The notes beneath the pieces were generated by a model that made no database searches, had not been told where the DNA came from, and was given only the letters and a program-made list of their open reading frames with translations. Source: Chlamydiota bacterium (GTDB taxonomy: Bacteria > Auribacterota > JACPWU01). Taken from it: 64,000 bases of DNA. The position numbers and the translations under genes are program-made. Positions 1 through 64,000 of the stretch are shown in pieces. Position 1 is the stretch's first letter. Each line of letters starts with the position of its first letter. The stretch is taken from positions 9 through 64,008 of the forward strand of contig JACOUC010000036.1 of the NCBI GenBank assembly GCA_016178055.1, read 5' to 3'.

Positions 1-57
1 CTGGCTTCACTCGGTTCGTTGCCTCTCCAAGTGCAGAGTTCAGTTCTGAGTCGGTGG

Positions 58-1224
58 TTAGCCTTTACTCAGGCTCCTTATTTCGGCTTGCTTTTGTTGG
101 CTTGCTTGGCGCACTGAACTTTCAACTTTAAACCTTAAACTTTCGTGATACATCGCATCTCTCTCAACCGGCTCACGTCCCGCATCAGAAATGAGTTTAA
201 TGAGCGTCTCTCGGGTGAGCGCATTTTGAGTTTTTGCTCCGGCATCATGATAAATTTTTTCCTCGATTACGGAGCCGTCAATATCATCGGCTCCATAAGA
301 AAGAGCCACTTGAGAGAGAGCGGGGGTGAGCATAACCCAATAAGCCTTGATATGATTAAAATTATCCAGAAGAAGACGAGAAATGGCCAATGTTTTTAAA
401 TCATCCATTCCCATCGTCCAACCGATCTTTCCCATCCGATTATTTTCAGGATGATAGGCCAAAGGAATAAAACATCGGAAGCCTCCTGTCTCATCTTGAG
501 CACTCCTCAACGCTAAAAGATGTTCAACACGCGACTCTAATTTTTCCAGATGTCCATAGAGCATGGTCGCATTGGTTGGGATCCCTAACCGATGAGCAGT
601 CTTTGCGACCTGGAGCCAGCGAGCCCCTGTCGCCTTCTCTCCACAAATTTTTTTGCGCAATTTTTCATCGAAAATTTCAGCTCCTCCCCCTGGAAGAGAA
701 TCCAAACCCGCTTCTTTGAATTCTGCCAAAACTTCATGAGCTGATTTTTTATAAATTTGAGAGAAAAAATCAATTTCAACACAAGTAAAAGCTTTAATAT
801 GAAGCGTCGGATATGCCTTTTTAATGGCCGATAAAAGATCCAAATAATAAGAATAAGATAACTCCGGATGAAGCCCACCGACCATGTGAAGTTCTGTTAA
901 ACCCTGATCCCAAACATTCTCAATTTTTTTTAGAATTTGATCAATGCTAAGTGTGTATCCTTCAGAATGGCCCAGGTCACGTCGAAAGGAACAAAAGAGG
1001 CAATCGACGGCACAGATATTGGTATAATCAATATGGAGATTAATAACAAAATAAGCCTTATTTCCATTTTTCTTCTCACGCACAAGATTGGCAAGAGCCC
1101 CAATTCCGTTCAAATCTCGAGAACGAAAAAGAGTCAAACCCTCTTCAAACGAAAGACGCTTGCCATGCTCAACTTTTTCGGCAATCAAAGACAATTCAGA
1201 TTTTTCTAATAAAAGATTCATCAT
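58..1224 (-). CDS. Radical SAM menaquinone (futalosine pathway) enzyme, MqnE/MqnC family
   Basis: ORF 58..1242. It has the YTNIC-AVDCLFC (CxxxCxxC) cluster motif plus GGGAEIF, TMLYGH and QDETGGF motifs typical of MqnE/MqnC-type radical SAM enzymes. Start placed at ATG 1224, which overlaps the upstream TGA (ATGA coupling). MqnE versus MqnC cannot be resolved by eye. Confidence 0.8.
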   Translation of the reverse strand: MMNLLLEKSELSLIAEKVEHGKRLSFEEGLTLFRSRDLNGIGALANLVREKKNGNKAYFVINLHIDYTNICAVDCLFCSFRRDLGHSEGYTLSIDQILKKIENVWDQGLTELHMVGGLHPELSYSYYLDLLSAIKKAYPTLHIKAFTCVEIDFFSQIYKKSAHEVLAEFKEAGLDSLPGGGAEIFDEKLRKKICGEKATGARWLQVAKTAHRLGIPTNATMLYGHLEKLESRVEHLLALRSAQDETGGFRCFIPLAYHPENNRMGKIGWTMGMDDLKTLAISRLLLDNFNHIKAYWVMLTPALSQVALSYGADDIDGSVIEEKIYHDAGAKTQNALTRETLIKLISDAGREPVERDAMYHESLRFKVESSVRQASQQKQAEIRSLSKG

Positions 1225-2666
1225 AATCCAAACTTGTTCCACATTTGAGTGACCCGCTCTTTTACTTGAGCATCCATCACAATTTCATCAGGCCAATCAC
1301 GAGTAAAACCTTCTTCCTTCCATTTACGCGTGGCATCAATCCCCACCTTACTTCCCAGACAGGGTAAGCGACTCGCATGATCCAGAACATCAACCGGTCC
1401 AGTTGTAAAAAGAAAATCCCGTTCAGGATCAATATGGTTCAAAGCCTTCCAAGCAACTTCTCTGAGATTGTGAACATCCACATCTTTATCCACCACTACA
1501 ACCACTTTTGCAAAGCACAATTGAGCTAAACCCCAAATCGCACTCATCACTTTCCGAGCCTGACCCGGATAGCGTTTATCAATCGAAACGATTAAAAGAT
1601 TATGGAAAATACCCTCTGCGGGCATATTCATATCAATGAGTTCAGGAAGCTGTTTCTTCAAAAGGGGAAGAAAAATACGCTCCGTCGCCTTCCCCATAAA
1701 AAAATCCTCCTGAAGAGGAGGACCCACAATGATTGTAGGATAAATAGGATTTTTTCTCATCGTGATCGCGGTCACGTGAAATACAGGATAAAGATCAGCC
1801 AAGGAATAATAGCCGGTGTGATCTCCAAAAGGGCCTTCCGTTTTTGATTCTGTTGGGTTCACATACCCTTCTAAAATAATTTGAGAATTGGCTGGAACTT
1901 CTGAATCGATTGTTTTACAAGAAACCATTTCCACGGGACGATTGCGAATAAAACCGGCCAACATCATTTCATCGACTCCTTCAGGAAGAGGTGCAGATGC
2001 CGAATAAATGACCGCAGGATCAGGCCCTAAAGAAACCGCAACCTCTAGACGTTTTCCTAAAGACTTCGCCTTATGAAAATGGGCTGCTCCCCCCTTATGA
2101 ATTTGCCAATGCATCCCGATCGATCGTTCATCAAAAATTTGGAGCCGGTATATTCCATAATTTTTTGTTCCCGTCTCAGGATCTTTTGTAATCACGACCG
2201 GTAACGTAATATAGCGTCCACCATCTTTGGGCCAACATTGTAACGCGGGTAAATCAAAAAGTGAAAACCCTTCTTTTTTTACAATTTCCTGACATGGGGC
2301 CTGTTTTATCAACTTTGGTTTTAACGCCCTTAACGTTTGGAGCATGGGCAACATCTGAACAGATTCTAGAAAACCTGAAGGAATTTTAGGTTCTAAAAAT
2401 GAGGAAATGCGCTCCGCTAGCTCCTCTAGATTCTGAGCCCCTAAAGAAAGGGACATCCGCTTCGCACTTCCAAAAGTATTAATCAAAAGAGGAATGCTAG
2501 ACCCTTTGACTTTTTCAAAGAGAAGCGCAGGCCCACCCTGCTTGGTCACACGATCCGTGATCTCTGTAATCTCAAGAACAGGATCCACCTCGTAGGAAAT
2601 ACGCTTCAGCTCTCCTATTTTTTCAAGAGCCTGAACAAAATCATTAAGACTGTCGTAGGTATACAT
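1221..2666 (-). CDS. UbiD-family decarboxylase (menaquinone biosynthesis decarboxylase, SCO4490-like)
   Basis: 481 aa, the usual UbiD length, with UbiD-like motifs (HWQIHKGG, GPFGDHTGYY). It is translationally coupled to the downstream mqn radical SAM gene. Confidence 0.85.
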   Translation of the reverse strand: MYTYDSLNDFVQALEKIGELKRISYEVDPVLEITEITDRVTKQGGPALLFEKVKGSSIPLLINTFGSAKRMSLSLGAQNLEELAERISSFLEPKIPSGFLESVQMLPMLQTLRALKPKLIKQAPCQEIVKKEGFSLFDLPALQCWPKDGGRYITLPVVITKDPETGTKNYGIYRLQIFDERSIGMHWQIHKGGAAHFHKAKSLGKRLEVAVSLGPDPAVIYSASAPLPEGVDEMMLAGFIRNRPVEMVSCKTIDSEVPANSQIILEGYVNPTESKTEGPFGDHTGYYSLADLYPVFHVTAITMRKNPIYPTIIVGPPLQEDFFMGKATERIFLPLLKKQLPELIDMNMPAEGIFHNLLIVSIDKRYPGQARKVMSAIWGLAQLCFAKVVVVVDKDVDVHNLREVAWKALNHIDPERDFLFTTGPVDVLDHASRLPCLGSKVGIDATRKWKEEGFTRDWPDEIVMDAQVKERVTQMWNKFGL

Positions 2667-2757
2667 ATTTTATGGAGGAAACGATACCAAAAGGCTCATA
2701 AAAAAGGAAGGATTACCTCTTAGATATTTCAAGGTTCATAAGAGGTTCATAAAAAAA

Positions 2758-2786
2758 TTGACGTAATACTGAATTACTGATATTCT
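2758..2786 (+). promoter_or_regulatory. Putative sigma70-type promoter of the AbrB/RelE pair
   Basis: TTGACG (2758..2763), a 17-nt spacer, then TATTCT (2781..2786). The spacer contains the direct repeat TACTGA-AT-TACTGA, a possible operator. Confidence 0.35.
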
Positions 2787-2819
2787 TACTTTCATCAGTC
2801 TAGAAAGGCGAGATACTAA

Positions 2820-3083
2820 ATGATCCTACAACTTAATAATCGCTCAACCATTACGATCCCTTTGGTAACACGAAGAGAATTGGGTATTGGGCCAGGTGAT
2901 CCCTTGGAGGTATGGATCGAGAATGGTCGTTTGGTTCTTGTACCGGTATCCCCTGTTCCAAGGATGGCCAAATTGACTCCCAAAGGCGAACGGAAGGAAC
3001 GCGTTGCCCAAAGAGAGATGCGGAAGGGTAAAATTCGTAAATATGCATCATCGCGGGATCTTTTGAAAGATTTGTTACCTTGA
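2820..3083 (+). CDS. AbrB/MazE/SpoVT-family antitoxin
   Basis: 87 aa with a swapped-hairpin type sequence (STITIPLVTRRELGIGPGDPLEVWIENGRLVLVP). Its end overlaps the next ORF by 4 nt. Confidence 0.7.
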   Translation: MILQLNNRSTITIPLVTRRELGIGPGDPLEVWIENGRLVLVPVSPVPRMAKLTPKGERKERVAQREMRKGKIRKYASSRDLLKDLLP

Positions 3084-3343
3084 CCATTGCTAGAACAGAT
3101 ATTTTTAAAAAAGACTTTTTGGCTTTGCCTCCTGAAGTCCAGAAGGCTACAGCCAAGCAGATTGCTCAACTCTTAATTGATCACTTCCACCCTTCTTTGA
3201 ATTTAGAAGGGATCAAAGGACATCAGGGTTTGTTTTCTGCCCGAGTTAATCAAAGATACCGGATTTCCTTGAGCTTTCAAGGAAGTGATACCCTCTTATT
3301 AAGACGCGTTTTTGATCATGATGATCTCTATTGGAGGCCGTAG
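3080..3343 (+). CDS. RelE/ParE-superfamily toxin-like protein
   Basis: 87 aa. The pattern F.KDF..LP.E...K......L.....HP.L....K......S.RV...YRI...F....L.L.RV..HDD.Y is typical of RelE/StbE-like toxins. It is coupled to the upstream AbrB-type gene. Confidence 0.6.
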   Translation: MTIARTDIFKKDFLALPPEVQKATAKQIAQLLIDHFHPSLNLEGIKGHQGLFSARVNQRYRISLSFQGSDTLLLRRVFDHDDLYWRP

Positions 3344-3364
3344 CTTGCATCTACTCAAACGGCA

Positions 3365-3613
3365 CTAGGAGCTCAATACCAACATGCGATCTCGCAAGAA
3401 TTCTGGAGCTAAGTCAGCTCCATTTTCCCAGACCAGAGTTTCTAGTTCCGGGTCTACTCGAAAAGATTTAAATCTTTTAATATTTTTTAATGGTTCAAAC
3501 ATCTCTCCATAGAGCTCGTCTTTTAAATCTACAATCCCTTCAGACCCATCATTGAGTCGCAACCAAATCATATATTTTTTTTTATATCTAGCTTTCACAA
3601 TGTGTAAAATCAT
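3365..3613 (-). CDS. DUF2442-family protein
   Basis: Sequence MILHIVKARYKKKYMIWLRLNDGSEGIVDL...VWENGADLAPEFL fits DUF2442. Start moved to the internal Met at 3613, directly after the DUF4160 gene. Confidence 0.7.
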   Translation of the reverse strand: MILHIVKARYKKKYMIWLRLNDGSEGIVDLKDELYGEMFEPLKNIKRFKSFRVDPELETLVWENGADLAPEFLRDRMLVLSS

Positions 3614-3617
3614 GCTT

Positions 3618-3878
3618 TTACTCCAAGGGTGGAATACAACGAAGAGGGCTCCTTTTTCTTGCCCGATCCCAATCATCCACCAACTCACTCACATGAATTT
3701 TTCTCCACGCATTCACCAATCCCAAAGCCCGCTTGGACAAAGATCCTTTAATAATTTTCCCGCTTTCGATCTCAATCACAGCCTCCTCACCACCATACTT
3801 GGCATGAAAATGAGGCGGAGCATGATCATTCCAATAAATCGCAATGAGAATTCCAAAAAACCTACTGATGATTGGCAT
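3618..3878 (-). CDS. DUF4160-family protein
   Basis: MPIISRFFGILIAIYWNDHAPPHFHAKYG is the hallmark N-terminus of DUF4160. It is paired with DUF2442, as is usual for this two-gene module. Confidence 0.75.
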   Translation of the reverse strand: MPIISRFFGILIAIYWNDHAPPHFHAKYGGEEAVIEIESGKIIKGSLSKRALGLVNAWRKIHVSELVDDWDRARKRSPLRCIPPLE

Positions 3879-3930
3879 GCGTTGATTTTACCATAAGAAG
3901 AGACAGACTTTTCAAAAAAAATTGAACTCT

Positions 3931-6900
3931 TCACATGCTTCGTTCCGTCATCTCCGTCGCTTCACGAAATTTTTCCATTTGATCATGCCAACGGCTTACA
4001 TTTGCGAAGGGCGTAACCTGATGCTCGTCCACATCCACAAGCAATCCTTCCAACTCATCAGGTTTAAAACCATGCTGAAGCAATGCTCGGGTAATCGCTT
4101 CGGCATCCCCATAACAAATGGCAGCCATCACGGACACCATCTCCTGACCGTACATGAATTTGTCAAAGAGCCCTTGAATGGGTTCATATAAGTTCCTATT
4201 TTCGCGATGCCCCAGCAGCCACTTTTCTGCCTCCTTCCCGCGAAAAAGTTCCCTCACTTTTGTATCGATTGCAGATCTCGCATCTTGTTCATTCAAATCT
4301 GTCAGGAAAAGAACTCTATCTTGAGGAATTTGATGTTCCCTGCAAAGGGTATCAAACTCTTCTCGAGATCTTTTTCGTTCCACAAAAACCATTTTACGAT
4401 TTCCTGTTTCGGATTCTTTAATAAATTCTGTCGGACTCAAACCTCCCAAACTTTGAACCGGTAAATCCATATCGGGGAATAGACAAACAGGTTTTTGATC
4501 TGCAGATGGTTTTAGAGCCGCTAAAAATTTTTTCTGAAAATGACGCAGCTTGGTTTTTAATCCAATCAGATAAGCGAGGGCCAAAGATAAATCTCTAGGC
4601 CGTGACATCTGAACGTGTGTGACACCCAGCGTCTGGGAATTCAGCTGAGCGGTCATTTCTCCTATTTCCATTTCGAATGACGCACCATTCATATCCTGTC
4701 TGATAGACCAAGTCACATCCCCACTAAAGTCGAGCGTAATCGAGCTTTGCTGAAATTCTCCTCTTTCTACCTTTCCTTCAAGCTCTTGCTCAATATTTTG
4801 AACTGTTTGACCCAACCCCTCCTCATCCAAAAGCCTCCTTGCCTCTAGCTCGAGAGAAAGTCTTTCAGTTTTTGCCTGATGAGCCTCTGCCTCTCTAATA
4901 AGATCCGGATGTTTGACTTGGATCATGAGTTCGACCAGTACAGCATCTAAAGTCTTAAGATCATTCTCTGAAAGCGATGTCTCTTTAGCAAATGAATGTG
5001 TCGCATCTCCCAAAGTCCAAAGAATGTCATAAACGGTATGGCTCTCCATCCATTCCCTTAAGGAAAGTCCCGCCGTTATGTTCTCCTGGGCCCAGGATTC
5101 AAAATTTTGAATTAAATTTTGTTTATGGAATTGAACAACGCCCTCTAAAATTCTAGACTTCAAAGGTTCATCTTCGGGCACCAAATGAAGATAAGCTGAA
5201 AAAATTTCTACTAAACCCTTTCGTTCATTGATGGCCCTAACAGCCGCCCGAACACTGGCCCAGGGGAAGGCGTCTCTTCCTTGATAATGACAAACCAAAA
5301 GGTCCGCTCGATACAACCATTTGTTTATCTCTGTAAAAAAGGCATTTGTCTCGTCAGGGTATAACGACCGAATCCCTGAAGTGTTATAGCCCGGGAAAGA
5401 CAAGCCCGTTATAAGAAATTCTACAGAGGAGTAAACTTCATACTCTGGTTGAAACGGGATGGCCTCTTGATAAAGGCAGTATTGATTCTCACCAACACGT
5501 TGAATCACCAAATAAAGATCTTCATTCTGATTTTCAAAATAAATTTCCCCCCTCGGTAAATTTAAAAAGCAAACGCCTTGATGGGAAAGACGCTTTAACA
5601 ATCTCTCCACCACCTCCTGTTGAGTCTGGGTCAATAAATAAAAAGGCTGAATGGCATTTCCAGATTCATCAACCCAATCGACCCCCTTCGCCAAAAACCT
5701 GCGTTCTACCCCTTCATCAGGTTTCTTTAAATGGTGTAAAGTCATGCTAAGCGAAATAAAATCAAAAGATTCTGCAGAACGATTCTGCATAAACGATTCA
5801 CTCATTACATCATTTTGAGGAATTCTGGCGTCAAGATATGTCACCCCTTCTACATCCGTTTGTCCTCTCTCCCTAAAATCCGCACTGTTAAAAGCACTCT
5901 CTCTGATCTCTCCACTCTCTAGCGAATAACTGGGGAAAAAGGCATCTGTTCCTTCATAGCTAAAATGGGTCCCGGGCAAAGCCTCTTCAAAAGTTTTTCT
6001 CAAAAGATTGAGCGTGGGAGCCCCATAAGCCTTCGGGGCAGATCCAATGTCCAGCCAACGATAATGGTCTTTATGAGGTATCGACAAATGAAGTGAAGGA
6101 AGGTGAGTGGGAATCCATTCCGCTTCAACACCAAAGGGATTTGCATAAAGATGATACATGTCCAGTAAATATCGAAACTGAGGATTGATTTGGATAAACC
6201 GGACAATCGGCTCTCTTGAAAAAATATCTCTTCCTTCAAACATATTCACCACTGCAAGTGCAAGAGGCATGAAACGATGTTCTCCACTGGCATGCCAGGT
6301 CATGAATTTTAGAAAACGCACTATATTTTCTAAGACCTCTTTTCGCCGAGTCTCTGGCAAAGCAGCAACGATTGATAAAATCTTTCCTGCCTCTCGATGT
6401 CGTTCATCGTCATTAGCAAAATCCAACCCGAAAATAGCTGCAATTCCTTCTAAAATATTTTTCTCTTCAATCGTTTGGTGATTAATCTCCGTATAAATTC
6501 GTTTAATCTCAGTTAAGATATTCGTCCGACGCATAACACCTAAAAACAACTTCAAATGTCTCTCCAAATTCGCCTCTCGGGAAAACCTCTTGCCAGCCAC
6601 TTGTCTCGCCCTTTGTCCCATCGTAACTCTTAAATTTGGATGACGGATTAATTCCTCAATTTTCCCTCTAAACGCTTCAACATTTCCAGACTCAACAATA
6701 CAGCCTGTTTCTCCATCCACAACTGTTTCAGGCAATCCTCCCGATCGAGAAACAATAACGGGTTTTCCCATACTTTGAGCCTCTAAAGACACGAGACCAA
6801 ATGTTTCCTCATTTTTTAATGGTTCATCTCGTCTGCTTGGCATGGCAACGATATCGGAAAGAAAATACCAATCTCTCATTTCTTCCGCACTCAAAGGGCC

Positions 6901-9900
6901 TAAAAGAACAATTAAAACACCCTCTTCACGCAAATGTTGAATTTTCTCATACAAAGACTCTCTGAACTGTCTATTGTAGTCGTCATCTCCGTCTCTCAGC
7001 ATATCCTCCGTGAAACCCGCAATGACAACAGCCGCATTCCTCTTTAAATCATTTGATAAGCCCAATATGGCATCGAGCACGACGTCATATCCTTTCCGTT
7101 CCACTGGACGGCCCGACATCAAAATAACTGTCTTACCGGACAAAGAATGATTTACTCTCAAGTCATCTGTTTTGGTAGTAGTCACATAACGAGGATCGTA
7201 AAAACTTAAATCAGCAACAGGATAAAGGCACTCCACTTCAACACCAAAGTCCTTCTGAAATCTTTTTTGAACAGACTCACTAACCGTCAGAGCTAAATCA
7301 GCTTTCTTAAGAATATTTACCGTATTCGGAGAGAAAAATCTTGAATCACCAACCAAATCTTCTGGGACTCGATCTAACAAACGCCAGGGCCCTGAGTGAA
7401 ATTCTTGGATCACAGGTATTTTATTTTGTTTTCCGAACGCATTAAAAGCATTCCCTGCATAGTGAAAAGAAGATTCACTCACAATGAGATCTACTTTACC
7501 CTCTTCTTGTAAAATTTTCCTTAACAAGCCATTGACTTCATCTGCAAGATCTTGCCCTGGCTCATTATTCTGACGAGTCATATGAATTTGAACAACGCCT
7601 TCCAATTCCGATGAAACGACGACTTTACCCCCATCCCGTTTCAATAATGGAGACACCCTTTGACCACCACCCAGAACAATCACATGGATTTTGAGTCCTT
7701 TAATCTCTTGAGCCAATAATAAAAGCAGATGATCCATATAGGTCGATACCCCATTCATCTCCAAATACCCAGGGGCATAAAAAACAAGCACTTTTCCCGA
7801 AAATGCCTCTTTGAGTTGAGATAAGTTCTCTGTTGTTGAAGCTTCCCCCTGTGTAACAGTAATCGAACCCTCTGGACTTGTTTGGGAACCTTGGTCATCG
7901 TTCGCATCATCCCCTAACACCCCCTTCTGATAAAGGGCCCCTGTGACCGTTACCCAATGATTAGAGACAATGTGGGCAATCAGGCCCATGGCCAAAACCG
8001 GCCAGAGGCGAAGTATATTTGAAAAAAGGTTTGATACAACACTCGTCGGTTGAATATCCGGAAGAAGACCAGCAAGGGCAATGTCAGGTTGAATTAACGA
8101 AGTTAATATCAGCAACCCCATGCCCACTACTAAAAAAATCGCTGCTCTTTGACTCTTTCCCTTGACTTGCCTAAGCATCTGTCCTACGATTCCTGCCATG
8201 GAAGAAAATAAATCTGAAAATGATTCCGTAATGAAATCAAGCCACGTGGCTGTCATTCTTGAAGACCTTCGAGGCCAATTTAAGGTTTTTGGAGAAGGGT
8301 TATCCGGACTTCGTGAAAAGACAGAGGAAGGCTTCGCAAGAATCGATAAAAAGTTCGACCGTATCGAAAATGAGCTTGCTAATTTTCGCGTTCGTGTGCG
8401 CGGAGTTGAAGACGGCAATGCACGTATAGAGACCAAAGTCGATAAGATCGAAACCCGACTAGAGAAGGTTGAGACCAAGGTTGATAAGATCGAAATCAGG
8501 CTAGGGAAGATCGAAACCCGACTAGAGAAGGGTGAAATCAAGGTAGAAAAGATTTCAGAAAGTAACGTCCGAATTGAGGCCGATCTTAGGATCATCAAAA
8601 ATCTTGTCAAAGTGAAGGTTGATTTGGAAGAATATAAAATTCTGGAAGATCGTGTTGCCCTTCTTGAATCAAAATTTGCTGCTCTAGCGAGATAACGCGC
8701 TCCATACAAATTCCACACCAAATAAAAAGTTATCCCAACCACCAAAATCATCTCCCACGATGAGAGCCCTGTACGGAAAAATCCAAGAAGTGAGACCAGA
8801 GAAATCAAGGTTGGAATGAAAATTCTTCTGAAGCTAGATGAAAAACCGCTCGAAGCTCGAGGCTCAAAGCTCGAGGTAAATACTTCTTCGGTTCTTTGCT
8901 TTTCCCTCGAGCTTCGAGCCTCCAGCTCATTTTTAGCTTCTAGCCGCCTTTCATGCCCCCACACAAACACCACTCTCAAGACGGCGTAGAGCACAGGACT
9001 TCCTAAAGATAAGGCCCAAATAAAAATTTCTTCGATAAAAGGAACAACAAAATCTTCTTTAAAATCTCGACTCAAAGACTTTCGTCCAAGAACATTTACC
9101 CAAAACCAGTCGAGAGGTCGAGTAACCTGAGACGCCAGCCAATAGGAAGGAAGAAGAACGCCTTTGCCAGAAGAGAAAGAACCTAAAGCAGGATCAACAT
9201 AGCGACTTATAAATGCTTTTAACTCTTGCACTTTAAACAGAGGTTTTTCAGAAAGTTTTCGGGCTTGAATCTCATTAATATAGTGATTGAGCCAAACTTT
9301 TGCTAATTCTAGTCCCTCCTTATTGCCATGTTTTTTCATCATCTCTAGCAAAAATCCTTGCATGACCCCTGTTCGAAGAATGGCATCATGCCCCTGGCCA
9401 AGACTTTCATGTCGATAGCCCTTCTCACCTTCCCTCAACGAGCCAAGCCAGTGTAAATTAAAATAGTAATCAAGAAAGTGAGATGGATCGATCCCTCTTT
9501 TAGTTCCCCGCCATGTGATGAGAGAGAATTTCATTTCCCGACCCGAAATAACAGAAGCTCTCCCTTGTGCCGCTGTCAAATCTCGAACATCCACTCCCAC
9601 ATCTCCTGCATTAATTCTAAAGCCATCAATCAGGGTTTGAGCCTCAGGATTATAGTAACGAACCAAAAACCGTCCCATGGCCGCAAGGGTATTGATCATA
9701 TCTCCAGGCTCAACAAAAGCGCCCCACTTTCCAGGCAAACTTGTATTAACGAGTAAATATCCAGGAGGGATTCGATTTGCCCAAGCATGATGAGGCGAAA
9801 TATACTGAATCTCATCCCGACCATTGATGAATCGACTCGTGTAGGCGCTCACTTTTCCTTCCTGAGTCTCGACCTCTCCATCACGCAAAACCTCGACCAA

Positions 9901-12900
9901 TTCTGCATCCCCGCGATGGCTTAAAAGGGCTTGATACTCACTCGATGTAACACGTGATTTTTCTTGTGCGTCTCTGGCCATGACCATCACCAAAGGAATC
10001 ACTTCCTTCGTTTGTTTTAAAGTTGTCAAAATAAAATAAATATTCTGATAAACCCCCTCTTGAAGGCGAATGACTTGAACAGGAAATTCAATATCATCTA
10101 AAGAAAGTTTACGCCCTCCCAATTCATCCTGAAGAGAATCGAGCAAAATATTTCCCTCTCCCGTTTCAAGATTCTTCATCAACAGAGCCTCAACCGCATT
10201 TCTTGATTGTGCCAATGTCAAATCATTGCGATCCCGAGGCACATCCCACTGATCTCCCTGCCGCCACTGACCCGCTCGATAGAGGTCATAATGGCAAATC
10301 CTACCCCCTTGAGCCATCGAGGCATTGTCCGGCATTTTCTCCATCGCTTGAGATAATCTTTGATAGATCTCAAGCGTCTGAGAGAAAGTGGAGGGCATTT
10401 TGGTTTTGAGTATATTCAGCTTTGATTGATAACGCTCAAGCAAAGTCCGATCCTGCAAAATCACAAAATTGACTGCTGTTAGAAATAAGAGTTGGTCTAC
10501 TTGACTCTGAATCGCCCCTTCAATAAGTTTTCCAAGTGTCCCGATCTCCTCGGAAAGCAAGGCCTGTCTCACTTCTTCTGTGATACGCTGATGCACATTT
10601 TCTCGTCGAACCACAAGAGGTTGAAGAGTAGAGGCTGCAGGCAAAGCAGTTTCACCAGACAAAATATGCGCCTCAATAAACCTCCTCAACGCCTTGCCCA
10701 GGGGATTTTTGCCTTCGCGATTGAAAATTTTATCTGTGAGCTGGATAATCTGAGGATGCGTAAGACGGGTTCTTTCCAAGGCCTCATGAAGGGTCGCTTC
10801 ATCCACCAGATCCGAAATGCCAGTGCTCTTTTCCTCCGCCTCAAGAAACTGCATCAGATTGACCGCCAAAGCGCTTTCAGAGCCCAAGAAATATTTTTCT
10901 CTGCTCAAGACCCGAGCCTCAAACCATTTGAAAGCCTCTCGAGGATTTTGAAGAGCCGCCAAGACCTTTACTATTTCATCGTTTTCAATTCCTTGCTGAA
11001 CCAATGTGCTCCAAATCTCACTTCCAAGGCGCCCAGCCAAAGCCCTCGAGCGTTCTTCCACAAGCGTTACAACAGGCTCATGGGAACTTCTCACCTTGTC
11101 ACTTTGCTCTTCAATTTCTCTTCGCCACTGGGCTTCTTCGTCAGGCGTAACCTCTGGGCCAATGATGTTGCCTGAAGATGGCTCTTCTTCACTTAAGGCG
11201 AGTGACGGAGATTGGGAAGTTTGAAGTTGCCACACAATTTTAGAAGATCCATCACCATTCGTCGTTAACACCTGACTCCCATCTTCAGAAAACTTAGCAG
11301 AGCGCACCCAATTTTTTCCTCCATAAAAAGTCTCAAGGAGCTCTCTTGTTTCAACATTCCATACTTGACCACTCCAATATCGAGTTCGCTCTAGGTAATA
11401 GTTATATTGATCACCCCCCCAGCTTGTTTCAGTTCTATCAAAACGCATTGTTAATACTGTACGTCCATCAGGGGAAACAAGAATATGAACAAGTTTTTTG
11501 CCCATGTATTCCCTATAACGCTTGATAATGCGTTCCTTTGCTTCTTCGGTTAATAGAGAATCAGGAGATCGAGGAGTCGTGGTACCTAAAGGAGCGTCTG
11601 ACGCTGTCGAAGTTACACTTCCTTTTTTCCCCCTCTTTCGAGAAGGACTTGACGGAGGTGTGACTGTTGCTCCAGCAGAGTCAGCTGTTATCGTTGTCGT
11701 GGTCGAATCAGCCCCTGAGCCCGTTTCATCTCGCACAGGTTCAGGGACTATGACTACTTTTGGAGCTTCCGTACATTCCATCCTCAACCAATATGTCACT
11801 TCATTCTCCCCTTCTGTAAAGCCCAACTGACACCCTGGAATAGATGCCATTTGTGCCTTGAGTTCGAGTAGTTTATTCCTGACATTGGATTCTCCTGATT
11901 CTCTGAGACGAAGGGCCTCCTGTCTTGCAGCTTCAATGTCTGGATATTCACCGGTGAGATGTGTTTTTAAGAATTTCTCTTCGTTGGCAGACATTCTTCC
12001 TTCTCTGACAATCTGAATATTAAAGTGGCCTTCTTTTAATTCACTTCCCAGTTCAATGAATCGGCCTGGGTTGTGGGTTTTGGCGATGCGGACAAATTCA
12101 TTGAGCCAGTCTTTTGCGATGGGTCTTTGTTCTTCTGGTAGAGGGAGAGCTTGTGTGAATGGGGTGATGGCTGCATCTTTTAGTTGGGGGTCGTTGTGGT
12201 TTGAACGCTGCCTTTGTTGAGGGGGTGCAGGTAAAGGGGTTCTGGCCCAGAAGCAGCCATATTGTCCATTCATCTGATCGGTTTTGGGAGCGGTTCTTTC
12301 AGAGTCGATGAGATTTGAAAGCACGGCTGGCTCCACCCCATCATTCTGAGAATCCACTGTTTGGCCGACGAGTCCCATGATCTTCTGAAAGATGGGAGCG
12401 ACAGCTTGAGAAGCTGATAATCGATTGTCTGAAGGGGGCGCAGGGTCGAAGGTGAATTGAAAGCCTCTTTCTGGGTTGATGTCTATGTGGAAGGTTCCGC
12501 CATTGAGAATGTGGCCTTGAGCCATTTCTTCGAGGATTCTGTTGCTTAAGGGGTCTCTGATCTCCTGTTCGATGAGTCGTCGTAAGGGCCGTGCCCCATT
12601 GATGATGTCATAGCCTCTTTGAGCGAGGGTTTCATAGACGTTATCCGCGACTTCGACTTTGAATTTGTTTTCTGTGAAGTCACTGAGTTCCCGTTTTAAG
12701 AGGATGCGAGCAATTTGTCTTATGTTTTCAGGGGTGATGACGTTGCAGGCGATGATGTGGTCGATGCGGTTGATGATTTCAGGTTTGTATTTGGCTCTGA
12801 TGCTGGTTTCTACGGTTTGGGCAATGAGGTCGTTCATTTGGGTAATAATAGCTTGTGTTGCCTCTTCTGTTTCTGCGGTTTTAAGTTCTTCAGCCAGGGT

Positions 12901-15900
12901 TCGTAATGGACCTTGTATTTTCTCCATGCCAATGTTGGAGGTCATGATGATGAGGGTGTTTTTGAAGTCGACGGTGTTCCCTTGGCCGTCGGTGAGTTTT
13001 CCTTCGTCGAAGACTTGCATGAGGGTGGTAAGGACGTCCGAATGGGCTTTTTCGATTTCATCAAAGAGGAGAACGGAATAAGGACGTTTGCGGACGGCTT
13101 CGGTGAGTTGGCCGCCTTCTTGGAATCCCACATAACCCGGTGGGGAGCCGATGAGTCTGGATTTTTGATGGGATTCTTGGTATTCACTCATATTGAAGAC
13201 CGTTAAGGCCTGGTCGCTGTCAAAGAGGAATTGAGCTAAGGCTTTAGCCAGTTCTGTTTTGCCTACGCCTGTGGGGCCGGCCATGAAGAAGACGCCCATG
13301 GGACGTTTGCGCTCACCGGGGATAGCCCGGGCACGACGAATGGCTTGAGCGACGGCTTTGATGGCGTCTTCTTGGCCTACGACTCTTTTATGGAGTTCTC
13401 CTTCGATGTTCAAATATTTGGCTGCGTCGTCTTGGTCTAAGGCACCGACGGCCATGCCGGTCATGTCGGCTAAATATTCCTGGACGTCGGCTTGGGTGAT
13501 GCGGATGTCTTTTCTTAAATTGGATAATCGGCTCAAAATAGTATGGTAAGCCTCGAGTATGCCGATCATTTGGTTATGGACTTCGATGACGGTGGGGTCG
13601 GTGTCTGGAACTCCTTCTTTTTTAAGGTCGATGTATTCGTTAATGACGCTGTGGAGACGGTTGAGGAAGTCTTCTTTAGTCATTTCTAGACTGTTCCTTC
13701 GGGCGTTGACTCGGCCCATGGTTCCTTCTAAGACGTCAATGGCTTTGCGGGGTTGGGATTTTTCAGAGAGATAGCGTTGGGCGCATTTGACAGCGGCTTT
13801 AATGGTAGCACGATCTATTTTGAGTGAGAATTTTCCTTCTAAGTAGGTTTTGGCGCCCGTAAGAATGGTTTCTGTTTCCTGGACACTGGGTTCAGGGACA
13901 GAAACTTTGGTAAACCTGTCTTCGAAGGGTTTGTCTTGTTCGATGTAGGCTTTGTATTCAGGGTCTGTCGTGGCCCCAATCACAGTGACTCGCCCTTTTT
14001 CCAGGATGGGCTTTAAGAGGTCTGCGATTCGGGTGTCAATGCTGTTGCTGGGCCCTTTCAATAGGAAATGGATTTCATCGATGAAGAGAATGACGTTGTT
14101 GTTGGTTTTTTCAAGGAGTGGGATCAGTGTTTTGAGGTTGTCTGACATCTCTGAGAGGGTGCTTCCTAAAGCACCCGCTTTAAGGGCAATGATTCTCCTA
14201 CCCTTTAAAGGGCCATCGAGGTTGTTTCGGGCAAGTTTCAAAGAGACGAGTTCGACGAGGGCTGTTTTACCGACTCCTCTGGGGCCGACAAGAACTAAGC
14301 TGTTTTTGATTCTTACTGGAGTGGCCAGACGAGCCATGATGCGGCCGATTTCTTCAGAGCGCCCCACCAATGGGCGAGCGCTGTCAGCTTCAAGAGCGAG
14401 GTCATAGGTATAGTCTTTTAATACCTGCCACTCTTTTTTCTTTTGACCATTGCCTAAATCGACATCTGCGTTCAGTCCTATTCTCTTCAAGTAATCATCC
14501 AGGGGCTCCATCGGAGACTCACCTACAGAGAGTCGAAGGAATGGGACACCGAGGAGATATCCTAAAAGACCTGCAACTACGGTAAACAATAAGGAAGCAA
14601 TCGAAGATCTCCCATTGATCATCGAAGCCCCCCATGGTACTATTTTGATAAAGGAGGCTTTAAAATGTCCGCGAAACTGCAAGAGCTGACGGAATTGATG
14701 GGAGAATTGGAGCCTAAAAGTCTTTCTCGACGAAGTAGAAATGTTGCCAAAGCGCTCTTGGGTAGCTGCCGCGGCCTCATCACGCCTCGAGGTAAGTCCT
14801 CTACCCGGTGGATCCGACAAGAACGTTCCTCCCTCCACAGCAAGGTGAGATAGTTCTGTGCCCTCATTACCAACACTCATTCTCGATACAGATGTCATTG
14901 TCAACTGGCTATCGGAAGAGCTTGAAACAGGAACAGGTCGAGAGTTATGGAAAGCCCCATTTGACATTATCTCTAAAGCAGAAGAAGGTCGCTCTAGTGT
15001 ACTCATTTGTCTTACAACTCTGTTAGAGCTTAGATTTCTCTTGAGGAGAAAGAAACGGCTGAGTGACGCTTCGATTCGGTCTATTATTAATCGAATGTTC
15101 CAAATTATTTCGGTCAATGTTCCTGACAAAACTGAATTGCTCAGGGCCAACCATCTCCAGAGCCTCCATCCTTTGGACCCGTTTGACGCAATACTGCTCG
15201 CTTGCGCCATGTCGTCTGAAGAAGCTATTCTTGTTTCTCGTGACAAGCCACTCCTTCGCATTGCATCTGAATTCCTTGAAGCACTTAACCCTGAAGATGC
15301 CCTCGCCAAAATTTCAAAGTCTTGAATAGCATCAATGCTAAGACGAAAAACCGGAGAGCCAAAAATCCATCCTAAGAGGCCTGTCCCTATGGCTAATAAC
15401 ACAGAACCAATTTTGAGGATGTGTTGAGCATGTGTATGCTCTCCTTTTCCATCGCCATGAGAATGGGTGTGAGCGGGTTTCATCACTATGCTTGAGGTAG
15501 GGCCTCCTTCATTTGAGGATTGAAGAAGTTCGAGGATTTTAAATTCATCGAGCCAATTCCCAATGGCTTCTACGACGCTTACTCCGTCAGGGAGCCTACA
15601 CTCTTCTATAAGTTTTCTTACAGTGGCTTCATCATCGGCCCCCATTTTTCCCATTTCACGCAGTTTTTCAATCAGCCTGGGCGTTAAGGCCTCACGAAAG
15701 CGCTCTTGAGTATAAGCACCGCTATTGATCATTTCATCCAGGGCCTCAGGGACGGCATGGGAAGCAGCATGTTCTGCGTCTTCTGAGTCTAAGTTGCTTT
15801 TGATGTCGGGATTCTTTTCGGCATCTTGAGCAAGTTGCCGCCCGATCCGGCCTAAGATCTGAGTCAATTTCTTCGCCGCTTCGTCTAGTTTTTTCTGAAT

Positions 15901-18900
15901 AAATTCTTCCTTCATGAGAATATTGGCTTGAATCTCTTTAAAAGGCTTACCGTAATGCTGTTCCAGCTCTTTTTGAAAAAGTTTAATAAAAAGGTCCCGC
16001 GTCTTAGGATCAGCCGTTTTTAATCGATCCGCCAGAAATTCACGTAAGGGTCTTTCCTCACACCAGCCCAGGGCACCAAAACCAAAGAATGCAGATATGG
16101 GAGACGTCATTGCGAGGAGCGAGAGCTCCGAAGCAATCCCAGCTTTGCGCAAAACAGAGATGGCTTCGTCGGCTTCACCTCCCTGCAATGACGGCCAAAC
16201 ATAGCTTCCATCCAAAGACGGAAGAGGCAAAAGATTCACCAACCCTAAAGCCAAATTAATTTTGACTCCCCAAATAAGCGGGCCCATTAAAAATCCAAAA
16301 GGCCCAACGGCATTAGCGGCAAGGGCCCCTACCGCAAAGACCACGGCCAAAATTAAATTACTCACCGGCCCCGCAAGCGCTACTTTCTTCATCGAAGATT
16401 CTGAGAGCCGCCAAGAAGAAATAGGAACGGGCTTTAACCACCCGATCGGAATCCCGATCAAAAGCGTAGACGCTAAAAAAGAAATCGTCCCCCAAAAATC
16501 TAAATGCCTCCAAAACCTGAGCAACGTCAATCGCCCCGCCTCCTCAGCCGTCCGATCCCCCAACCTCGCCGCCAGCCATCCATGGGCATATTCATGAAGA
16601 ATCGCGGAGAAGAGAATAATTGCTATCAATGGAACAGCACTTCCTAAAAGGCCAGGGTTGGCCACAAATACAGCGGCAAAAGGAATGCACAAAAAGACAT
16701 AAATATTCTTGACTTGCCCCGGACTTGATTCTATGATTTTTCTCATGAATGAGAAAAAGACTCCAAAACCTATTCCTACTCCAGAAGAAGCCCAGCGATA
16801 CAACTCCGTTATTATTGAGGAGATGAGAAGCCAATTTAAGGTTTTTGGCGAAGGATTAACCGGTTTTAGAAAAGAAACGAATGCACGATTTGACAGACTC
16901 GAAGAAGTCGTTATGGATACGCGTGAACGTGTCTCTAGGGTAGAGAATAGACTCACCAAAGTTGAAGAGAGCAACGCTCGCATTGAATCTGACATTCGCC
17001 TCATCAAAAACCAAATCAAAGTCAAGGTGGATTTAGAAGAATTTAAAGTACTTGAAAATCGGCTTGTGATCGTTGAAAAAAGACTGGCTGCCCTTCCCAT
17101 CTCCGCTTGATTAGCGCTATTTGAAACTCTTCTGGAACCCCCTATACTGCGTATCAAGCCATCCACATCCCCCACATATCCTCCTAATTCCAAGGCTCTT
17201 CTAAGGTAAATTTCTATTGAATGAGCCGTTTGTGCGTGACTCAGGAAAAATCGCATCTGATCTTGCGTGAGCGTAGTCACGCGTTCAAGCCAAAGAAGAG
17301 GGTTTTTCTGCAATTCATCGGAAACTTCCGAACGATTTTCCTTTCCCGCTTTCCTCTCTATTTCTCGAATAACCCCTTCTAAATCTCTCGCCACCTCCTC
17401 CCAATTTTCTAAATTAAGTTCTCGGGCCAAAACCTCTTGATCCCTTTGCCATTGATCAAATTGGAGAGCCGTAAGCCCCGCAGCAAAAGCAGCCTCTTCT
17501 CCCAACGAGCGTATTTCCTCAAGAAAATGAAGCCTCGCGATTTTCTGAAGGGTCGGAAGTGAGGCTTCTTTTAAAGCATCAGGAGCGCCCGAAATAAATC
17601 CAAATTGCTCTTTCATCTTCCTAAAATAGGCGCTGCGATCGTCATGACCCGTCATACGAGGGGCAATGACCCAATAACCGATCTTGGCCTCTTTCAATTT
17701 CTTCGTGATCCCCTCCGTATGAAACCCACCCACCACAAGCGCTGCACAGGGAAGTTTCTTTTCCTGAATTAATTTAAGAGATTTTTCGAACATGATTTTG
17801 TCTCGTTTTAGAACTTGAGTGTAGAATTTTTGGGAGAGGTTAAAGATTTCTCCAAAATCAGGAGATTCATAGTCTATTGCTTCCTTTTTAGCTAATTCGC
17901 CAAGTTGAATTAGAAAATCTCCGATAAAGTCGTTCGGGCCTGCTTGGCTCGAGGCTCGAGGATAATACTTTGCTCGAGGCTCGAAGCTCGAGGCTCGAAG
18001 TAAATGCTTCTCCAGTTTTTGCTTTTGCCTCGAGCCTCGAGCTTCGAGCCGTTTTATGTCTTCCCTACTTCCTTCCATCGCAATCACACGCCTGAGTAGG
18101 TCATAGTCTTTTTCTAACGCCAGCAGCTCTTTCGCCTGAGGCGTTGTCGCCAAATTTTCAACGAGTTCTCCTTCGAGGTTTTTAATTTCTTCATCCAACT
18201 TCTCCCAAGAGATTTGTTTTAGGAGAGACATTTGTTGAATAAGGAGTTGAAGATTGGGATATGGAGCTGATTTCTCGACAGGCTCGAAACGTTTATTAAT
18301 TCTGTTATTGGAGTGCTTCTCGACTGCGCCTCTCGCTCCACTATCGTTTCTCGACGCGTTTCGACTAATGTCGAAACTTGCTTGAAAACTAAATTTATTG
18401 TTCGAGCGTAGTCGAGAACCTTCCTTCGCGTCCTCTACCTCCTCCTGGCCCCTCCTTGTGGTTTGCGCCGTGTTAGGCTCCAACCACTTCCTCGTCCACC
18501 CGCTACGGCGGGTACCCGGACTTGGTCGCAAGGAAGGGAGATTATTTCCCTCTAGCTTCGAGCCTCGAGCCTCGAGCATTCCTAAGTACTTGCTTAGGAA
18601 CAAATAATGCTCTTCATCACTGGTTCTGCCCAGCCGATGCTCTAAGATATTTCTCAAAACTTCATTGAGTTCTTCTTTTGGAAGCTTCTTCTCTAGTTCA
18701 GATAAAAATAAGAGGTATTCAGACTCAATTTTTGATGCGTCCGTTTTCTTTTCGAGTGCTTGGAGTCGAAGGTAGAAATCAAGCTGGGGGTAGTTTTGGC
18801 TCGAAGCTCGAGGCTCAAGGCTCGAGGAGGAAAGAGGAAGAGATTTATTTTCTACATTTTCAGTTTTTCCTTTTGTCTTTGCTTTTGCCTCGAGCTTCGA

Positions 18901-19887
18901 GCCTCGAGCCTTCAGCCCGTTTTCCGCTTCTAGCTGCTTTACATATTCCCCCATCTCTATCTTATGCTCCCTATACTTCTCCCTTTCTTCAATGAGCTCT
19001 ATCAATTCCTTTGGATAAATTTTTTCGGACAAACCCCTAAATATATCATCTAAACCCTGCCAGACATGCTCTTGTAAATTCCTCTCCTTCAAAAGCTCCC
19101 CCATCGCCCTTAAATTCTCGACATAATCAGACAGTTCTTCCACCCCCACTCCCTTAACCTTTTTTGGCCCTTCCTTAACGAGAAAAGTCTCCACCCCATC
19201 GAGTTCATTTTTATCCAAGAATTTTTTGAGAAGAGAAGCTAAAACCCTCTGATCTGGGAAAGACCAGAAAAAGGACATGTCCATTTCACCATCAGCAGCC
19301 TCACAAAATATATGAAATGGTTTAAAATTCTCAGATACGGCTCTAACTTTGAGATTGTTTTGGCTCGAAGCTCGCCCGCCTCGCCTGACTCGTTCGTCAG
19401 ACGAGTCGCCGCCTTTGGCGAGCCTCGCCCTTTGGCGGGAGGTGGGAGGCTCAAGGCTCGAGGTAAATACTTCTGCTTTCTTTGCTTTTGCCTCGAGCTT
19501 CCAGCTTCGAGCCTCGAGCCCGTTTTTTTCTTCGAGCTTCGAGCCTCGAGCCTCTAGCTGCTTTTGTAAAATTTTCAACATCCTCTGAATATTCTCTTGC
19601 GCCTGAGAATTACAATGAATATCTTCAATAATGAAGAGATGAGGTGCTCCGGGGACATAGAATTGATCGGTCACTTCCCCTATTTCATGGGGAATACGCA
19701 TCTCCTCCAAAACTGAACTTAAATCGAGGGATTTGCGATCCACAGGATTAAACTCATTTACAGAAGTGACTGCTTTCAAATGAGTTGCGAATTGAGTATT
19801 CTGGCCAACAGAATAAGAAATGTCATAAAAGAGGAAGGAAAAACAAACGCACAAACTAATCAATGAACGCATAAACCTGACAAGCAT
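3931..19887 (-). CDS. Giant composite ORF1. Order: signal/TM, ChaN/TraB-like N-domain, M50 protease, Clp-type 2xAAA+, beta-propeller-like segment, large unknown region, GT4 glycosyltransferase, SAM-methyltransferase-like block, unknown C-terminus. It may be four fused cistrons.
   Basis: No stop from 19998 to 3931 (5355 codons). Likely start is ATG 19887 (MLVRFMRSLISLCVCFSF, signal-like), preceded by GAGAGGGG. The blocks are separated by stretches that are antisense to real plus-strand genes. In the ORF1 frame these stretches translate as S/T/L/R-rich low-complexity sequence. Confidence 0.55.
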   Translation of the reverse strand: MLVRFMRSLISLCVCFSFLFYDISYSVGQNTQFATHLKAVTSVNEFNPVDRKSLDLSSVLEEMRIPHEIGEVTDQFYVPGAPHLFIIEDIHCNSQAQENIQRMLKILQKQLEARGSKLEEKNGLEARSWKLEAKAKKAEVFTSSLEPPTSRQRARLAKGGDSSDERVRRGGRASSQNNLKVRAVSENFKPFHIFCEAADGEMDMSFFWSFPDQRVLASLLKKFLDKNELDGVETFLVKEGPKKVKGVGVEELSDYVENLRAMGELLKERNLQEHVWQGLDDIFRGLSEKIYPKELIELIEEREKYREHKIEMGEYVKQLEAENGLKARGSKLEAKAKTKGKTENVENKSLPLSSSSLEPRASSQNYPQLDFYLRLQALEKKTDASKIESEYLLFLSELEKKLPKEELNEVLRNILEHRLGRTSDEEHYLFLSKYLGMLEARGSKLEGNNLPSLRPSPGTRRSGWTRKWLEPNTAQTTRRGQEEVEDAKEGSRLRSNNKFSFQASFDISRNASRNDSGARGAVEKHSNNRINKRFEPVEKSAPYPNLQLLIQQMSLLKQISWEKLDEEIKNLEGELVENLATTPQAKELLALEKDYDLLRRVIAMEGSREDIKRLEARGSRQKQKLEKHLLRASSFEPRAKYYPRASSQAGPNDFIGDFLIQLGELAKKEAIDYESPDFGEIFNLSQKFYTQVLKRDKIMFEKSLKLIQEKKLPCAALVVGGFHTEGITKKLKEAKIGYWVIAPRMTGHDDRSAYFRKMKEQFGFISGAPDALKEASLPTLQKIARLHFLEEIRSLGEEAAFAAGLTALQFDQWQRDQEVLARELNLENWEEVARDLEGVIREIERKAGKENRSEVSDELQKNPLLWLERVTTLTQDQMRFFLSHAQTAHSIEIYLRRALELGGYVGDVDGLIRSIGGSRRVSNSANQAEMGRAASLFSTITSRFSSTLNSSKSTLTLIWFLMRRMSDSMRALLSSTLVSLFSTLETRSRVSITTSSSLSNRAFVSFLKPVNPSPKTLNWLLISSIITELYRWASSGVGIGFGVFFSFMRKIIESSPGQVKNIYVFLCIPFAAVFVANPGLLGSAVPLIAIILFSAILHEYAHGWLAARLGDRTAEEAGRLTLLRFWRHLDFWGTISFLASTLLIGIPIGWLKPVPISSWRLSESSMKKVALAGPVSNLILAVVFAVGALAANAVGPFGFLMGPLIWGVKINLALGLVNLLPLPSLDGSYVWPSLQGGEADEAISVLRKAGIASELSLLAMTSPISAFFGFGALGWCEERPLREFLADRLKTADPKTRDLFIKLFQKELEQHYGKPFKEIQANILMKEEFIQKKLDEAAKKLTQILGRIGRQLAQDAEKNPDIKSNLDSEDAEHAASHAVPEALDEMINSGAYTQERFREALTPRLIEKLREMGKMGADDEATVRKLIEECRLPDGVSVVEAIGNWLDEFKILELLQSSNEGGPTSSIVMKPAHTHSHGDGKGEHTHAQHILKIGSVLLAIGTGLLGWIFGSPVFRLSIDAIQDFEILARASSGLSASRNSDAMRRSGLSRETRIASSDDMAQASSIASNGSKGWRLWRWLALSNSVLSGTLTEIIWNIRLIIDRIEASLSRFFLLKRNLSSNRVVRQMSTLERPSSALEIMSNGAFHNSRPVPVSSSSDSQLTMTSVSRMSVGNEGTELSHLAVEGGTFLSDPPGRGLTSRRDEAAAATQERFGNISTSSRKTFRLQFSHQFRQLLQFRGHFKASFIKIVPWGASMINGRSSIASLLFTVVAGLLGYLLGVPFLRLSVGESPMEPLDDYLKRIGLNADVDLGNGQKKKEWQVLKDYTYDLALEADSARPLVGRSEEIGRIMARLATPVRIKNSLVLVGPRGVGKTALVELVSLKLARNNLDGPLKGRRIIALKAGALGSTLSEMSDNLKTLIPLLEKTNNNVILFIDEIHFLLKGPSNSIDTRIADLLKPILEKGRVTVIGATTDPEYKAYIEQDKPFEDRFTKVSVPEPSVQETETILTGAKTYLEGKFSLKIDRATIKAAVKCAQRYLSEKSQPRKAIDVLEGTMGRVNARRNSLEMTKEDFLNRLHSVINEYIDLKKEGVPDTDPTVIEVHNQMIGILEAYHTILSRLSNLRKDIRITQADVQEYLADMTGMAVGALDQDDAAKYLNIEGELHKRVVGQEDAIKAVAQAIRRARAIPGERKRPMGVFFMAGPTGVGKTELAKALAQFLFDSDQALTVFNMSEYQESHQKSRLIGSPPGYVGFQEGGQLTEAVRKRPYSVLLFDEIEKAHSDVLTTLMQVFDEGKLTDGQGNTVDFKNTLIIMTSNIGMEKIQGPLRTLAEELKTAETEEATQAIITQMNDLIAQTVETSIRAKYKPEIINRIDHIIACNVITPENIRQIARILLKRELSDFTENKFKVEVADNVYETLAQRGYDIINGARPLRRLIEQEIRDPLSNRILEEMAQGHILNGGTFHIDINPERGFQFTFDPAPPSDNRLSASQAVAPIFQKIMGLVGQTVDSQNDGVEPAVLSNLIDSERTAPKTDQMNGQYGCFWARTPLPAPPQQRQRSNHNDPQLKDAAITPFTQALPLPEEQRPIAKDWLNEFVRIAKTHNPGRFIELGSELKEGHFNIQIVREGRMSANEEKFLKTHLTGEYPDIEAARQEALRLRESGESNVRNKLLELKAQMASIPGCQLGFTEGENEVTYWLRMECTEAPKVVIVPEPVRDETGSGADSTTTTITADSAGATVTPPSSPSRKRGKKGSVTSTASDAPLGTTTPRSPDSLLTEEAKERIIKRYREYMGKKLVHILVSPDGRTVLTMRFDRTETSWGGDQYNYYLERTRYWSGQVWNVETRELLETFYGGKNWVRSAKFSEDGSQVLTTNGDGSSKIVWQLQTSQSPSLALSEEEPSSGNIIGPEVTPDEEAQWRREIEEQSDKVRSSHEPVVTLVEERSRALAGRLGSEIWSTLVQQGIENDEIVKVLAALQNPREAFKWFEARVLSREKYFLGSESALAVNLMQFLEAEEKSTGISDLVDEATLHEALERTRLTHPQIIQLTDKIFNREGKNPLGKALRRFIEAHILSGETALPAASTLQPLVVRRENVHQRITEEVRQALLSEEIGTLGKLIEGAIQSQVDQLLFLTAVNFVILQDRTLLERYQSKLNILKTKMPSTFSQTLEIYQRLSQAMEKMPDNASMAQGGRICHYDLYRAGQWRQGDQWDVPRDRNDLTLAQSRNAVEALLMKNLETGEGNILLDSLQDELGGRKLSLDDIEFPVQVIRLQEGVYQNIYFILTTLKQTKEVIPLVMVMARDAQEKSRVTSSEYQALLSHRGDAELVEVLRDGEVETQEGKVSAYTSRFINGRDEIQYISPHHAWANRIPPGYLLVNTSLPGKWGAFVEPGDMINTLAAMGRFLVRYYNPEAQTLIDGFRINAGDVGVDVRDLTAAQGRASVISGREMKFSLITWRGTKRGIDPSHFLDYYFNLHWLGSLREGEKGYRHESLGQGHDAILRTGVMQGFLLEMMKKHGNKEGLELAKVWLNHYINEIQARKLSEKPLFKVQELKAFISRYVDPALGSFSSGKGVLLPSYWLASQVTRPLDWFWVNVLGRKSLSRDFKEDFVVPFIEEIFIWALSLGSPVLYAVLRVVFVWGHERRLEAKNELEARSSREKQRTEEVFTSSFEPRASSGFSSSFRRIFIPTLISLVSLLGFFRTGLSSWEMILVVGITFYLVWNLYGARYLARAANFDSRRATRSSRILYSSKSTFTLTRFLMILRSASIRTLLSEIFSTLISPFSSRVSIFPSLISILSTLVSTFSSRVSILSTLVSIRALPSSTPRTRTRKLASSFSIRSNFLSILAKPSSVFSRSPDNPSPKTLNWPRRSSRMTATWLDFITESFSDLFSSMAGIVGQMLRQVKGKSQRAAIFLVVGMGLLILTSLIQPDIALAGLLPDIQPTSVVSNLFSNILRLWPVLAMGLIAHIVSNHWVTVTGALYQKGVLGDDANDDQGSQTSPEGSITVTQGEASTTENLSQLKEAFSGKVLVFYAPGYLEMNGVSTYMDHLLLLLAQEIKGLKIHVIVLGGGQRVSPLLKRDGGKVVVSSELEGVVQIHMTRQNNEPGQDLADEVNGLLRKILQEEGKVDLIVSESSFHYAGNAFNAFGKQNKIPVIQEFHSGPWRLLDRVPEDLVGDSRFFSPNTVNILKKADLALTVSESVQKRFQKDFGVEVECLYPVADLSFYDPRYVTTTKTDDLRVNHSLSGKTVILMSGRPVERKGYDVVLDAILGLSNDLKRNAAVVIAGFTEDMLRDGDDDYNRQFRESLYEKIQHLREEGVLIVLLGPLSAEEMRDWYFLSDIVAMPSRRDEPLKNEETFGLVSLEAQSMGKPVIVSRSGGLPETVVDGETGCIVESGNVEAFRGKIEELIRHPNLRVTMGQRARQVAGKRFSREANLERHLKLFLGVMRRTNILTEIKRIYTEINHQTIEEKNILEGIAAIFGLDFANDDERHREAGKILSIVAALPETRRKEVLENIVRFLKFMTWHASGEHRFMPLALAVVNMFEGRDIFSREPIVRFIQINPQFRYLLDMYHLYANPFGVEAEWIPTHLPSLHLSIPHKDHYRWLDIGSAPKAYGAPTLNLLRKTFEEALPGTHFSYEGTDAFFPSYSLESGEIRESAFNSADFRERGQTDVEGVTYLDARIPQNDVMSESFMQNRSAESFDFISLSMTLHHLKKPDEGVERRFLAKGVDWVDESGNAIQPFYLLTQTQQEVVERLLKRLSHQGVCFLNLPRGEIYFENQNEDLYLVIQRVGENQYCLYQEAIPFQPEYEVYSSVEFLITGLSFPGYNTSGIRSLYPDETNAFFTEINKWLYRADLLVCHYQGRDAFPWASVRAAVRAINERKGLVEIFSAYLHLVPEDEPLKSRILEGVVQFHKQNLIQNFESWAQENITAGLSLREWMESHTVYDILWTLGDATHSFAKETSLSENDLKTLDAVLVELMIQVKHPDLIREAEAHQAKTERLSLELEARRLLDEEGLGQTVQNIEQELEGKVERGEFQQSSITLDFSGDVTWSIRQDMNGASFEMEIGEMTAQLNSQTLGVTHVQMSRPRDLSLALAYLIGLKTKLRHFQKKFLAALKPSADQKPVCLFPDMDLPVQSLGGLSPTEFIKESETGNRKMVFVERKRSREEFDTLCREHQIPQDRVLFLTDLNEQDARSAIDTKVRELFRGKEAEKWLLGHRENRNLYEPIQGLFDKFMYGQEMVSVMAAICYGDAEAITRALLQHGFKPDELEGLLVDVDEHQVTPFANVSRWHDQMEKFREATEMTERSM
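5560..6070 (-). other. ORF1 block: class I SAM-methyltransferase-like region
   Basis: WLDIGSAPKAYGAPT (motif I-like) and FDFISLSMTLHHL (motif III/post-II-like). Weak call made by eye. Confidence 0.35.
6530..7800 (-). other. ORF1 block: GT4-type (GT-B) glycosyltransferase domain
   Basis: VLVFYAPGYLEMNGVSTYMDHL at the N-terminal end of the block. GRPVERKGYD and the EX7E-type ETFGLVSLEAQSMGKPVIVSRSGGLPETV motif lie toward its C-terminal end. Confidence 0.75.
8162..8190 (+). promoter_or_regulatory. Sigma70-type promoter giving a leaderless transcript of the nested coiled-coil gene (copy 1)
   Basis: TTGACT (8162..8167), 17-nt spacer, TACGAT (8185..8190), 7 nt, then ATG at 8198. The geometry is identical to 16709..16737. 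Confidence 0.6.
8198..8695 (+). CDS. Coiled-coil protein of unknown function (copy 1), nested antisense in ORF1
   Basis: MEENKSEN... with six near-perfect heptads (IETKVDK IETRLEK VETKVDK IEIRLGK IETRLEK GEIKVEK). It is a paralog of 16745..17110, sharing QFKVFGEGL and the conserved tail N.RIE.D.R.IKN..KVKVDLEE.K.LE.R. The TTG at 8162 used by the ORF track is the -35 box. Confidence 0.7.
   Translation: MEENKSENDSVMKSSHVAVILEDLRGQFKVFGEGLSGLREKTEEGFARIDKKFDRIENELANFRVRVRGVEDGNARIETKVDKIETRLEKVETKVDKIEIRLGKIETRLEKGEIKVEKISESNVRIEADLRIIKNLVKVKVDLEEYKILEDRVALLESKFAALAR
8848..8945. repeat. In-frame palindromic (GCTCGAG)n hairpin element
   Basis: Left arm 8848..8876, loop TAAATACTTCTTCGGTTCTTTGCTTTTC, right arm 8905..8928. 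In ORF1 it translates as LEAKNELEARSSREKQRTEEVFTSSFEPRASS. Confidence 0.85.
12480..14420 (-). other. ORF1 block: Clp/Hsp100-type double AAA+ ATPase
   Basis: Walker A motifs GPRGVGKT (~14264..14290) and GPTGVGKT (~13255..13280). Also ILFIDEIH, VVGQEDAI, LLFDEIEKAH and GARPLRRLIE motifs. A single TM helix precedes the block (MINGRSSIASLLFTVVAGLLGYLLG). Confidence 0.85.
14615..14643 (+). promoter_or_regulatory. Sigma70-type promoter of the nested PIN module
   Basis: TTGATC (14615..14620), 17-nt spacer, TACTAT (14638..14643). It is followed by the SD AAGGAGG (14651..14657) and ATG 14665. Confidence 0.5.
14665..14853 (+). CDS. Small protein upstream of the PIN gene, putative cognate antitoxin
   Basis: Perfect SD AAGGAGG 7 nt before the ATG. 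The ORF ends 4 nt before the PIN start. No recognisable antitoxin fold by eye. Confidence 0.45.
   Translation: MSAKLQELTELMGELEPKSLSRRSRNVAKALLGSCRGLITPRGKSSTRWIRQERSSLHSKVR
14858..15325 (+). CDS. PIN-domain (VapC-like) ribonuclease, nested antisense in ORF1
   Basis: LILDTDVIVNWL at the N-terminus, LLEL, DPFDAILLACA and SRD acidic-residue motifs of PIN domains. GTG start, with AAGGTGAG upstream. Confidence 0.8.
   Translation: MPSLPTLILDTDVIVNWLSEELETGTGRELWKAPFDIISKAEEGRSSVLICLTTLLELRFLLRRKKRLSDASIRSIINRMFQIISVNVPDKTELLRANHLQSLHPLDPFDAILLACAMSSEEAILVSRDKPLLRIASEFLEALNPEDALAKISKS
16150..16746 (-). other. ORF1 block: M50 (site-2 protease) family metalloprotease
   Basis: HEYAHGW at 16582..16596 (HExxH within a TM helix) and the NLLPLPSLDG motif. 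The block begins at an in-frame Met at 16746 (MRKIIESSPGQVKNIYVFLCIPF). Confidence 0.8.
16709..16737 (+). promoter_or_regulatory. Sigma70-type promoter giving a leaderless transcript of the nested coiled-coil gene (copy 2)
   Basis: TTGACT (16709..16714), 17-nt spacer, TATGAT (16732..16737), 7 nt, then ATG at 16745. Confidence 0.6.
16745..17110 (+). CDS. Coiled-coil protein of unknown function (copy 2), nested antisense in ORF1
   Basis: MNEKKTPKPIP...IIEEMRSQFKVFGEGLTGFRKE...KVKVDLEEFKVLENRL. Paralog of 8198..8695. Confidence 0.7.
   Translation: MNEKKTPKPIPTPEEAQRYNSVIIEEMRSQFKVFGEGLTGFRKETNARFDRLEEVVMDTRERVSRVENRLTKVEESNARIESDIRLIKNQIKVKVDLEEFKVLENRLVIVEKRLAALPISA
17946..18050. repeat. In-frame palindromic (GCTCGAG)n hairpin element
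   Basis: Arms 17972..18000 and 18028..18050, loop TAAATGCTTCTCCAGTTTTTGCTTTTG. Translated as LEARGSRQKQKLEKHLLRASSFEPRA. Confidence 0.85.
18290..18577. repeat. Composite GC-richer insertion ending in a (CCTCGAG)n arm
   Basis: Contains the 20-mer GTTCGAGCGTAGTCGAGAAC (18400..18419), an internal IR CCTTCCTTCGCG/CGCAAGGAAGG, and the arm 18550..18577. ORF2 and ORF3 have no counterpart in their N-domains. Confidence 0.6.
18798..18917. repeat. In-frame palindromic (GCTCGAG)n hairpin element, long-loop variant
   Basis: Arms 18798..18827 and 18888..18917, with a ~60-nt loop similar to that of 54885..55004. Confidence 0.85.
19362..19556. repeat. In-frame (GCTCGAG)n element with a nested GC-rich hairpin insertion
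   Basis: GGCTCGAAGCTCG ... [GACTCGT-TCGTCAG-ACGAGTC hairpin] ... GGCTCAAGGCTCGAGG TAAATACTTCTGCTTTCTTTGCTTTTG CCTCGAGCTTCCAGCTTCGAGCCTCGAGCC. Confidence 0.8.
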
Positions 19888-20069
19888 GACAACCCCTCTC
19901 GATCTTGAAAAAATCAATAATGACTGCAAGCTTACATAAGTAAAGACACTTTGGGGACTAGAAATGTAAAAATAAAAATTTAGAAATTTCCATCTCACAA
20001 TTGATAAAGGAAGGTTTCTTATAGAATAACCAGCTATTCCTTCAAGCCCTTACATAATGATTTCCTCTA

Positions 20070-20232
20070 CTTTATGGAACTGTTGCAAAATGTAAGCTTT
20101 ACCGTTCGAGCGCAGTCGAGAACAAATGTTTTGAGCTCGAACTTCTCGATTCGGCTCGAAATCTTCGACTTCTCGAGACTCGGCTCGAAGAATAACGGGT
20201 GATGCACATTTTGCAACAGAGCCTTTATGAAC
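20070..20232. mobile_element. MITE-like element in the intergenic region upstream of ORF1
   Basis: 13-bp perfect terminal IR, TGTTGCAAAATGT (20081..20093) and ACATTTTGCAACA (20206..20218). Flanking direct repeats CTTTATGGAAC and CTTTATGAAC. The interior is rich in TCGAG/CTCGAA motifs and carries the 20-mer GTTCGAGCGCAGTCGAGAAC (20104..20123). Confidence 0.55.
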
Positions 20233-20286
20233 TAAAAGTAACTGTTTTTATATACCTTTAGTTCACATTGTTTTCCAATCTCCCTT

Positions 20287-21978
20287 TCACCCCACCTTAA
20301 CAAGCCCCAACGTCACATCATCGGTTTGGGGCTGATCTTGGATGAATTCTGTTACTTGCTTTAAAAGTTTTTGGAGAATCACTTTCGCCTTCTCGTGTGA
20401 GGCCTCTTTGAGGACATTTTCGATGGCAGGTATAAAATAATGCTCGAAAGTTTGATGAAAAGCATTTCGAGCATGAAGGGCTCCATCCGTGTAAAAGAAA
20501 ATTTTATCTCCTTTTTTTAATTCTATATTTTTTTCTTCAATCATATTTTCAGAATCCCAATCAGAGACCCCTAATGCAACACCCTTGGTAGTTAATTGAA
20601 TCTTTTCCTTTCCTTCATCCCTCATGATTAAAAGAGGTAAATGCCCAGCTCTCGCAAAAGAAAGAACATCATTCTTAACATCTAAAAAAACAATATTGCA
20701 ACTGATCAACATATCTTTTTTCAAGTTCTTCAAAAGCCATTGATTAAGTGTGTTAAGTAATTCCTTCGGCGATAAAGCCCCTTTTATTTTGGTCTTAAGC
20801 ATTAAACGAAACATCGCCATCGCAAGCGCTCCCGAAATACCCTTGCCGCTCACATCCGCCAAGACCAAGGCCAATCGATAATCATCGACCCAATACCAGT
20901 CATAATAATCATTCCCGACTTCTTTTGCAGCCCAGCGGCAAAATGAAAAATCAAATCCTGGAATTTCTGGAAATTCTTTTGGAAGTAAAGCCTGATGAAT
21001 TTGATCAATGGCTTCAGATTCATATTTCACATTCTGCCCTTCTCCATAAATCTTTTGATACTGCCGCACTTGAGAAAGACTCACCGCCACTTGTGCCGCA
21101 AATCCGCTCAAAAAACGCAAATCATCTTCTTCAAATTGACCCATTTTAAAAAGCGTATCGCAATAGATCATCCCTAGAACATTTTTCTTTAAAATAATCG
21201 GAACACAAATCGCTGATTTGATCCCATGAATCTGTACGGTTTGCGATTTTCGAAATCTTTCATCCTGACCTGCATGCACACAAAGAACGCCCACCCCTTC
21301 ACGAAGAACGGTATCCAAAATTTCCTTACTGATCTCCAAAGGATAATATCCAGCCCGATCCGTTCCACGTCGAATGCTCCGGGGAACAAATTCTTGAGTC
21401 TTTTCATCACAGCAAAGAATGACATAGCGGTCTGCAGAAATAACTTCTCCTATCAAGTCCAAAATTTTATAAATCAAAAAATCCTCTTCTAAAATAGAAT
21501 TTAAAATAGAGCTTGCCCGATAAAAAAGTGAAAGATTTTTTTCTGTTTTTTTGATGAGTTCTAAATCTGAAAAAGAAGGTTCAAATTCAAGATAAGAAGA
21601 AAGATCCTGACTCGGAAAGATTTGAGCAATCGGCGGAGAAATTAATTTTTTGGTAACGACTTCCAAAGGGTTTTCTCTTTCTTCATGAGATAACGCAAGG
21701 GCACTCGAAAATTTTAGAAGCGTCCCTCCCAAAAGAATTTCATCCCCCTCTTTGAGCACATACCGATTAATAAATATGCCATTGACATATGTCCCATTAA
21801 CGGCATCTAGATTTCGAAGAATGTAGGAGCCTTCATCCTTGCTAATTTGGGCATGAAACTCTGAGACGCGCAGATCATGAAGAACCCATTGATTGCTCTT
21901 ATCTCGCCCAATGGAAACCCCCTCATGAATAGGATAGACCTGTCCTTCTTCAACACCATGAATAACAATGAGATTCAT
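20287..21978 (-). CDS. FHA - GAF - PP2C/SpoIIE-type phosphatase regulator
   Basis: N-terminal FHA (VSIGRDKSNQWVLHDLRVSEFHAQI...NGTYVNG), a central GAF-like region, and a C-terminal SpoIIE-like PP2C (GNDYYDW...ADVSGKGISGALAM...TDDVTL). Confidence 0.85.
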   Translation of the reverse strand: MNLIVIHGVEEGQVYPIHEGVSIGRDKSNQWVLHDLRVSEFHAQISKDEGSYILRNLDAVNGTYVNGIFINRYVLKEGDEILLGGTLLKFSSALALSHEERENPLEVVTKKLISPPIAQIFPSQDLSSYLEFEPSFSDLELIKKTEKNLSLFYRASSILNSILEEDFLIYKILDLIGEVISADRYVILCCDEKTQEFVPRSIRRGTDRAGYYPLEISKEILDTVLREGVGVLCVHAGQDERFRKSQTVQIHGIKSAICVPIILKKNVLGMIYCDTLFKMGQFEEDDLRFLSGFAAQVAVSLSQVRQYQKIYGEGQNVKYESEAIDQIHQALLPKEFPEIPGFDFSFCRWAAKEVGNDYYDWYWVDDYRLALVLADVSGKGISGALAMAMFRLMLKTKIKGALSPKELLNTLNQWLLKNLKKDMLISCNIVFLDVKNDVLSFARAGHLPLLIMRDEGKEKIQLTTKGVALGVSDWDSENMIEEKNIELKKGDKIFFYTDGALHARNAFHQTFEHYFIPAIENVLKEASHEKAKVILQKLLKQVTEFIQDQPQTDDVTLGLVKVG

Positions 21979-22070
21979 GAGTTATCCATTTTCAATTTTA
22001 AATTATCAATTTGTTTTAGATAGCCAATCGCCACAACTTATTCTACAATCTTTTTCCAAAATCTAATGTA

Positions 22071-22236
22071 ACCCAAGAACAGAGATAGGAAAATGGAATT
22101 CGACGCAAGATCTTGGCCATCTTGTCCTTCAGAAAGCCTCGACAGACACCTCTCAGTGTATGCCTACGTTTTCTTCAGGCCAATCTAGCTCAAGCTTTTG
22201 CGTCTCGGTTCTCATTTCCTATCTCTGTCCTTGGGT
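22071..22236. repeat. 166-bp element with ~48-nt imperfect terminal inverted repeats (MITE-like, or a structured 5' leader)
   Basis: ACCCAAGAACAGAGATAGGAAAATG (22071..22095) pairs with CATTTCCTATCTCTGTCCTTGGGT (22213..22236). Complementarity continues inward (GACGCAA/TTGCGTC). The element ends 12 nt before the debranching-enzyme ATG. Confidence 0.6.
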
Positions 22237-22247
22237 ACGAATGAATC

Positions 22248-24209
22248 ATGATCGCATTTCATAAAGAAATTCTAAAGAACTATGATCGGGCCTCTAAACG
22301 AGAATGGGTCGTCACCAATGGCCTGGGCGGTTACGCCTCTTCGACCATCTGTGGCGCCAATACTCGCCGATATCACGGCCTCCTGGTTGCAAGTATAGAG
22401 CCCCCCACCAACCGCATGGTCATTCTCTCTAAAGTAGAGGAAACCATTCACATCGATGGAAAATCCTATGATCTTTCTTGCAACAAATTTCCTGAAACCA
22501 TTCATCCGATGGGTCATCAACATTTAGAACTTTTTTCTTTTGAATTCTACCCCAAATTCATTTACTCCGTTGATGGGGTTCGACTCGAAAAAAATGTTTA
22601 TATGATTTTTGAAAAGAATGCGACAATTATTTTTTATCGCCTGCTTGAGAGTCCTAAACCGATTAAACTCAGTCTCATGAGTTTTGTGGCTTGTCGAAGA
22701 TTCCATGAACTCACCCATGAGAATCCTTTCTTTAATCCCAAAGTCGAATGTCAAGAGGGCCTACTCAGACTGAAGCCCTACAAAAATGCCCCGATGATTC
22801 ATTTCTTTTTTAGCCCTGCGCAATTTGCCGATAACCCATTATGGTATCAAAATTTTGAATATGAAAAGGAATACCGTCGAGGCCTGGATTATCGTGAAGA
22901 TTTATTTACCCCTGGCGACTTAACGTTTGACATCGCTCCGGGAGGCTCCTGTTTCCTGATTGTTTCAACCGACGAGCTTTCATCCTCAGATCTTCTTCAG
23001 GCAGAATTTAAAGAAACAGAACGAAAAAAACTGATTCTAAAAAATTGCAATAAAGACGATAAGCTTGCCTTTTCCCTCTTCTTGGCGGCAGATACTTTTC
23101 TTGTCCAAAGAGGAGAAAAAGGTTCTGCCTCTGTCATTGGGGGATATCACTGGTTTAGTGATTGGGGGCGTGACACCATGATCAGCCTTCCCGGACTTAC
23201 CTTAGCGACAGGTCGATTTGACCTTGCAAAAAGCATTCTCACCACCTATTCAAAATATTGTTCACAGGGAATGCTCCCGAACCGATTTCCTGATGAAGGA
23301 AAAGAGCCTGACTACAACACCGTCGATGCAACCCTGTGGTTTTTTAATGCGATCTACCAATATTTTCTTTATACCGGCGATGAAATTTTTATTCGCTCGA
23401 CGCTTTTTCCTGTTCTTAAAGATATGATTCACTGGCATGAACAGGGAACCCGCTATCAAATTCACGTGGAAGAGGACGGTCTTCTTTTTGCAGGAGAAAA
23501 AGGCAGCCAATTGACTTGGATGGATGCAAAAATTGGTGACAATGTCATCACTCCCCGTGTAGGGAAAGCCGTTGAAGTGAACGCCCTTTGGTATAACGCC
23601 CTCAAAATCATGGAATTTTTTTCCGATCGATTTGGTTTTCTCCCACTCAGAGACCATTATAGCTCAATGGCCGACCTGGCAAAAAAAAGTTTTAACCACC
23701 TCTTTTGGAATCCCGAACTCGAATGCCTCTATGATGTTATTCAAGAAAATCAGGGAGATCCGTCGATTCGCCCCAATCAAATTTTTTCAATCAGCCTTCC
23801 CTTCCCTATTCTTAAAACAGAGCACCATCGTCCCGTTTTAAAAATCATTGAACAAGAACTCCTCACCCCTTATGGGCTTCGAAGTCTCTCCCCTCAAAAT
23901 CCAAAATACACAGGAAAATATTCCGGTAACGCCATTGTCCGTGACAAATCTTATCATCAAGGAACCGTTTGGCCCTGGCTCTTGGGGCCCTATGTTACTT
24001 CTTTTTTAAAAGTCCATGGTCGTACGGGCCGCACCCTTGATAAAGTCAAAGAAATGCTTGAACCTTTTCGGGATCATCTTTATGAAAATGGCATTGGAAC
24101 CATCTCCGAACTCTTTGATGGAGACGCACCCCATGAGCCCAATGGATGCATTTCTCAGGCCTGGAGTGTTGCAGAAATTTTGAGAGTCGTTGTGGAAGAA
24201 CTGAAATAA
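22248..24209 (+). CDS. Glycogen debranching enzyme (amylo-alpha-1,6-glucosidase family)
   Basis: 653 aa. It has GGYASSTICGANTRRYHGLL, GYHWFSDWGRDTMISLPGL and the C-terminal QAWS motif typical of the archaeal/bacterial GDE family. Confidence 0.85.
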   Translation: MIAFHKEILKNYDRASKREWVVTNGLGGYASSTICGANTRRYHGLLVASIEPPTNRMVILSKVEETIHIDGKSYDLSCNKFPETIHPMGHQHLELFSFEFYPKFIYSVDGVRLEKNVYMIFEKNATIIFYRLLESPKPIKLSLMSFVACRRFHELTHENPFFNPKVECQEGLLRLKPYKNAPMIHFFFSPAQFADNPLWYQNFEYEKEYRRGLDYREDLFTPGDLTFDIAPGGSCFLIVSTDELSSSDLLQAEFKETERKKLILKNCNKDDKLAFSLFLAADTFLVQRGEKGSASVIGGYHWFSDWGRDTMISLPGLTLATGRFDLAKSILTTYSKYCSQGMLPNRFPDEGKEPDYNTVDATLWFFNAIYQYFLYTGDEIFIRSTLFPVLKDMIHWHEQGTRYQIHVEEDGLLFAGEKGSQLTWMDAKIGDNVITPRVGKAVEVNALWYNALKIMEFFSDRFGFLPLRDHYSSMADLAKKSFNHLFWNPELECLYDVIQENQGDPSIRPNQIFSISLPFPILKTEHHRPVLKIIEQELLTPYGLRSLSPQNPKYTGKYSGNAIVRDKSYHQGTVWPWLLGPYVTSFLKVHGRTGRTLDKVKEMLEPFRDHLYENGIGTISELFDGDAPHEPNGCISQAWSVAEILRVVVEELK

Positions 24210-24214
24210 AGCCT

Positions 24215-24245
24215 ATTTCGAATCTCGGATTTCGAATTTCGAATT
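24215..24245. repeat. Left heptamer-repeat arm of the four-helix-bundle cassette
   Basis: ATTTCGA ATCTCGG ATTTCGA ATTTCGA ATT. Its reverse complement shares an 18-19 nt perfect core with 24617..24649. Confidence 0.8.
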
Positions 24246-24255
24246 GAAAAACAAA

Positions 24256-24618
24256 ATGAATTCTCAAGAGTTAAAAACGAGGACTAAACTGTTTGGACTT
24301 AAAATCATTCTTTTGGTTGAAAAATTGCCACGTTCAAAAACATTGGATATTATAAATCGTCAACTTCTACGCTCTGCAACATCCATCGGGGCAAATTATA
24401 GAGCTGCATGTCGTGCAAGATCCAAAGCGGATTTTGTGTCAAAAATTGGCATTGTCGAAGAAGAATCCGATGAATCAGTTTATTGGCTTGAATTGCTTAT
24501 AGAAACTAAGCTGGTTACTGATACCCAAATACATGTCTTGCTTAAAGAAGCAAACGAGTTAACAGCGATCTTTACCGCAACAGGAAGAACTACAAAAGAA
24601 AAACAGAAAAATGAATAA
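24256..24618 (+). CDS. Four-helix-bundle protein (23S rRNA intervening-sequence protein family)
   Basis: LPRSKTLDIINRQLLRSATSIGANYRAACRARSKADFVSKIGIVEEESDESVYWLELL fits the family pattern. ATG at 24256; the track start 24244 is a TTG inside the repeat arm. Confidence 0.8.
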   Translation: MNSQELKTRTKLFGLKIILLVEKLPRSKTLDIINRQLLRSATSIGANYRAACRARSKADFVSKIGIVEEESDESVYWLELLIETKLVTDTQIHVLLKEANELTAIFTATGRTTKEKQKNE

Positions 24619-26113
24619 ATCCGAGATTCGAAATCCGAAATCCGAAATCAAGAGGCTTTCCCTCGAATCCCTTGCCCAAAATGCCCTCGATGAGGCTATT
24701 TCGCTTGGAGCTTCCTACGCCGATGTCCGATTAATTGAATCCACCAGCCGAAATCTGGCCACCAAAAATGGAGTTCCAACCAGTTTGGATATTGAAGAAT
24801 CGCAAGGCCTAGGAATCAGGCTTCTTTATCATGGGGCCTGGGGATTTGCGGCTACGCATGATCTTTCAAATGAAAATGTATTACGGACAGCCTTTAAAGC
24901 CATTAAAATTGCTAAGGCCAGCGCCCTCACAAAAAAAGAGCCTGTTCGACTGGCCGAAGAAAAACCGATTCAAACAGAATGGTCCAGCCCCTTCTCCATC
25001 GATCCTTTTTCAGTTCCTATTGAAGAGCAACTTAATTTTTTATTACAAATCGATGAAGAAATCAGAAAAACCAAAGGGATCAGCATCTCTGAAACATCCA
25101 TGCATTTTCATAAAGAACACAAACTTTTTCTCTCGAGCGAAGGAAGCCGTATTCTCCAGCACTTTATCACCAGTGGAGCAGGGTTTGTTGCGATGGCTTT
25201 TCGAGATGGAGAATTGCAAAAACGTTCTTACCCTAATTCCTTTGGGGGACAATACCAAAAAAAGGGTTATGAGCTCATTCAAGAGCTAGAACTTCTCAAA
25301 AACGTTCCAAGAATCGCTGAAGAAACCGTTCGCCTTTTAGATGCCCCCAGTTGCCCTGTTGGAGAAAAGGATCTCATTTTAGACAGCTCTCAACTCGGTC
25401 TTCAAATCCATGAATCGGTTGGACACCCTATTGAGCTCGATCGAGTGCTCGGAAGTGAGGCCAATTACGCCGGAAAAAGTTTTCTTACGCTAGATCAATT
25501 AAAAACCCTTCAGTACGGATCCCCTATTGTTCACGTCGTCGCTGACGCTAGACTTTCACATGGTCCAGGTCTCGGCACGTTTGGCTATGATGATGAGGGC
25601 GTCCCTGCACAAGGAACGGATATTATTCGAGAGGGACAATTTGTAGGCTATCTCTCCTCTCGCGAGACCGCTCAAGATATCGGCGAAACACGCAGCAATG
25701 GAACCATGCGAGCTGAAAGCTGGAATCGGATTCCATTAATCCGCATGACCAATATTAGCCTCATGCCAAAAAATTGGGACTTTGAAAACTTAATTGCAGA
25801 CACAAAAGATGGAATTTATTTAGAAACAAATCGAAGCTGGAGCATTGATGATCGTAGGCTCAATTTTCAATTTGGAACTGAAATAGGATGGGAAATTAAA
25901 AATGGCAAGAAGATGAATAGGGTCAAAAACCCAATTTATTGGGGAATCACACCCGAATTCTGGAACGCCTGCGATGCCATTTGTAGTGATCGATATTGGA
26001 CGCTCTGGGGAACTCCCAATTGTGGCAAAGGACAACCCTGCCAAACCATGGGAACAGGTCACGGTTCTAGTCCAGCTAGGTTTCGCGGGATAAAGGTTGG
26101 AGCCAGTCATTGA
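24611..26113 (+). CDS. tldD: TldD-family metalloprotease
   Basis: 500 aa. The HESVGHPIELD (HExxxH) motif and overall TldD/PmbA architecture are present, and it pairs with the PmbA-like gene downstream. The only in-frame start lies inside the cassette arm. Confidence 0.8.
   Translation: MNKSEIRNPKSEIKRLSLESLAQNALDEAISLGASYADVRLIESTSRNLATKNGVPTSLDIEESQGLGIRLLYHGAWGFAATHDLSNENVLRTAFKAIKIAKASALTKKEPVRLAEEKPIQTEWSSPFSIDPFSVPIEEQLNFLLQIDEEIRKTKGISISETSMHFHKEHKLFLSSEGSRILQHFITSGAGFVAMAFRDGELQKRSYPNSFGGQYQKKGYELIQELELLKNVPRIAEETVRLLDAPSCPVGEKDLILDSSQLGLQIHESVGHPIELDRVLGSEANYAGKSFLTLDQLKTLQYGSPIVHVVADARLSHGPGLGTFGYDDEGVPAQGTDIIREGQFVGYLSSRETAQDIGETRSNGTMRAESWNRIPLIRMTNISLMPKNWDFENLIADTKDGIYLETNRSWSIDDRRLNFQFGTEIGWEIKNGKKMNRVKNPIYWGITPEFWNACDAICSDRYWTLWGTPNCGKGQPCQTMGTGHGSSPARFRGIKVGASH
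24617..24649. repeat. Right heptamer-repeat arm of the four-helix-bundle cassette
   Basis: AAATCCG AGATTCG AAATCCG AAATCCG AAATC. Translated as the first residues of TldD (KSEIRNPKSEI). Confidence 0.8.
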
Positions 26114-26119
26114 CAAGAA

Positions 26120-26178
26120 GATCTATAAACGCGGATCTAACGCAGATCTATAAACGCAGATCAAATGCGGATCTATTT
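26120..26178. repeat. Left repeat arm of the GxxExxY cassette
   Basis: Tandem GATCTATAAACGCG / GATCTAACGCA / GATCTATAAACGCA / GATCAAATGCG units, complementary to the right-arm units GATCCGCGTTT. Confidence 0.75.
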
Positions 26179-26655
26179 ATGGCTATAGAAGAAAAATTGC
26201 TGTATCAGGAGATTACATATGAGATTAGAGGAGCGTGTTTCTGGATATGGAAGGAATTCGCAAGTGCATTCAAAGAATCTATCATTGATAAAGCCCTCAC
26301 GGAGGAACTCAAGAAAAGGGGACTTAAGGTTGATAACCAAAAACACATAGACATTTTCTACAACAAAAAGAAAGTAGGAACTTATATTCCTGATAAAGTT
26401 ATCAATGATTGTGTGCTCGTTGAACTCAAAAGAAAACCTTTTTTACTACGGCAAGATAAAGAACAATTGTGGCATTATTTAAAAGGATCCGAATACAAAT
26501 TGGGTTTGCTAATCAACTTTGGAGAAAACGAACTAGAGTTTGAACGCATCGCCTACGACACTAAAAGAAGATCAAAGAGAGATCAGCGCCAGATCCGCGT
26601 TGCAGATCCGCGTTTGATCCGCGTAGTAGATCCGCGTTTGATCCGCGAACAATGA
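26179..26655 (+). CDS. GxxExxY protein (PD-(D/E)XK-like family)
   Basis: MAIEEKLLYQEITYEIRGACF... and LGLLINFG are typical of the GxxExxY family. The C-terminal 25-30 aa (IRVADPRLIRVVDPRLIREQ) are read from the right repeat arm. The track start 26110 is a TTG. Confidence 0.75.
   Translation: MAIEEKLLYQEITYEIRGACFWIWKEFASAFKESIIDKALTEELKKRGLKVDNQKHIDIFYNKKKVGTYIPDKVINDCVLVELKRKPFLLRQDKEQLWHYLKGSEYKLGLLINFGENELEFERIAYDTKRRSKRDQRQIRVADPRLIRVVDPRLIREQ
26581..26650. repeat. Right repeat arm of the GxxExxY cassette
   Basis: Five units of (CA)GATCCGCGTTTG type. The arm ends at the ATGA stop/start overlap with pmbA. Confidence 0.75.
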
Positions 26656-27992
26656 AAATACTCAAAGAGAAATCTGAACAAGTTTTTGATACGGTTTTCA
26701 AAACCAGTCAGGCTGATGAAACTGAAATTCATTTTAACTGGATCACCCATGCCCTCACCCGGTTTGCCAATAACGAGATTCATCAAAATATGGGGGACGA
26801 AGATATTGAAGTTTCGATTCGTTCATCCTTTGGAAAAAAAACGGCTCGGGTCACTACGAATAAAACGGACATGGAATATCTCAAAAAAATGACCCAGTTG
26901 TCAAATCATCTGGCTTCCCTAACCCCTGAGGATCCCGACCTTCTTCCCATGCCAGGGCCCCAAACTTATCCCACAGTGAAACACGCTTATGAAAGAACAG
27001 ATCACATCAAAGCTGAAACCAGAGCTCGTGCGGTTTCAGTCCCCATCAAAATCGCACAACTAAAAAATCTGACTTGCGCAGGTATTTTCGCAAATGATCT
27101 CACACGTCATGCCCTTGGAAATTCCAAAGGACTTCGAGCCTATTCTGAGGAAACCTACGCTGTTTTTTCAACCACCATGATGGATAACAAACTAGGTTCA
27201 GGTTGGGCAAAAATGGGTCACCCCGATTCTACTCAAATCCCCGTCGAAACCTTGGCCTTACAGGCTTCTGAAAAAGCTATTTTAAGTAAGAATCCGATTG
27301 ATATTTCTGCAGGTGCTTACACCGTGATTCTCGAACCCTCTGCTGTGCTTGATCTCCTTGAATTCATGCTTCTTGATTTTGGAGGACTTTCCGTTTTAGA
27401 ACAAAGGAGTGCCTTTACAGAAAAATTGGATAAAAAAATTTTTGGTTCAAATATTACTTTTAAGGATGATATTTATCACCCCTTACAATCAGGAGCCCCC
27501 TTTGACGGTGAAGGATTTCCAAAAAAGCAAATTGAGTTGGTCCAAAATGGCATTTTAAAAAATTTGGTCTATAGCCAATCAAGCGCTCTTCGCTCTCAAA
27601 AAAAGCCTACAGGCCATGGATTTCCGGTTCCCAACGCTTATGGAGAAGCACCCATGAATTTCGTCATGAACGGGGGAAACTCCTCCCTCAAGCAAATGAT
27701 TGAAGGAACGGATCGAGGGCTTCTCATGACTCGTTTCTGGTATATCCGTGAAGTCGATCCCATGCAAAAAATCTTGACGGGAATGACAAGAGATGGGACT
27801 TTTTTAATTGAAAATGGCGTTTTAAAATCGGCCGTTAAAAATTTAAGATTCAACGAAAGCTTATTTCATCTATTAAATAATGTGGTTGAATTAGGACCCA
27901 GTGTCCGTGCCTCTGGAGAGGAAGGAATGGATATGATTGTCCCTGCTTTAAAAGCGAACGATTTTCACTTTACAAGCAGTACTAAATATTAA
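26652..27992 (+). CDS. pmbA: PmbA/TldE-family protein (TldD partner)
   Basis: 446 aa with the TldD/PmbA-family fold pattern but no HExxxH motif. It lies downstream of tldD. Confidence 0.75.
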   Translation: MKILKEKSEQVFDTVFKTSQADETEIHFNWITHALTRFANNEIHQNMGDEDIEVSIRSSFGKKTARVTTNKTDMEYLKKMTQLSNHLASLTPEDPDLLPMPGPQTYPTVKHAYERTDHIKAETRARAVSVPIKIAQLKNLTCAGIFANDLTRHALGNSKGLRAYSEETYAVFSTTMMDNKLGSGWAKMGHPDSTQIPVETLALQASEKAILSKNPIDISAGAYTVILEPSAVLDLLEFMLLDFGGLSVLEQRSAFTEKLDKKIFGSNITFKDDIYHPLQSGAPFDGEGFPKKQIELVQNGILKNLVYSQSSALRSQKKPTGHGFPVPNAYGEAPMNFVMNGGNSSLKQMIEGTDRGLLMTRFWYIREVDPMQKILTGMTRDGTFLIENGVLKSAVKNLRFNESLFHLLNNVVELGPSVRASGEEGMDMIVPALKANDFHFTSSTKY

Positions 27993-27994
27993 TA

Positions 27995-28226
27995 AAATCC
28001 AAAATTTAAACATCAAAAATCAAAATGACATCTCAAAATCCAAAATATATCTATGTCATAGATCATGAAATCATTTTAAATTTTAATATGTCATTTTGAT
28101 TTTTGTCATCATGAACTTTCAGTCCACCCAAGTGGATGAAAATTGAGTTCCTCCCCTTTGGGGTACAAAGGAGGGAAATAGCCAGTAACAACGTCTCATT
28201 TTCATGACTGAATTTTGATTTTTGGA
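27995..28226. repeat. Intergenic inverted-repeat element with AAAATCA-type heptamer arms
   Basis: CATCAAAAATCAAAATGAC (28010..28028) pairs with GTCATTTTGATTTTTG (28091..28106). A further copy GAATTTTGATTTTTGG lies at ~28210..28225. There is an internal hairpin CCTCCCCTTTG-GGGTA-CAAAGGAGGG. Confidence 0.55.
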
Positions 28227-28242
28227 ATATCGAAAGGATACT

Positions 28243-29085
28243 ATGTTTTACTCTAAAACTAAAATGTCTCTTAAACTCGCCCACAGTCCCGACGCCGATG
28301 ACGCATTCATGTTTTACGGTCTAGCCAAAGGTTTTGTTCCGTCTGAAGAAATTGAATTCACACATATCTTAAGCGATATCGAAACCCTTAATCAAAAAGC
28401 CAAAGAAGGGATTTATGAAGTCACCGCCCTTTCAGTCCATGCCTATCCTTATGTCAGCGACCGCTATAACATTTTAAAATCTGGCGCAAGCATTGGAGAT
28501 AACTATGGCCCCCTTTTAGTCGCTCGAGAAAAAATGAGCATTGAAGATCTTAAATGGAAAATCATTGCGGTTCCCGGAACCCTGACCACAGCTTATCTTG
28601 CTCTTAAACTTTTTGACCGAAATATTCGAACCAAAATCATTCCTTTCAATCAAATTATTGCAGCCGTGGAAAAAAAAGAAGTGGATGTTGGCCTGATCAT
28701 TCATGAAGGACAGCTTACATTTTCAAAAAATGGCCTTCATAAAATTTTAGATTTAGGAGTTTGGTGGAACGAAACAACCGGACTTCCTCTTCCCCTCGGA
28801 GTGAACGGAATTCGAAAAGATTTAGAACCCTCTCTTCAGAAAAAAATCGCCCGTCTTATTAAAGAAAGTATTTGTTATTCACTTTCCCATCGAAAAGAAG
28901 CGGTAGAGTACGCCCTTCAATTTGCTCGTGGAATGGATCCCGTCCTTGCGGATAAATTTATTGGCATGTATGTGAACGACGACACCATTGAAATGAGCGA
29001 GCAAAGCCAAAAAGCCATTGACGTCCTTCTCACTAGAGCCTTTGAGGAAGGATTAATCCTCCAAAAAAAATTAGAATATATCTAA
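28243..29085 (+). CDS. MqnA/MqnD-family menaquinone (futalosine pathway) protein
   Basis: LKLAHSPDADDAFMFYGL and a periplasmic-binding-like architecture typical of the MqnA/MqnD family. Start set at ATG 28243 (AAAGGA upstream); the track start 28222 is a TTG. Confidence 0.65.
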   Translation: MFYSKTKMSLKLAHSPDADDAFMFYGLAKGFVPSEEIEFTHILSDIETLNQKAKEGIYEVTALSVHAYPYVSDRYNILKSGASIGDNYGPLLVAREKMSIEDLKWKIIAVPGTLTTAYLALKLFDRNIRTKIIPFNQIIAAVEKKEVDVGLIIHEGQLTFSKNGLHKILDLGVWWNETTGLPLPLGVNGIRKDLEPSLQKKIARLIKESICYSLSHRKEAVEYALQFARGMDPVLADKFIGMYVNDDTIEMSEQSQKAIDVLLTRAFEEGLILQKKLEYI

Positions 29086-29244
29086 TATAACTCCCTTTTT
29101 AGCAATGAGTTATCGATGTTCAAAACTGTTTAATGTCAGGATTCATTTTCCCTTGACATCGCCCACTCAGCAGCGTGAGAATGGGGGTAAGAGGTCTTAT
29201 AAAGAGACCTTGTGGTGTTAGTAAAAGCAGAATAAAGCAAGGTT

Positions 29245-29345
29245 ATAGCCCGATAAAGGCAAACTATTCGAAAGAATGGGGCGCAAAGTTACAGATCCGA
29301 AGATTTTGAGTTCGTGAATCGTATAACATTCCACGAGTCAGGAAC
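29245..29345 (+). promoter_or_regulatory. c-di-GMP-I (GEMM-I) riboswitch aptamer
   Basis: 29258..29288 reads GGCAAACTATTCGAAAGAATGGGGCGCAAAG. This matches the core of the V. cholerae Vc2 aptamer as I recall it (GGCAAACCAUUCGAAAGAGUGGGACGCAAAG) at 28 of 31 positions. Two of the three differences keep the GAAA-capped stem paired. A second hairpin follows. Confidence 0.7.
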
Positions 29346-29403
29346 CCAGAGTCAGGGTGGCTGAACTGCCAAAGGCTGTGAACTTAGAGTTCCTTTGTGC
29401 ACA

Positions 29404-29435
29404 CCTGTTCTTCGAATAGAAGAACAGGTTTTTTT
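29404..29435 (+). terminator. Intrinsic terminator (riboswitch expression platform)
   Basis: CCTGTTCTTC-GAATA-GAAGAACAGG followed by TTTTTTT, 22 nt upstream of the pseudopilin ATG. Confidence 0.8.
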
Positions 29436-29456
29436 ATGGGCACGAAGAGGAACTCT

Positions 29457-30494
29457 ATGAAAAAGCGACGGGTCAAAGAATTTAGTCTGGGATTCAGTCT
29501 GATCGAAGTTGTTTCAGGCATTGCGATTATTCTAAGCATTGCAGGACTTCTCTTATCTGCAATTACATCCGCACGAGAAAAAGGACTCCAAGCAAAATGC
29601 ATCAGCAACCAGAAGAATTTAACCGCAGCGCTCATCATGTATGCTGTCGACCATGAAAATTTTCCGACAGAACTTGCCCAACTAAAATTATCCCCTCTCC
29701 AAAAAGAACGTCTATCTGGAGCATGGGTTTACGCTGATTCTTCCGTACCATTTTACTACGACTTACAATTTGGAGTCACTCAATGTCCTAAGGTACAAGG
29801 TAAAATTACAGATCCAACACCCACTTACTCCTATGGAATTAATGAATGGGTTCAAGGAAAAAGTCTAAGCCTTATTACGAACCCTTCCGAAACCATCGTC
29901 ACCTCTGACAGTCTTAACAAGGCCGCTATCTCAAGCGTCCAGGATGTCGACCCTCGCCACATGGGAGGAGCCTTTGCCGGCTTTGCGGACGGCCATGTAG
30001 AGTTAGTCAAATTCTCTCAACTTGAAACCTTTTTCACTTCAAGTGACACATCCTCTTCTTTAAACACGACTGACACTTTCCCCTCTCTTCCTGAAGGGGA
30101 TACAACAGGCGGCATTCTTTTTTACCGTGGCGGGGTCCCCACTGAGGAACCAGTAGCCGATGAGAATGAAGATGTTGAAGACAATGATGACTCTGCTGAA
30201 AGTGAAGACAGCCCTCCTTCAGACGAAGATGAAACAGAAGGGAAAAATTCTGAAGATGAAAATGAAGATGAAAATATTGAAGAACCCATCGAAGAAAATG
30301 ACGAAGAAGATCTTGAGGATCCTACTAAAGACGAAGAAGACCTTGAGGATACCGAAAATGATGATGATTCGGGAGAGGCTCACGATAATAACGGACATGG
30401 CAATAATGAGGACCACGATGACGAAGACAATCCTGGTCAAGGTAATGGAGATCACGGACATGACCACGACGAAGATACCGAGGACCTCCCATGA
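29457..30494 (+). CDS. Prepilin-type N-terminal cleavage/methylation protein (H-X9-DG / DUF1559-like pseudopilin) with an acidic His-rich tail
   Basis: MKKRRVKEFSLGFSLIEVVSGIAIILSIAGLL is a class III signal. H-MGGAFAGFA-DG is the H-X9-DG motif. The last ~120 aa are a D/E/H/N low-complexity tail. Confidence 0.8.
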   Translation: MKKRRVKEFSLGFSLIEVVSGIAIILSIAGLLLSAITSAREKGLQAKCISNQKNLTAALIMYAVDHENFPTELAQLKLSPLQKERLSGAWVYADSSVPFYYDLQFGVTQCPKVQGKITDPTPTYSYGINEWVQGKSLSLITNPSETIVTSDSLNKAAISSVQDVDPRHMGGAFAGFADGHVELVKFSQLETFFTSSDTSSSLNTTDTFPSLPEGDTTGGILFYRGGVPTEEPVADENEDVEDNDDSAESEDSPPSDEDETEGKNSEDENEDENIEEPIEENDEEDLEDPTKDEEDLEDTENDDDSGEAHDNNGHGNNEDHDDEDNPGQGNGDHGHDHDEDTEDLP

Positions 30495-30579
30495 TGGCAT
30501 CGATGATGACGAGATGGGAGGAGGAAACAAAAGTGGAGATGATGAGGATACTACTTCTAAAGGAAAGAAAAAATGAGTG

Positions 30580-31797
30580 TTACCGATCCCGCCCAGGTCT
30601 ACCTACTCCTGAGTCTCCCCCAGACATTCCAGGGTCATGAACATCAGTTCCAGAATGATCCCCTATCCCTCTACCCTCAGGTGCGTGAGATTCAATAGGC
30701 CCTATACCTCCATCCCCACCATGGGAAGGGCCTGGACTTTCAACAGCATTGGAAATGGTTTCCCTCAAAGATGAAGCAACACTCTCTCTTACATGACCTG
30801 ATGGAGCTCCAGAACCTAAATTTGAAGATGAAGGAAGATTAAGATTCAAATGAGCAGCTCCTTGATTTCTATCAAAATCCGGCCTCGAAAAATCCATTCT
30901 TCCCAACCCATTTTTAAAATCATTTCCTAATGTCTTAAAGTCATTCCCCTGAAGTTTCAGTGCATCCTTAAATTCTTGAAGGTCTTTGAAATCAAATTTT
31001 CCTCTGAGATCTTCTTTGATATTCTCCGCCCAATTTACATTTTGATGATTCTCTTGATATTCTTCATGAAGCTCTTTTAATTTCTTTTTAATTTTATGCC
31101 TTACCTTGCCATACCCTGGCCTTCCCTCTTCCATATTTTGACTGCCAGAATTAATAGTATCTGTCAGTCCTCCCGTTGAAGAACCTCCTCCAAACGAAGT
31201 CGGAGAACTCCAAAAATTACTACCTCCCACAAATCCTTCGTAATAATAATTATTTGAGGAATCACCCCCTTGAGCACTATCCTGGGTTGTATTTAAAGAT
31301 GAAGAATCACCCCCTGAACTCCCTGAACTACTCGTTCCTGAACTGCTCGTTCCGCCACTGCTTTCATTACTTGTATCCGTATTTGTATTTGAGTTTTCTT
31401 GATGATGTTTAATCAATTTTTTAATGACCTTTCGCCTACGTTGACGACGTTCTTTGGGAGATAATTTGCCATGGCCTAAAAGAGTTCCTTCCTTCAAATT
31501 TTTTAAATTTGGATTTTTCGGATTTCCTTTATTTCCATCTCCCTTTTTTCCTTTTCCTCCCGGCTGATCGCTATGAACCTCGCCCTCGCCCTTCTGACCA
31601 TGATGGTCTTGAACAGTTTCCGAACGCTTTTCTTCATGAGATCCCTCTCCTCCAGAAGACGGGTTATTACTCTGATTCACCTGTTCTCCAGGAGAGGAGG
31701 CCAGAGGGTCTCCTTCTCCAGAAGGCCCAGCGTCTGAAGAGAATCCACTGATGACAAACAAGGTGAGAAAAACAATTAGAGAAACCTTTCGTCCCAT
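30580..31797 (-). CDS. Secreted low-complexity G/S/N/H-rich protein, unknown function
   Basis: Start chosen at MGRKVSLIVFLTLFVISGFSS (signal-like), with GGGAGA 7 nt upstream and TATAAT further upstream. The remainder is compositionally biased. Confidence 0.45.
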   Translation of the reverse strand: MGRKVSLIVFLTLFVISGFSSDAGPSGEGDPLASSPGEQVNQSNNPSSGGEGSHEEKRSETVQDHHGQKGEGEVHSDQPGGKGKKGDGNKGNPKNPNLKNLKEGTLLGHGKLSPKERRQRRRKVIKKLIKHHQENSNTNTDTSNESSGGTSSSGTSSSGSSGGDSSSLNTTQDSAQGGDSSNNYYYEGFVGGSNFWSSPTSFGGGSSTGGLTDTINSGSQNMEEGRPGYGKVRHKIKKKLKELHEEYQENHQNVNWAENIKEDLRGKFDFKDLQEFKDALKLQGNDFKTLGNDFKNGLGRMDFSRPDFDRNQGAAHLNLNLPSSSNLGSGAPSGHVRESVASSLRETISNAVESPGPSHGGDGGIGPIESHAPEGRGIGDHSGTDVHDPGMSGGDSGVGRPGRDR

Positions 31798-31885
31798 AAA
31801 AGAATCTCCCATTACATTATAGCATGTAAAAGGAAAGGCGGTAGGGTAGCGGTAAATTTTACATAATATACTAGAGAGCAATAAG

Positions 31886-32230
31886 TTAAATATAAAAAGA
31901 GGCTTGCATTTGTGTTGATTTATTACTTGATGATTTGTCTTTTAGGAGGGGATCAAACTGACTTTCAATCACTTCCTTCAAATCTTTCATCTCGACATGG
32001 CGATACCAGATATTATCAGGGAAAATCATCACATTAGGCCCTTGAGCACAAAGATCAAAACACCCCGACCGACTCACACGGACTTTCCCTTTTAGACCAT
32101 GATCTTTCACATAAGACTTTAAATATTCGCAAATCTCTTCCCCTGCTTGAGCGCAAGACACTTCACCATTTTTACGATGGTTCGTGCAGATAAAGATATG
32201 CTTTTGATAAGGATTTTTAGAGGCTTTCAT
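31886..32230 (-). CDS. Thioredoxin-like [2Fe-2S] ferredoxin
   Basis: HIFICTNHR...C and GCFDLCAQGPNVMIFPDNIWY give the four-Cys pattern of (2Fe-2S) ferredoxin-domain proteins. Confidence 0.7.
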   Translation of the reverse strand: MKASKNPYQKHIFICTNHRKNGEVSCAQAGEEICEYLKSYVKDHGLKGKVRVSRSGCFDLCAQGPNVMIFPDNIWYRHVEMKDLKEVIESQFDPLLKDKSSSNKSTQMQASFYI

Positions 32231-32300
32231 TGTTGACCTTCTTTTAGCACAATCATTTTACCATGAATATTTTGTATTTACTCACTCTAAGAGAAAGAAT

Positions 32301-33170
32301 ATGATATCTCCACTTATGCAAAAATTATCGATTAAAGAACTTGAAAATTTAGCCCATGAGATGAGAAAAGACATCATTATCATGATTGGAAAAGCCGCCT
32401 CGGGTCATCCAGGAAGTTCGCTTTCCGCCATTGATATAATCACAGCCCTTTTCTTCAATATCATGCGGCATGACTCTAAAAATCCGCACTGGCAGGATCG
32501 AGACCGCTTTGTTCTCAGCAAAGGCCATGCAGCCCCTGCCCTTTACGCCGCTTATGAAAGATCCGGCTATTTTCCCTATGAGTGGATTTATAATTTGCGA
32601 AAATTAGGCTCTCCCCTGCAGGGACATCCCGATCGTAGAAAAATGGATTTTGTCGAAGCCTCCACGGGTTCGCTTGGCCAAGGCCTTTCAGTCGCTTTAG
32701 GAATTGGGCTTGCAGCCAAGCTCGACAAAAAAGACTACTGGACTTACTGCATGATTGGCGATGGAGAATCCAATGAGGGGCAAATATGGGAAGCTGCGAT
32801 GTTTGCCTCCCATCAGAAAATAGACAATGTCACTGTCATTTTAGATTACAACAAATTTCAACTGGATGGGGCCGTCAAAGACATTTTAAACATGGAGCCC
32901 ATGAAACATAAGTGGGAATCCTTTGGCTGGCATGTTCAGGAAATTGATGGTCACAACATGAAACAAATTATTGATTCTTTAGAACAAGCTAAAAAAATCA
33001 AAAATCAACCTACGATGATCATTGCCCATACGGTCAAAGGGAAAGGAGTCTCTTTCATGGAAAATAACAATCACTTTCATGGGGTTGCTCCTACGCCTGA
33101 TGAAATGAGAAAAGCGCTCTCAGAATTAGGTGAAAAATCAGAACGAATTGAAGAAATTTTAAAAAGATAG
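32301..33170 (+). CDS. Transketolase, N-terminal (TPP-binding) subunit
   Basis: GHPGSSLSAIDI, LSKGHAAPALYA and GDGESNEGQIWEA motifs. Confidence 0.9.
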   Translation: MISPLMQKLSIKELENLAHEMRKDIIIMIGKAASGHPGSSLSAIDIITALFFNIMRHDSKNPHWQDRDRFVLSKGHAAPALYAAYERSGYFPYEWIYNLRKLGSPLQGHPDRRKMDFVEASTGSLGQGLSVALGIGLAAKLDKKDYWTYCMIGDGESNEGQIWEAAMFASHQKIDNVTVILDYNKFQLDGAVKDILNMEPMKHKWESFGWHVQEIDGHNMKQIIDSLEQAKKIKNQPTMIIAHTVKGKGVSFMENNNHFHGVAPTPDEMRKALSELGEKSERIEEILKR

Positions 33171-33183
33171 CGATGAACAACGA

Positions 33184-33262
33184 GTCCACGGTCAACGGTC
33201 TACAGTCCATAGAAAAAAATAATTCCTTTAAAGCTGTGAACCGTTGACTGTGGACTGTGGAC
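33184..33262. repeat. Empty hairpin with heptamer-repeat arms between the transketolase subunit genes
   Basis: GTCCACG GTCAACG GTCTACA GTCCAT (33184..33210), a 23-nt A/T loop, then CTGTGAA CCGTTGA CTGTGGA CTGTGGA C (33234..33262). The arms are complementary arrays of GTCNACR. Confidence 0.75.
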
Positions 33263-33327
33263 CATTTTCCTCTAGATGGGTGGACGAAAGTTGGATGAAT
33301 TAAAATTACAATGACTAGGAAACATCT

Positions 33328-34287
33328 ATGCCTCTCGAAAAAAAATTAGGTGCAGCAACGCGTGATGCTTATGGGAAAGCCCTCATAGAGCTTGGGAAGA
33401 AAAACCAAAACATTGTCGTCTTGGATGCGGATCTCTCCAAATCAACTAAAACCGAACTTTTTGGAAAAGAATTCCCGGATCGATTTATTAACTGCGGCAT
33501 CATTGAAGCAAACATGGTGGGTGTTGCATCGGGACTCGCCCTTTCAGGAAAAATTGTCTTTGTTTCAAGCTTTGCCTGCTTTGTCATCTGCAAATCCTAC
33601 GATCAACTGCGCATGTCTATCGCCAATCCCATGGCCAATGTCAAAATCGTCGCCTCTCATGGTGGAATCAGTGTCGGTGAGGACGGAGCCTCTCAACAGG
33701 CGATCGAAGACATTGCTCTTGCAGCTTCTCTTCCAGGATTCACCGTCATCCTCCCTTCGGATGAACATTGCACGCGAGAGCTCGTCATTCAAGCAGCCCA
33801 AACTCCTGGCCCCTTTTATATTCGCACCGGACGCCCGAAAGCCCCACTTGTTCACACTGAAAAAACGAAATTTAAAATTGGAAAAGGGGTCCTCCTCCGG
33901 GAAGGACAGGATGTCACACTCATTGCAAATGGCCTTCTTGTCTTTGAAGCCTTAATGGCTGCAGAAAAACTTCAAAATGAAGGAATGAGCGCTTCTGTCA
34001 TTGACATGCACACCATTAAGCCTCTGGATTTGGAGCTCTTAAAATCCGAGTGCAAAAAAACGGGAGCCATTGTAACCGCCGAAGAGCATCTTTTAATTGG
34101 AGGCTTAGGAAGTGCAGTAGCCCAAGCAACGGCTCAAATCCATCCTGTTCCCATCGAATATGTTGCCATCAACGACACCTACGCAGAATCTGGAAAAGGT
34201 GACGAGCTTCTTGTAAAATATGGCCTCACCTCCCGCCATATTGTCGAATCTGTCCGAAAAGTGTTTAAGAGAAAATCTCTACGCTAA
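33328..34287 (+). CDS. Transketolase, C-terminal (pyrimidine-binding) subunit
   Basis: FINCGIIEANMVGVASGLA, HGGISVGEDGASQQ and the C-terminal domain pattern. Confidence 0.9.
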   Translation: MPLEKKLGAATRDAYGKALIELGKKNQNIVVLDADLSKSTKTELFGKEFPDRFINCGIIEANMVGVASGLALSGKIVFVSSFACFVICKSYDQLRMSIANPMANVKIVASHGGISVGEDGASQQAIEDIALAASLPGFTVILPSDEHCTRELVIQAAQTPGPFYIRTGRPKAPLVHTEKTKFKIGKGVLLREGQDVTLIANGLLVFEALMAAEKLQNEGMSASVIDMHTIKPLDLELLKSECKKTGAIVTAEEHLLIGGLGSAVAQATAQIHPVPIEYVAINDTYAESGKGDELLVKYGLTSRHIVESVRKVFKRKSLR

Positions 34288-34502
34288 TTAATCTTTTTTT
34301 AAATCTTTTTACACAATAACACTAGAACCTTCGTAGGCAACCTTGATATGAAACTTACTCACCTTAGAAATCAAGCCACCAAAGCCATATCAAAATCTGG
34401 AAATAAAATAACGGCTGGATGAACCTTAAGGGCTTTTGCTAGAACCAAAGCCCTTTCTCTACCCATATAATGTGCATCTGTTTCCATGGCAAGAGAGAAC
34501 TA

Positions 34503-34679
34503 TCAAATGTTTTCTAAATGAGAACTGGGAAATTCTTGGAGATAAAGTTCCGTGGCTTCTTTTAAGTTCGAAATGGCCTCTTCCAATGCAGAACCTTGAC
34601 TGACAGTTCCAACCTCTGGACATTCCGCAACGTAAAGATGATCTTCTTTATGAATAACTGCGCAAAAGGACTGAAACAT
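34503..34679 (-). CDS. HicB-like (UPF0150) antitoxin-family protein, 58 aa
   Basis: My own translation, since the ORF is below the track cutoff: MFQSFCAVIHKEDHLYVAECPEVGTVSQGSALEEAISNLKEATELYLQEFPSSHLENI. AGGAG lies upstream. No hicA partner was seen. Confidence 0.65.
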   Translation of the reverse strand: MFQSFCAVIHKEDHLYVAECPEVGTVSQGSALEEAISNLKEATELYLQEFPSSHLENI

Positions 34680-34714
34680 TTTACTATAGCTCCTATATAT
34701 CTTTAATTTAAGTA

Positions 34715-34740
34715 TTGCGGAAATCTATTACGCTGCGGCG
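34715..34740. repeat. Duplicated copy of the ORF2 3' end and downstream sequence
   Basis: TTGCGGAAATCTATTACGCTGCGGCG compared with TGCGGGAATCTGTTACGCGGCGGCGG at 35551..35577. On the minus strand both read GCNGCNGCG-TAA-YAGATTYCCGCA. Confidence 0.7.
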
Positions 34741-34768
34741 TCAGAGAGTGTTAAGAGTTATAAGGTGA

Positions 34769-35215
34769 TTAAATAAACTTTTTTTTGAGTTTTTTTAAGA
34801 AATCTTCGATTTCACCCTGTTGCATTCTTTGATGATCAATCAAGGCACAATCAATGGCCTCAATTAAACTATTTTTTTCAGAGTAGTTTAGAACTAATTC
34901 ATGAACTACCTTGTCAAGCAGTGGAAGCTCTTCTCTTAAGACAGACCAAACAATATCGATATCAATCCCAAAATATTCATGCGTAATTTTATTTCTAAAG
35001 TCTACTATTGGGCGATATTGTTCATTCAAAATTTTATATCGAATCAAATTACCAATCGCTTCCCCTATCACTTGTAGTTCTCTCAAAACTGCATCGTATG
35101 ACCTAAAATCTCGCAAGAGCTCTTGCTTGGAGAAAAAACTGCGAACAAGGTGATTTACCTTATAAATAGCCACTAAAACATCAACAATATAATGTTCCAC
35201 ATCACGCTTAGGCAT
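34769..35215 (-). CDS. HepT/DUF86-family toxin (nucleotidyltransferase substrate-binding protein-like)
   Basis: The RNKITHEYFGIDIDIVW (RxxxHxY) motif. It overlaps the upstream MNT gene by 8 nt. Confidence 0.8.
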   Translation of the reverse strand: MPKRDVEHYIVDVLVAIYKVNHLVRSFFSKQELLRDFRSYDAVLRELQVIGEAIGNLIRYKILNEQYRPIVDFRNKITHEYFGIDIDIVWSVLREELPLLDKVVHELVLNYSEKNSLIEAIDCALIDHQRMQQGEIEDFLKKLKKKFI

Positions 35216-35498
35216 AAATCACATCTTTTTGAATACGACGGCGAATAAATTCTTTTAAGGAAGACTCAAGTCCAAGATCGACCTTTTTTTTGAAAGAAGA
35301 TTCAAGAAAATGGTTCAAATTAAAAAAACTCCTGAATTTATTTGGACTTACAATATCGACAAGAATATCAATATCACTCTCCTCACGAGCCTCATTTCGT
35401 GCGTAGCTCCCAAACAAACCGATGCTGACGACCCCAAAGTTTGTCTTAAGCTCTGCTTTATGTCTTTGAAGAAAATGGAGAATTTCGTCACGTGTCAT
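35208..35498 (-). CDS. MNT-type nucleotidyltransferase antitoxin
   Basis: The GLFGSYARNEAREESDIDILVD (GSxxRGx...DxD) motif. Confidence 0.85.
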   Translation of the reverse strand: MTRDEILHFLQRHKAELKTNFGVVSIGLFGSYARNEAREESDIDILVDIVSPNKFRSFFNLNHFLESSFKKKVDLGLESSLKEFIRRRIQKDVIYA

Positions 35499-35550
35499 AA
35501 ATATATTTATTTAAGTATAGCGTATTTTTAAAGTTGATGGTCACAAAAAA

Positions 35551-35577
35551 TGCGGGAATCTGTTACGCGGCGGCGGC
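35551..35577. repeat. Original copy of the repeat at the ORF2 stop codon
   Basis: See 34715..34740. The two copies bracket the MNT-HepT pair. Confidence 0.7.
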
Positions 35578-38500
35578 GGCGAGTTCTGAGATGGCTTTGA
35601 GGTTGTTGCGAGTGATTTCGTCAGAAAGGTTTTTGCGTTCGATATGAATAGTTTTATTTTCTCTAAATTGTTGTGCAAGATTCGGGTCAATTTTCCCAAT
35701 CATTTCTAACACCTCGGGACTGACAGAATCTACCTGAATATTGATTTCATCATTGCTTAAGAGAATGATGTTAAGATCTTTCGAAATCAAACCTTCATAG
35801 AGACTACGATGTTCCATATGAACGATAAATTGAAAGTCTTTTTTCTCCAGTGCTTCTAATCCATATCCAGGTTTGGCAAGTTCAGCCTTAATAAAGTTGA
35901 ACAGTGCCTCACCCGCTAGGTCCTTACTTTCAGGAGTAAGTAATAAGACACTTCTATTGTTTTCCTCTCCTGTTATGCTAAGCAAGCTGTCAAACTCTGG
36001 CCCCAATGCACTCTTTAAAGAATCCTTTTTAATCTGATCATGATTCATGAGCACAATTTTAAATCCCTTATTATTTTTCATCTTCTGAGCAGCTTCTTTC
36101 AAAATCTCAATATAAAAATCCGCCTCAGGTCGCTTGACTCCCTTTGCATCGACCAAATTAGCTAAATCAAAATCAACGACGCCTTTTCCTTTACCAAACG
36201 ACTCGCGGCTGTTCACAAAGAGATTTAAGAAAGCTTTTGTTGCAACACGAAGATGATTGGGTAGCACTCGTATGTTTTTCAGCTCCTCGTCCTTCCATCG
36301 ATCAATCTGTTCAGATTTGGTTTTTAAACTTAGCTTTTCAGCATCCGTCATTTCATATTGATCAATTTTGGATTTGAAAGTGCTCGAAGGCTCTAATCCA
36401 TTCAGCTCTTCTCCACTGGCAAGTTTCATCTCAAGCTGCAATCTCCAACCAGCCTCGGCTGCAACGCCCGAGCGATGGGCATTAAGGCTCGAGGCTCGAG
36501 GCTCGAGGCTCGAGGTAGAAGACTTTTTCAGGCCAAACTCCCTATCTTCATGATTAAAAATATCATCAACAACATCTTTAAAGTGAATCCGCCCATCAAA
36601 AAGGGTTACCGTCGCGGCTTCAATCAAATATTCAATGGGGATGACTGACCAGCGAACGCCATCCACATCTACCGTGACAGAAGAAGCAGTAGAGACGACT
36701 CCATCTGCATCCGTCGTTGTGAAATAATAGGGATGCCGCCCCCTATCTGGCGAGTCGTTGCGACTTGCAAAAATAATGTTGCGGTCTGTAAACCATTCTT
36801 TGATCTGAGCATCGGTCAACGCCATTCCCCTAACGCTTAAACTATTCTTTAAACGCTCCACATATCCATCAGGTCCCGATTGACGATGTTTAACCTGCTC
36901 ATAAATATCTTGGGCATTTTCTTCAGAAAAATGACCGGACCCAATGGTGCGGGAGGTGATAGAAGAGGGCATCGCTGGAGCTATCGCAAGTGGATCCATA
37001 AGGCTCTGAACCTGAACAGTCTTATCATCCGAACCCTTGCTTCGAATGTTTAAGTTTGGTTGGGTCCTGTCGTCTAAGATATCTATCCCTTCTGCCTGCT
37101 CAACCAGGACGCGTGGAACATCTCTCACAGGAACCCTTGAAATCACTCTTCCCATCTGCGAGTCACTGAGGGGATCAGAGATTCCATCCGTCATTTCAAG
37201 TAGCCAAGACCCTGATGGAACCTCTTCTGCTACAACGACTATTGGAAAATATAGATGATTGGCAATCAGGCTATTCACCACCCTGTTTCTTCTCTGCCAC
37301 AGTTGCTCAGGAGTATATCGATTGAAGTCACTTGGAATGAGATGTTCCCACTTCTCAAAATCACCCTCCTGCTCCACAGTAGAATAAAAGGGCTGCAAGG
37401 TCCATATCAAACGTATTTTTTTTGCCCTTCGGGCATCGTAAATAAGAAGTGACGAAGAGGTTGTCACTGGATAATTGTCTATCGTTAAAGGTAAAAGTTT
37501 TGTCTTAGGCCTTCGTAAATAGACCCGAGAATCGCCCGCATTAATGGTATAGACCATATAGGTTCCGTCTTTTTTTGGGATCACAAGAGACACGGCTGCT
37601 GTTGTCCCCATTCTATTGATCGGAAAAAGTTTTAAAAAAATATTCCAATCCTTTCCGTAGAAGAAAGATTCCAACTCATTAATCCGCGCCTCAGATCGAG
37701 ATACTGCATCAAAAGCCTCTAATATACCCCTTTGATTATCGCGAAAATGTTTCCTTAAAGATTCGACATCACCCTGGGTCGTTGACCCTCTCTTCATCTC
37801 CTCGACCCATTCGGGTGTAAAAATTGACGGCTCAGAAGAAAAGGATTTTCTCAAAACTCTTTTGATCTGATTGCGATCATGGGCGCTTAAGGGGATGCGC
37901 AACACACGAGAGATGATGTTATCTAAGTAGGACTCGATCATCGATTCCGGCACTTCTTCTAAGATCATATAAGGATTTGGAACTTGGCTCATCTTCTCTA
38001 TGACAGAGTGGGCCCTTTTAAAAGAGCGAGCAAGGATTGTATAAACCTGATCTTCATCCGAGGCCTCCTCTAATTCCTCGGAAAGGATAGAGGAAATCAC
38101 AATCTTGGCAAGGGTACTGGCGACCTGCCCTCCAGGACGACCTCCCACGCCATCCAAAACGCCCGATACCCTCCAGCCATTCCTTAAAACCATCGCAAAT
38201 CGATTGTCCTCATTTCGATCCGGATGCGCACTGGAAGCCTTTGTCAGATGTGAAAACACAGTGGCTTCAACCCTCCATCGGTCGACATCCTGTGCTAAAC
38301 TCTCAAGGGAAGCTTGATCATTATGAGAAATGTTTGGATCATTGCGGATTTCGAGAATCAATTTTTCAGAGGGCGCTAAACCTTGTAAATATTTCTGGTC
38401 GCTTCTCTTCCTAGCCAGCAAAAGATCATGATGGATGCGCTCACCCTTTGAGGCACGGTATTCAGCGGCGACACCCACACGATGGGCTTGTTGACGAAGG

Positions 38501-41500
38501 TCAATAGACAACTGGTCGATTCGACTGACTCCCACTTTCTTCATTAGCTCAAGCAATCTTTGATATTCACTTCCTTCATGGGTCACAATGCCACTCACCA
38601 CTCTATCAATGTCTGTATCAAGCTCGCCAGAGGGTTCAAGATAATCGACGGTGATGAGGGTGTAAAGCTGGTTATTCGCCACAAAACTGATGGATGGACT
38701 GCGGGCTCCGATGATATTGGTAAGATAGTGAGAATCTCTTTGACGATCACCTCCCGGCATTTCTCGTAAGTCGCTTAACCGAACATAAAGAACTTGCACG
38801 TTTTGGGCCAATGCCGTTTGATCTATCTCTTCGAGATCGAGGCCCCACTGGGCACACTGATCACGCGTGTTTGTTTGAGTCGTTTTAATTCGATTTACAA
38901 AATCCGTCACACTCAAACTCGTCACATCCGAAAGCTGAATATCCGGGTGATTTCCAACGACATGGGAGTTAAAGCTTCCAGAACCTCCTGAAGTTTCAGT
39001 GTCCCATCCTTCCATACCCATTAGACCCCACTCACCCTGTCCAGTAAAGCTCATATCTCCTCCTGCCGATAAGAAGCTGGCCATGCTGGATTCTTCCGCC
39101 TTCAGCTTTTCACCAAGGCTAATAATCTCGAGCAACTTTTCTCTCGCTTCCTCAAAATCCATTCTGTTTTTTGCTGGATTCAAAACTTTTTGAGTTTCTC
39201 CATCAACAACCACCGAGGAACGATTTGCCGCAAGCTCGTTATGTAATCCCTTCTTTACCCACTCGATCCACAATTTCCACATTTCTCCCTCTCCTCGACC
39301 CAGAGGCCTGTTATCTTCCAAAATATTCAGATTAGGCTGTGCAAACAATTTTCTTAAAAACACATTCACTGTTTTTCTAAATGCTGGATATTGTTGAACA
39401 AGTACTCTCAAACCTCCATGAACTCCTTTTAAAAATTGGTTTGCATTTATCCACGAAATTTCTTCTTCTTGAATATCTTGATCAGAAAAAGGATCTTTTC
39501 CATGACTCAAAACATGAAAAATCATAACAGCCATGCCATATAAATCAGAACGTCTTAAAGGATCTGGATCACTGACATCAACCGGTTCTAAATGTTGCTG
39601 AAACATCTGTGTTAATAACTTTTCCGGTGATAAATAAGAGGAACTGCCTGATACTTGTCCTCCATCTTTAGAAAGGTCATCTGTTTTAGACCTTGCAAGT
39701 CCAAAATCGATCAATTGGGTCTGAAGCGTTATCGGATCTACGATCACATTATCTTCTTTAACATCATGATGATTGACATCACCGTCTTGAACTCCTTGTA
39801 AGGAGTTCAGAAAATTCAGCGATACGCGAGCCAGTTTGATCATGTCGTCCACCGAAAAAGCCCCAGATGATGGAAAATCCTTCACCCAATCATCGAAGGT
39901 CACCCCTTCTACCCATTCCATCGCAATAAAAAAGGACTTTTTCTCTTTTTTCTCTACACCTGAAACGAAAGTTCCTTCTCCAAAATCATAAATTGCTGCA
40001 ACATCTTTACGATGAATTTTGGCTTGAAGTTCAGCCTCCCTCTTAAAGAAAGGTAATTTGTCTTGATCCAATGCCTCTTTAATCAGAACGCGTCTGCCAT
40101 TCTCATCCTCTGCAATCCAAATCCTTCCCATTCCGCCTTGGGCAAGGTAGCCAACAATGTCATAACGATTTTCGAGCCTTGACCCCATATAGGGATATTC
40201 TGATAATTGCTTGCCTTCTAATTTACGAATAGCATCTTGGGCTTCTCCAATCGATAAATCTATACTTGCAATTATATTCTTATGATCAGTGATACGACTT
40301 TTATAGATATTCTTATCTAATCCATTTAAGAAACTCTCAGAAAAAGAAGCAATTCGTTTTATATCTTTAGTAATCTCCCATTTTTCCAACCTTGTAAGCA
40401 TAGTATTCAAGGAGCCTGTGAATGCGGCAGTAAAGGCATCAAAATTTAAAATGACGGTTTTTGGAGAAGTTGTAAGTGTCTGTAAAATAAACTCACAAGA
40501 TTGCTCAAAGGAATCCAATGTTCTTGGAGTTTGAACACTGTTTAAGTTTTCAAGACCTGCAATTAGAGCAATATAGGCATTGGCTAAATGAAGCTGGCTT
40601 TCAAGAGAGGCACCTCCTCTTTGAAGGGATTCAAGATTATTTCTGACCTCTGGTAAAAGAGGAGAAACAAGAGGATTCGTCGAATGATAACTCAAAAGGG
40701 CTTCGATCTTCCACTCATCTACTTGATTGGCTAAGCCCTCAAGATCTTTTGCACCTGTTGGAAGCTTAAGTTGAGAAGCAGGTTTCAGAGATTGAAGATA
40801 TTGAATATTTCCTGTCTTGGCAGCAAGGAGGATGTCCCAATGAATTCTTTCGCCATGAGTCTGAGCAAATTCTGTTCTGACACCCGTCTGATGGGCTTCT
40901 CTTCTAAGCGATTCAGGAAGAGCAGCTATCGTGTCTACCTGAGCTTCACCCATCCTCTCTATCAGCTCTTGATATTCCGACCTCTCATGAACGACAATAC
41001 CTCGGGCAGTTTTTTGAACATCTAAGCTTTCATCAGGCTTATCTTTTAAATAATCCACACTGATCACCGTGTAAAGCTGACCATTCACCACAAAACTGAT
41101 GGAGGAGCTTCTGCTCTTACCCGTTGAATCCGTGAAATAATGAAGATCTTGAGAACTGATCCGGCCAGGAAGGCCATTTAGAGTTGTGAAGAGAATATGA
41201 TGGGTTGGGTCCCCTGCTGTGACTGTCTCTAAAGACTGAGCATCAAGACCAAACTTGCTACATGCTTTTCGCATCTCCTCTTGCATACCTTCTAGCTGCT
41301 CAACAAATTGAGTATCTGTAAGGGTAGTTAAATCAGAAAGTTGAATGTCCTTATTTTCTCCAATGGTGTGGGATTGGAAAATTGGAGTAACTCCAGAAGC
41401 AGAAACAAGTGCTTCCCAACGGTATTGGGTGGGGAATGTCTGCCCTATTTGAGTGATGATAAGGGTTTGTCCATCTTGGCTTAAATTTAAGGAAAACTGA

Positions 41501-44500
41501 GGTGTTGAAATCTTTCTAGCGTTAGTATCATCTGGCAAGAGAAGATCCGATTCAGCAGTTTTTTTAGCGCGGCTTCCAACTGTGACGACTTTACCTTGTT
41601 CTAAGATAAAGTTTTCAACACCCGGCTGCCGGCCAGGGGCAAAAATCTTATCCCCCTTTTTAGGAAGAGAAAGGACAAACTGTCCTGAACGGTAATCTAT
41701 ATGTAATATCTCTTTATCAAAGCTTTCGGGTGCGCCAAGTTTTTTAACTAACCCTTTCACTCCTAAAACTAAGGTTCGGTTTGAGAAGTTGCCGGGTCCT
41801 ACCGGAAGACTGTCTCCGCTTTTCAATTCATTTATCCATTTTTCTGCTTCTACTTTGACAGCAGATTCAACGAATGGCGTGGGTGGTTTTTCTTCACCCC
41901 TAAATGAGGTTCGAGAACCCAAATGTTCTACTTCCAAGTCATCTTCAACTCTTTGGATTCTGACATGTTTTTCTGAAAGAGCTTGAAACAGACGGAGTAA
42001 AGTCTTATCATCCCTTCCTAAAATTTGGCCAGCAGTAAGATGATCCTTATTCCATTTACAAAGACTCGTAGAAGAAATTCCTTTCCCTTCAAAAGACAAA
42101 GCAACCCCTCCATCCAGTTGGAGTGAAACTCTGACTTCAATCGACTCCTCACTGCGTGCTCCAGGCACTCTAAGAATCAAATCTTTCTTTTCCAAAACAC
42201 TCATCGGAAAACGCAATAAAGGCCCCGGTTGATCCTTTGCAGTCTTTACTTCACCTAAGGGGGTATTTTCTAGAGGCAAATCTTTCAGTTCTAAAACTTT
42301 TCTTTGAGCTGAAGGCTGGACTGCAAGAGGAGCAAATTTTGAAGGCTGAATCACCTCTTCATAACCGGTCATGTCATCATCTTTTGCACGACCTCGTAAA
42401 GGATGTGTAGAACCTTTATTGGCAGATGTATCTCTAACTTCACGACTCTTTTGAATCAGAAGAAGAGGGGCCTCTCCAGGGGCTGTTTCATCCATGATTT
42501 TATCAATTGAATCGTGGATCGAACCGCCTGGAGTCTCGTCGGGTAAATTATCTCTCAGTCCATCGCACACCCCTATTAAGCGAGTGCCAGCCTTCACTCC
42601 CTCAGCTTTTACGATAACAGGAATACATTTCATACCCGGTGTTAGAGAAGTTCCGAGGGCGTTCCTGTTTTCAAAAACTTCTTTAGGGTTTCCTTGAAGA
42701 TTGCTAGGAAGCAAGTTCTCACAACGATCACAATCACGAAGACTTAGAACGGAGGCCAAGAAAAGTTGAGGGGTGTTTTTTCTAGCCTTATCAGCCTCAT
42801 CCAAAGAGATAGACCTGTTTCTTTGTTCTTCTGAAGGAATATAATTATCAATGGTCATCACACGTAATTTTTTACCGGGTTCCTTCAAATAAAAACCGGT
42901 ATCCCCTACATTAATCACGTAAATATTGGAAGTCCCATCAGATTGGGGAACAATGATCGAAGTTCCTCCCGCTGTTCCCATATTTGAAAGGGGGAAAAAC
43001 GCCTTCCAAAATGCTTCTATAGATTGATTCTCATTGATTGCCCGATCCATTTTCCTATTCATTTCCTTTACAAAATTTCCTATCAATTTTTTAGCATCAT
43101 CTTGTTTCAAATTAAGAAAAGTATTTGAAAACTGTTTTCCTACCTCTATAGTAAAGAATCTCTTCCAATCATTTAAAACAGAATCTTTTAAAGTAAGAAA
43201 ATTATATTGTTTATCTACATCCTGACCATATACAGATTTCAGATAACCCAGAACGGCGTTAGATAAAAGATTTTCAATTGAATAAGCAGCAAAATGACTC
43301 TTCATCACCCCACGAATTTCCGAGACATCAAATGAAAACTTCAAACGCCCCGGAAGCAAATTCAAAACTTTTTCTAAAAATGAATCCAAAAACTCATCCT
43401 CAAAAAGAGGACGGGGAAGACTTGCAACTAATTCAATCGCAAGTTGAGCTTTTTGATAAGCCTCACCCAAAATCGAAGGGATTTGCTCTTCTGAAGCATT
43501 TGAAATTTTTTGTTTAAGATATTCGCTCACGACAACTCTGGCAATGGTGCTGGCCACTTCTCCTCCTGCCGCCCCTCCCATTCCATCAAAGACGCCTCCT
43601 ACAATCATCTCATCCTTCAAAACAATTCTAAAATAACTGTCTTCATTTCGCCCCATGTGTGCATTTGCAGCGAGAGTCGCCATGCTATAGACTCCAGGTT
43701 CTCTCTTGACTTCAATCCCTATCTCCTCCTCTTCAAGTGAAAGTTGGCCCGGCTTATCCTCATAAGAAATCGTTAGACCTTCTCTATAGCCAATGAAAAG
43801 CTTCCCATCGCTAACACGAAGCGAAACACGACCGATCGGTGTGCCTCCGTTAACCGAAGGAAGGCGAATATTTCTAGTATTGGTATGAGGTCCTAAACTG
43901 CCCAAAAGAATTTTTTCTTCTAAAATATCAGTGGCTCTTGATCCCAAACTTACTTCCTCATCATTAGATCCGATCCGAGAAAAATTAAAATTCCCATCTT
44001 CGAGACTAACTTTCACAACAACCGAATTTCCTAAATCTGGCGAAGAACCCGTCCATGTCAGAAGAATATCCTGAGACTCTAGATCTGTCAGATTGATCTC
44101 TTCAAGTCCGGTAGAAGCTATAACATCAAAGTCATCAATGGCTTGATCTATGGTTTGAGTTCGTTGCTGTGGGTCTTTCTCAAGAAGTTTTCTCAACCAA
44201 TCGACCCATGGAGAAGGTAAATTCAGCAAGCGGGGATGATGAGGATTTTTCTCGAAAAAATCTACCGCAACAGTATTCGTTAAAACTTGCCGTTTTTGAC
44301 CTTCGTCAAGAAATGCCTCTGCCCCAAAAGGATTTTTGCCAGTCAAGGCCTCTAAAAAAAGAGTTCCCAGTGAAAATAAATCTGAAGAGAATCGAACGCG
44401 ATAGCCAGGGGCACTTTCAGAAATTTGATCTATATCTACAATCTCAGGGGCCATATAACCAAGCGTTCCAACTATGCGATGAATCTCTTCATTGACCGAA

Positions 44501-47500
44501 ACTGAGATTCCAAAATCTAAAAGGGTTATCCTTCCCGTCTCCTCATCATAAATGATATTTTCCGGCTTAAGATCAAGATGAACAATATTTGCCTGATGCA
44601 CCTTTTGAACAGCCAAGAGAATCCTCCTAAAACATAGCAGCATTCTCTGAATATCGGCCTCTTCCAGAGTCTCCTTAGCCCTAAACCTCTGAATGAAATC
44701 TTTCAGTTGTTTTCCAGATCCATACTCCATCGCAAAATAGTGACGTGTCCCCCCTGTCGTCGGATCTCGATAGGAACTCTTTTCTAACACCCTTGGGACA
44801 ATATTTTCACCTTCCGAAATTTTAACTACAGCCTCTTGCATCTCCATTTCACGATTTCTTGCCTGACCCTGACTCATAGCGGGTTCTTGATCTAATGGGA
44901 CTTTGACAACACACCGTGTTCCTGCGGAATAAGAGCCTTTTGGTTCATCTGATTCAAGAGGTTTAACTAATTCAACCTCGAAGACCTTGGCGATACTTGA
45001 ACTCACCAATAATCCAAGAATTTTGTACTTTTCTCCAAGCGGTGGCAAATTTTGTTCAGGAAAAGAAGCCATCCAATTTTCCGGGGCTGAATCTTTTAAA
45101 AATGGGAATAATTTTTGTTTCATCTGACGAGTTCGTTCAGGCCCCACAATAGAAACAACTCGATCGTAATCAAAATGATTTCTTCGCTCATAGGCTCTTT
45201 GAGCAACATTCTCAAAACCCTTCATGATATCGTTAAATGTCTTTTCGAAAATAGGTCTTAATGTTGAATCTAATGTGGCATTAGGACTTAACCGTCCTTG
45301 GGTTATATTAAATGCCCGTTGAAATTTAGCAATGGCAAAACCCGTTTGATTAAGCTCAAATTCCCTTAACCCTTCAAGAAAACTAACACTCGCTCGGGTA
45401 TAATCAAGCATGCACTCGTGTAATAAATCTAAGCTTTTATCTCGATCAGAGGATTTCTGTTTAATCGTAATCCCTGGAGTTTTTTCCCAAAATTTCTTTA
45501 GGCTTTCCGATAACTGCATCGCACTAGATTTATCACCCCTTTCAAGAGCTTCGCGAACGACCTGATCGTGCCTCTGAACAAGCCCTATCAATCGCGTGTA
45601 TGTACTCTGAAATTGAGTCGGATCTTTAAGAAGGTTATTCCACAAAAGTTCACAGGCTTTCGCATCATCTTGCGTTTGAAGAGCGGCTTCAACCGAATCT
45701 TGTCCCCTTGCTGAGGGGGAATTACGCGGCGGCGCAAGGGCCGCCATCGAAGCCAGAGGAAGGATCTTAAGAAAATCACTGACCCCTCGTGGCACCCATG
45801 AAGGGAGTCTTCCCTCTCGAGCCCGTAAAATAAGACGGTTATATATCGAGTGAATCAACGCAAGACCGATAGAAGCACTGACTAAAGGTGCCACAGGTGC
45901 ACTAAAAATAAATATAGCTACATCATAAATTCCAAGATAAAAAATGGAAAAGTAGACATAGACGACAAAATAGTTTAAAAATTCTCTTTTAAACGCATCC
46001 CCAAAATTTCGATAGCGCTGATCGCTGGGCAAGCGATAGCGATCGATCATCCACAGCACAATCACATGTCCAGCCGAAAAAAGAAACCCGCTCACGAAAA
46101 ATGCAGTCAAAGCCAAAGGCGCCTGCAAAGAGAAATAATCCACACTTCCATGCACTAAAGACCAAAAGAGACCCGTTTCAAGAATGGGTGCTACCCACGT
46201 GATCAGGATCCTTCCCCAGAAGGTCTTTGATGGCTTGATCAGAAATCGCTCACGAAGACTAAGAGCTGCCTCGCTCACTTCTTGACCGTTACGAATATAA
46301 GTTCTGCCAGACTCATGCGCGGACATCCAGGCTGTATCTTCAATAAAAACTGGAATCTCTTTAAACTCCCTTTTATAGAACTCTTTCAATAGTTCTAGAG
46401 CAATCTCACGAATTTTTTTAGAATCACGGCCTGCTGCCTCCCAAATTTGACCTGAAACTGCAAGTAGTTTTTCCTTTTGTTTCTCTCTATCCAGGTTTCT
46501 CATTGCTTCAGGCTCTGGTATGATGATCTGTGTTCCTGTCGGCGAAGAAAGTTTTTTTGCAAACTCCTTGAACAAGTGATGAATGGCCTGGGCATGTCCC
46601 TTTTCAATTTGGGGTATGGCCATAGTACCAGTGTCTAAACCGCCTTGCTGACGAACTTGCTCTTTTACCTCTTCAACCTTTTTCCAATATTCAAAAAGCT
46701 CTGTTTCAAAAAATCTCATAACGTTGATTTCATCCGGGATGGCCGCTAAAGAACCCAGGTAAGCCGTGTATTCATCGTTAGGGCGTGAAAGCCCCTTGTT
46801 CAACAAGTCTGCCAACTCATTCAATTTATGAATCGCTTCATGATAAACGGTGGATAATGTCAAGCGCTCGTCTCTCCCCTCTTTAAGAAGAACATAAACC
46901 TCATCCTGCTTGCTCGGAGCAAAACATCTGTAATTATCCTTATTCGTATAATCTGGTCTGACAAAGGCAACCCGAAATTCTGAATAGGGCTCAAGATGAA
47001 TCGGGATATAAGAGTCTAGGCGGCCCAAAAGAACGATGTCGGACGGGTGGGCATAAAAGACAAGATGATAGGGCTTGAAGAATTGTCTTAAGAATTCAGC
47101 GGCTTGTGTATAATTCCAGCTCTTTTGAAGAACGGCTCCCACAGATTCCACAAGTTTGGGATTTTTCCTTTTCATGTCACTGATCCAGGTCTGATATTCA
47201 CCACCATCCGCCTGAAGCTTGCCTTGAAAGAATTTCAATAACATTGAATAAATCCCTTCTGCTTGAGGCTGGGTATAGGTTGGTCTGAAAGATTCACCCT
47301 TTAGAAGAACCTCCCCATAAACCTTCAGGCTTGTCTCAAACCAATCAAATACAAATATTTCACCATCCTTTCCGTCAAAGAACAATTTCCTCAACTGGCT
47401 GTGAGCACTTCGATCTTGGCTAAAAAAAGCGCTTTTATCTTGAGAAGAAACCTCAACATTCGAAACGTACTCATTCACCTGACGTGTGAGAAAGGTTGAA

Positions 47501-50500
47501 TTGTCAACGATGCTCCAACTATTTTCTTTAATCAAAGAGCCCCAGGCCAGCACATGAGCCATTCGAATAATATTGGGGCGGCCTTTCTCCATAAAGGATG
47601 GAGGAATTTTTGCTTGTAACTCCAAATCTTGCGGCAATGTCCAACGCAGCTTGTGATACCAAGCGGCTTTCAGCTTTTCAAACTGAAGCGCCTCGGCACG
47701 TTCGGACTCATTAAGACTCTGATCCATAAAGATGTAATAAACAGGATTTTGTCCATCACTACTTTCAACAGGCAAGAGATAGGCCCCTGTAAAAGATTTT
47801 AGATGCTGGCCGATGACATCACTTTCATTCTGACTGTCATAATTAAAAATACGACAAGTGATGGCTTCATTATTAATGGTTTCCGTTGTCACCTCTCCCT
47901 GTGTGGAAATAGGCAATTCAACTGTTTTCTCTAGGTTAATGGTTTTCCCAAGACGGAGCGCTACCCTTTGCCCCTGAATCTGTTGCGCTTTGATTAGAAT
48001 CACTCCATCACCCTCTTTCCCCAAACTATCTCCCTCGCTCCAAATATTCTTACGAGCGCCGCCACCGGTGATATTGGGCGGATTAATCGAGGGAACTCGC
48101 AGAAGAGCGGGGGCTAAACTTCCACTGCTTAAGAGGCTTAGGCTCAAAATGACACCGCTCATTCTTCGGGCAAGAATTCCATGCTGCCTCAACCAATTCC
48201 AAACGGGATAGAGCCAATTCATCCTTCCTTTAAGTTCTCTTCTCGCCTCATCTCTAAACCTTTCTTCATAGGTATGAATAGAATCTATCGAAAGAATCGG
48301 ATAGCGATATTTTTGCAAAAGAGGATTGATGAGCCCAGACAATTGATTTTGATAATTAATTCTTGCTTGAATATTTTCGGCCTTAAATGCACTTTCAACA
48401 AATCCTGCCAATTCAGTCCCATTCATCTCTAATATTTTCAAACGGCTTAATTGAGTCAATCCTTCAGGTGTTTGACCCGCTTCAAGGTAGGATTGAACTT
48501 GATGGGCAATGATTGTGGCTAGAATAAGAGCTTTATCAGTATTGGGATGATCCCGCTCATCAGCATCAAAACGCTCCTCTACACCCGGAAGAGCAAGTAG
48601 CTGTGTTTTTAATTGAGAGTCCCTTTCACCCAAAGCAGCTAAAATAATCTGAATGATTTGCCATTCTCCACTTTCATGTCTCAAAACTTCGTCAAATGCT
48701 TGACTTGGCTTCCCCTGACTGCAAAGATCTTGCCTTACCTGAATAGCAAGGGCTGTAGCAGTGCCCTCATGCCCTCCATGATGGCCTCTTGGAAAATTTT
48801 TCAGAGAAAGAGAAGGTTCTACTGCTTGATCCGTTACAGGATTTAAAATGGGCTGACCTGACCATACAAGAGAAGGCGAAACTTTATCAGTCACAGATCC
48901 AGATGCAGCCAAGGAAAGTGGAAGAGCTGAGTCATCACCCGGATAGCCCACAAATGGTTCCCGTCTCATAGATCCGACTAGAGGTATTTCACCTAAAGAT
49001 GGAGCAACAACCGCAGGCACACTCGCAAGTCTAGGCAAGAGCCCAAGCCGAGATTGAGTCGGAGGTTGAAGCTCACGCATGGCCGTGGGTAAAAGGCCTT
49101 GATAAATATTTAGAATGATTTCTCTAGAAAGATCTACCATTGCTTGAGCAATTTGTTCAGCTGAAATTTGTTGTTCTCGTCCTGGAGGGCCACGAACACC
49201 TGCAAGTTTATTTAACAAAACAGGAGGAGCTCTTCCCGAAGAGGGTTCTACCCATTTTTGAAGTTCTAGAGCAACAGCCTCACGTGATTTAAGAATACCC
49301 TTTACATATAACGCCTTCTTTGCGAGTGCATGAAGTGTTTCCATTCCTGGGCCTGAGAGACCTGCCTTCAATCCTGCATCACGAATTCGAGCCATATATT
49401 TGGCAGTCTTCATTAAAGTTTGGATCGGATCCCCCTGATACGACTCTCTCTGGTGCTCAAATTTACCTAAGAGCTCAGTCATGGAATGAAGGTAACGCAA
49501 GGGCGTCATATCGATGAATTCAATTCTCTCACCCTCTTTCTGCATTTGATTGACCACATGGAAAATAGCCCCTGTAGAATAGTGAGGATCTTTCTCGAAA
49601 AGACGGACTTCCATGGAGAGGCTTAACAACTGAACTCTCTGGGACATACTCAGCGGTATAATATTTTCTTGAGTGACGACATTATTTTCTTCCTTGAAAC
49701 GAGCTAATCTCTCAAGCTTCCTTCGTAAAATTCGACGTCTGGCTTCTTCTTCCCGCAATCCCTCTGGAATTGTTGGATCCAAATTTGAGATTTCAGCGGC
49801 AAGCTGCCCTTGTACTTTTCCATAGTAGGCCTCGGCTTGTGCCAAAAAATCTTGCAAGGAAGGAATTTCCTTTAAAGACTTCCACATTTCATGGGAAGGA
49901 CCCCCCCCATCGATCAAAAAAGCAGTATAGGCGACCTGAGTCTCCAATAGCAATGCCTGTTGACGACGAAGAGAATCTTCTTGGCGAGAGATATCGATGA
50001 TCAAGGGGTCTCCATAAGAATTTGCATCGAAAACCTGATAAGAAGAATCTTGAAAGCCCGCCTCTTTCCAAACATCATCAAAGGCCATCAAAATCCGCTC
50101 GGACCCTTCATTGAGAATGCTGAGGTCATAATCACTCCCCATTCCAACTGAACCTGTAGAGTTTAAACGGACTTCTCGGAAATTTTTGATTTTTGAATGA
50201 ACTTTAATCCAAGAATAATTCTGATGAGCCCTTTCTTCCGCCTTCATTAAAAGGGTATCCACAACCGCCTTTCTCTGTCGTTCAAAAGCCTTTTGAAGTT
50301 CTTCAGAAAGATTAAATTCTTTCACCCATGCACGAATCTGATCCCAATCTTGCACCTCTTTAAAAAAGGCAAGAAAACGCTCATCCACCCCCTCATCGGT
50401 GACTTGGGAAAGTCCATTTCCAACAGAAGATAAAAGCTTTTGAAGAGGAAGAGGAAGCGGCTGATGAATCCTCTGGATAATATTTCCTTTATAAAAATCA

Positions 50501-53500
50501 AAGTCATAGGTCAAAAGATTTCCCTTTCGATCGGTAGAAGTAAAAAAAGTTTCTTTCAAAACGCCCAGGGCATCGCGAAAATAAGTTTCTGCCTCTACTC
50601 CAAACTTCTGAAGTAATTCTGAGCTCCGCGAAAGATTTTTTAAGAGATATTCCAACTCCTTTGAATTCATCATGTACCATGAACCCGCAATGGCGACCAC
50701 CTCATGGGGATTTTGTTTCCAATGAGACCGGTCTCCCTCTTTATCTTCTCTAAGTTGGCTGAAAGAAATACCTGCCTGACGAAGTTGAATCGCTCGAGCC
50801 TCAAGAAAACCAAATAGATCATCCCCTTTTGTCTCTTTAAATTGAGCGATTTCCTCATCTATTTGGAAAACATCGCCTGTTAGCTGGATCATATCTTTTT
50901 TGTTCAACAAATTCATATATTCATAAAGATCCGAACTCACATAAACCACCTCTTCTCCTCGTTCCTGACGAACCCAACCGTCTGGTTGCAATGATCTAAA
51001 GCCCTCAATACTGAGGGAAGCAAGCTGATCCATTGTAAACCTGCTCCCTGCATCATCAATATAAGCGGTAAACCCCGAAGCCTTACTCATACGAATCCAA
51101 CGATCAACAGAGAAGAGAGGCGTTTTTTCACGATTTGAGCCCGTCGAGAGTTTGTGACACAGCTCATGAAAAAATGTGACCGCCATCGGCTCACTTGTTC
51201 TTTGTTGCTCTAACAGTTGAAAATTAAGTGAAAGGGAAAGAACCGTTTGAGCAAGCCGAGCTACCCCCAGTGAAGACATTCCTCTTTCCGCACCTGAAAA
51301 AGCAATAAAGGTACGATAGGCATCCGTCATGGGGCGGGGAAGAAAACTGACGGCCTCTTCCATTTCTTTTATGAAAGACTCTGGAATGGGTGCCTCAATC
51401 GCAATGTTACGTGCTCGAGCCTCAAGGTGGAGCAAAACTAGATGATATAAAATAGATGATTTCCACTCTGCTTCTCTTCCCAGGACAAAATTTCTTTGGA
51501 GATATGAAAGCAAATTTTGTCCTTCCCGATCTATGCCTCTTTCCTCTTTTTTATATTTTTGAAAGAGAAAATCATTAAAAAGATGGCTAACCATATGATT
51601 GAGAATTGCATCCCCAACATCCGGAATGTAGGATAGTGCGATCATCAAAGCCCCTATCTCATCTTGGGTCAGCTCAAGTCCGCCAAGAGGATTTTGGAAA
51701 GTGCGGTCAAACACGGAAAGATGAACCGTCCTGGTTTCAAGACAATTTGATACAAATAGGACCAGTTGATCCTTAAGCTCAGGTCGTATAGGTAAAGGCC
51801 TCAGCTTTTGTTTGAAGCTCTCTAATTCAGGCCTTTCTACAACCGTTTGTCCCCCCAAAACTTCCAGTTTCACCGTTTCAGCTATATCAAGTCTGCGAGG
51901 CTCAACCGAAGGAACCAATATCGCTGAATCCCCTTCCACAGAACGGGCCGGCATAGATGTAAAAATACCGCTGGGTTTAAAAGCAATGGAAACTGGAACA
52001 ACCTCGCGTACAGTAGAATCATGTTTTCCATTAATACCCTCAACAATTGTGGCTGTACTCGTAAGAGCTTGCTTCAAAGCACTTATTTTATCCTTTATGT
52101 TTAAATATGAACCATTTAAAAAATTAATCACTTCCTTCAAAGCAGGGGTCACCACAGCAACATTTGCTTGGTAAAAACGAAGAGCGGCCTCTAAATCAGA
52201 ATAGCTATAATGTACCGCCAAATAAGCAGCAACTTTCTTTACAGAATCAAGGTCCCCTTCTTCGAGAAGAGGAAGCTGTTTATTTAACCCAACTTCTTTG
52301 CCGTCTCTAACATAGACACGAGACAATTCATGAGCCCTCATCCAGCTTGTATCCTCTACAAAATCTGGGACATACCCAAGTCCTTTTTCATCCCTGTAAA
52401 ACTCTTTCATGAGTTCCAAAGCAATATCATGAATCTTGTTGGAATCCTGGCCTAAATCTAGCCAAATTTTTTGCGAGATAGCCTTTAATTTTTCCTTTTG
52501 TTCACTCCTAGACAACCCCTGCAAATCAATAAACTTAGGAATAACAATTGGAATTGCGGTCCTTGCAGAAACTTTTTTGGCAAATTCTTTGAATAAATGA
52601 TGAATGGCCTTGGAATGCCCCCCTTTATCGTCGCTTTCAACAGCCAAAGTGTTTGAAGTTGATTCACCTCGTCCACGCGCTTGGGCTTTAGCTAATTCGG
52701 CCTCTTCCCAATAGCCAAAAAGCTCTGTCTCAAAAAAACGCTTCACATTGACTTCATCAGGAATGGCAATCAAGGAGGCAACGTAAGCCGTATATTCATC
52801 ATCAGCAAAACTCAATTTAAAATGTGGATTTATCTTTTTTAATAAAGCATTAAAATTATGCAAAGCTTCATGATAACCTGTGGAAAGTCTTAAGCGCTCA
52901 AGTTCTTCACTAGAAAGTTCCCGCCGACTCTCGCTATCCTGCAATAGAACATAAACTTCATCATTTATTCCCGGAATTTTAAAACCTCGGGCATTTCCTC
53001 GATTATCGTAATCTGGATGAACAAAAAGGATACGAAATGGGGGATGAAGACCTAAACTGATCGGAATGTATGAATCTAGGCGACCGAGCAAGATCGAACC
53101 ATAAGCTCTTCTACTCTGGAAAACAAAATGGTAGGGTTTAAAAAATTCCCTTAAAAATTCTGCGGCGGCAGCATAGCCCTGTCCTTTTTTGAGGATAATT
53201 TCAATATTTTTAAAAAGCTCTGTATCTCTATTTTTGGGGGAAAAGCTTACTTCTATTGAAGGATTTCCACTTTGAAGAGATACTCGAAAGCGGTTGTAAA
53301 TTTCTTCAACCTCTGCCTGTGTGTAGGACAACGGTTTTTCTACAGAGGATAGTGAATAAGGGCTCTTATTCTTTCCAAGATGCCTTACAATCAAATGACC
53401 CTGACTATCCTTCTTTAATGAAAGATGAAAACGAGATATCAGACTTTCAGAATCCTTAATAACTAAATTGAGACTCTTCGGAGAGCTTCCAGCAAATGGC

Positions 53501-56500
53501 GAACTTCCAACCCGTAATTCTTGATCACCAACCTGAATGACGCTCTCACCAGAAACCACAATGAATTGACCCTTTGCTGAATCATATGTAATAGTAATAG
53601 GCGCCTCTGAATAACCTGCGAGTTTGACCTGTAAAATTTTTCCAGATAAGAGATCAGGTGAAATGCGGTAGAATTCTCCTTTCTTCCAAACTCCTTCTTC
53701 CAGCGATATAGATTGTGAAAATCTGATTAAGGCTTCTTCCTTCCATTGATCTATTTTTTGGGCCAGCTCACCAAGGACATCCGCATATTTAACAGGCAAA
53801 CCTTGCTGGACATATTCTTTAATCTTTGATTTATATTCACGAGCACTTTTGAGATTGTCTAAATAAGCCCAATCGCCTCGTTGAGTTGCACTGAAAATTT
53901 CATAACGAATTCTTTCTCCTTGAGAAGCTCTATATTCTGCAACCACCCCAACTCGATGCGCATGAAGTTGAACTTTAGAATCCTTAGATTGTTTGGCCAA
54001 ATTTTCTTTTGTCTCATGGAGAGCGACACCTCTGATCATTTTCATGATATCAAAATCAAGGGCTCTCGCTTCTTTCAAAGACTCTAGGCTCATCACCGTA
54101 TAAAGTTTTCCATCCACTTCAAAACTGAGGGTCGAACTCTTGCCGCGCGAGCCTTCAAAGAAAACAGAAGTCGAATCTGTCCCCGAACGCAAAGCCCCCG
54201 GTAAATCTTTTAGAGAGGTAATAAAAATATTATTCTCTTTAAGCCAATCAGATTCATCTTTTTTCAAACCTAGTCCAGGGGAACTTCCATTCACCAAACC
54301 AATCTGTAAACGTTGAAGAACCATTACAAAATCTATCGAACTCAATGAAGTTAAATCCCCTAATGCCAATTCCTGATGCTCGCCCACCGGCTGAGCGGTG
54401 GAAAGAGGAATTATTTCCGCTACCGGAGGGCCACTGGCTTCGAGAGCAGCTATATTAACTTCTACCTCAGACAGCTGTAACCCCATAACCTGACTGGTTT
54501 TTCCATCGATTAAAAAAGTAGCGAGATTAATTATTAAATTTTTTCCGGGCAAACCTTCAAGAGGAATCGCACATAAAAGCTCGCTTCCTTGTAAAATGAA
54601 TTTTAAATTTTGAAGATCTAGAGAGAAATCTCGAAGAATAGCCCCTGGCGACGACCGATCTTGTTCGAGCGCAGTCGAGAACCCGCTCTTTCCCATAGCC
54701 TGAAGCCTTGCCCCAACAAAATCACCAAAAGATTGTGGACTGACAGCCGCATCAGTTGCTTTAAATTCAGCATAAAGACTTTTTAAAATGGTCGAAATCA
54801 ACTGAAGTTCATAGGCAATAATCGGAGCTCGGTCTTCGGGAAGGCCTTCAGCATTGGTCATGAGCCAATGCATGAGACTCTTCTGGCTCGAGGCTCGAGG
54901 CTGGAGGCTAGAGGAGGAAATAGGAAGAGATTCATTTTCTGCTTCTTCGGTTTGTTTTTTTTCTTTTGTTTCTGCCTCGAGCTTCGAGCCTCGAGCTTCG
55001 AGCCTAAGATTTTCCCCCACCCATTTCTCAAAAGGGGTCAGCTCCCCCATCATTACAGATTCATAGCGGTCCGCAGAAGATGCATTAAAATGAGGGATGA
55101 AGACAACATACGAGTAGCCCGCCTGTTTCAAGGCTTCCTTTAGAGCTGGAGTATGGAACCCCCCGGTCATCACGGCCCCGAAAGACTCATCAGACTCTTT
55201 CAAGCGATTTAACGCCCGAAGCGTCATTTCATGATCCCGTTCAAGCGTTGCTTCATAATAAGGTTCGATCTGGCTAAGCCGATCGGCCAAGGGATAATGG
55301 ATATCTTCAGCATGCTCTTCTACAGTGTAAGCCCCCGATTCATGCTGAATGAATTTTAAAATTTTTGGAATGAGCTTATCTTTTTTAGAAACGTATTCCT
55401 GATATTCAGATTTCTCAATGGAGAGATCTGTAAGGCGATCCAGAAGATTAATAAAGGATGAATAGAGGCATAAAGATTTTTCTTCCTCGGTCACACATTC
55501 AGCAAATAAGGTTTCAAAGGCAAGTTTTTGGATTTGTTCAAAGAGGAGGGCATCACTGACTTTTTGCACCGCTTCGAGATAGTTCATGTAGTTTTGGATA
55601 TTTGGATAAGAATTTGAAATGCTCGAGGCTCGAGGCTCGAGGATCGAAGCAGGCATAGAAAGCTCCATAAACCTCTTCACTGTCTGATAAAATTCTAAGG
55701 GGGCAATCTCATTCAAACGATACGATAAAGTCTGCTCTAAAAATTTGGCCATTTCCTCATCACTGGCCTTTCCGTTGACGGCGATGAGAAGCTTTCCCAT
55801 TTCATTGTGAATTTTCTTTAGATCAATATTTTTCTTGAAGGGAAGCGTTGCAAGATAAGGCTTAATCTCTGAAAAATTTTCAAGATTGATTTTTGCCTTT
55901 TCGCTCTCCCTCATGAGACTTCCCATAAAATGCTCTAAATCTATTTTGTAGGTAAGATAGTCATTCAATTCCCTTACAAAACTCTGAACTTCACCTGTAT
56001 AGACATAATCCGAAAACTGAGCCATTAAAATTTTTAATTTAGCAATATGCTCTTTCAATTCTTTGCGAAGAGAGACCGTATCCCGGTAGGCATGATAATT
56101 TTTTAAGTAGAGATGGATATCCTCAATCCCATAAAGTTGAAGAGGCTTTTCTCCATTGATCGCTTCAAACTCAGCACCCGTGAGCTGACCCAAATTGAGA
56201 TATTCCTCGGACACCTCTTTTAATATTTTTTTATCGGGGAAAGATCGAAAGCGTTGGGTCGAGAGCTCACCCGAGGCGGCTTCGATGTTGATCCTTTTAA
56301 GATTATATTTTTGAGCGAGATATTCTAAGAGGTCCACCGTATTTTTCTGAGCTTGAGGATGGGCATGAATATCCTGAAAGAGGAAAACGGTATGGCTTGA
56401 GTTCGGCGCTTGATACGTCTCGATCACCCGTCCCAGCTCTGTCGGAATAAAAATAGAGGAAGAATTTTCAAGAGAAGAAATGGACGCCGCTTCTTTAGCC

Positions 56501-56601
56501 CCTAAAGAGGCGTAAAGGGAGAGGTTGTCCTGAGCCAGAAAGGCCAGAACAACCGTTGAGCTGATAATTTTTTTGAAAAATTTAAAATTAAAAATCCCCA
56601 T
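35563..56601 (-). CDS. Giant multidomain ORF2 (7012 aa). Order: signal/TM, ChaN/TraB-like N-domain, repeated unknown modules, FHA-like segments, three HExxH sites, CPBP-like membrane block, 2x Ser/Thr kinase, 2x PP2C, shared C-terminal domain.
   Basis: Uninterrupted ORF with recognisable catalytic motifs along its whole length. No convincing ORFs on the opposite strand. N-terminus MGIFNFKFFKKIISSTVVLAFLA. Confidence 0.8.
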   Translation of the reverse strand: MGIFNFKFFKKIISSTVVLAFLAQDNLSLYASLGAKEAASISSLENSSSIFIPTELGRVIETYQAPNSSHTVFLFQDIHAHPQAQKNTVDLLEYLAQKYNLKRINIEAASGELSTQRFRSFPDKKILKEVSEEYLNLGQLTGAEFEAINGEKPLQLYGIEDIHLYLKNYHAYRDTVSLRKELKEHIAKLKILMAQFSDYVYTGEVQSFVRELNDYLTYKIDLEHFMGSLMRESEKAKINLENFSEIKPYLATLPFKKNIDLKKIHNEMGKLLIAVNGKASDEEMAKFLEQTLSYRLNEIAPLEFYQTVKRFMELSMPASILEPRASSISNSYPNIQNYMNYLEAVQKVSDALLFEQIQKLAFETLFAECVTEEEKSLCLYSSFINLLDRLTDLSIEKSEYQEYVSKKDKLIPKILKFIQHESGAYTVEEHAEDIHYPLADRLSQIEPYYEATLERDHEMTLRALNRLKESDESFGAVMTGGFHTPALKEALKQAGYSYVVFIPHFNASSADRYESVMMGELTPFEKWVGENLRLEARGSKLEAETKEKKQTEEAENESLPISSSSLQPRASSQKSLMHWLMTNAEGLPEDRAPIIAYELQLISTILKSLYAEFKATDAAVSPQSFGDFVGARLQAMGKSGFSTALEQDRSSPGAILRDFSLDLQNLKFILQGSELLCAIPLEGLPGKNLIINLATFLIDGKTSQVMGLQLSEVEVNIAALEASGPPVAEIIPLSTAQPVGEHQELALGDLTSLSSIDFVMVLQRLQIGLVNGSSPGLGLKKDESDWLKENNIFITSLKDLPGALRSGTDSTSVFFEGSRGKSSTLSFEVDGKLYTVMSLESLKEARALDFDIMKMIRGVALHETKENLAKQSKDSKVQLHAHRVGVVAEYRASQGERIRYEIFSATQRGDWAYLDNLKSAREYKSKIKEYVQQGLPVKYADVLGELAQKIDQWKEEALIRFSQSISLEEGVWKKGEFYRISPDLLSGKILQVKLAGYSEAPITITYDSAKGQFIVVSGESVIQVGDQELRVGSSPFAGSSPKSLNLVIKDSESLISRFHLSLKKDSQGHLIVRHLGKNKSPYSLSSVEKPLSYTQAEVEEIYNRFRVSLQSGNPSIEVSFSPKNRDTELFKNIEIILKKGQGYAAAAEFLREFFKPYHFVFQSRRAYGSILLGRLDSYIPISLGLHPPFRILFVHPDYDNRGNARGFKIPGINDEVYVLLQDSESRRELSSEELERLRLSTGYHEALHNFNALLKKINPHFKLSFADDEYTAYVASLIAIPDEVNVKRFFETELFGYWEEAELAKAQARGRGESTSNTLAVESDDKGGHSKAIHHLFKEFAKKVSARTAIPIVIPKFIDLQGLSRSEQKEKLKAISQKIWLDLGQDSNKIHDIALELMKEFYRDEKGLGYVPDFVEDTSWMRAHELSRVYVRDGKEVGLNKQLPLLEEGDLDSVKKVAAYLAVHYSYSDLEAALRFYQANVAVVTPALKEVINFLNGSYLNIKDKISALKQALTSTATIVEGINGKHDSTVREVVPVSIAFKPSGIFTSMPARSVEGDSAILVPSVEPRRLDIAETVKLEVLGGQTVVERPELESFKQKLRPLPIRPELKDQLVLFVSNCLETRTVHLSVFDRTFQNPLGGLELTQDEIGALMIALSYIPDVGDAILNHMVSHLFNDFLFQKYKKEERGIDREGQNLLSYLQRNFVLGREAEWKSSILYHLVLLHLEARARNIAIEAPIPESFIKEMEEAVSFLPRPMTDAYRTFIAFSGAERGMSSLGVARLAQTVLSLSLNFQLLEQQRTSEPMAVTFFHELCHKLSTGSNREKTPLFSVDRWIRMSKASGFTAYIDDAGSRFTMDQLASLSIEGFRSLQPDGWVRQERGEEVVYVSSDLYEYMNLLNKKDMIQLTGDVFQIDEEIAQFKETKGDDLFGFLEARAIQLRQAGISFSQLREDKEGDRSHWKQNPHEVVAIAGSWYMMNSKELEYLLKNLSRSSELLQKFGVEAETYFRDALGVLKETFFTSTDRKGNLLTYDFDFYKGNIIQRIHQPLPLPLQKLLSSVGNGLSQVTDEGVDERFLAFFKEVQDWDQIRAWVKEFNLSEELQKAFERQRKAVVDTLLMKAEERAHQNYSWIKVHSKIKNFREVRLNSTGSVGMGSDYDLSILNEGSERILMAFDDVWKEAGFQDSSYQVFDANSYGDPLIIDISRQEDSLRRQQALLLETQVAYTAFLIDGGGPSHEMWKSLKEIPSLQDFLAQAEAYYGKVQGQLAAEISNLDPTIPEGLREEEARRRILRRKLERLARFKEENNVVTQENIIPLSMSQRVQLLSLSMEVRLFEKDPHYSTGAIFHVVNQMQKEGERIEFIDMTPLRYLHSMTELLGKFEHQRESYQGDPIQTLMKTAKYMARIRDAGLKAGLSGPGMETLHALAKKALYVKGILKSREAVALELQKWVEPSSGRAPPVLLNKLAGVRGPPGREQQISAEQIAQAMVDLSREIILNIYQGLLPTAMRELQPPTQSRLGLLPRLASVPAVVAPSLGEIPLVGSMRREPFVGYPGDDSALPLSLAASGSVTDKVSPSLVWSGQPILNPVTDQAVEPSLSLKNFPRGHHGGHEGTATALAIQVRQDLCSQGKPSQAFDEVLRHESGEWQIIQIILAALGERDSQLKTQLLALPGVEERFDADERDHPNTDKALILATIIAHQVQSYLEAGQTPEGLTQLSRLKILEMNGTELAGFVESAFKAENIQARINYQNQLSGLINPLLQKYRYPILSIDSIHTYEERFRDEARRELKGRMNWLYPVWNWLRQHGILARRMSGVILSLSLLSSGSLAPALLRVPSINPPNITGGGARKNIWSEGDSLGKEGDGVILIKAQQIQGQRVALRLGKTINLEKTVELPISTQGEVTTETINNEAITCRIFNYDSQNESDVIGQHLKSFTGAYLLPVESSDGQNPVYYIFMDQSLNESERAEALQFEKLKAAWYHKLRWTLPQDLELQAKIPPSFMEKGRPNIIRMAHVLAWGSLIKENSWSIVDNSTFLTRQVNEYVSNVEVSSQDKSAFFSQDRSAHSQLRKLFFDGKDGEIFVFDWFETSLKVYGEVLLKGESFRPTYTQPQAEGIYSMLLKFFQGKLQADGGEYQTWISDMKRKNPKLVESVGAVLQKSWNYTQAAEFLRQFFKPYHLVFYAHPSDIVLLGRLDSYIPIHLEPYSEFRVAFVRPDYTNKDNYRCFAPSKQDEVYVLLKEGRDERLTLSTVYHEAIHKLNELADLLNKGLSRPNDEYTAYLGSLAAIPDEINVMRFFETELFEYWKKVEEVKEQVRQQGGLDTGTMAIPQIEKGHAQAIHHLFKEFAKKLSSPTGTQIIIPEPEAMRNLDREKQKEKLLAVSGQIWEAAGRDSKKIREIALELLKEFYKREFKEIPVFIEDTAWMSAHESGRTYIRNGQEVSEAALSLRERFLIKPSKTFWGRILITWVAPILETGLFWSLVHGSVDYFSLQAPLALTAFFVSGFLFSAGHVIVLWMIDRYRLPSDQRYRNFGDAFKREFLNYFVVYVYFSIFYLGIYDVAIFIFSAPVAPLVSASIGLALIHSIYNRLILRAREGRLPSWVPRGVSDFLKILPLASMAALAPPRNSPSARGQDSVEAALQTQDDAKACELLWNNLLKDPTQFQSTYTRLIGLVQRHDQVVREALERGDKSSAMQLSESLKKFWEKTPGITIKQKSSDRDKSLDLLHECMLDYTRASVSFLEGLREFELNQTGFAIAKFQRAFNITQGRLSPNATLDSTLRPIFEKTFNDIMKGFENVAQRAYERRNHFDYDRVVSIVGPERTRQMKQKLFPFLKDSAPENWMASFPEQNLPPLGEKYKILGLLVSSSIAKVFEVELVKPLESDEPKGSYSAGTRCVVKVPLDQEPAMSQGQARNREMEMQEAVVKISEGENIVPRVLEKSSYRDPTTGGTRHYFAMEYGSGKQLKDFIQRFRAKETLEEADIQRMLLCFRRILLAVQKVHQANIVHLDLKPENIIYDEETGRITLLDFGISVSVNEEIHRIVGTLGYMAPEIVDIDQISESAPGYRVRFSSDLFSLGTLFLEALTGKNPFGAEAFLDEGQKRQVLTNTVAVDFFEKNPHHPRLLNLPSPWVDWLRKLLEKDPQQRTQTIDQAIDDFDVIASTGLEEINLTDLESQDILLTWTGSSPDLGNSVVVKVSLEDGNFNFSRIGSNDEEVSLGSRATDILEEKILLGSLGPHTNTRNIRLPSVNGGTPIGRVSLRVSDGKLFIGYREGLTISYEDKPGQLSLEEEEIGIEVKREPGVYSMATLAANAHMGRNEDSYFRIVLKDEMIVGGVFDGMGGAAGGEVASTIARVVVSEYLKQKISNASEEQIPSILGEAYQKAQLAIELVASLPRPLFEDEFLDSFLEKVLNLLPGRLKFSFDVSEIRGVMKSHFAAYSIENLLSNAVLGYLKSVYGQDVDKQYNFLTLKDSVLNDWKRFFTIEVGKQFSNTFLNLKQDDAKKLIGNFVKEMNRKMDRAINENQSIEAFWKAFFPLSNMGTAGGTSIIVPQSDGTSNIYVINVGDTGFYLKEPGKKLRVMTIDNYIPSEEQRNRSISLDEADKARKNTPQLFLASVLSLRDCDRCENLLPSNLQGNPKEVFENRNALGTSLTPGMKCIPVIVKAEGVKAGTRLIGVCDGLRDNLPDETPGGSIHDSIDKIMDETAPGEAPLLLIQKSREVRDTSANKGSTHPLRGRAKDDDMTGYEEVIQPSKFAPLAVQPSAQRKVLELKDLPLENTPLGEVKTAKDQPGPLLRFPMSVLEKKDLILRVPGARSEESIEVRVSLQLDGGVALSFEGKGISSTSLCKWNKDHLTAGQILGRDDKTLLRLFQALSEKHVRIQRVEDDLEVEHLGSRTSFRGEEKPPTPFVESAVKVEAEKWINELKSGDSLPVGPGNFSNRTLVLGVKGLVKKLGAPESFDKEILHIDYRSGQFVLSLPKKGDKIFAPGRQPGVENFILEQGKVVTVGSRAKKTAESDLLLPDDTNARKISTPQFSLNLSQDGQTLIITQIGQTFPTQYRWEALVSASGVTPIFQSHTIGENKDIQLSDLTTLTDTQFVEQLEGMQEEMRKACSKFGLDAQSLETVTAGDPTHHILFTTLNGLPGRISSQDLHYFTDSTGKSRSSSISFVVNGQLYTVISVDYLKDKPDESLDVQKTARGIVVHERSEYQELIERMGEAQVDTIAALPESLRREAHQTGVRTEFAQTHGERIHWDILLAAKTGNIQYLQSLKPASQLKLPTGAKDLEGLANQVDEWKIEALLSYHSTNPLVSPLLPEVRNNLESLQRGGASLESQLHLANAYIALIAGLENLNSVQTPRTLDSFEQSCEFILQTLTTSPKTVILNFDAFTAAFTGSLNTMLTRLEKWEITKDIKRIASFSESFLNGLDKNIYKSRITDHKNIIASIDLSIGEAQDAIRKLEGKQLSEYPYMGSRLENRYDIVGYLAQGGMGRIWIAEDENGRRVLIKEALDQDKLPFFKREAELQAKIHRKDVAAIYDFGEGTFVSGVEKKEKKSFFIAMEWVEGVTFDDWVKDFPSSGAFSVDDMIKLARVSLNFLNSLQGVQDGDVNHHDVKEDNVIVDPITLQTQLIDFGLARSKTDDLSKDGGQVSGSSSYLSPEKLLTQMFQQHLEPVDVSDPDPLRRSDLYGMAVMIFHVLSHGKDPFSDQDIQEEEISWINANQFLKGVHGGLRVLVQQYPAFRKTVNVFLRKLFAQPNLNILEDNRPLGRGEGEMWKLWIEWVKKGLHNELAANRSSVVVDGETQKVLNPAKNRMDFEEAREKLLEIISLGEKLKAEESSMASFLSAGGDMSFTGQGEWGLMGMEGWDTETSGGSGSFNSHVVGNHPDIQLSDVTSLSVTDFVNRIKTTQTNTRDQCAQWGLDLEEIDQTALAQNVQVLYVRLSDLREMPGGDRQRDSHYLTNIIGARSPSISFVANNQLYTLITVDYLEPSGELDTDIDRVVSGIVTHEGSEYQRLLELMKKVGVSRIDQLSIDLRQQAHRVGVAAEYRASKGERIHHDLLLARKRSDQKYLQGLAPSEKLILEIRNDPNISHNDQASLESLAQDVDRWRVEATVFSHLTKASSAHPDRNEDNRFAMVLRNGWRVSGVLDGVGGRPGGQVASTLAKIVISSILSEELEEASDEDQVYTILARSFKRAHSVIEKMSQVPNPYMILEEVPESMIESYLDNIISRVLRIPLSAHDRNQIKRVLRKSFSSEPSIFTPEWVEEMKRGSTTQGDVESLRKHFRDNQRGILEAFDAVSRSEARINELESFFYGKDWNIFLKLFPINRMGTTAAVSLVIPKKDGTYMVYTINAGDSRVYLRRPKTKLLPLTIDNYPVTTSSSLLIYDARRAKKIRLIWTLQPFYSTVEQEGDFEKWEHLIPSDFNRYTPEQLWQRRNRVVNSLIANHLYFPIVVVAEEVPSGSWLLEMTDGISDPLSDSQMGRVISRVPVRDVPRVLVEQAEGIDILDDRTQPNLNIRSKGSDDKTVQVQSLMDPLAIAPAMPSSITSRTIGSGHFSEENAQDIYEQVKHRQSGPDGYVERLKNSLSVRGMALTDAQIKEWFTDRNIIFASRNDSPDRGRHPYYFTTTDADGVVSTASSVTVDVDGVRWSVIPIEYLIEAATVTLFDGRIHFKDVVDDIFNHEDREFGLKKSSTSSLEPRASSLNAHRSGVAAEAGWRLQLEMKLASGEELNGLEPSSTFKSKIDQYEMTDAEKLSLKTKSEQIDRWKDEELKNIRVLPNHLRVATKAFLNLFVNSRESFGKGKGVVDFDLANLVDAKGVKRPEADFYIEILKEAAQKMKNNKGFKIVLMNHDQIKKDSLKSALGPEFDSLLSITGEENNRSVLLLTPESKDLAGEALFNFIKAELAKPGYGLEALEKKDFQFIVHMEHRSLYEGLISKDLNIILLSNDEINIQVDSVSPEVLEMIGKIDPNLAQQFRENKTIHIERKNLSDEITRNNLKAISELAAAAA
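35566..36210 (-). other. ORF2 block: C-terminal domain shared with ORF3
   Basis: VVDFDLANLVDAKGVKRPEADFYIEILKEAAQKMKNNKGFKIVLMNHD aligns with LLLIDLSTLVDGNNIARPGAEASIAVLVKAAAQMRQSQGQMKIVLVDHE of ORF3 (56705..57337). Confidence 0.6.
36486..36515. repeat. In-frame (GCTCGAG)x4 tract
   Basis: GGCTCGAGGCTCGAGGCTCGAGGCTCGAGG, translated as SSLEPRASSL. Confidence 0.85.
37130..38255 (-). other. ORF2 block: PP2C phosphatase domain B
   Basis: HPDRNEDNRF...VLDGVGGRPGGQVAS...INAGDSRVYL...TDGISD. Confidence 0.75.
39340..40165 (-). other. ORF2 block: Ser/Thr protein kinase domain B
   Basis: LAQGGMGRIW, VLIKE, HHDVKEDNVIV, IDFGLA. Confidence 0.8.
42490..43695 (-). other. ORF2 block: PP2C phosphatase domain A (with a large internal insertion)
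   Basis: GRNEDSYF...VFDGMGGAAGGEVAS...INVGDTGFYL...CDGLRDN. Confidence 0.7.
44125..45030 (-). other. ORF2 block: Ser/Thr protein kinase domain A
   Basis: CVVKVP, HLDLKPENIIY (~44560..44583), LLDFGIS, GTLGYMAPE. The Gly-rich loop is degenerate (LVSSSIAKVF). Confidence 0.8.
45820..46235 (-). other. ORF2 block: CPBP/CAAX-protease-like membrane region
   Basis: Several TM helices with APILETGLFW, FSAGHV and LIHSIYN. These resemble the CPBP motifs EExxxR, FxxxH and HxxxN, though the first is degenerate. Confidence 0.4.
46545..47105 (-). other. ORF2 block: HExxH module, copy 2
   Basis: HEAIH at 46828..46842. Paralogous to 52565..53175 over ~190 aa (AEFLRQFFKPYH...GRLDSYIPI...DEYTAY...RFFETELF.YW...AIHHLFKEFAKK). 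Confidence 0.55.
52565..53175 (-). other. ORF2 block: HExxH module, copy 1
   Basis: HEALH at 52858..52872. A third site, HELCH, lies at 51154..51168 in a different context. Confidence 0.55.
54885..55004. repeat. In-frame palindromic (GCTCGAG)n hairpin element, long-loop variant
   Basis: Arms 54885..54914 and 54974..55004. Translated as LEARGSKLEAETKEKKQTEEAENESLPISSSSLQPRASS. Confidence 0.85.
55085..56460 (-). other. ORF2 block: N-terminal ChaN/TraB/Tiki-like domain
   Basis: LFQDIHAHPQAQ ... MTGGFHTPAL. Homologous to ORF1 and ORF3. Confidence 0.4.
55621..55650. repeat. In-frame (GCTCGAG)x3 tract
   Basis: GCTCGAGGCTCGAGGCTCGAGGATCGAAGC, translated as ILEPRASSI. Confidence 0.85.
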
Positions 56602-56701
56602 AATCCTTCTCTTGAGAAAAGCATAACTTTTCTCTCCGTTTGATAAAGTAAACTTCTCGACTCTCTCTCGATAAACTCAAGATCACTCGAAGAATAAAAG
56701 A

Positions 56702-59700
56702 CTACGCCTTTACCGCAGCCAAGTCATACATCTGACGCGTTGCTTTATATTTTTCCTCGTCTAATTCTTCTTTCTTAAGATGCACGCTATAGGTCTTCAC
56801 TCCTTGTCCCACCTCTTTTGCCTTAAACCGTTTTGCAAGCTCTGCATTCATTGCGCTCAATTTATCAAACATCGTTTGATCAAGCTGGATATCAATCGCA
56901 TCGCCCAGTATGAGTTGATTCAAAATTTTCGAGTAAATAGATTGATGGCTGGGGTCGATCACAACCTGAATATTTTGAACTTGTAATCCCATTAAACCCT
57001 TCGCCTCAGCCGCTTTTATAATATAATTTTCCATATTTTCAGGGCTTGCCTCTTCTCGAGTGGGTGCCTGCTCAAAAATAATTCCTTCATTTCTAAATCT
57101 CAACAAAACTTCGGCTCCAGGAATTTTCTTATCAACCAATGCCTGAAGGCCACCGATCTTACCTTCATGGTCAACCAATACTATTTTCATTTGGCCTTGA
57201 CTCTGACGCATCTGGGCCGCTGCTTTTACTAAAACTGCAATTGAAGCCTCAGCCCCAGGACGAGCGATATTATTACCATCCACAAGAGTCGAAAGATCGA
57301 TCAGCAAAAGCGCCGGAGCTCTATCCAGTGCCTCTGGTCTGTCCATAAAAAGTCCACGAACAACTCCCTCAAGCGCTTCAGCCTTAGACGCTTCAAAACG
57401 ATTCGCAGATGTTTTCCGGATTGACTTCTGAAGCAATGCAAATTGTTTAACCGAGGTCTCAAATTTTTCAATTTGGAATATGACATTATCCGGAGACTTT
57501 CCTAAGGCTGTTAATATCAAGGGTAAATATTGCTTAATAAATTCTCTCTGCTCAGCACGATCATCTCCAATCACAGCTTGAAGGGCATCTAGATCCATTT
57601 CTCGAATTTCATTCCAGAGAAATTCTACTTGAGTAATATCAGTCCAACCATTTTCAATGATTTGAAGGGCCCAGGCCAATATATGACTGACACGAGCAAG
57701 ATCTGGTAACTCCCCCAACCCCTCTTGAACCAAGAGGGGAGTCCCTCCTACTGAAGTCTCTCCCCTTTCTTTTAAGGGGGAGCTGGAGAGGTTACTCTCC
57801 ATCCAATTTTTAATAAATATTTCCATCTTTTCATGCTGAAGAGCAATTTTTTTATCTTGGGCATTCCTAGAAATAAATATATAGAGCTTGCCATCATTCC
57901 CATAGCAGTGATAGGCCCCGCCGACCGTCTTTAAAATATCTTTTAAACCTGGAAACAATTTTTCCAGATGAGGATCATTTTCATCATAGTTCACTTCCTG
58001 ATACGTTGTAACCCCTCTAACTCCCCTTAAACTAAGGGGAGAGCCCGTCTCCCTTCCCGATTCAAGAGTAGCCATCTCCCCTCTTGGTTCAAGAGGGGTT
58101 GGGCGAGTTACGTTCTTTAACTTACTTAAATAAGGGTCGCCATCATCAATTGTCACCGTCCGACTCTTACTAATTTTTTTTAGATTTACTGCAAATTCAA
58201 TCATCTTTAATTCCTTATCACGACTCAAACTCACTTGATGATGCACCAATTTCTTACGAGCTCCGCCGCTTCCTGGCGTACCAGAGCCCGGAGGTGTTTT
58301 GGAGCCTGAAATTCGGGCGAGCCATCGGACGAAGGGAGATTGCGCAAACGCTTCAACCTTAAGCCAAGAAATTCCTGCCAATGTTGTATAAATTAGACTT
58401 TTTCGAAAGGTTAATTCCTCTAATGCCCTTTCCCTGAACCTTGATTCATAAGCGTTTAACTCGTCCATATTAATCTGCATAGTTCGCATAGGTTCTGGCA
58501 TGCGCCTATTTAAAGTTTCTATGACCCGATGCTGAAGAGATGCCCGCATTTCAGACGTTTCTGCTTCAACTCTTTCGAGAAATGCAGTGTCTTTCTCCCT
58601 CATTTTTCTTTCATGAAGTAGTGTCAACCCTTGTTTTCCATATTTGATGACCTCTAAAGCCGCCGCCCCTATGTGAGCTGCAAGGACAGCGATGCTATAT
58701 TCACGAGTTTCTCCACTATATCTTGCTCTACGCTGGACAAGTCTCTCTTCTAAAATAGGCTCTAGTTCATCTATCAAATCTGGATTGCTTATAATCCACT
58801 GCATCAAGTGCCATTCTGAAATTTCATGAACACCCACTTCGTCACGTTCTTCCATTTTAAGGTTTCGACTCATCCAAATTTCAACACGATTCCTTTCAGC
58901 AACTTTAATCACCGCATCATTTCCTTGAAGTTTATCAGCAGGCACCAAATAACAGCTTAGTTCGGCATCTTCACCCAAAAAGTTTTTAATCTGTTTATAA
59001 GGAAAAGATGGAATTAAAAATGACTCGTACTTATTTGACTCTGCCGGCTCATGAAGTGAGGGAAGACCCATCTCACCCTGAGAAGAACGGCTTTGATCGG
59101 CCCTTTGACCCGTAGAAGTAGTTGTAGAAACTGCATGAGCAAGCGTACCAAAAGCACCCGCCACCTCTGGAGCCAAAACATCATCAACGATTTCGATGTC
59201 AGGTGAAATTTCCTCTGGTAAAACAATGTCTAATTGATCTAGGGCCTCTGAAGTCGACATTCTCTGTGTAACGTCCTTCGCGAGAAGTCCTCTGAAAAAA
59301 GTTTGAAGATCGGAATTCAATTTTGAAAAAGCTGCTTCATATTGTCCATCAAAGGGATCGACATTTGTCACCTTTTCACGCCCTTTTACTGCACGACCTT
59401 GCCCCGTGGGCACTTCTCTATCCATGACTCGAAAGGGACTTGTGTTTAAAAGGGACATATATAAAATAACCCCCAGTGCAAAAAGATCACTTTTAAAACT
59501 GAAATTGCCATCATAAGTTTCTGGAGACATATAGGTAAGAGAGCCAATAATGAATCCGGATCGAACCTTTATTTCAGGAGAACCCGCAGCCCCAAAATCG
59601 ATCAGGGTCATTTTGTTTGTTTTAGGATTATAAAAGAAGTTTGCAGGCTTAAGGTCTCGATGGACTAAATTTAGGCCATGAACTTCTTCCAAGGTTTTCA

Positions 59701-62700
59701 GCAGCTCTTTAAAAGCCGTCAAAATATTATTCTGAAATGTTTCATATGTTAACTCTCCACTCACCAGTTGAGTTCGAAGGTTATGAACATATTGATCCCA
59801 TCTGATTGTCCCTTCTTCTTGAGTTACATCATCCATTGCAATGAATGAATCCCCATTTTCTAGAACACCAAACTCACGAACCGCAGGGTCTGGATTGTTT
59901 GGAAGGTCATGTACTTGTTTCTGAATTTGAGCTTCTCTTTCAGGGGTTGGGAGATAATGATAATCATCCTCTGGGCGAGGCGAAATAATTTTTAAAGCTA
60001 CGTGCTCGTTAGCATTTGTATCCAGAGCTCTAAAAACAGAACCTTGACCTCCTTCACCTAACTTCTCCAAAATCTGATAGTGACCCATGACTGTTCCAAT
60101 CTCATAAACATGTCTAGGTGTAGAAGGTGAAGCAGAGGGCGACAATCCACTCTCCCCTTCAGGAGCAGGTTCTTCTAGCAAGGCTTCGACTGGGACTTCA
60201 GGTCTAGCTAAAAAAGAGGAAGCCTCTGCCTCAGCCAAAATAACCGGTGTTATTCTCTCTAACTCATTCAAAGCCTGAGCGGCATTTTTGAATCTTTGAC
60301 TCACATGCTGATCTAGAATTTGTCTTATATAAGACATCAAGGGAGGAGAAATAGAAGCAATATCTTGTCCCTGAAACGCATCATTACCCAATTTCTTCGT
60401 TGCAATCACAACTTCTACATCTCCTGGAGCAATGCCAAAGGGAAAAGAAGCAGCGATCATATTAAAAAAGATTACGCCAGCAGAATACAAATCTGATTGA
60501 ACCGTTCGTCTTGTCTCAGGAGCTGCGTATAAGAAAGAAAGCTGCTGAAGGGCTTGTTCTTCTTCCGTCTCACTTGTTGAAGAACCAAAATCAAGGAAGG
60601 TGATTTGATGCTTAGAGGCATTGTAGCGTATATTTTCAGGTTTAAGGTCATTGTGTAATATCCCCCGAGCATGAAGTTCACCCAAAGCAGTCAGTAAAGC
60701 TTTAAAAAACGTTAGCATCTCTTGCATGTATACATCTCTTGAAAGAGTTCCTTCATCCATCCCATCTTGTAAGCGTACAATATAATCCTGAAGATCTTCA
60801 TCTTGATTAAAGTCCATCACAAGAAAATGACGTTGGCTCCCCTGATCATAACCATATCCATAAACTGAGGGGGCAGGTCCTCCATCGCGGGATGCAGATA
60901 ACTGACGTTGATATTCTTGCTCAATTTTTCTTTCGGCATCCTCAGCTCCCTCTTTCATCCACTTAATAGCACGTACATTGCCATCAACATCCTTAGCCTC
61001 CCAGGTTTCTGCAGTCGTTCCTTCACCTAATTTATTTACTAAGCGATAGCGACCATCAATAATCGTTGCCCCCTGACGATTCCATTGACTTAACACTTCA
61101 AAAGCTTGGACTTCAGCATTCAAAGCTTCTAAGGCATCATTGATATTCCAATAAAGCTCATCCAGTTGTTTTCTATCTTCCGCCGAAAGTTGAGCCAAAG
61201 CATCTCTTGCACTAACAAAATCATTCACTAAATTTGCTTCGCTCAGATTTAACGACGTCACCTCATCAGGTGAGGCAGAAGATAAATCTTCCCTCCATCC
61301 CTCAACTTGATTCATTGCCTCAGCAATACGATTCCGTAGAGAAAGCATTTGAGACCGAAGCGTCTCTTCTCCTTCAGACCCAGCCAATTCAGGAGACGGA
61401 GCTTCTTCTCCTCCACCAGCCAATTGAAATTCATCTAAAGAAGCGCTGTTAAAATCAATTCTCAAAACGGGCAGAAGATGATCATAAGTATGCTGATCTG
61501 GCGAAGACAAAACCTGCTTCAAAATTGCCTTTCGTTGCTGGTGAATTCCTGTTTCTAATACAGGATCATTTAATTGGTTTAAAATAGATCTCAAGTCCTG
61601 ATCACTTTCAAGAAGTCCTAAAAATTCGACATATCGCTCATCGATTCTTTTCAAGGAGGCCCCGCTCCCTTTCGGAAGTTTCCGAGCTCGATCAAGGAGA
61701 CAATCCATCCAAAAGGCTGAAACAGCATGAGGAGTAAGCGTCTCCACAAAAGTATTCCCTAAAACGCCACGAGCAAGAACCTGTAAGGGTGCTTTAAAAG
61801 GTTTCATTCCCTTTTCACTGTAAGGTCTAAATCGAAAAATGAGGGGCTCCCCTTTTATTAATCCAAATACAAGCCGGGCCCCTTCTTCATCCAAAGCACT
61901 ATATAAAATTTTAATCCCTTCACGATCTCTATCTTTTAACCACTGCGCTAATTCAGGATTTTTCTCTCTCCGCTTACGCGCATAAGCAAGCGTTGCTGCC
62001 GTCAGAGCAAATTCAGCCTTAAAATCATCTCCCACTTGCGTTTTTCTTCTGGGATCCGTGCTGATAAATCCAATGCCATCCTCTAGAGCAAGCATTTCTC
62101 CAATCCCCTTTAGATCTTCAGCCGTCAACGCATATTCTGGATCGCCCATTCTCTTCAGATAAAGCTGATAAGCCTCTTCAATAGAGTCCCTCGGAATCAC
62201 AGGAGAAATCACATGATAGGAAATATTTTTTTGTTGAAAGAATTTTTCCAAACCAGGGGTATGATAACCCCCAACCATCAGAACAGCACTCTTAACATTT
62301 TTTTCAGAAAACGAAGCCATGAAATTTTTGGCGATTTCTCCATCGCGAGATTTAATAGTTTTGTAATATTGCTCATACAATGGAAAATATTTTTTCAATG
62401 GAGCACTATCTTCGCCCATAAACTGCTGAATTTTATCCCAGCCCAAACGCTCAATCGTTTCCTCAACAAGCGTTAAGTCATCTTCACGACCTCTTAATTC
62501 CGCCATTCTTTTAAGGGCATAGAGCCATTCAAAAATAATTGCGGATTTATCAGAAATAAAACTCAGTTTAAGATTCTCTTCAATCTCACGAATTTCTTCC
62601 ATCAATTGATTGTCATTAATTTCAGTTCTAAACTGATAGGCCTGAATCGAACGGTCAATATTAGGGTAATCTTTTAGATTAATTTCTGAGCGCTTAGAGA

Positions 62701-63754
62701 AATCAATCAGAGCCAGATAATATTCATTAATTGAAAGCTCATTCATTCGATATTGAAGCGTCAGTTCAAGTAATTGAATGAGATCCTTTCGGGATAATTC
62801 ATCACCTAAAACATCCAGAAGCTTTCTCTCCTCATCTCCCAAGAGACTTGGATGAATTTCTTTTTCCATTTCAAAGTAATGAAGAACGTTTACATAATTT
62901 CGGATTTTGGATTTTGGATTTTGGATTTTTAAGGAGATCTGTAAATCGCTTAAAGCCTGGCAATAATCAAAAAGGCTTAATTCGTGACGAACATATTGAT
63001 CATGAAATTTAATCAATGAAATAAGTTGAGAGTTTTTTGCCTCGAGCCTCGAGCCTCGAGCCTCGAGCTGCTTTATTAATTCCTCTAAAACGGGCAGGAC
63101 TTCATCCTTCACCTTTAAAACATCTAAAAAGAGTTTCTTATTTTTTAAATAGTAAAGAGGCGTTTCAATTCCATAGAGAAGTGGATTGGACTCACTTGTA
63201 ATGGCATAAAACTCAGGCCCATTGAGCTTGGCATTTTTCATCAAAAATTCTGCAGTATCTCGGCGGATTTCTGGATCTGGAAGATTCTTAAAATAAGAAT
63301 AATCAAGGGCGCCACTGGCGCCTTCAAGGGCGATGAGAAAGCTGGAGCTTCGAGCTTCGAGGCTACTTTGGCTCGAGGCTCGAAGCTCGAGGCTCGAGGT
63401 AAATACTTTCTCAGTTTTTGCTTTTGTTTCTGCTTCGAGCTGATTTTCAATAATTTCCAAGATCCTGGCCATTCGCCATTGGACTTCAAAGTTCCCGTGG
63501 GCGTCTTGAAGGAGATAAATGGTTTTTGCATCTTTATCGGGAGAAATCCAGCTTCGCTCAATCCATCCTAATTTTTGAGGAATATAAAAATCTATATTTT
63601 TACCGAGAGAAGAAACGGAAGCAGGATTAAAGGGCAGCGTTTGCGCAAAAAGACTCTGGGAAGAGAAAATCATATCTTTCTCTATCAAAGAGAATGCGAA
63701 GGCAACCGTCACCCCAATACGGATCAATTTTATAAATAATGTTTCTCTTTTCAT
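56702..63754 (-). CDS. Giant multidomain ORF3 (2350 aa). Order: signal/TM, ChaN/TraB-like N-domain, 2x Ser/Thr kinase, unknown modules, shared C-terminal domain.
   Basis: Uninterrupted ORF. N-terminus MKRETLFIKLIRIGVTVAFAFSL. It lies 100 nt upstream of ORF2 on the same strand. Confidence 0.8.
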   Translation of the reverse strand: MKRETLFIKLIRIGVTVAFAFSLIEKDMIFSSQSLFAQTLPFNPASVSSLGKNIDFYIPQKLGWIERSWISPDKDAKTIYLLQDAHGNFEVQWRMARILEIIENQLEAETKAKTEKVFTSSLELRASSQSSLEARSSSFLIALEGASGALDYSYFKNLPDPEIRRDTAEFLMKNAKLNGPEFYAITSESNPLLYGIETPLYYLKNKKLFLDVLKVKDEVLPVLEELIKQLEARGSRLEAKNSQLISLIKFHDQYVRHELSLFDYCQALSDLQISLKIQNPKSKIRNYVNVLHYFEMEKEIHPSLLGDEERKLLDVLGDELSRKDLIQLLELTLQYRMNELSINEYYLALIDFSKRSEINLKDYPNIDRSIQAYQFRTEINDNQLMEEIREIEENLKLSFISDKSAIIFEWLYALKRMAELRGREDDLTLVEETIERLGWDKIQQFMGEDSAPLKKYFPLYEQYYKTIKSRDGEIAKNFMASFSEKNVKSAVLMVGGYHTPGLEKFFQQKNISYHVISPVIPRDSIEEAYQLYLKRMGDPEYALTAEDLKGIGEMLALEDGIGFISTDPRRKTQVGDDFKAEFALTAATLAYARKRREKNPELAQWLKDRDREGIKILYSALDEEGARLVFGLIKGEPLIFRFRPYSEKGMKPFKAPLQVLARGVLGNTFVETLTPHAVSAFWMDCLLDRARKLPKGSGASLKRIDERYVEFLGLLESDQDLRSILNQLNDPVLETGIHQQRKAILKQVLSSPDQHTYDHLLPVLRIDFNSASLDEFQLAGGGEEAPSPELAGSEGEETLRSQMLSLRNRIAEAMNQVEGWREDLSSASPDEVTSLNLSEANLVNDFVSARDALAQLSAEDRKQLDELYWNINDALEALNAEVQAFEVLSQWNRQGATIIDGRYRLVNKLGEGTTAETWEAKDVDGNVRAIKWMKEGAEDAERKIEQEYQRQLSASRDGGPAPSVYGYGYDQGSQRHFLVMDFNQDEDLQDYIVRLQDGMDEGTLSRDVYMQEMLTFFKALLTALGELHARGILHNDLKPENIRYNASKHQITFLDFGSSTSETEEEQALQQLSFLYAAPETRRTVQSDLYSAGVIFFNMIAASFPFGIAPGDVEVVIATKKLGNDAFQGQDIASISPPLMSYIRQILDQHVSQRFKNAAQALNELERITPVILAEAEASSFLARPEVPVEALLEEPAPEGESGLSPSASPSTPRHVYEIGTVMGHYQILEKLGEGGQGSVFRALDTNANEHVALKIISPRPEDDYHYLPTPEREAQIQKQVHDLPNNPDPAVREFGVLENGDSFIAMDDVTQEEGTIRWDQYVHNLRTQLVSGELTYETFQNNILTAFKELLKTLEEVHGLNLVHRDLKPANFFYNPKTNKMTLIDFGAAGSPEIKVRSGFIIGSLTYMSPETYDGNFSFKSDLFALGVILYMSLLNTSPFRVMDREVPTGQGRAVKGREKVTNVDPFDGQYEAAFSKLNSDLQTFFRGLLAKDVTQRMSTSEALDQLDIVLPEEISPDIEIVDDVLAPEVAGAFGTLAHAVSTTTSTGQRADQSRSSQGEMGLPSLHEPAESNKYESFLIPSFPYKQIKNFLGEDAELSCYLVPADKLQGNDAVIKVAERNRVEIWMSRNLKMEERDEVGVHEISEWHLMQWIISNPDLIDELEPILEERLVQRRARYSGETREYSIAVLAAHIGAAALEVIKYGKQGLTLLHERKMREKDTAFLERVEAETSEMRASLQHRVIETLNRRMPEPMRTMQINMDELNAYESRFRERALEELTFRKSLIYTTLAGISWLKVEAFAQSPFVRWLARISGSKTPPGSGTPGSGGARKKLVHHQVSLSRDKELKMIEFAVNLKKISKSRTVTIDDGDPYLSKLKNVTRPTPLEPRGEMATLESGRETGSPLSLRGVRGVTTYQEVNYDENDPHLEKLFPGLKDILKTVGGAYHCYGNDGKLYIFISRNAQDKKIALQHEKMEIFIKNWMESNLSSSPLKERGETSVGGTPLLVQEGLGELPDLARVSHILAWALQIIENGWTDITQVEFLWNEIREMDLDALQAVIGDDRAEQREFIKQYLPLILTALGKSPDNVIFQIEKFETSVKQFALLQKSIRKTSANRFEASKAEALEGVVRGLFMDRPEALDRAPALLLIDLSTLVDGNNIARPGAEASIAVLVKAAAQMRQSQGQMKIVLVDHEGKIGGLQALVDKKIPGAEVLLRFRNEGIIFEQAPTREEASPENMENYIIKAAEAKGLMGLQVQNIQVVIDPSHQSIYSKILNQLILGDAIDIQLDQTMFDKLSAMNAELAKRFKAKEVGQGVKTYSVHLKKEELDEEKYKATRQMYDLAAVKA
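57719..58106. repeat. Two inverted pairs of perfect short hairpins inside ORF3
   Basis: CCCCTCTTG-AAC-CAAGAGGGG (57719..57739) with CTCCCCTT..AAGGGGGAG (~57759..57782). In reverse-complement order, CTCCCCTTA-AAC-TAAGGGGAG (58029..58049) with CCCCTCTTG-GTT-CAAGAGGGG (58086..58106). Confidence 0.75.
59225..60082 (-). other. ORF3 block: Ser/Thr protein kinase domain 2
   Basis: LGEGGQGSVF, VALKII, HRDLKPANF, IDFGAA, SLTYMSPE. Confidence 0.8.
60260..61051 (-). other. ORF3 block: Ser/Thr protein kinase domain 1
   Basis: LGEGTTAETW, RAIKWM, HNDLKPENI, LDFGSS. Confidence 0.75.
62902..62929. repeat. In-frame (GGATTTT)x4 heptamer tract
   Basis: Translated as KIQNPKSKI in ORF3. Confidence 0.85.
63039..63068. 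repeat. In-frame (CCTCGAG)x4 tract
   Basis: GCCTCGAGCCTCGAGCCTCGAGCCTCGAGC, translated as LEARGSRLEA. Confidence 0.85.
63341..63441. repeat. In-frame palindromic (GCTCGAG)n hairpin element
   Basis: Arm 63371..63398, loop TAAATACTTTCTCAGTTTTTGCTTTTGTTTCTG. Translated as LEAETKAKTEKVFTSSLELRASSQSSLEARSSS. Confidence 0.85.
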
Positions 63755-63844
63755 ACTCCTTCTCTAACTCCCCCATCTCCAAACTCCCAATTTAAAGATA
63801 CGATCGAGATGGACATTTCCAACATAAAAAAACCTCTTTTTTGT

Positions 63845-64000
63845 TTACGCTGCTTCTTGGGCCATCGGATGCACCCTTCTTCTTTCATCTAATCTTTGAG
63901 AAGGACTTGAATTCGTAGATGGATCATTCGATAATCCTGCAAGCAAGAGATCCACAGCCCCAATAAAATCCGCTTCAGTTGCAATATCTCTAAAATGGGC
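63845..64000 (-). CDS. 3' end of a further minus-strand ORF, truncated by the window edge
   Basis: My own translation of the open frame running from the window edge: AHFRDIATEADFIGAVDLLLAGLSNDPSTNSSPSQRLDERRRVHPMAQEAA, then a stop. The Ala-rich C-terminus resembles the ends of ORF2 and ORF3. Confidence 0.4.
   Translation of the reverse strand, partial: AHFRDIATEADFIGAVDLLLAGLSNDPSTNSSPSQRLDERRRVHPMAQEAA

Follow-up and report, generated by a model that had tools for sequence, protein, structure and literature searches.

Rickettsia provides the best-documented cases of selfish palindromic DNA lodged in protein-coding genes. The Rickettsia palindromic elements (RPEs; Ogata et al. 2000, reviewed in PMC10969869) are short (~100-150 bp), multi-copy and non-autonomous, with no transposase known, and they lie both between and inside genes. 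Those inside genes are in frame and free of stop codons, are translated to give an extra peptide at structurally tolerant positions, and are kept at orthologous sites across species. The elements described here resemble them in these respects, translation being predicted in their case.

A similar, RPE-like case is now found in an unrelated, uncultured Chlamydiota lineage. It was analysed in a 64,000-nucleotide stretch of DNA (the window), for which a sequence-only reading had drawn a parallel with RPEs and with the heptameric STRR repeats of cyanobacteria. The parallel holds: a palindromic DNA element with STRR-like heptamers lies in frame in ORFs, its near-identical loops are dispersed, and its copies fill alignment gaps. 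We consider it probable that the copies and fragments belong to one dispersed, non-coding palindromic DNA repeat family with stems of GCTCGAR arrays, situated in frame at insertion-tolerant linkers of giant proteins. The evidence supports classing this family as an RPE-like, MITE-like element with heptamer arms.

Heptamer arrays in three giant genes

The dimer GCTCGAGGCTCGAG, with at most one mismatch allowed, has 35 matches in the window; shuffled versions give an expectation of 0.02. Ten loci hold (GCTCGAR)n or (YTCGAGC)n arrays, every one of them within the three giant ORFs of the window (Table 1), and an array is present at each of the ten positions named earlier. The three ORFs encode paralogous giant proteins bearing signal peptides. 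Their N-domains, which by our own arithmetic estimate make up ~13% of giant-ORF length, hold eight of the ten loci. Seven is the sole period at which the window has perfect tandem arrays of at least three units, and period-7 arrays are reported by TRF. Arrays of the GCTCGAR family are short (2-4 units) and mostly broken up by A/G variation.

Table 1. Host ORFs, copies of the GCTCGAR element and other inverted-array hairpins in the window
Feature	Position	Strand	Hairpin	AF2 segment, pLDDT <50 (aa)	Remarks
ORF1	3931..19998	-			Giant host ORF, intact
ORF2	35563..56601	-			Giant host ORF, intact
ORF3	56702..63754	-			Giant host ORF, intact
Composite element, ORF1 N-domain site 1	19362..19560	+ (model orientation; host ORF -)	19449-19519	131-186	Outer-left arm, inner-left arm, loop GTAAATACTTCTGCTTTCTTTGCTTTTG, inner-right arm, CCCGTTTTTTTCT bulge, outer-right arm
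Long-loop (~60 nt) copy, ORF1 N-domain site 2	18796..18937	+	18799-18917	324-362	Reads GLKARGSKLEAKAKTKGKTENVENKSLPLSSSSLEPRASSQ; -51.2 kcal/mol, z -5.8
ORF1 N-domain site 3	18280..18577	+		441-539	(YTCGAGC)4 arm 18550-18577, ~270 nt cargo, degenerate opposite arm ~18280-18297
Short-loop copy, ORF1 N-domain site 4	17946..18062	+	17972-18049	619-651	Outer-left arm, GGATAATACTTT bulge; -47.5 kcal/mol, z -7.2
Short-loop copy, ORF1 C-terminal third	8836..8945	+	8848-8926		-44 kcal/mol, z -6.8; profile 98.5 bits
Long-loop copy, end of ORF2 N-domain	54884..55003	+	54886-55003		-45.9 kcal/mol, z -5.5
Solo (GCTCGAG)3 arm, ORF2 N-domain	55617..55650	+			Aligns with position of ORF1 site 3
Solo perfect (GCTCGAG)4.4 arm, ORF2 C-terminal part	36484..36531	+			In variable linker of a module repeated within ORF2
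Copy, ORF3 N-domain site 1	63335..63441	+			Right arm decayed, outer-left arm inverted; same alignment position as ORF1 site 1
Solo perfect (CCTCGAG)4.3 arm, ORF3 N-domain	63029..63071	-			Profile match on - strand, takes in loop start
(ATTTCGA)n + (AAATCCG)n inverted arrays around four-helix-bundle / 23S_rRNA_IVP gene	24215..24648	+			Gene 24244..24618: TIGR02436 (E 2e-23), PF05635; flanking 31-nt arms 87% complementary
(AACGCAGATCT)n + (AGATCCGCGTT)n inverted 11-mer arrays around GxxExxY / PDDEXK_3 gene	26119..26647	+			Gene: TIGR04256 (E 1.4e-27), PF13366
Cargo-less hairpin, (GTCCACG/GTCAACG)n arms, between two transketolase subunit genes	33176..33264	+			-38.6 kcal/mol, z -7.2
Intergenic hairpin, (AAAATCA)n + (TGATTTT)n arms	27994..28110	+			33-nt arms, 88% complementary

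Copies in other genomes

Three copies were found next to housekeeping genes in the sister genome GCA_016196915.1, where both orientations occur: one in the tyrS/rpsA spacer, one in the trpS/xerC spacer and one at the end of a DUF4416 gene, to which the copy supplies the stop codon (in L121, the loop's TAA). The earlier statement that no copy is in the housekeeping genes is right for the GCTCGAR family in the window but not for the sister genome; this comparison of coding with intergenic sites covers ~110 kb from three genomes. The family is also found within the orthologous giant gene of the sister MAG. A profile search (nhmmer) gives six full copies in the window, three in L121 and two to three in L140, and the loop of both L140 copies is 100% identical to that of the ORF1 site-1 copy (19449). 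The element is thus a dispersed, multi-copy repeat, a conserved sequence recurring at unrelated loci with loops up to 100% identical. That loops almost identical in sequence recur in two genomes, at coding and intergenic sites that are unrelated, points to a dispersed DNA repeat and not to a protein repeat. The intergenic copies also argue against confinement to orthologous or paralogous positions in giant genes, and make it probable that the copies cluster in giant genes through tolerance or selection rather than through targeting.

The GCTCGAR family does not extend beyond a small clade of uncultured bacteria which carry the NCBI names Chlamydiae or Chlamydiota. An arm-plus-loop pattern has no match in JGI metagenomes, and the loop has none in viral contigs or in the tiles taken from other phyla. 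When 5.8 billion proteins were searched with the element peptide, the sole matches were two tiny ORFs, both from MAGs of this clade. Logan unitigs identical to the window stop in spacers that flank the genes neighbouring ORF1; for two, the end is within or beside inverted-repeat or heptamer-hairpin sequence.

The dispersed copies suggest that the family is mobile; no presence/absence polymorphism of copies was found. Pfam and NCBIfam scans of part of the window ORFs, in which the giant ORFs were covered incompletely, found neither a transposase family nor RAYT (TnpA_REP). The element may have spread through a trans-acting enzyme that recognises its hairpin, in the way that RAYT mobilises REPINs, or by recombination between heptamer arrays. 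No consistent target-site duplication was seen by eye at coding or intergenic flanks, where the outer arms blur the ends of the element.

Structure of the element

The element has a core of ~105 nt and a composite form of up to ~190 nt, as delimited by the nhmmer profile. It had been described as a left arm, a loop of 27 nt or ~60 nt and a right arm; these parts are all confirmed, but the true element is larger, since outer arms and two conserved internal bulges enlarge it to the composite. The short loop (27-28 nt, GTAAATRCTTCT..TTTGCTTTTG) is conserved, as is the ~60 nt variant. Loops are more conserved than arms and are nearly invariant across genomes. The inner and outer inverted arms are terminal inverted repeats of the kind that characterises MITEs, and fill most of the element, not just its ends. 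The conserved loop and the two bulges set the element apart from simple arrays that have no conserved non-repeat part; simple microsatellites without a conserved loop, the finding by which the sequence-only reading would have been overturned, are not what the locus contains.

Arms of the hairpin copies in the window are 83-91% complementary and form stems of 18-22 bp. Folding of the RNA, which had been proposed as a check, gives significant hairpins for five of the six full copies (-27 to -51 kcal/mol, z -3.1 to -7.2). In the sixth, the ORF3 copy (63371), the right arm has decayed and the fold is insignificant (z -1.6). Two copies hold further sequence. Nested within the ORF1 site-1 element, and interrupting it, is a GC-rich palindrome of 74-75 nt (19375-19448) which is absent from the ortholog P0001. 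The cargo at site 3 is GC-richer and highly structured (~-95 kcal/mol), and is open in only one of its six frames, that of ORF1. It matches no Rfam family, and no second copy was found in the sequences compared. Also lodged in the giant genes, with the frame unbroken, are a cargo bounded by inverted repeats of 36 nt and a complete PIN toxin module in antisense (14640-15325).

Stems of this stability could be functional sites under selection, either for RNase III processing or decay of the giant mRNAs, on the model of 23S rRNA intervening sequences, or as antisense terminators. This would be compatible with an origin as inserted repeats, although we consider it improbable. The element at site 1 is better conserved than its coding flanks, and the near-invariance of the loops across genomes also fits a function. 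On the + strand, antisense to the hosts, a T-run (CCGTTTTATG, CCCGTTTTTTTCT, CCCGTTTTCC or TCATTTTTAG) comes after the inner-right arm; of the three intergenic copies, two have this terminator-like orientation and a position just 3' of a gene, and tandem heptamers occur at the RNase III site of the Coxiella IVS (PMC4990558). However, sense and antisense transcripts fold equally well, with no asymmetry of G-U versus A-C pairs between strands, and covariation is negligible (compensatory change in 2 of 26 pairs, covariation term ~0), which indicates symmetric palindromy at the level of DNA. Arm complementarity is about that expected from neutral decay, and the loss of an arm in one copy has had no apparent ill effect. 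The loops far exceed those of canonical intrinsic terminators, and a terminator scan limited to loops of 3-8 nt found a 6-bp sub-stem in the right arm of the site-4 copy (17972) but no full element. Rfam searches of the whole window at gathering thresholds, and of 17800-19700 in E-value mode, gave only sub-threshold matches to microRNA-like hairpins. The conservation of site 1 above its flanks, and of loops above arms, could nevertheless reflect function rather than junk.

Insertion sites and their age

Copies occupy gaps in alignments of both paralogs and orthologs. Site 1, for example, is empty in ORF2 and filled in ORF1, ORF3 and P0001. In an AF2 model of the ORF1 N-domain the core has pLDDT 80-90, and each of the four insert sites corresponds to one of the four segments that score below 50; the model was built from a six-sequence alignment, so low pLDDT at the inserts follows in part automatically from its gaps. 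The earlier claim that the copies are insertions, and the expectation that these would map to loops of a predicted structure, both agree with the result: the inserts fall in low-confidence loops of an otherwise confident fold. A Foldseek comparison of the N-domain model with the PDB gave no significant match.

More distant relatives carry other sequences. In two further orthologs site 1 is occupied by a hairpin whose loop is similar but whose arms, (GCTGGGAA)n, are different, so a simple one-off insertion is insufficient to account for this site. At site 4, the orthologs carry other elements, and a distant homolog of the N-domain (L126) has a (GTACGGA)n hairpin and three solo arrays, all in frame. 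A peptide conserved in distant orthologs would have counted against inserted DNA; what is seen there instead is absence of the elements or, at the same site, a different heptamer or octamer hairpin.

The site-2 copy is common to ORF1 and P0001, with 88% DNA identity and equal unit counts, while the N-domains are ~51% identical. The site-1 copy is 85% identical to that of P0001, against 55-60% for its flanks. The loop contains a between-species indel of 12 nt, a multiple of three. Judged from these alignments, at least two insertions demonstrably predate the split from the sister species, with unit numbers kept. These two insertions are old and stable, being common to an ortholog of only ~51% identity, and this argues against phase variation.

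That the arrays are contingency tracts, in which 7-nt slippage switches giant surface or secreted proteins on and off, is indeed very unlikely. The unit length is not divisible by three, the arrays cluster near the 5' ends of giant genes with signal peptides, perfect arrays in the window are limited to period 7, and heptamer number differs between Coxiella strains (PMC4990558). However, the arrays are short and interrupted, two species have equal unit numbers at site 2, and the three giant ORFs are all intact. With up to six arrays per gene, an ON state would be improbable if the arrays were unstable, and a slippage switch needs neither a conserved loop nor an inverted partner arm. Heptamer slippage was also considered for a broken giant gene in L122 and was rejected, since the frameshift is at an A8 run.

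Orientation, reading frame and peptides

Full copies had been reported to share one orientation relative to the host ORF, and all eight coding copies do so. Each element is open in four to five of the six frames. In the opposite orientation, that of the DUF4416 copy in L121, the loop has TAA in one frame and is Cys/Phe/Leu-rich in the other two, and the hairpin with its T-run, which is terminator-like, falls on the sense strand. Uniform orientation and the stop-free state may be the outcome of survivorship rather than of targeted insertion.

The peptides proposed earlier are only partly constant. Those of the arms are, since a tandem heptamer in one orientation encodes a single cyclic peptide whichever of the three frames is used; the loop is read in more than one frame, as 'AKAKKAEVFT' in most copies, as 'RQKQKLEKHLL' in the site-4 copy (17972) and in a mixed frame in the 8848 copy. 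It is also true that GCTCGAR has no stop in any of the six frames, but this is not special, as 50% of all heptamers qualify. Because a period of seven is coprime with three, the same harmless peptide is produced in any frame. Heptamer arms would thereby aid survival in ORFs, and the frame-neutral period-7 array may explain why the element persists there. Given the integrity of the ORFs, the coding copies are probably transcribed and translated through as hydrophilic linkers (LEARGSKLE, then a K/E-rich loop, then SSLEPRASS). Inserts of this kind inflate or disguise giant proteins, with low-complexity LEARGSKLE and SSLEPRASS segments and spurious small ORFs in annotation.

It is most unlikely that LEARGSKLE is an ancestral, coiled-coil-like protein repeat or linker under protein selection, with the DNA palindromy incidental. 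The peptides are hydrophilic, partly predicted to be helical, and conserved between ORF1 and P0001 at two sites. However, the same DNA is present in non-coding spacers in both orientations, which largely refutes this reading. The complementary DNA of the two arms encodes different peptides, the loop frame differs between copies, the segments are missing from the paralog ORF2 and from distant homologs, and the peptide is almost absent from the 5.8 billion proteins.

Stable hairpins inside coding sequence might also be left untranslated, by ribosome skipping (cf. the yeast mitochondrial byp elements and T4 gene 60) or by removal from the RNA, but this is scarcely credible, as all inserts, including the 270-nt cargo and the nested 75-nt insert, keep the frame without stops, which neither bypass nor excision needs, and the loop indel between species is a multiple of three.

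A wider class of heptamer-armed hairpins

The dispersed GCTCGAR elements are one family in a genome-wide, cross-phylum population of heptamer-armed hairpins. The window has several others, with and without a gene between the arms (Table 1), and the (AAAATCA)n/(TGATTTT)n hairpin family also occurs in intergenic spacers of the sister genome. Inverted heptamer arrays flank four-helix-bundle genes of the 23S-IVS type in other phyla too.

Arrays of (GCTCGAR)3 or longer are widespread across phyla. Those from other phyla have an inverted partner in ~10-19% of cases, and their loops are unrelated; calls of coding or intergenic location by ORF overlap are unreliable for them at high GC, where arrays extend spurious ORFs. 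An iterated HMM search of all ORFs in 120 tiles from other phyla found no four-helix-bundle or GxxExxY genes beside (GCTCGAR)n arrays, and the association with these genes is thus not general for GCTCGAR. Among the PF05635 and PF13366 genes inspected, four of five are bounded by inverted heptamer arrays.

It is possible, though we hold it doubtful, that inverted 7-mer (also 8- and 11-mer) hairpins are widespread, undescribed selfish cassettes, of which the carriers of four-helix-bundle genes or of nuclease-like PDDEXK_3/GxxExxY genes are the autonomous forms or founders and the cargo-less GCTCGAR hairpins MITE-like derivatives. Period-7 arms would then be adaptive: frame-identical and often stop-free, they would let cassettes invade rRNA (as IVSs), spacers and ORFs. 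Giant genes would act as large, tolerant sinks for such inserts. The elements join three subjects that are poorly understood: the over-representation of heptamers in bacteria, the hairpin-flanked 23S-IVS/four-helix-bundle genes, and the mosaic nature of giant bacterial ORFs.

Comparison with known systems

The GCTCGAR family has the features of the RPE class: it is multi-copy and dispersed, forms a stable palindromic hairpin (five of six full copies), and lies in ORFs as an in-frame, stop-free insert missing from homologs. It differs in its stems, which are tandem heptamer arrays with a frame-independent arm peptide; to our knowledge, heptamer-array stems are not a feature of RPEs. Its hosts, in the ~110 kb examined, are giant multidomain genes, whereas RPE hosts are many unrelated metabolic genes, and it has nested insertions and a 270-nt cargo variant. 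The family is set apart from Rickettsia RPE-1 to RPE-10 by its host, a Chlamydiae/Chlamydiota MAG.

REPINs and REP-BIMEs, which are mobilised by RAYT (PMC3116915), are likewise dispersed hairpins of two inverted short repeats and a spacer; they are mainly intergenic and lack target-site duplications. The GCTCGAR arms, in contrast, are tandem heptamers and not a single REP, there are coding insertions, and no RAYT was seen in the scanned window ORFs.

STRRs and heptameric SSRs of cyanobacteria and Xanthomonas (PMC4692102) share the tandem heptamers and the over-representation of period 7, and are mostly intergenic and sometimes occur as inverted pairs. STRR-type arrays differ in having no defining conserved loop or composite, and in-frame ORF inserts are not described for them.

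The 23S rRNA IVS with an S23p/four-helix-bundle ORF (PF05635; Coxiella IVS, PMC4990558) has a long terminal stem with tandem heptamers in the stem region, and the window's PF05635 gene, like homologs in other phyla, is flanked by inverted heptamer arrays. A 23S IVS lies in helix 25 or 45 of the rRNA and is cut out by RNase III; no rRNA was found in the window. The giant-gene elements differ in having no ORF and in lying in protein genes, with an unrelated heptamer unit and loop.

PARCELs are also coding DNA with dyad symmetry, spread among genes and forming variable segments in membrane and surface proteins. They are, however, protein domains of 25 residues, arranged in tandem and defined through a protein HMM, whereas the GCTCGAR elements are single heptamer-armed hairpins which also occur in non-coding DNA.

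Palindromic elements in the giant ORFs

The dimer GCTCGAGGCTCGAG (at most one mismatch) has 35 matches in the window against 0.02 expected, and all 35 lie inside ORF1, ORF2 or ORF3. Between these giant ORFs are ordinary genes: for a SpoIIE/FHA/GAF protein, a glycogen-debranching enzyme, two TldD/PmbA proteins, a split transketolase, UbiD, an MqnC-like radical SAM protein and a DUF1559 pilin-like protein. A heptamer array is present at every position listed in a sequence-only reading. Eight of ten array loci are in N-domains, which make up an estimated ~13% of giant-ORF length. The proposed hairpins fold well as RNA in all five paired copies (-27 to -51 kcal/mol, z -3.1 to -7.2); the ORF3 copy (63371) no longer has its right arm.

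Loops are either short (GTAAATRCTTCT...TTTGCTTTTG) or ~60 nt long, and both types have the right half in common. A profile built from eight copies has a core of ~105 nt and a larger composite, ordered as outer-left arm, GGATAATACTYT, inner-left arm, loop, inner-right arm, CCCGTTTT..TTT and outer-right arm. The insert nested in the site-1 element consists of several small palindromes (GGCGAG-G-CTCGCC, CCGCC-AAA-GGCGG, GACTCGT..ACGAGTC). The ~270-nt segment at site 3 is open in one of six frames, that of ORF1, and matched no Rfam family.

Features of the window and, in the last two rows, of metagenome loci
Feature	Position	Strand	Remarks
ORF1	3931..19998	-	giant ORF, 5355 aa
ORF2	35563..56601	-	giant ORF, 7012 aa
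ORF3	56702..63754	-	giant ORF, 2350 aa
Sites 1-4, ORF1 N-domain	19362-19560, 18796-18937, 18280-18577, 17946-18062		element positions
Hairpin copies (five)	8848-8926, 17972-18049, 18799-18917, 19449-19519, 54886-55003		arms 15-36 nt, 83-91% complementary
Nested palindromic insert	19375-19448		74-75 nt, GC-rich, in frame; within left part of site-1 element
Site-3 variant	18280-18577		arms around ~270-nt strongly structured segment
Solo array, ORF3	62902-62929		perfect (AAAATCC)4
Inverted repeat, ORF3	57706-57741 / 58076-58111		36 nt, 97% complementary
PIN-domain gene	14858..15325	+	antisense in ORF1; PF13470 E 2e-11, PF01850 E 1.4e-10
Inverted heptamer arrays	24215-24648		flanking four-helix-bundle / 23S_rRNA_IVP gene (PF05635)
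Inverted 11-mer arrays	26119-26647		flanking GxxExxY / PDDEXK_3 gene
Cargo-less heptamer hairpins	27994-28110, 33176-33264
c-di-GMP-I riboswitch	29248-29373		56.9 bits, exceeds gathering score; upstream of DUF1559 pilin-like gene
Intergenic inverted repeat	22071-22092 / 22215-22236		22 nt, 95% complementary, 122-nt spacer; upstream of debranching-enzyme gene
Putative toxin-antitoxin-like small-gene clusters	2816-3900, 34769-35498		by eye; flank giant-ORF ends
L126 heptamer arrays	3287-3376, 3824-3883, 4319-4375, 4499-4561		in frame
L131 (AACTCAG)n array	4922-4987		in frame

Insertion into coding sequence

The three giant ORFs have paralogous N-domains with 25-28% identity. The elements had been claimed as insertions, and they do sit in gaps of the paralog alignment; site 1, the example offered, is filled in ORF1 and ORF3 and is an 8-residue linker in ORF2. 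P0001, an ortholog from a related MAG (~51% identical to the ORF1 N-domain), has the site-1 and site-2 elements in common with ORF1. It is without the 270-nt cargo, the 17972 copy and the nested insert, the last of which is also absent from intergenic copies. At the position of the 17972 copy (site 4), P0001 has other heptamer elements instead. The more distant orthologs P0002 and P0003 have a site-1 hairpin with different arms and a similar loop; in P0003 DNA the arms are octamers, (GCTGGGAA)n/(TTCCCAGC)n. The solo ORF3 array reads in frame as LKIQNPKSKIRNY and aligns with ORF1 site 2, where ORF1 has a long-loop element. At residues ~1130-1330 of P0002 (MAG HYS07), inspection by eye shows an intein-like (Hint) segment, CVTADTMLPIV...HPYL, with heptamer-type peptides within it.

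The ORF1 N-domain was modelled with AlphaFold from an alignment of six sequences; mean pLDDT is 62, with the core at 80-90. The proposed check against predicted structure agrees with insertion: the four internal segments with pLDDT <50 (aa 131-186, 324-362, 441-539, 619-651) coincide with the insert loci (aa 110-176, 318-365, 438-537, 609-648), an agreement which is partly an automatic outcome of alignment gaps.

Between ORF1 and P0001 the site-2 element is 88% identical, like its well-conserved flanks, with equal unit counts; the site-1 element is 85% identical, versus 55-60% in its flanks. The sole loop indel between the two species is 12 nt and keeps the frame. These comparisons imply that both insertions predate the species split and that the arrays are not hypermutable, which argues against phase variation. 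In a sister MAG (L122, 11797-11878), a frameshift at an A8 homopolymer breaks the giant gene into two overlapping ORFs (625 aa and 1570 aa); sequencing error and real disruption are both possible.

Orientation and RNA pairing

Uniform orientation, noted earlier for the window, holds for the eight coding copies as a whole: six from the window and two from the sister-genome locus L121. Each element leaves four or five of six frames without a stop. GCTCGAR itself is stop-free as claimed, but this is not a special trait, since 50% of all heptamers lack stops on both strands. Whatever the frame, a tandem heptamer encodes one and the same cyclic peptide; orientation alone therefore determines the arm peptides LEARGSK and SSLEPRA. 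The K/E-rich linker ascribed to the loop is AKAKKAEVFT in most copies, but RQKQKLEKHLL in the 17972 copy and of mixed frame in the 8848 copy. In the opposite orientation the TAA of the loop would be met in one frame, the other two would give Cys/Phe/Leu-rich loops, and a hairpin and then a T-run would lie on the sense strand. Survivorship thus explains the orientation bias; targeted insertion is unnecessary.

Sense and antisense RNA fold equally well, with no strand asymmetry. RNAalifold gives compensatory change at 2 of 26 pairs and a covariation term of ~0. Neither analysis offers evidence for upkeep of pairing beyond common descent.

Copies outside the window

A search of 5.8 billion proteins with the ORF1 N-domain found only three homologs, from related 'Chlamydiae bacterium' MAGs, and two weak matches; DNA was examined for two of these MAGs. 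The sister genome GCA_016196915.1 has the element family in four contexts: the orthologous giant gene, where two of the ORF1 sites are occupied; the 3' terminus of a DUF4416 gene, where the stop codon is the TAA of the loop; the tyrS/rpsA spacer; and the trpS/xerC spacer. Its intergenic copies lie in either orientation with respect to the adjoining genes. The loops of the two L140 copies are identical to the loop of window copy 19449. Searches for the loop motif in JGI metagenomes, viral contigs and 120 tiles from other phyla found none, and the element-encoded peptide is almost absent from the 5.8 billion proteins; these results make the family a dispersed repeat that is restricted to this clade of uncultured bacteria. 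A protein-repeat reading was rejected on the dispersed DNA copies, intergenic ones included, and on the loop being read in several frames. Near-identical loops at coding and intergenic loci of two genomes favour, as first proposed, a DNA element over an ancestral protein repeat.

Other heptamer-armed hairpins

TRF detects many period-7 arrays with other units in the window, where every perfect array with three or more units has period 7. Inverted arrays also flank two genes or stand without cargo (Table); among these loci, the right-hand array makes up the N-terminus annotated for the TldD gene downstream (MNKSEIRNPKSEIK). Most intergenic spacers examined in the sister genome contain a heptamer hairpin. 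Close PF05635 homologs on unrelated contigs (L142, L148, L149, L150), across phyla, are bounded by inverted ATCCGAA/ATCCGCA-type arrays. The Coxiella IVS has tandem heptamers at an RNase III site, their number varying by strain (PMC4990558). Over-representation of heptameric repeats is known and unexplained (PMC4692102).

At least 120 tiles from a wide range of phyla contain (GCTCGAR)3 or a longer array; among the matches listed, ~10-19% of arrays are paired with an inverted one no more than 450 nt away, and their loops are unrelated. These arrays have 3 to 18 units among the matches listed, and hosts include Halomonas and relatives, Planctomycetota, Acidobacteriota, Bacteroidota, Chloroflexota, Verrucomicrobiota, Patescibacteria and a cyanobacterium. 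As a rule the arrays directly follow a stop codon or precede a start codon, and they are often intermixed with the units GGCTAGA, AGCCAGA and CTTTAGC. Two distant N-domain homologs from JGI metagenomes have arrays of other units, a (GTACGGA)n hairpin with three solo arrays in L126 and a single array in L131; these are lineage-specific, independent parallels. L122 has (GAAGACA)5.4 within its valyl-tRNA synthetase gene (2052-2089), so heptamer arrays are also possible in housekeeping ORFs of this clade.

Other embedded and neighbouring features

A small ORF lies upstream of the PIN-domain gene on the same strand (the two within 14640-15325). Minus-strand stops there number 0 in the ORF1 frame and 6 and 17 in the others; in the ORF1 protein, two hydrophobic stretches that resemble each other, GSVLLAIGTGLLGWIFGSPVFRLSI and SLLFTVVAGLLGYLLGVPFLRLSV, bracket the PIN segment. 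The arrangement resembles an embedded antisense toxin-antitoxin module which leaves the giant ORF unbroken. The ORF3 inverted repeat, with a second nested pair of 'SPLSLRGVRGV / PLKERGE' type, encloses 334 nt in frame with ORF3; the small globular-looking segment encoded (TTYQEVNYDENDPHLEKLF...IFIKNW) had no Pfam match. 'PLKLRGxxGVM'-type peptides occur at other sites in P0001-P0003. Two related ORF1 stretches (8162-8695, 16808-17094) would give a K/E/T-rich coiled coil on the plus strand, the former as an ORF of 177 aa that holds 21-nt tandem repeats and has weak FlaC_arch/ssr2422-like matches. On the ORF1 strand they are S/T/L/R-rich and of low complexity, the sole open minus frame being that of ORF1; either strand may be the coding one.

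The putative small-gene clusters may include AbrB/MazE-like and RelE-like members, a DUF4160/DUF2442-like pair, and a nucleotidyltransferase with HEPN. The DUF1559 pilin-like protein has an acidic, D/E-rich tail. Logan unitigs L123 and L141 end inside the spacer of the intergenic inverted repeat.

Interpretation and known systems

The best-supported view of the elements is a palindromic, heptamer-armed repeat of RPE-like and MITE-like character, and the initial reading of in-frame, RPE-like elements with STRR-like heptamers is supported. On this view the repeat has become fixed at tolerant linker positions of the giant proteins and would be read through as a hydrophilic peptide. We infer mobility only from the dispersed near-identical copies; family scans of part of the window's ORFs gave no transposase, and reading of element flanks by eye showed no consistent target-site duplication. 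A functional role, as candidate RNase III sites or antisense terminators, is possible and is compatible with origin as an inserted repeat. Specific results speak against a protein repeat, against translational bypass and against phase variation. The family can be likened to RPEs (reviewed in PMC10969869), REPINs (PMC3116915), PARCELs (PMC2996958) and STRR-type repeats; compared with these, the general kind is already known, whereas the variant is new.

Follow-up and report, generated by a model that had tools for sequence, protein, structure and literature searches.

A genome with REP/REPIN elements carries tens to hundreds of copies, and in REP/REPIN-RAYT systems the gene of the cognate Y1 transposase (RAYT) is flanked by the repeats. 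REPs also occur within ORFs, and their clusters can encode 43-82 aa (PMC3733652); the RAYTs of Bacteroidetes, subclass 2.6, have atypical flanking structures (PMC6006769). The palindromic elements of Rickettsia (RPEs) are in-frame repeats inside ORFs, sited where the protein fold tolerates an insertion, and bacterial MITEs can create in-frame fusions (PMC10969869). Here we analyse a block of the giant gene ORF1 that shares traits with each of these systems and that is probably a non-native pile-up of small hairpin-forming REP/MITE-like elements, gathered in one surface loop of the N-terminal domain.

ORF1 forms a continuous open frame within the 64-kb window (the whole stretch of DNA that was analysed), and its first ~790 codons consist of a conserved ~500-aa domain and four repeat-derived blocks that break it up. 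This domain matched neither a Pfam family nor, at a significant level, any fold in the PDB (best E 0.46); an erythromycin-esterase/ChaN-like fold was unsupported, EreC appearing only at E=8. The initial annotation had proposed an in-frame insertion at 18290-18577. The segment was confirmed and is stop-free, but comparison with the orthologue at the protein and DNA levels showed that this extent is too small: the true block spans 18262-18582 and therefore takes in a further degenerate repeat unit at 18271-18291 (Table 1). Its translation (GMLEARGSKLE...KRFEPVEKSAP) stands between HYLFLSKYL and YPNLQLLIQQMSL, both conserved, and the ORF1 frame is unchanged where conservation sets in again. Over the block this frame contains 0 stops, as expected from the filler translation first described, against 1-10 in the five remaining frames. 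Colinearity with the orthologous locus L002, at 82% on either side, was lost only over 18262-18598, stopping at 18599 and restarting at 18261. The higher GC content reported for the segment was also found, with 0.60 in 100-nt windows over 18400-18549 compared to ~0.42 for the whole window. In the AlphaFold model the block has a pLDDT of ~30, with model residues 446-538 below 50, and is flanked by helices H424-445 and H544-558, while the core of the domain exceeds 90. The block is thus predicted to occupy a permissive surface loop between two confident helices, where it would be translated as a disordered R/S/G/E-rich linker without disturbing the fold.

Table 1. Coordinates of the ORF1 block, its components and related repeats in the window.
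Feature	Position	Strand	Basis
ORF1, host gene, 5355 codons	3931..19998	-	
Whole lineage-specific block, 107 codons, 321 bases	18262..18582	-	protein alignment, DNA colinearity, pLDDT
TTTCTCGACAGGCTCGAAACG, translated FEPVEK	18271..18291	+	fuzzy match, inspection
Degenerate R-form unit TCTCGACTGCGCCTCTC	18318..18334	+	fuzzy match
Degenerate R-form TCGA unit TCTCGACGCGTTTCGA	18349..18364	+	fuzzy match to TCTCGACTGCGCTCGA, 3 edits
Perfect 8-bp hairpin GTTTCGAC-TAAT-GTCGAAAC, AT-rich spacer	18358..18377	.	read from sequence
20-mer GTTCGAGCGTAGTCGAGAAC, L-form hairpin unit; TATT directly upstream, also in L032 and L118	18400..18419	+	
GC-rich piece, ~60% GC, imperfect inverted repeat CCTTCCTTCGCG / CGCAAGGAAGG	18419..18537	.	
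72-nt structured core, two parts	18458..18529	-	homologous contigs, covariation
C-type arm (CCTCGAG)4, CCTCTAGCTTCGAGCCTCGAGCCTCGAGC, translated LEARGSKLE	18549..18577	.	
Intergenic doublet, 20-mer (19/20) and inverted partner TTCTCGATTCGGCTCGAA, in MITE-like element 20070-20232	20104..20160	+	
Solo 20-mer unit, 19/20, within ORF2 coding sequence (..GFSTALEQ..)	54663..54682	+	
Solo G-type heptamer arm in ORF2, homologous loop (ASILEPRASS)	55621..55649	.	

Four TCGA-type hairpin units, the 20-mer included, lie in the block. Fuzzy matching found 11 such units in the 64 kb, 4 of them in 18272-18419, compared to a mean of 2 in whole-window shuffles. Read in reverse complement, the first 13 nt of TCTCGACTGCGCCTCTC are identical to the 20-mer core at 20110-20122 and 54669-54681. 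For TTTCTCGACAGGCTCGAAACG there are two readings, a degenerate hairpin unit and an eroded G-type arm whose pairing partner would be the C-arm at 18549-18577. The 20-mer itself has three copies in the window, against none in 100 shuffles, a number well outside chance expectation even though two of them carry a mismatch. It had been said to recur at 20104 and 54663, and copies are indeed present at both places, but they are not identical to it: the exact sequence stands only at 18400 and the other two match at 19/20 positions, with T replaced by C at position 10. A T-loop/tRNA origin of the GTTCGAG motif was rejected because there is neither a flanking stem nor an ARAGORN hit.

A scan of genome contigs placed the 20-mer in at least 120 genome stretches from several phyla, usually as inverted doublets. 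Among the matches listed, exact copies came from Bacteroidota, Alpha- and Gammaproteobacteria, Latescibacterota, Omnitrophota and one CPR genome, and the repeats were mostly found just downstream of genes. The 5' flank was GTC[ACT] in 111 of the 128 copies listed (GTCA in 68, GTCC in 23, GTCT in 20, against TATT in 3); with the TATT flank included, 26-28 nt are shared with L118 and L032. Again among the matches listed, an inverted partner, whose outer bases covary, lay at most 120 nt downstream in 59 of 128 copies, with a median gap of 21 nt, and upstream in 11. These short imperfect palindromes, set in inverted doublets with a short spacer close behind genes, recall REP/REPIN (BIME) elements; doublets are formed by the 59 copies just mentioned and by the intergenic pair 20105-20122 / 20143-20160, whereas the block has the reverse order, R...L instead of the canonical L...R. 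However, the 20-mer lacks the GTAG/CGTC end tag of REPs, its flanks being GTC[ACT], TATT or CGTTCG according to lineage, and it is exact across several phyla while REP families are usually lineage-specific. Furthermore, no transposase or RAYT gene was found within the 64-kb window. In other genomes a second hairpin comes after the 20-mer and bears variable, often GC-rich cargo in its loop (L032, L091, L044, L048), so that the 20-mer and the GC-rich piece of the block may have arrived as one composite element.

The arms of the GC-rich piece, CCTTCCTTCGCG at 18419-18430 and CGCAAGGAAGG at 18527-18537, are 11-12 nt long and complementary except for one extra base. As first noted, they bound the piece as an inverted repeat, and they pair in the folds of both strands (+ strand, -51.9 kcal/mol, z -3.58; - strand, -49.7 kcal/mol, z -1.98); the CCCGC-TACG-GCGGG hairpin was located at about 18499-18513. 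The intergenic element carries a perfect 14-nt terminal inverted repeat (20080-20093 / 20206-20219), with CTTTATGGAAC and CTTTATGAAC on either side as a possible direct repeat. Small size, the absence of coding capacity, terminal inverted repeats and strong hairpins are traits of MITEs such as Nezha, ERIC and Correia/NEMIS, and the 14-nt perfect and 11-12-nt imperfect repeats of these two elements agree with them. Unlike MITEs, the ORF1 block shows no clear target-site duplication, neither around 18262-18582 nor around the GC piece, and its architecture is modular, with hairpin units and variable loop cargo in place of one fixed element. We know of no parent insertion sequence for these elements.

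The 72-nt core within the GC-rich piece is oriented sense in the ORF1 mRNA. Its first part is a GUCC/GGAC stem with a GGGU bulge and the hairpin ACCCGC-CGUA-GCGGGU, and its second part the hairpin GGUU-GGA-GCC...GGC-GCA-AACC. It is unique within the window and single-copy in the examined sequence of the source lineage, a point against the reading of the block as a pile-up of repeats. It aligns with metagenome contigs (L149, L199, L172 and L182), with compensatory changes; identity is 92% over 50 nt with L199 and 83% over 71 nt with L149. Outside the 24-mer motif used for searching, 19 of 20 adjoining core bases match L149, and the structure is common to both. Further members that were absent from model building were found as well (L157, L145, L141, L131, L179 and L138), and the pair cells of 14 members comprised 267 Watson-Crick, 8 GU, 3 AC and 4 other combinations. 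The proposed module comprises the GUCC/GGAC stem, the GGGU bulge, a first hairpin of the form ACCCGC-NNNN-GCGGGU and a second one whose internal loop is 3x3 and G/A-rich. In Rfam scans of the window up to E=10 the core was free of overlapping hits; the 14 homologous loci gave none that reached the gathering score, and L149, L199 and L172 gave only a chance GRIK4 match up to E=5; known RNA families were rejected for the segment, as these scans of window, region and loci, together with ARAGORN, returned nothing overlapping it. Hits to miRNA families in the window reflect only the long hairpins that the heptamer elements form, and scored far under the thresholds. Neither hairpin of the GC piece had a hit in viral contigs. 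At other loci the module stands 40-80 nt downstream of tRNA genes or immediately precedes a toxin-antitoxin operon, but the family has no consistent gene neighbours, the contexts being heterogeneous and the ORF calls noisy in GC-rich contigs. It is conceivable, if rather doubtful, that the core is a copy of an undescribed, widespread structured module with a function of its own (e.g. RNA/ssDNA recognition or processing), carried as loop cargo by the cross-phylum TCGA hairpin repeats.

The third component is a heptamer palindrome family with the layout (CTCGAGG)n-loop-(CCTCGAG)n, which is stop-free in six frames by construction. Its 18 arms in the 64-kb window all lie inside the giant genes ORF1-3. 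The (CCTCGAG)n arm with which the segment was said to end is present at 18549-18577, and C-type arms like it occur at 8905, 18028, 18888, 19491, 19530, 54975 and 63040.

The content of the loop differs widely among relatives. All four extra blocks of ORF1 are missing from 17 stand-alone homologues, which have a 5-aa loop where ORF1 has 107 aa, and the block is a gap in all 21 other aligned sequences. The paralogues ORF2 and ORF3 had been reported to lack any counterpart; this holds for ORF3, with 8 residues at the loop, but ORF2 is not empty and has about 18-24 residues there, including a solo (CTCGAGG)3 arm. In the orthologues P0001 and P0002 ("Chlamydiae bacterium" MAGs) the loop carries an unrelated palindromic element of CCCCTC..GAGGGG type, and contig L124 terminates within that element. 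Two partial proteins, P0005 and P0006, break off at '..RRYLE', the loop position, as would be expected if their contigs ended there. The translated insert matched none of 5.8 billion proteins. The segment is thus conserved in no stand-alone homologue, paralogue or orthologue examined, in agreement with its reading as an insertion, and one loop is colonised repeatedly and independently, by a different repeat in each paralogue or orthologue.

Palindromic repeats (~100-150 nt in RPEs) that lie in frame in unrelated ORFs that stay open, at a predicted permissive loop and absent from homologues at the same position as RPEs are from orthologues, make RPEs a close parallel. The repeats of ORF1 are also multicopy within 64 kb, with 18 heptamer arms, 3 20-mers and 11 TCGA-type units. 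The motifs (CTCGAGG arrays, TCGA hairpins), in contrast, appear unrelated by eye and do not suggest homology; the host is a PVC-type bacterium and not Rickettsia, several families are stacked at one site, and one of them, a tandem array of 7-nt units, has no stop in any of the six frames. By analogy, the block may work like Rickettsia palindromic elements while not being a member of the RPE family.

The block is absent from homologues, its components are repeats, occupancy of the site varies in relatives, and disorder is predicted; the mobility, arrival order and neutrality of its elements are inferred. Three families, the heptamer palindromes, the TCGA mini-hairpins and the GC-rich two-hairpin module, would have piled into the loop, the mini-hairpins normally forming inverted doublets and the GC-rich module being carried between a closing stem. 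Only insertions that keep the frame and add no stop would survive in ORF1, and the gene would remain open because selection removes frame-shifting or stop-adding insertions or later changes. Since the window holds no transposase and no target-site duplication is evident around the block, transposition of these elements is putative. The proposal that several small elements were inserted one into another is right in that each of the three components is a repeat, and successive nesting of them is conceivable.

We also considered that the block is used and not merely tolerated, either as a structure in the mRNA (a pause, processing or binding site) or as an R/S/G-rich linker with a role in the protein. 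The compensatory changes that keep the module structure over unrelated contigs point in this direction, as do the 8 GU against 3 AC pairs in the ORF1 mRNA orientation and the occupation of the loop in every member of the clade. In addition, an older heptamer insertion in the same domain (18798-18917) is kept in a distant orthologue of ~54% protein identity, which is easier to reconcile with some use than with neutrality. However, the loop contents are entirely different among relatives, 5 residues suffice in the stand-alone homologues, and DNA hairpins recognised by a transposase would covary likewise. Moreover, 8 against 3 is weak strand evidence, and the better fold is that of the plus strand (z -3.58, against -1.98 for the mRNA strand). 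Use of the block therefore appears unlikely.

An assembly artefact, in which a join through common repeats captured a foreign fragment, possibly from another organism, is very improbable. L124 ends within a repeat at the exact site, P0005 and P0006 stop there too, a Logan contig with the upstream gene breaks off in the adjacent MITE-like element, the composition of the GC-rich core is foreign and no second assembly was found in support of the join. However, a chimera would have to exit and re-enter the gene, hold the frame and avoid any stop over 107 codons, and both junctions lie within repeat types native to the window. That the block grew on the spot from a low-complexity linker, through slippage, duplication and drift and with no elements from elsewhere, deserves equally little credence: slippage can extend heptamer arrays, several of which already stand in the flanking domain, and neither a target-site duplication nor a transposase was seen in the 64-kb window, but a unit identical to the 20-mer or matching it at 19/20 positions stands in at least 120 stretches of unrelated genomes, with 26-28 nt matching L118/L032, 19 of 20 bases beside the searched motif match L149 with a common structure, and a structured module of 60% GC in a gene of 42% GC is no product of local slippage.

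Literature searches on the heptamer, 20-mer and GC-module motifs returned nothing relevant. The probable pile-up of REP/MITE-like elements in ORF1 brings together three repeat families without description in the literature searched: a heptamer array, a cross-phylum 20-mer hairpin, whose identity over several phyla is unusual among REP-like repeats, and a covarying GC-rich module absent from Rfam. Metagenome assemblies break exactly at these sites because of such repeats, which also make proteins seem more novel than they are, and annotators of giant genes can expect to meet them. The phenomenon of selfish repeats within genes, best known from Rickettsia, is extended to a PVC-type lineage with giant genes, and the repeated colonisation of one loop provides a natural map of insertion tolerance in a large protein.

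The GC-rich insertion of ORF1 lies in an N-terminal domain common to the three giant ORFs (27-29% identity), which a search with the ORF2 domain also recovered in 17 stand-alone proteins of ~500 residues. In an alignment of 22 sequences, ORF1 displays four extra blocks that are absent from all stand-alone homologues. The block studied here is the third, with 107 residues (18582-18262) inserted between the conserved ..HYLFLSKYL and YPNLQLLIQQMSL.., a position occupied in the stand-alone proteins by a loop of 5 residues. The initial annotation saw no counterpart in ORF2 and ORF3; ORF3 has 8 residues at the site, and ORF2 is not empty there, its ~18-24 residues including ASILEPRASS, which a solo heptamer arm encodes (55621-55649). 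In the orthologues P0001 (54% identity) and P0002, 40-45 different residues stand at this position, encoded by another palindromic repeat, TCCCCTCTTAAGTTAAGAGGGG..GGGGGAGTTATG..TCCCCTTATATTAAGGGGAGGG. The contig encoding a third relative (L124, protein P0004) breaks off within this same repeat type, exactly at the site, and the partial proteins P0005 and P0006 terminate there at '..RRYLE', as expected for contig breaks at a multi-copy repeat, although the contig of P0005 was not retrieved. At the DNA level, ORF1 and its orthologue on L002 are colinear with 82% identity as far as 18599, and colinearity resumes at 18261; between these positions no similarity was found except to heptamer arms elsewhere. 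The segment is kept in no homologue and its translation gave 0 matches in a collection of 5.8 billion protein sequences, hence no conservation at the protein level was found in orthologues from other genomes. The domain itself has invariant D-x-H and GG(F/Y)HT motifs and showed neither a Pfam family nor a significant PDB fold match. Its stand-alone homologues are P0007-P0023, and a fusion to a Ser/Thr kinase occurs once (P0024).

Location of the giant genes, their shared domain and the elements discussed in the text
Feature	Position	Strand	Remark
ORF1 giant gene	3931-19998	-	5355 aa
ORF2 giant gene	35563-56601	-	7012 aa
ORF3 giant gene	56702-63754	-	2350 aa
Shared N-terminal domain	17620-19887, 54982-56601, 61700-63754	- (all)	
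c-di-GMP-I riboswitch	29248-29373	+	56.9 bits, gathering score 35
Degenerate TCGA-type unit (TCTCGACTCTCTCTCGA)	56655-56671		100-nt spacer, ORF2 to ORF3
Core-like element, L182	3030-3203		
Core-like element, L141	1289-1486		
Core-like element, L138	1482-1712		
Core-like element, L145	738-916		
Core-like element, L157	2782-2956		

The features initially listed for the block are all present in the window sequence, at or near the positions assigned to them. It ends on the right in a (CCTCGAG)4 arm (18549-18577), one of 18 heptamer arms of the window, (CTCGAGG)n or complement, which all fall within ORF1-3. Usually a G-arm and a C-arm form a pair around a loop of 13-60 nt; the translation is LEARGSKLEAKAK...SSLEPRASS. 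With 7 and 3 coprime, each frame of a heptamer array reads the same seven codons, for either strand, and the sequence directly shows that no stop is among them. The 18549-18577 arm is without an intact partner; its G-arm may survive in eroded form as TTTCTCGACAGGCTCGAAACG (18271-18291). The insertion at 18798-18917 is a complete heptamer palindrome (GLKARGSKLEAKAK...SSSSLEPRASS), orthologous in ORF1, P0001 and P0005, with a counterpart at ~10861-10964 of L002 inside the colinear DNA alignment. Its orthology in L002 and P0005 indicates that some in-frame repeat insertions are old and were retained. A second GC-rich insert (19350-19450, up to 65% GC) splits the G-arm of another ORF1 heptamer element and parallels the block; CCCGCC..GGCGGG forms its outer inverted repeat, GACTCGT..ACGAGTC its inner hairpin, and it translates as ..PPTSRQRARLAKGGDSSDERVRRGGRASS... 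ORF1 also contains a separate in-frame repeat that is not related to the heptamer family, a 21-nt unit (AAGATCGAAACCCGACTAGAG-like) in 4 tandem copies at 8444-8553 (plus-strand coordinates).

The 20-mer hairpin unit, initially described in three copies, is exact at 18400-18419 (plus strand) and off by one base at 20104 and 54663; against these three matches, none was obtained in 100 shuffles. In a fuzzy search, the TCGA-type unit TCTCGACTGCGCTCGA matched the window 11 times (shuffle mean, 2), with four of the matches clustered in the block (18272, 18318, 18349 and 18402). With one genome per species scanned, the 20-mer was found in at least 120 genome stretches. Among the matches listed, hosts are mostly Flavobacteriaceae and other Bacteroidota, together with Sphingobium, other Alpha- and Gammaproteobacteria, Latescibacterota, an Omnitrophota single-cell genome and a Gottesmanbacteria (CPR) MAG. 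The canonical element reads TGTCA-GTTCGAGCGCAGTCGAGAAC-spacer-xxTCTCGACTGCGCTCGAxx-TGACA: in the matches listed, GTC[ACT] precedes 111 of 128 copies, and an inverted partner lies downstream in 59 of 128 (median gap 21 nt) and upstream in 11. Covariation is seen in the outer bases of this partner (CATC..TG, GGTC..CC, CCTC..GG, CTTC..AG). The window copy is a TATT-flanked variant, sharing 26 nt exactly with a Gottesmanbacteria stretch (L118) and 27/28 nt with a gammaproteobacterial one (L032). Several genomes (L032, L091, L044, L048, L116, L078) have extra, often GC-rich sequence in the loop of the second hairpin, and the window has, at this second-hairpin position, the stem that closes the GC piece (18419-18537), with ATTATTT after it. 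The 20-mer and the GC piece may thus form a single composite element instead of two insertions, one nested in the other. The MITE-like intergenic element 20070-20232 contains a 20-mer doublet, and its terminal inverted repeat (CTGTTGCAAAATGT) is perfect over 14 nt; the direct repeats CTTTATGGAAC / CTTTATGAAC that flank it may be a target-site duplication, and an independent Logan contig (L206) terminates inside it. The GTAG/CGTC tag that defines the two REP superfamilies is missing from the 20-mer family, and no cognate RAYT was found in the 64-kb window. "Atypical secondary structures" were reported for Bacteroidetes RAYTs of subclass 2.6 (PMC6006769), and such structures may have some relation to the 20-mer family.

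A local GC profile confirmed the GC-richer segment (up to 0.60 at 18400-18549), and the inverted repeat bounding the GC piece is present in imperfect form (CCTTCCTTCGCG / CGCAAGGAAGG), closing the piece in the folds of both strands (plus, -51.9 kcal/mol, z -3.58; minus, -49.7 kcal/mol, z -1.98). Neither the rest of the window nor the loci of the relatives gave a second copy of the piece, and no Rfam family matched it or its homologous metagenome loci. Scanning metagenomes with CCACCCGCNNNNGCGGGTACCCGG yielded 81 stretches, against a rough chance expectation of ~2 for 20 specified bases. Most share only the hairpin with the 72-nt core (18458-18529), whereas L149, L199, L172, L182 (=L205) and L141 are far more alike (92% over 50 nt, 83% over 71 nt), L149 being identical at 19 of 20 further bases adjoining the searched motif. 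In ORF1-mRNA orientation, the consensus reads GACC-RAGY-CC-GGGU-ACCCGC-N4-GCGGGU-GG-RY-GA-GGAAGU and then enters a second hairpin, which contains a 3x3 G/A-rich internal loop and whose 4-bp outer stem covaries fully (GGUU/AACC, GCCG/CGGC, GCCC/GGGC); the stem adjoining the GGGU bulge covaries as well (GUCC/GGAC, GCCC/GGGC, AUCC/GGAU). A covariance model built on five sequences recovered members outside model building: L157 (two copies, inverted), L145 (two copies), L141, L131, L179, L138 and L202. Over 14 members, 21 pairs comprised 267 Watson-Crick, 8 G-U, 3 A-C and 4 other cells. The members were aligned by fitting to the model, and their loci had been chosen through the 24-mer, so that the core hairpin is circular as evidence and the flanking helices are not. 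Core-like elements lie 40-80 nt 3' of co-directional tRNA genes in L182, L141 and L138, occur as two nearby copies in L145 and L157, and are found immediately 5' of an RHH-MazF pair (L199), in an intergenic region (L172) and adjoining a queA remnant (L149). The strand preference of the core (8 G-U versus 3 A-C) is weak, and a transposase-recognised DNA hairpin would give the same covariation; we consider it unlikely that the block is a functional RNA or linker. In one metagenome (Ga0136611; L127, L153, L162, L186 and others), ~20 contigs have the 24-nt hairpin in a high-copy repeat of reiterated GGGTRCCC motifs, often with CTGATGAG, which we take to be a hammerhead-like word, a few bases 3' of it.

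AlphaFold2, given the 22-sequence alignment, predicted a confident domain core (314 residues at pLDDT >=90, pTM 0.59) and four low-confidence stretches, which coincide with the four repeat-derived blocks. The studied block (model residues 446-538) lies between helices 424-445 and 544-558 and was modelled with pLDDT ~30 and no secondary structure. It is stop-free filler, as initially read, with 0 stops in the ORF1 frame and 1-10 in the five others. The best-supported reading is that a single permissive loop took up small palindromic repeats repeatedly and was filled differently, by family or by copy, in every paralogue and orthologue. At least three kinds of repeat are stacked in the ORF1 loop. 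Selection for an open frame would filter insertions, a filter that heptamer arrays would pass automatically as far as stops are concerned, and other repeats by chance or later adjustment, and the outcome in the protein would be a disordered linker. No transposase was found in the 64-kb window, no target-site duplication is visible at the block, and its TCGA units stand out of canonical doublet order, so that mobilisation is only a putative route. In-place slippage is an improbable origin for the block. The relatives' assemblies and a Logan contig do break at such repeats, but an assembly chimera is just as improbable, since exit from and re-entry into the same gene, in frame and free of stops over 107 codons, would be very unlikely. 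We regard the initial observation as real and its interpretation as essentially right.

The window has ~42% GC, and housekeeping genes lie between the giant ORFs (glycogen debranching enzyme, TldD/PmbA, a split transketolase and menaquinone-futalosine genes). Small accessory genes are wedged among them (24209-24611, 26110-26655, 34769-35498 and 2820-3343): a gene of the 23S_rRNA_IVP type and a PDDEXK_3 nuclease, both located between the genes for the debranching enzyme and TldD/PmbA, as well as a HepT/MNT toxin-antitoxin pair and one resembling MazE/ParE. The nearest ORF1 relatives are encoded in NCBI MAGs labelled "Chlamydiae bacterium". The riboswitch lies directly 5' of an ORF (29397-30494) with a weak match to DUF1559 (prepilin-type), a PVC-typical family, and this gene also points to the PVC group.

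Rickettsia palindromic elements are palindromic repeats found in frame within ORFs (PMC10969869), and intragenic REP clusters encode 43-82 aa (PMC3733652). Both match the block functionally, but the block is not a member of the Rickettsia family, its motifs being unrelated by eye. The heptamer, 20-mer and GC-core motifs were not found in the searchable literature. In-gene palindromic repeats are thus known as a phenomenon, of which the block is a variant; the notable aspects of the finding are its structured GC module, which is undescribed, and the occurrence of the exact 20-mer across phyla.

Follow-up and report, generated by a model that had tools for sequence, protein, structure and literature searches.

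A palindromic repeat element between a phosphatase gene and a giant open reading frame may be a REP/REPIN-like cluster of a hairpin unit common to more than 100 species

Positions 20070-20229 of the window (the whole 64-kb stretch of DNA that was analysed) are best explained as a non-coding palindromic repeat element, which is neither a gene nor a dedicated regulatory RNA. In the reading that we rank first, and to which we give slightly better than an even chance, the element is a REP/REPIN-like cluster of hairpins enclosed by an outer inverted repeat that is specific to this locus; it is ranked first because what is shared between loci and between genomes is a small hairpin unit, and not the termini. 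The single intergenic palindrome is itself ordinary selfish DNA. The main result is the unit within it, a hairpin of ~20 nt whose loop is conserved and whose stem covaries, and which is common to >100 species from at least six phyla. In the original prediction, the interval had been labelled a MITE-like element. What holds of that label is the description of a discrete non-coding unit which is palindromic and bears terminal inverted repeats as well as direct repeats, but neither the window nor the collections searched yielded a second copy with the TGTTGCAAAATGT termini, and the shared part turned out to be the inner hairpin unit.

The element carries a perfect 14-bp inverted repeat (CTGTTGCAAAATGT at 20080-20093 and ACATTTTGCAACAG at 20206-20219; 100% complementary), the arms of which are separated by 112 nt, and the 13-bp perfect terminal repeat that was noticed originally is a subset of it. 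Inverted repeats of this kind (perfect over ≥14 bp, with both arms within 200 nt) are found seven times in the window, as against 0.08 expected from first-order Markov simulations, so that the 14-bp repeat is not a product of chance. It can be extended to an imperfect terminal repeat of 17 bp (15/17 paired), and a 7-bp direct repeat, CTTTATG, which is perfect, follows immediately outside either arm (Table 1). By our own estimate, the chance of such a direct repeat is ~0.5%. Near-identical flanking direct repeats had already been described (CTTTATGGAAC, 20070-20080, and CTTTATGAAC, 20223-20232), with the right one placed 4 nt away from the terminal repeat. Both are present, but the gap is removed once the termini are read as a 17-bp repeat with CTTTATG directly abutting. 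Outside CTTTATG, there is no complementarity between the flanks, and the palindrome is therefore clean-ended.

Read from left to right, the order is CTTTATG, the 17-bp terminal repeat, 10 nt, a hairpin unit (A), 18 nt, a first inverted partner (B1), 6 nt, a second inverted partner (B2), 10 nt, the 17-bp terminal repeat, and CTTTATG. The two 10-nt segments which separate the outer arms from the inner stem (AAGCTTTACC and CGGGTGATGC) are mutually non-complementary. B1 resembles the consensus partner found in other genomes, CTTC-TCGACTNCGCTC-GAAG, and the tail of B2, CTCGAAGAATA, occurs exactly at 20184, 54630, and 56686, as well as in the retrieved loci L034 and L081. Altogether, the 163-nt stretch is predicted to fold into a single long hairpin, with an RNA folding energy of -59.7 kcal/mol (z = -5.75, a value equalled by none of 200 shuffles) and a z of -5.13 when DNA parameters are used. 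CTCGAA/TCGAG-rich tracts had been pointed out in the core; bin 20000-20199 contains eight TCGA sites, which is the maximum among the 200-nt bins of the window. Open reading frames in the 146-bp element are spurious (≤49 aa), have no database relatives, and include no transposase gene.

Table 1. Features of the element, of the adjacent hairpin and of related units in the window
Feature	Position	Strand	Basis or remark
85-codon in-frame insertion in ORF1	18271..18525	-	Residues 455-539 unmatched in alignment with the ORF2 paralogue
Match to covariance model R1 in ORF1	18395-18424	+	31.0 bits
Left flanking direct repeat CTTTATG, candidate target-site duplication	20070..20076	+	Same as 20223-20229
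Left terminal inverted repeat, GAACTGTTGCAAAATGT; perfect 14-bp part at 20080-20093	20077..20093	+	14/14 complementary
'A' hairpin unit and R1 match in the element; stem GTTC/GAAC, loop GAGCGCAGTCGA; 20-mer at 20104-20123	20099..20128	+	Covariance model, 33.4 bits, E = 4.7e-08
Degenerate inverted partner B1, CTTC-TCGATTCGGCTC-GAAA	20142..20162	+	Sequence reading; direct repeat of B2
Inverted partner B2 with tail, CTTC-TCGAGACTCGGCTC-GAAG-AATAA	20169..20195	+	Weak minus-strand covariance match at 20158-20195, 9.9 bits
Right terminal inverted repeat, ACATTTTGCAACAGAGC	20206..20222	+	Inverted-repeat search and sequence reading
Right flanking direct repeat CTTTATG	20223..20229	+	Same as 20070-20076
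AT-rich 13-bp hairpin right after the PP2C stop codon; the element adjoins on its far side	20228..20265	-	Inverted repeat, 92% complementary
Copy in ORF2: B-type tail …CTCGAAGAATA (54630-54640), then A unit (54658-54687, +)	54605..54687	-	R1, 29.3 bits
Match to covariance model R1 in ORF2	54658-54687	+	29.3 bits
Split B-type unit, CTTCTCGACTCTC[…]CTCGAAGAATAA, in the 100-nt ORF3/ORF2 spacer upstream of ORF2	56653..56697	+	Sequence reading

The core 20-mer of the A unit, GTTCGAGCGCAGTCGAGAAC, had been claimed to recur inside ORF1 and ORF2, and it does so, being exact at 54663-54682 in ORF2 and having one mismatch at 18400-18419 in ORF1. The covariance model of the unit (R1) gave exactly three strong matches in the window, in the element, ORF1, and ORF2, all on the plus strand, whilst the rest scored <12 bits; the link between the intergenic and the in-frame repeats is consequently stronger than had been claimed. 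The ORF1 copy sits in a cluster of like units (18271-18424), which belongs to an in-frame insertion that we defined by alignment against the paralogous N-terminus of ORF2. Besides its A unit, the insertion contains B-type units (18271-18290, and a further one from 18316) and the hairpin GTTTCGAC-ATTA-GTCGAAAC. The split B-type unit upstream of ORF2 has the same design as split units of L034 and L093 in other genomes. In all, the unit family occupies three to four loci within the 64 kb, and the outer inverted repeat was not present at the other unit loci of the window. Two further intergenic palindromes of the window, at 22071-22236 and 28014-28105, are likewise unique, and their arms are unrelated.

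Support for the unit as a repeat in its own right came from a collection of one genome per species, covering 185,579 species. The pattern GTTCGAGCG[C/T]AGTCGAGAAC had at least 128 matches in at least 120 loci of this collection, where ~2 would be expected for 596 Gb. Among the matches listed, most loci belong to Flavobacteriaceae and other Bacteroidota, and the others include Sphingobium, one Alphaproteobacteria MAG, two Gammaproteobacteria MAGs, Latescibacterota, Omnitrophota, and Gottesmanbacteria. More than one 20-mer locus was seen in several genomes, complete chromosomes are included, and the 20-mer is also found in four viral contigs. The flanking sequences differ and are unrelated from locus to locus, and we therefore regard the 20-mer loci as dispersed repeats. 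Positions deep inside long ORFs account for 13% of the 20-mer matches listed, compared with 65% of random positions.

When the stem was relaxed, the design of the unit emerged as a TGTC[A/T/C] foot, four variable bases, a 12-nt loop GAGCG[N]AGTCGA, and the complement of the four bases. The stems observed include GTTC/GAAC, CATC/GATG, GGTC/GACC, CCTC/GAGG, CTTC/GAAG, and GGTT/AACC. In 88 distinct units, 84% of cells were paired, a figure taken over five tested pairs of which the fifth is not real, leaving a 4-bp stem; shuffled units reached 59.5% (0 of 500 shuffles attained the observed value) and slid controls reached 37-59%. At column 7-24, each of the four Watson-Crick pair types is represented. 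Mispairs in the units were G·T in 10 cases versus A·C in three, which is compatible with structure at either the RNA or the DNA level.

The units are usually arranged as inverted A/B doublets, 58 of which were present among the loci retrieved. The inverted partner also has a 'long form', a ~26-nt nested hairpin at the same loop position, in Flavobacteriaceae, Latescibacterota, and one Gammaproteobacteria MAG. Nested long-form B units coexist in the window with (GCCTCGA)n heptamer tandem arrays. The foot is TGTC[A/T/C] in most Bacteroidota copies and TTACC, TTATT, or ATCTT in the window copies, and the core has its closest homologues in doublets from outside Bacteroidota, the inner feet of which are TTATT…AATAA. 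Three of these doublets, L034, L093, and L013, have outer inverted repeats of 13-16 bp, at a distance from the A unit similar to that in the window, and their arms are unrelated to one another and to those of the window. Among Bacteroidota doublets, outer arms were no commoner than in the control and hence do not characterise the doublets there in general.

No Rfam family covered the unit in the 10 loci that were scanned. A blastn search of plasmids and phages gave nothing at E ≤0.1, which is uninformative for a 20-mer. In the text of the literature, the loop sequence was found only in unrelated primers, and it was absent from the supplements of two REP surveys, including that of Quentin et al. 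The absence of the unit from the literature searched by sequence text is weak evidence for its novelty.

The gene adjacent to the element encodes a 563-aa FHA-GAF-SpoIIE/PP2C phosphatase. It is co-oriented with ORF1 (5,355 codons), the most probable start of which is ATG 19887, preceded by the Shine-Dalgarno sequence GAGAGGGG. The element lies ~180 nt upstream of this start and had no promoter-like site in the scan, so that the original statement placing it where the ORF1 promoter should be is not supported. The nearest PP2C homologues have 46-50% identity, with none between 50% and 100%. In three syntenic relatives (L002-L004), a GDE gene is followed by the PP2C gene and, further along, by UbiD and MqnC, with the order kept. 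In the slot that ORF1 occupies in the window, these relatives have a gene of 612-675 aa after PP2C (kinase-HEAT in two of the three, the third being cut off and without annotation). PP2C and the gene after it are 7-104 nt apart in the three relatives versus ~400 nt here, and R1 had no match in 46.5 kb of syntenic DNA from these three nearest relatives.

Independent sequence for the locus was provided by a Logan contig (L001, SRR12113417), which is identical to the window and stops inside the element after …GTTATTCTTC, at position 20187. It reproduces the right arm, together with 19 adjacent nt, without a mismatch, and its other end stops within the second palindrome, at ~22098. The contig is shared by two other runs. 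The break could be due to a repeat, strain heterogeneity, or a drop in coverage.

In the REP/REPIN-like reading, the core (~20099-20195) would comprise three copies of the small hairpin, one intact A unit and two degenerate inverted partners, in the manner of a REP doublet or REPIN. The small hairpin unit would be the repeated, and presumably mobile, entity, whilst the 14/17-bp outer arms and the 7-bp direct repeat, both locus-specific, would delimit the cluster as a single insertion just past the 3′ hairpin of the PP2C gene. By analogy with the REP/RAYT literature (PMC3116915; PMC6006769), the units may have spread as hairpins in single-stranded DNA on which an HUH/Y1 (RAYT-like) enzyme acted in trans. 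At the locus itself, they are probably neutral, or at most stabilise or insulate the 3′ end of PP2C. We count in favor of this reading the covariation of the unit, its multi-copy, cross-phylum spread, its extragenic bias, the ORF1 insertion, and its absence from the syntenic relatives. Likewise, the A…B composites L034, L093, and L013 match the geometry of the element with unrelated arms, and the other window loci have no outer repeat. The 58 inverted doublets, the three strong R1 matches, the two further palindromes with unrelated arms, and the PP2C spacer that is longer than in the relatives also speak for it.

Several observations count against the same reading. The duplication-like 7-bp repeat points to a DDE-type insertion of the whole 146-bp element and Y1/RAYT-type transposition is not known to make a target-site duplication. 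The window copies are also without the TGTC[A] foot of most Bacteroidota copies, and the similar distance from arm to A unit in L034, L093, and the window hints that the arms may belong to the element. In addition, a regular-expression search for the HUH…Y (RAYT/Y1) motif gave no match in the window or in the 8-kb loci; RAYTs are single-copy, and Y1 genes could lie elsewhere. As far as this genome is concerned, the REP/REPIN-like reading rests on 64 kb.

Second in rank, and possible although clearly the less probable of the two, is the explanation that the element is a classical MITE. It would then be a 146-bp non-autonomous transposon with 17-bp terminal inverted repeats, moved by a DDE transposase encoded elsewhere and flanked by a 7-bp CTTTATG duplication, with the hairpin units as cargo or internal sequence. 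For such an insertion of the whole element, the predicted empty-site junction is …CTCTA-CTTTATG-AACTAAAAG. The hallmarks of a MITE that are present are the terminal inverted repeats (14/14 perfect, 15/17 overall), the small size with no ORF of note, and the abutting 7-bp duplication. The last of these is the main argument, the direct repeat being perfect, and as a single instance it is only suggestive. The clean end of the palindrome at the direct repeat, with no fading, also speaks for a MITE, as do the spacer that is ~300 nt longer than those of the relatives, the outer inverted repeats of L034, L093, and L013, and the break of the Logan contig within the element, which repeats often cause.

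Against a MITE stands the search for further copies. A sensitive self-BLAST of the 64-kb window found no second copy, and the 13-mer termini occur there only at this locus. The pattern of the two 13-mers with a gap of 95-125 nt gave no match in the 185,579 species genomes, a collection that is without this genome itself, and none in viral contigs. The sole match among metagenome contigs (L005) had 39-bp terminal repeats with the 13-mer internal to them, on a eukaryote-like contig of low coding density. The similarity of its core to ours was no better than that of shuffles (-16 vs. a mean of -15), and we dismissed it as a coincidence. The concatenated six-frame translation of the element had no relatives among 5.8 billion proteins, and no transposase gene, and hence none with matching ends, was found in the 64-kb window. 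Moreover, it is the core that is conserved across loci and genomes whilst the termini differ, which is the reverse of the usual pattern of MITEs.

A wider proposal, which we put forward as a speculation and think unlikely, is that the conserved-loop hairpin represents an undescribed family of tiny mobile elements with horizontal spread across phyla and an enzyme of its own. Such a family would seed in-frame low-complexity inserts and the (GCCTCGA)n arrays, contributing to the build-up of giant genes in this PVC-group genome, and it would become enclosed by locus-specific outer inverted repeats upon insertion outside Bacteroidota (in the window, L034, L093, and L013). If this were true, the enclosure by outer arms outside Bacteroidota could be a sign of an insertion mechanism in which target sequence is copied inversely oriented.

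A palindrome that grew in place is, in our judgment, improbable. The unit cluster would have landed or arisen at the locus, and the outer arms would have been made by intrastrand template switching (quasi-palindrome correction or extension) without having been transposed. This would be in keeping with arms that are perfect and locus-specific here and different in the other composites, with the complementarity in L034 that runs past the arms (GTAAT…ATTAC), and with the several unique long intergenic palindromes of the window. However, outward extension from the inner hairpin would not be expected to leave, inside the arms, two 10-nt segments that cannot pair, and the flanking 7-bp direct repeat would be left unexplained.

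We consider it quite improbable that the element is a functional RNA, be it a terminator or 3′-end stabiliser of the PP2C mRNA, a regulator in the ORF1 5′-UTR, or a small RNA. The very stable fold and the position between two co-oriented genes would suit such a role, as would the related split unit upstream of ORF2 and the units of the family that often lie directly after stop codons in other genomes. However, a scan of 19500-20800 against Rfam gave no meaningful match (E ≥0.87), no sigma-70-like promoter was called in the element, and no intrinsic terminator was called in 19700-20400. The outer stem is AT-rich and lacks a T-run, being followed by TTCCATAAAG; the hairpin at 20228..20265 has no T-run either, and the terminator scan therefore did not call it. 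Relatives are without the element at this position, and it is built from dispersed units which are also found within ORFs. An integron attC site (there are no RYYYAAC or GTTRRRY ends), a hammerhead-type ribozyme, and a tRNA-like origin were dropped from consideration upon reading the sequence only. Finally, a chance similarity or an assembly artefact is very improbable: the middle of the element has no independent confirmation, L001 ending at 20187, but inverted repeats this long were observed seven times versus 0.08 expected, the 20-mer is exact at two window loci and in >100 genomes, complete chromosomes included, L001 matches the right arm and the adjacent 19 nt, and the flanks are two different genes, which argues against a fold-back chimera.

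The family of units deserves a proper census. If it is a distinct family, it would offer a compact system for the cross-phylum spread of tiny hairpin repeats, and one for studying how hairpin repeats are tolerated in frame inside proteins; it may also show how heptamer arrays and low-complexity linkers arise in giant genes. As to annotation, the unit explains the odd peptides of the LEARGS/SRLRS type in the giant ORFs, and it may also account for the breaks that short-read assemblies show here.

Among known systems, the closest comparison is with REPs and with REPINs, which are inverted REP doublets, mobilised by RAYT/TnpA-REP Y1 transposases (PMC3116915; PMC6006769). Like these, the unit is a short hairpin with a covarying stem, which occurs in many copies, is mostly extragenic, and is arranged in inverted doublets or clusters. 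In-frame insertions into genes have also been reported for REPs (PMC6006769). However, REPs have a GT[AG]G tetranucleotide at the 5′ foot, stems of 7-20 bp, and loops of 2-5 nt (PMC3116915; PMC6006769), whereas our unit has no GT[AG]G foot, a 4-bp stem, and a conserved 12-nt loop. It is furthermore common to many species of several phyla, whereas REPs are usually lineage-specific; the element in the window differs from REPINs in its outer inverted repeat and 7-bp direct repeat, and, unlike REP/REPIN systems, no RAYT motif accompanies it in the window or the 8-kb loci. According to Quentin et al., RAYT subclass 2.6 of Bacteroidetes has 'atypical secondary structures' on its flanks, which do not carry GT[AG]G.

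A second family of palindromic repeats, tagged by CGTC/TGTC, includes dRS3 of Neisseria and RPE-4 and RPE-6 of Rickettsia (Di Nocera et al. 2013, PMC3733652). This superfamily has been reported from Bacteroidetes, Proteobacteria, and intracellular bacteria, where its members mostly form head-to-head dimers, and its families have 8-9-bp stems starting with A-T pairs, loops of 4-5 nt, and a CCA tail (PMC3733652). The Bacteroidota copies of our unit, and only these, share a TGTC[A/T/C] tag beside the hairpin; unlike the CGTC/TGTC families, the unit has a 4-bp stem, a 12-nt loop, and no CCA tail, and its window copies are without the TGTC tag. The unit thus fails the defining features of both the GTAG and the CGTC REP families.

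Bacterial MITEs include Correia/NEMIS, RUP, and Nezha. The element resembles them in being ~150 bp long and non-coding, in its terminal inverted repeats and flanking direct repeat, in its intergenic position beside a gene end, and in folding as a long hairpin. It differs in that no further copy bearing its termini turned up in the collections searched, and in that the conserved part is the core and not the ends. The palindromic elements of Rickettsia, a host-associated lineage, are reportedly units of 100-150 bp. The unit here is ~20 nt long and clustered, with no sequence relationship seen, but palindromic repeats occur in both cases intergenically as well as in frame within protein-coding genes. 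Finally, cyanobacteria are said to have small dispersed repeats together with heptameric STRR arrays, the former being hairpin repeats of ~20-27 nt that nest in one another. The sequences and phyla differ from those of the cyanobacterial repeats, but the likeness is one of tiny nesting hairpins alongside heptamer arrays, which are (GCCTCGA)n in our window.

In the spacer between TldD and PmbA, the window carries a PD-(D/E)XK nuclease gene that is bracketed by two tandem-repeat arrays in inverted orientation (repeat unit 11-13 nt; 26119-26176 and 26580-26647), whereas L002, a contig of one of the three nearest relatives, has a 23S_rRNA_IVP gene in place of the nuclease gene, and the same spacer is empty in a second relative, L004. 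One slot thus receives small cassettes that vary between genomes. In the window, a 23S_rRNA_IVP gene lies in the GDE/TldD spacer, between two heptamer arrays in mutually inverted orientation, (ATTTCGA)n and its complement. The corresponding spacer of L002 contains an inverted heptamer hairpin only, and the GDE and TldD genes abut directly in L004. Together with its flanking arrays, the window gene looks like an inserted cassette.

Features of the window, by genomic setting
Feature	Position	Setting or size
23S_rRNA_IVP gene (four-helix-bundle, PF05635)	24244-24618, within 24215-24648	GDE/TldD spacer
PD-(D/E)XK nuclease gene (PDDEXK_3, PF13366)	within 26110-26655	TldD/PmbA spacer
166-nt palindrome, 22-nt arms, 95% complementary	22071-22236	divergent PP2C/GDE spacer
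92-nt palindrome, arms made of CAAAATN heptamers	28014-28105	between PmbA and VitK2-biosynthesis genes
ORF1	3931-19998	5,355 codons
ORF2	35563-56601	7,012 codons
ORF3	56702-63754	2,350 codons
(GCCTCGA/GGCTCGA)n heptamer tandem arrays	8848-8927, 17972-18050, 18549-18917, 19490-19520, 36485-36515, 54885-55005, 55621-55647, 63039-63068, 63370-63399	in giant ORFs

Two further intergenic palindromes are present in the window (see table). One end of L001, an independent Logan contig matching the window, falls just inside the one in the PP2C/GDE spacer; in the third relative, L003, this spacer carries an inverted repeat that differs from it and is 20 nt long. In L002, the spacer after PP2C contains an inverted repeat made of TTGTAG-like heptamers (AGATTGTAG…CTACAATCT; L002 10905-10985). 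The heptamer repeat of the L002 genome, ACTTACA, differs from the TCGA type of the window, and short-repeat families seem to be lineage-specific.

Repeats also occur within the giant ORFs, the N-termini of which are paralogous (23-25% identity). ORF1 encodes a ClpB-like double AAA+ module and a GT4 glycosyltransferase; its slot holds a 667-675-aa kinase-HEAT gene in two of the three relatives (L002 and L004), while the gene at this position in L003 is cut off and unannotated. The (GCCTCGA/GGCTCGA)n arrays, which for the most part form inverted pairs and favour the N-terminal regions of the giant ORFs, are translated into LEARGS-type low-complexity peptides. These arrays may have arisen from the hairpin family, since their heptamer is identical to the 3′ half of the B-type (inverted-partner) hairpin unit of the window genome (…CGGCTCGAA…).

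The sole metagenome match to the termini of the window element, the ~150-nt palindromic repeat between PP2C and ORF1, is an element 136 nt long that has terminal repeats of 39 bp and lies on a eukaryote-like contig of a JGI metagenome (L005 2042-2177). The 13-mer TGTTGCAAAATGT of the window element occurs within these terminal repeats, but the core is unrelated, and we attribute the shared 13-mer to happenstance.

Hairpin units in other genomes include "long-form" partner units, in which a ~26-nt hairpin (…AGTTTAYYYTGAGCGAAGTCGAAGG…) is nested at one fixed position of the TCGACT…GCTC loop. These are found at six loci (L006, L013, L034, L035, L068, and L105) from Flavobacteriaceae, Latescibacterota, and a Gammaproteobacteria MAG, and represent either a conserved variant or site-specific nesting that has happened repeatedly. 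The non-Bacteroidota doublets, pairs of an intact unit and its inverted partner, at L034 2755-2870, L093, and L013 1059-1257 are each enclosed by 13-16-bp outer inverted repeats, whose sequence is locus-specific and whose geometry resembles that of the window element.
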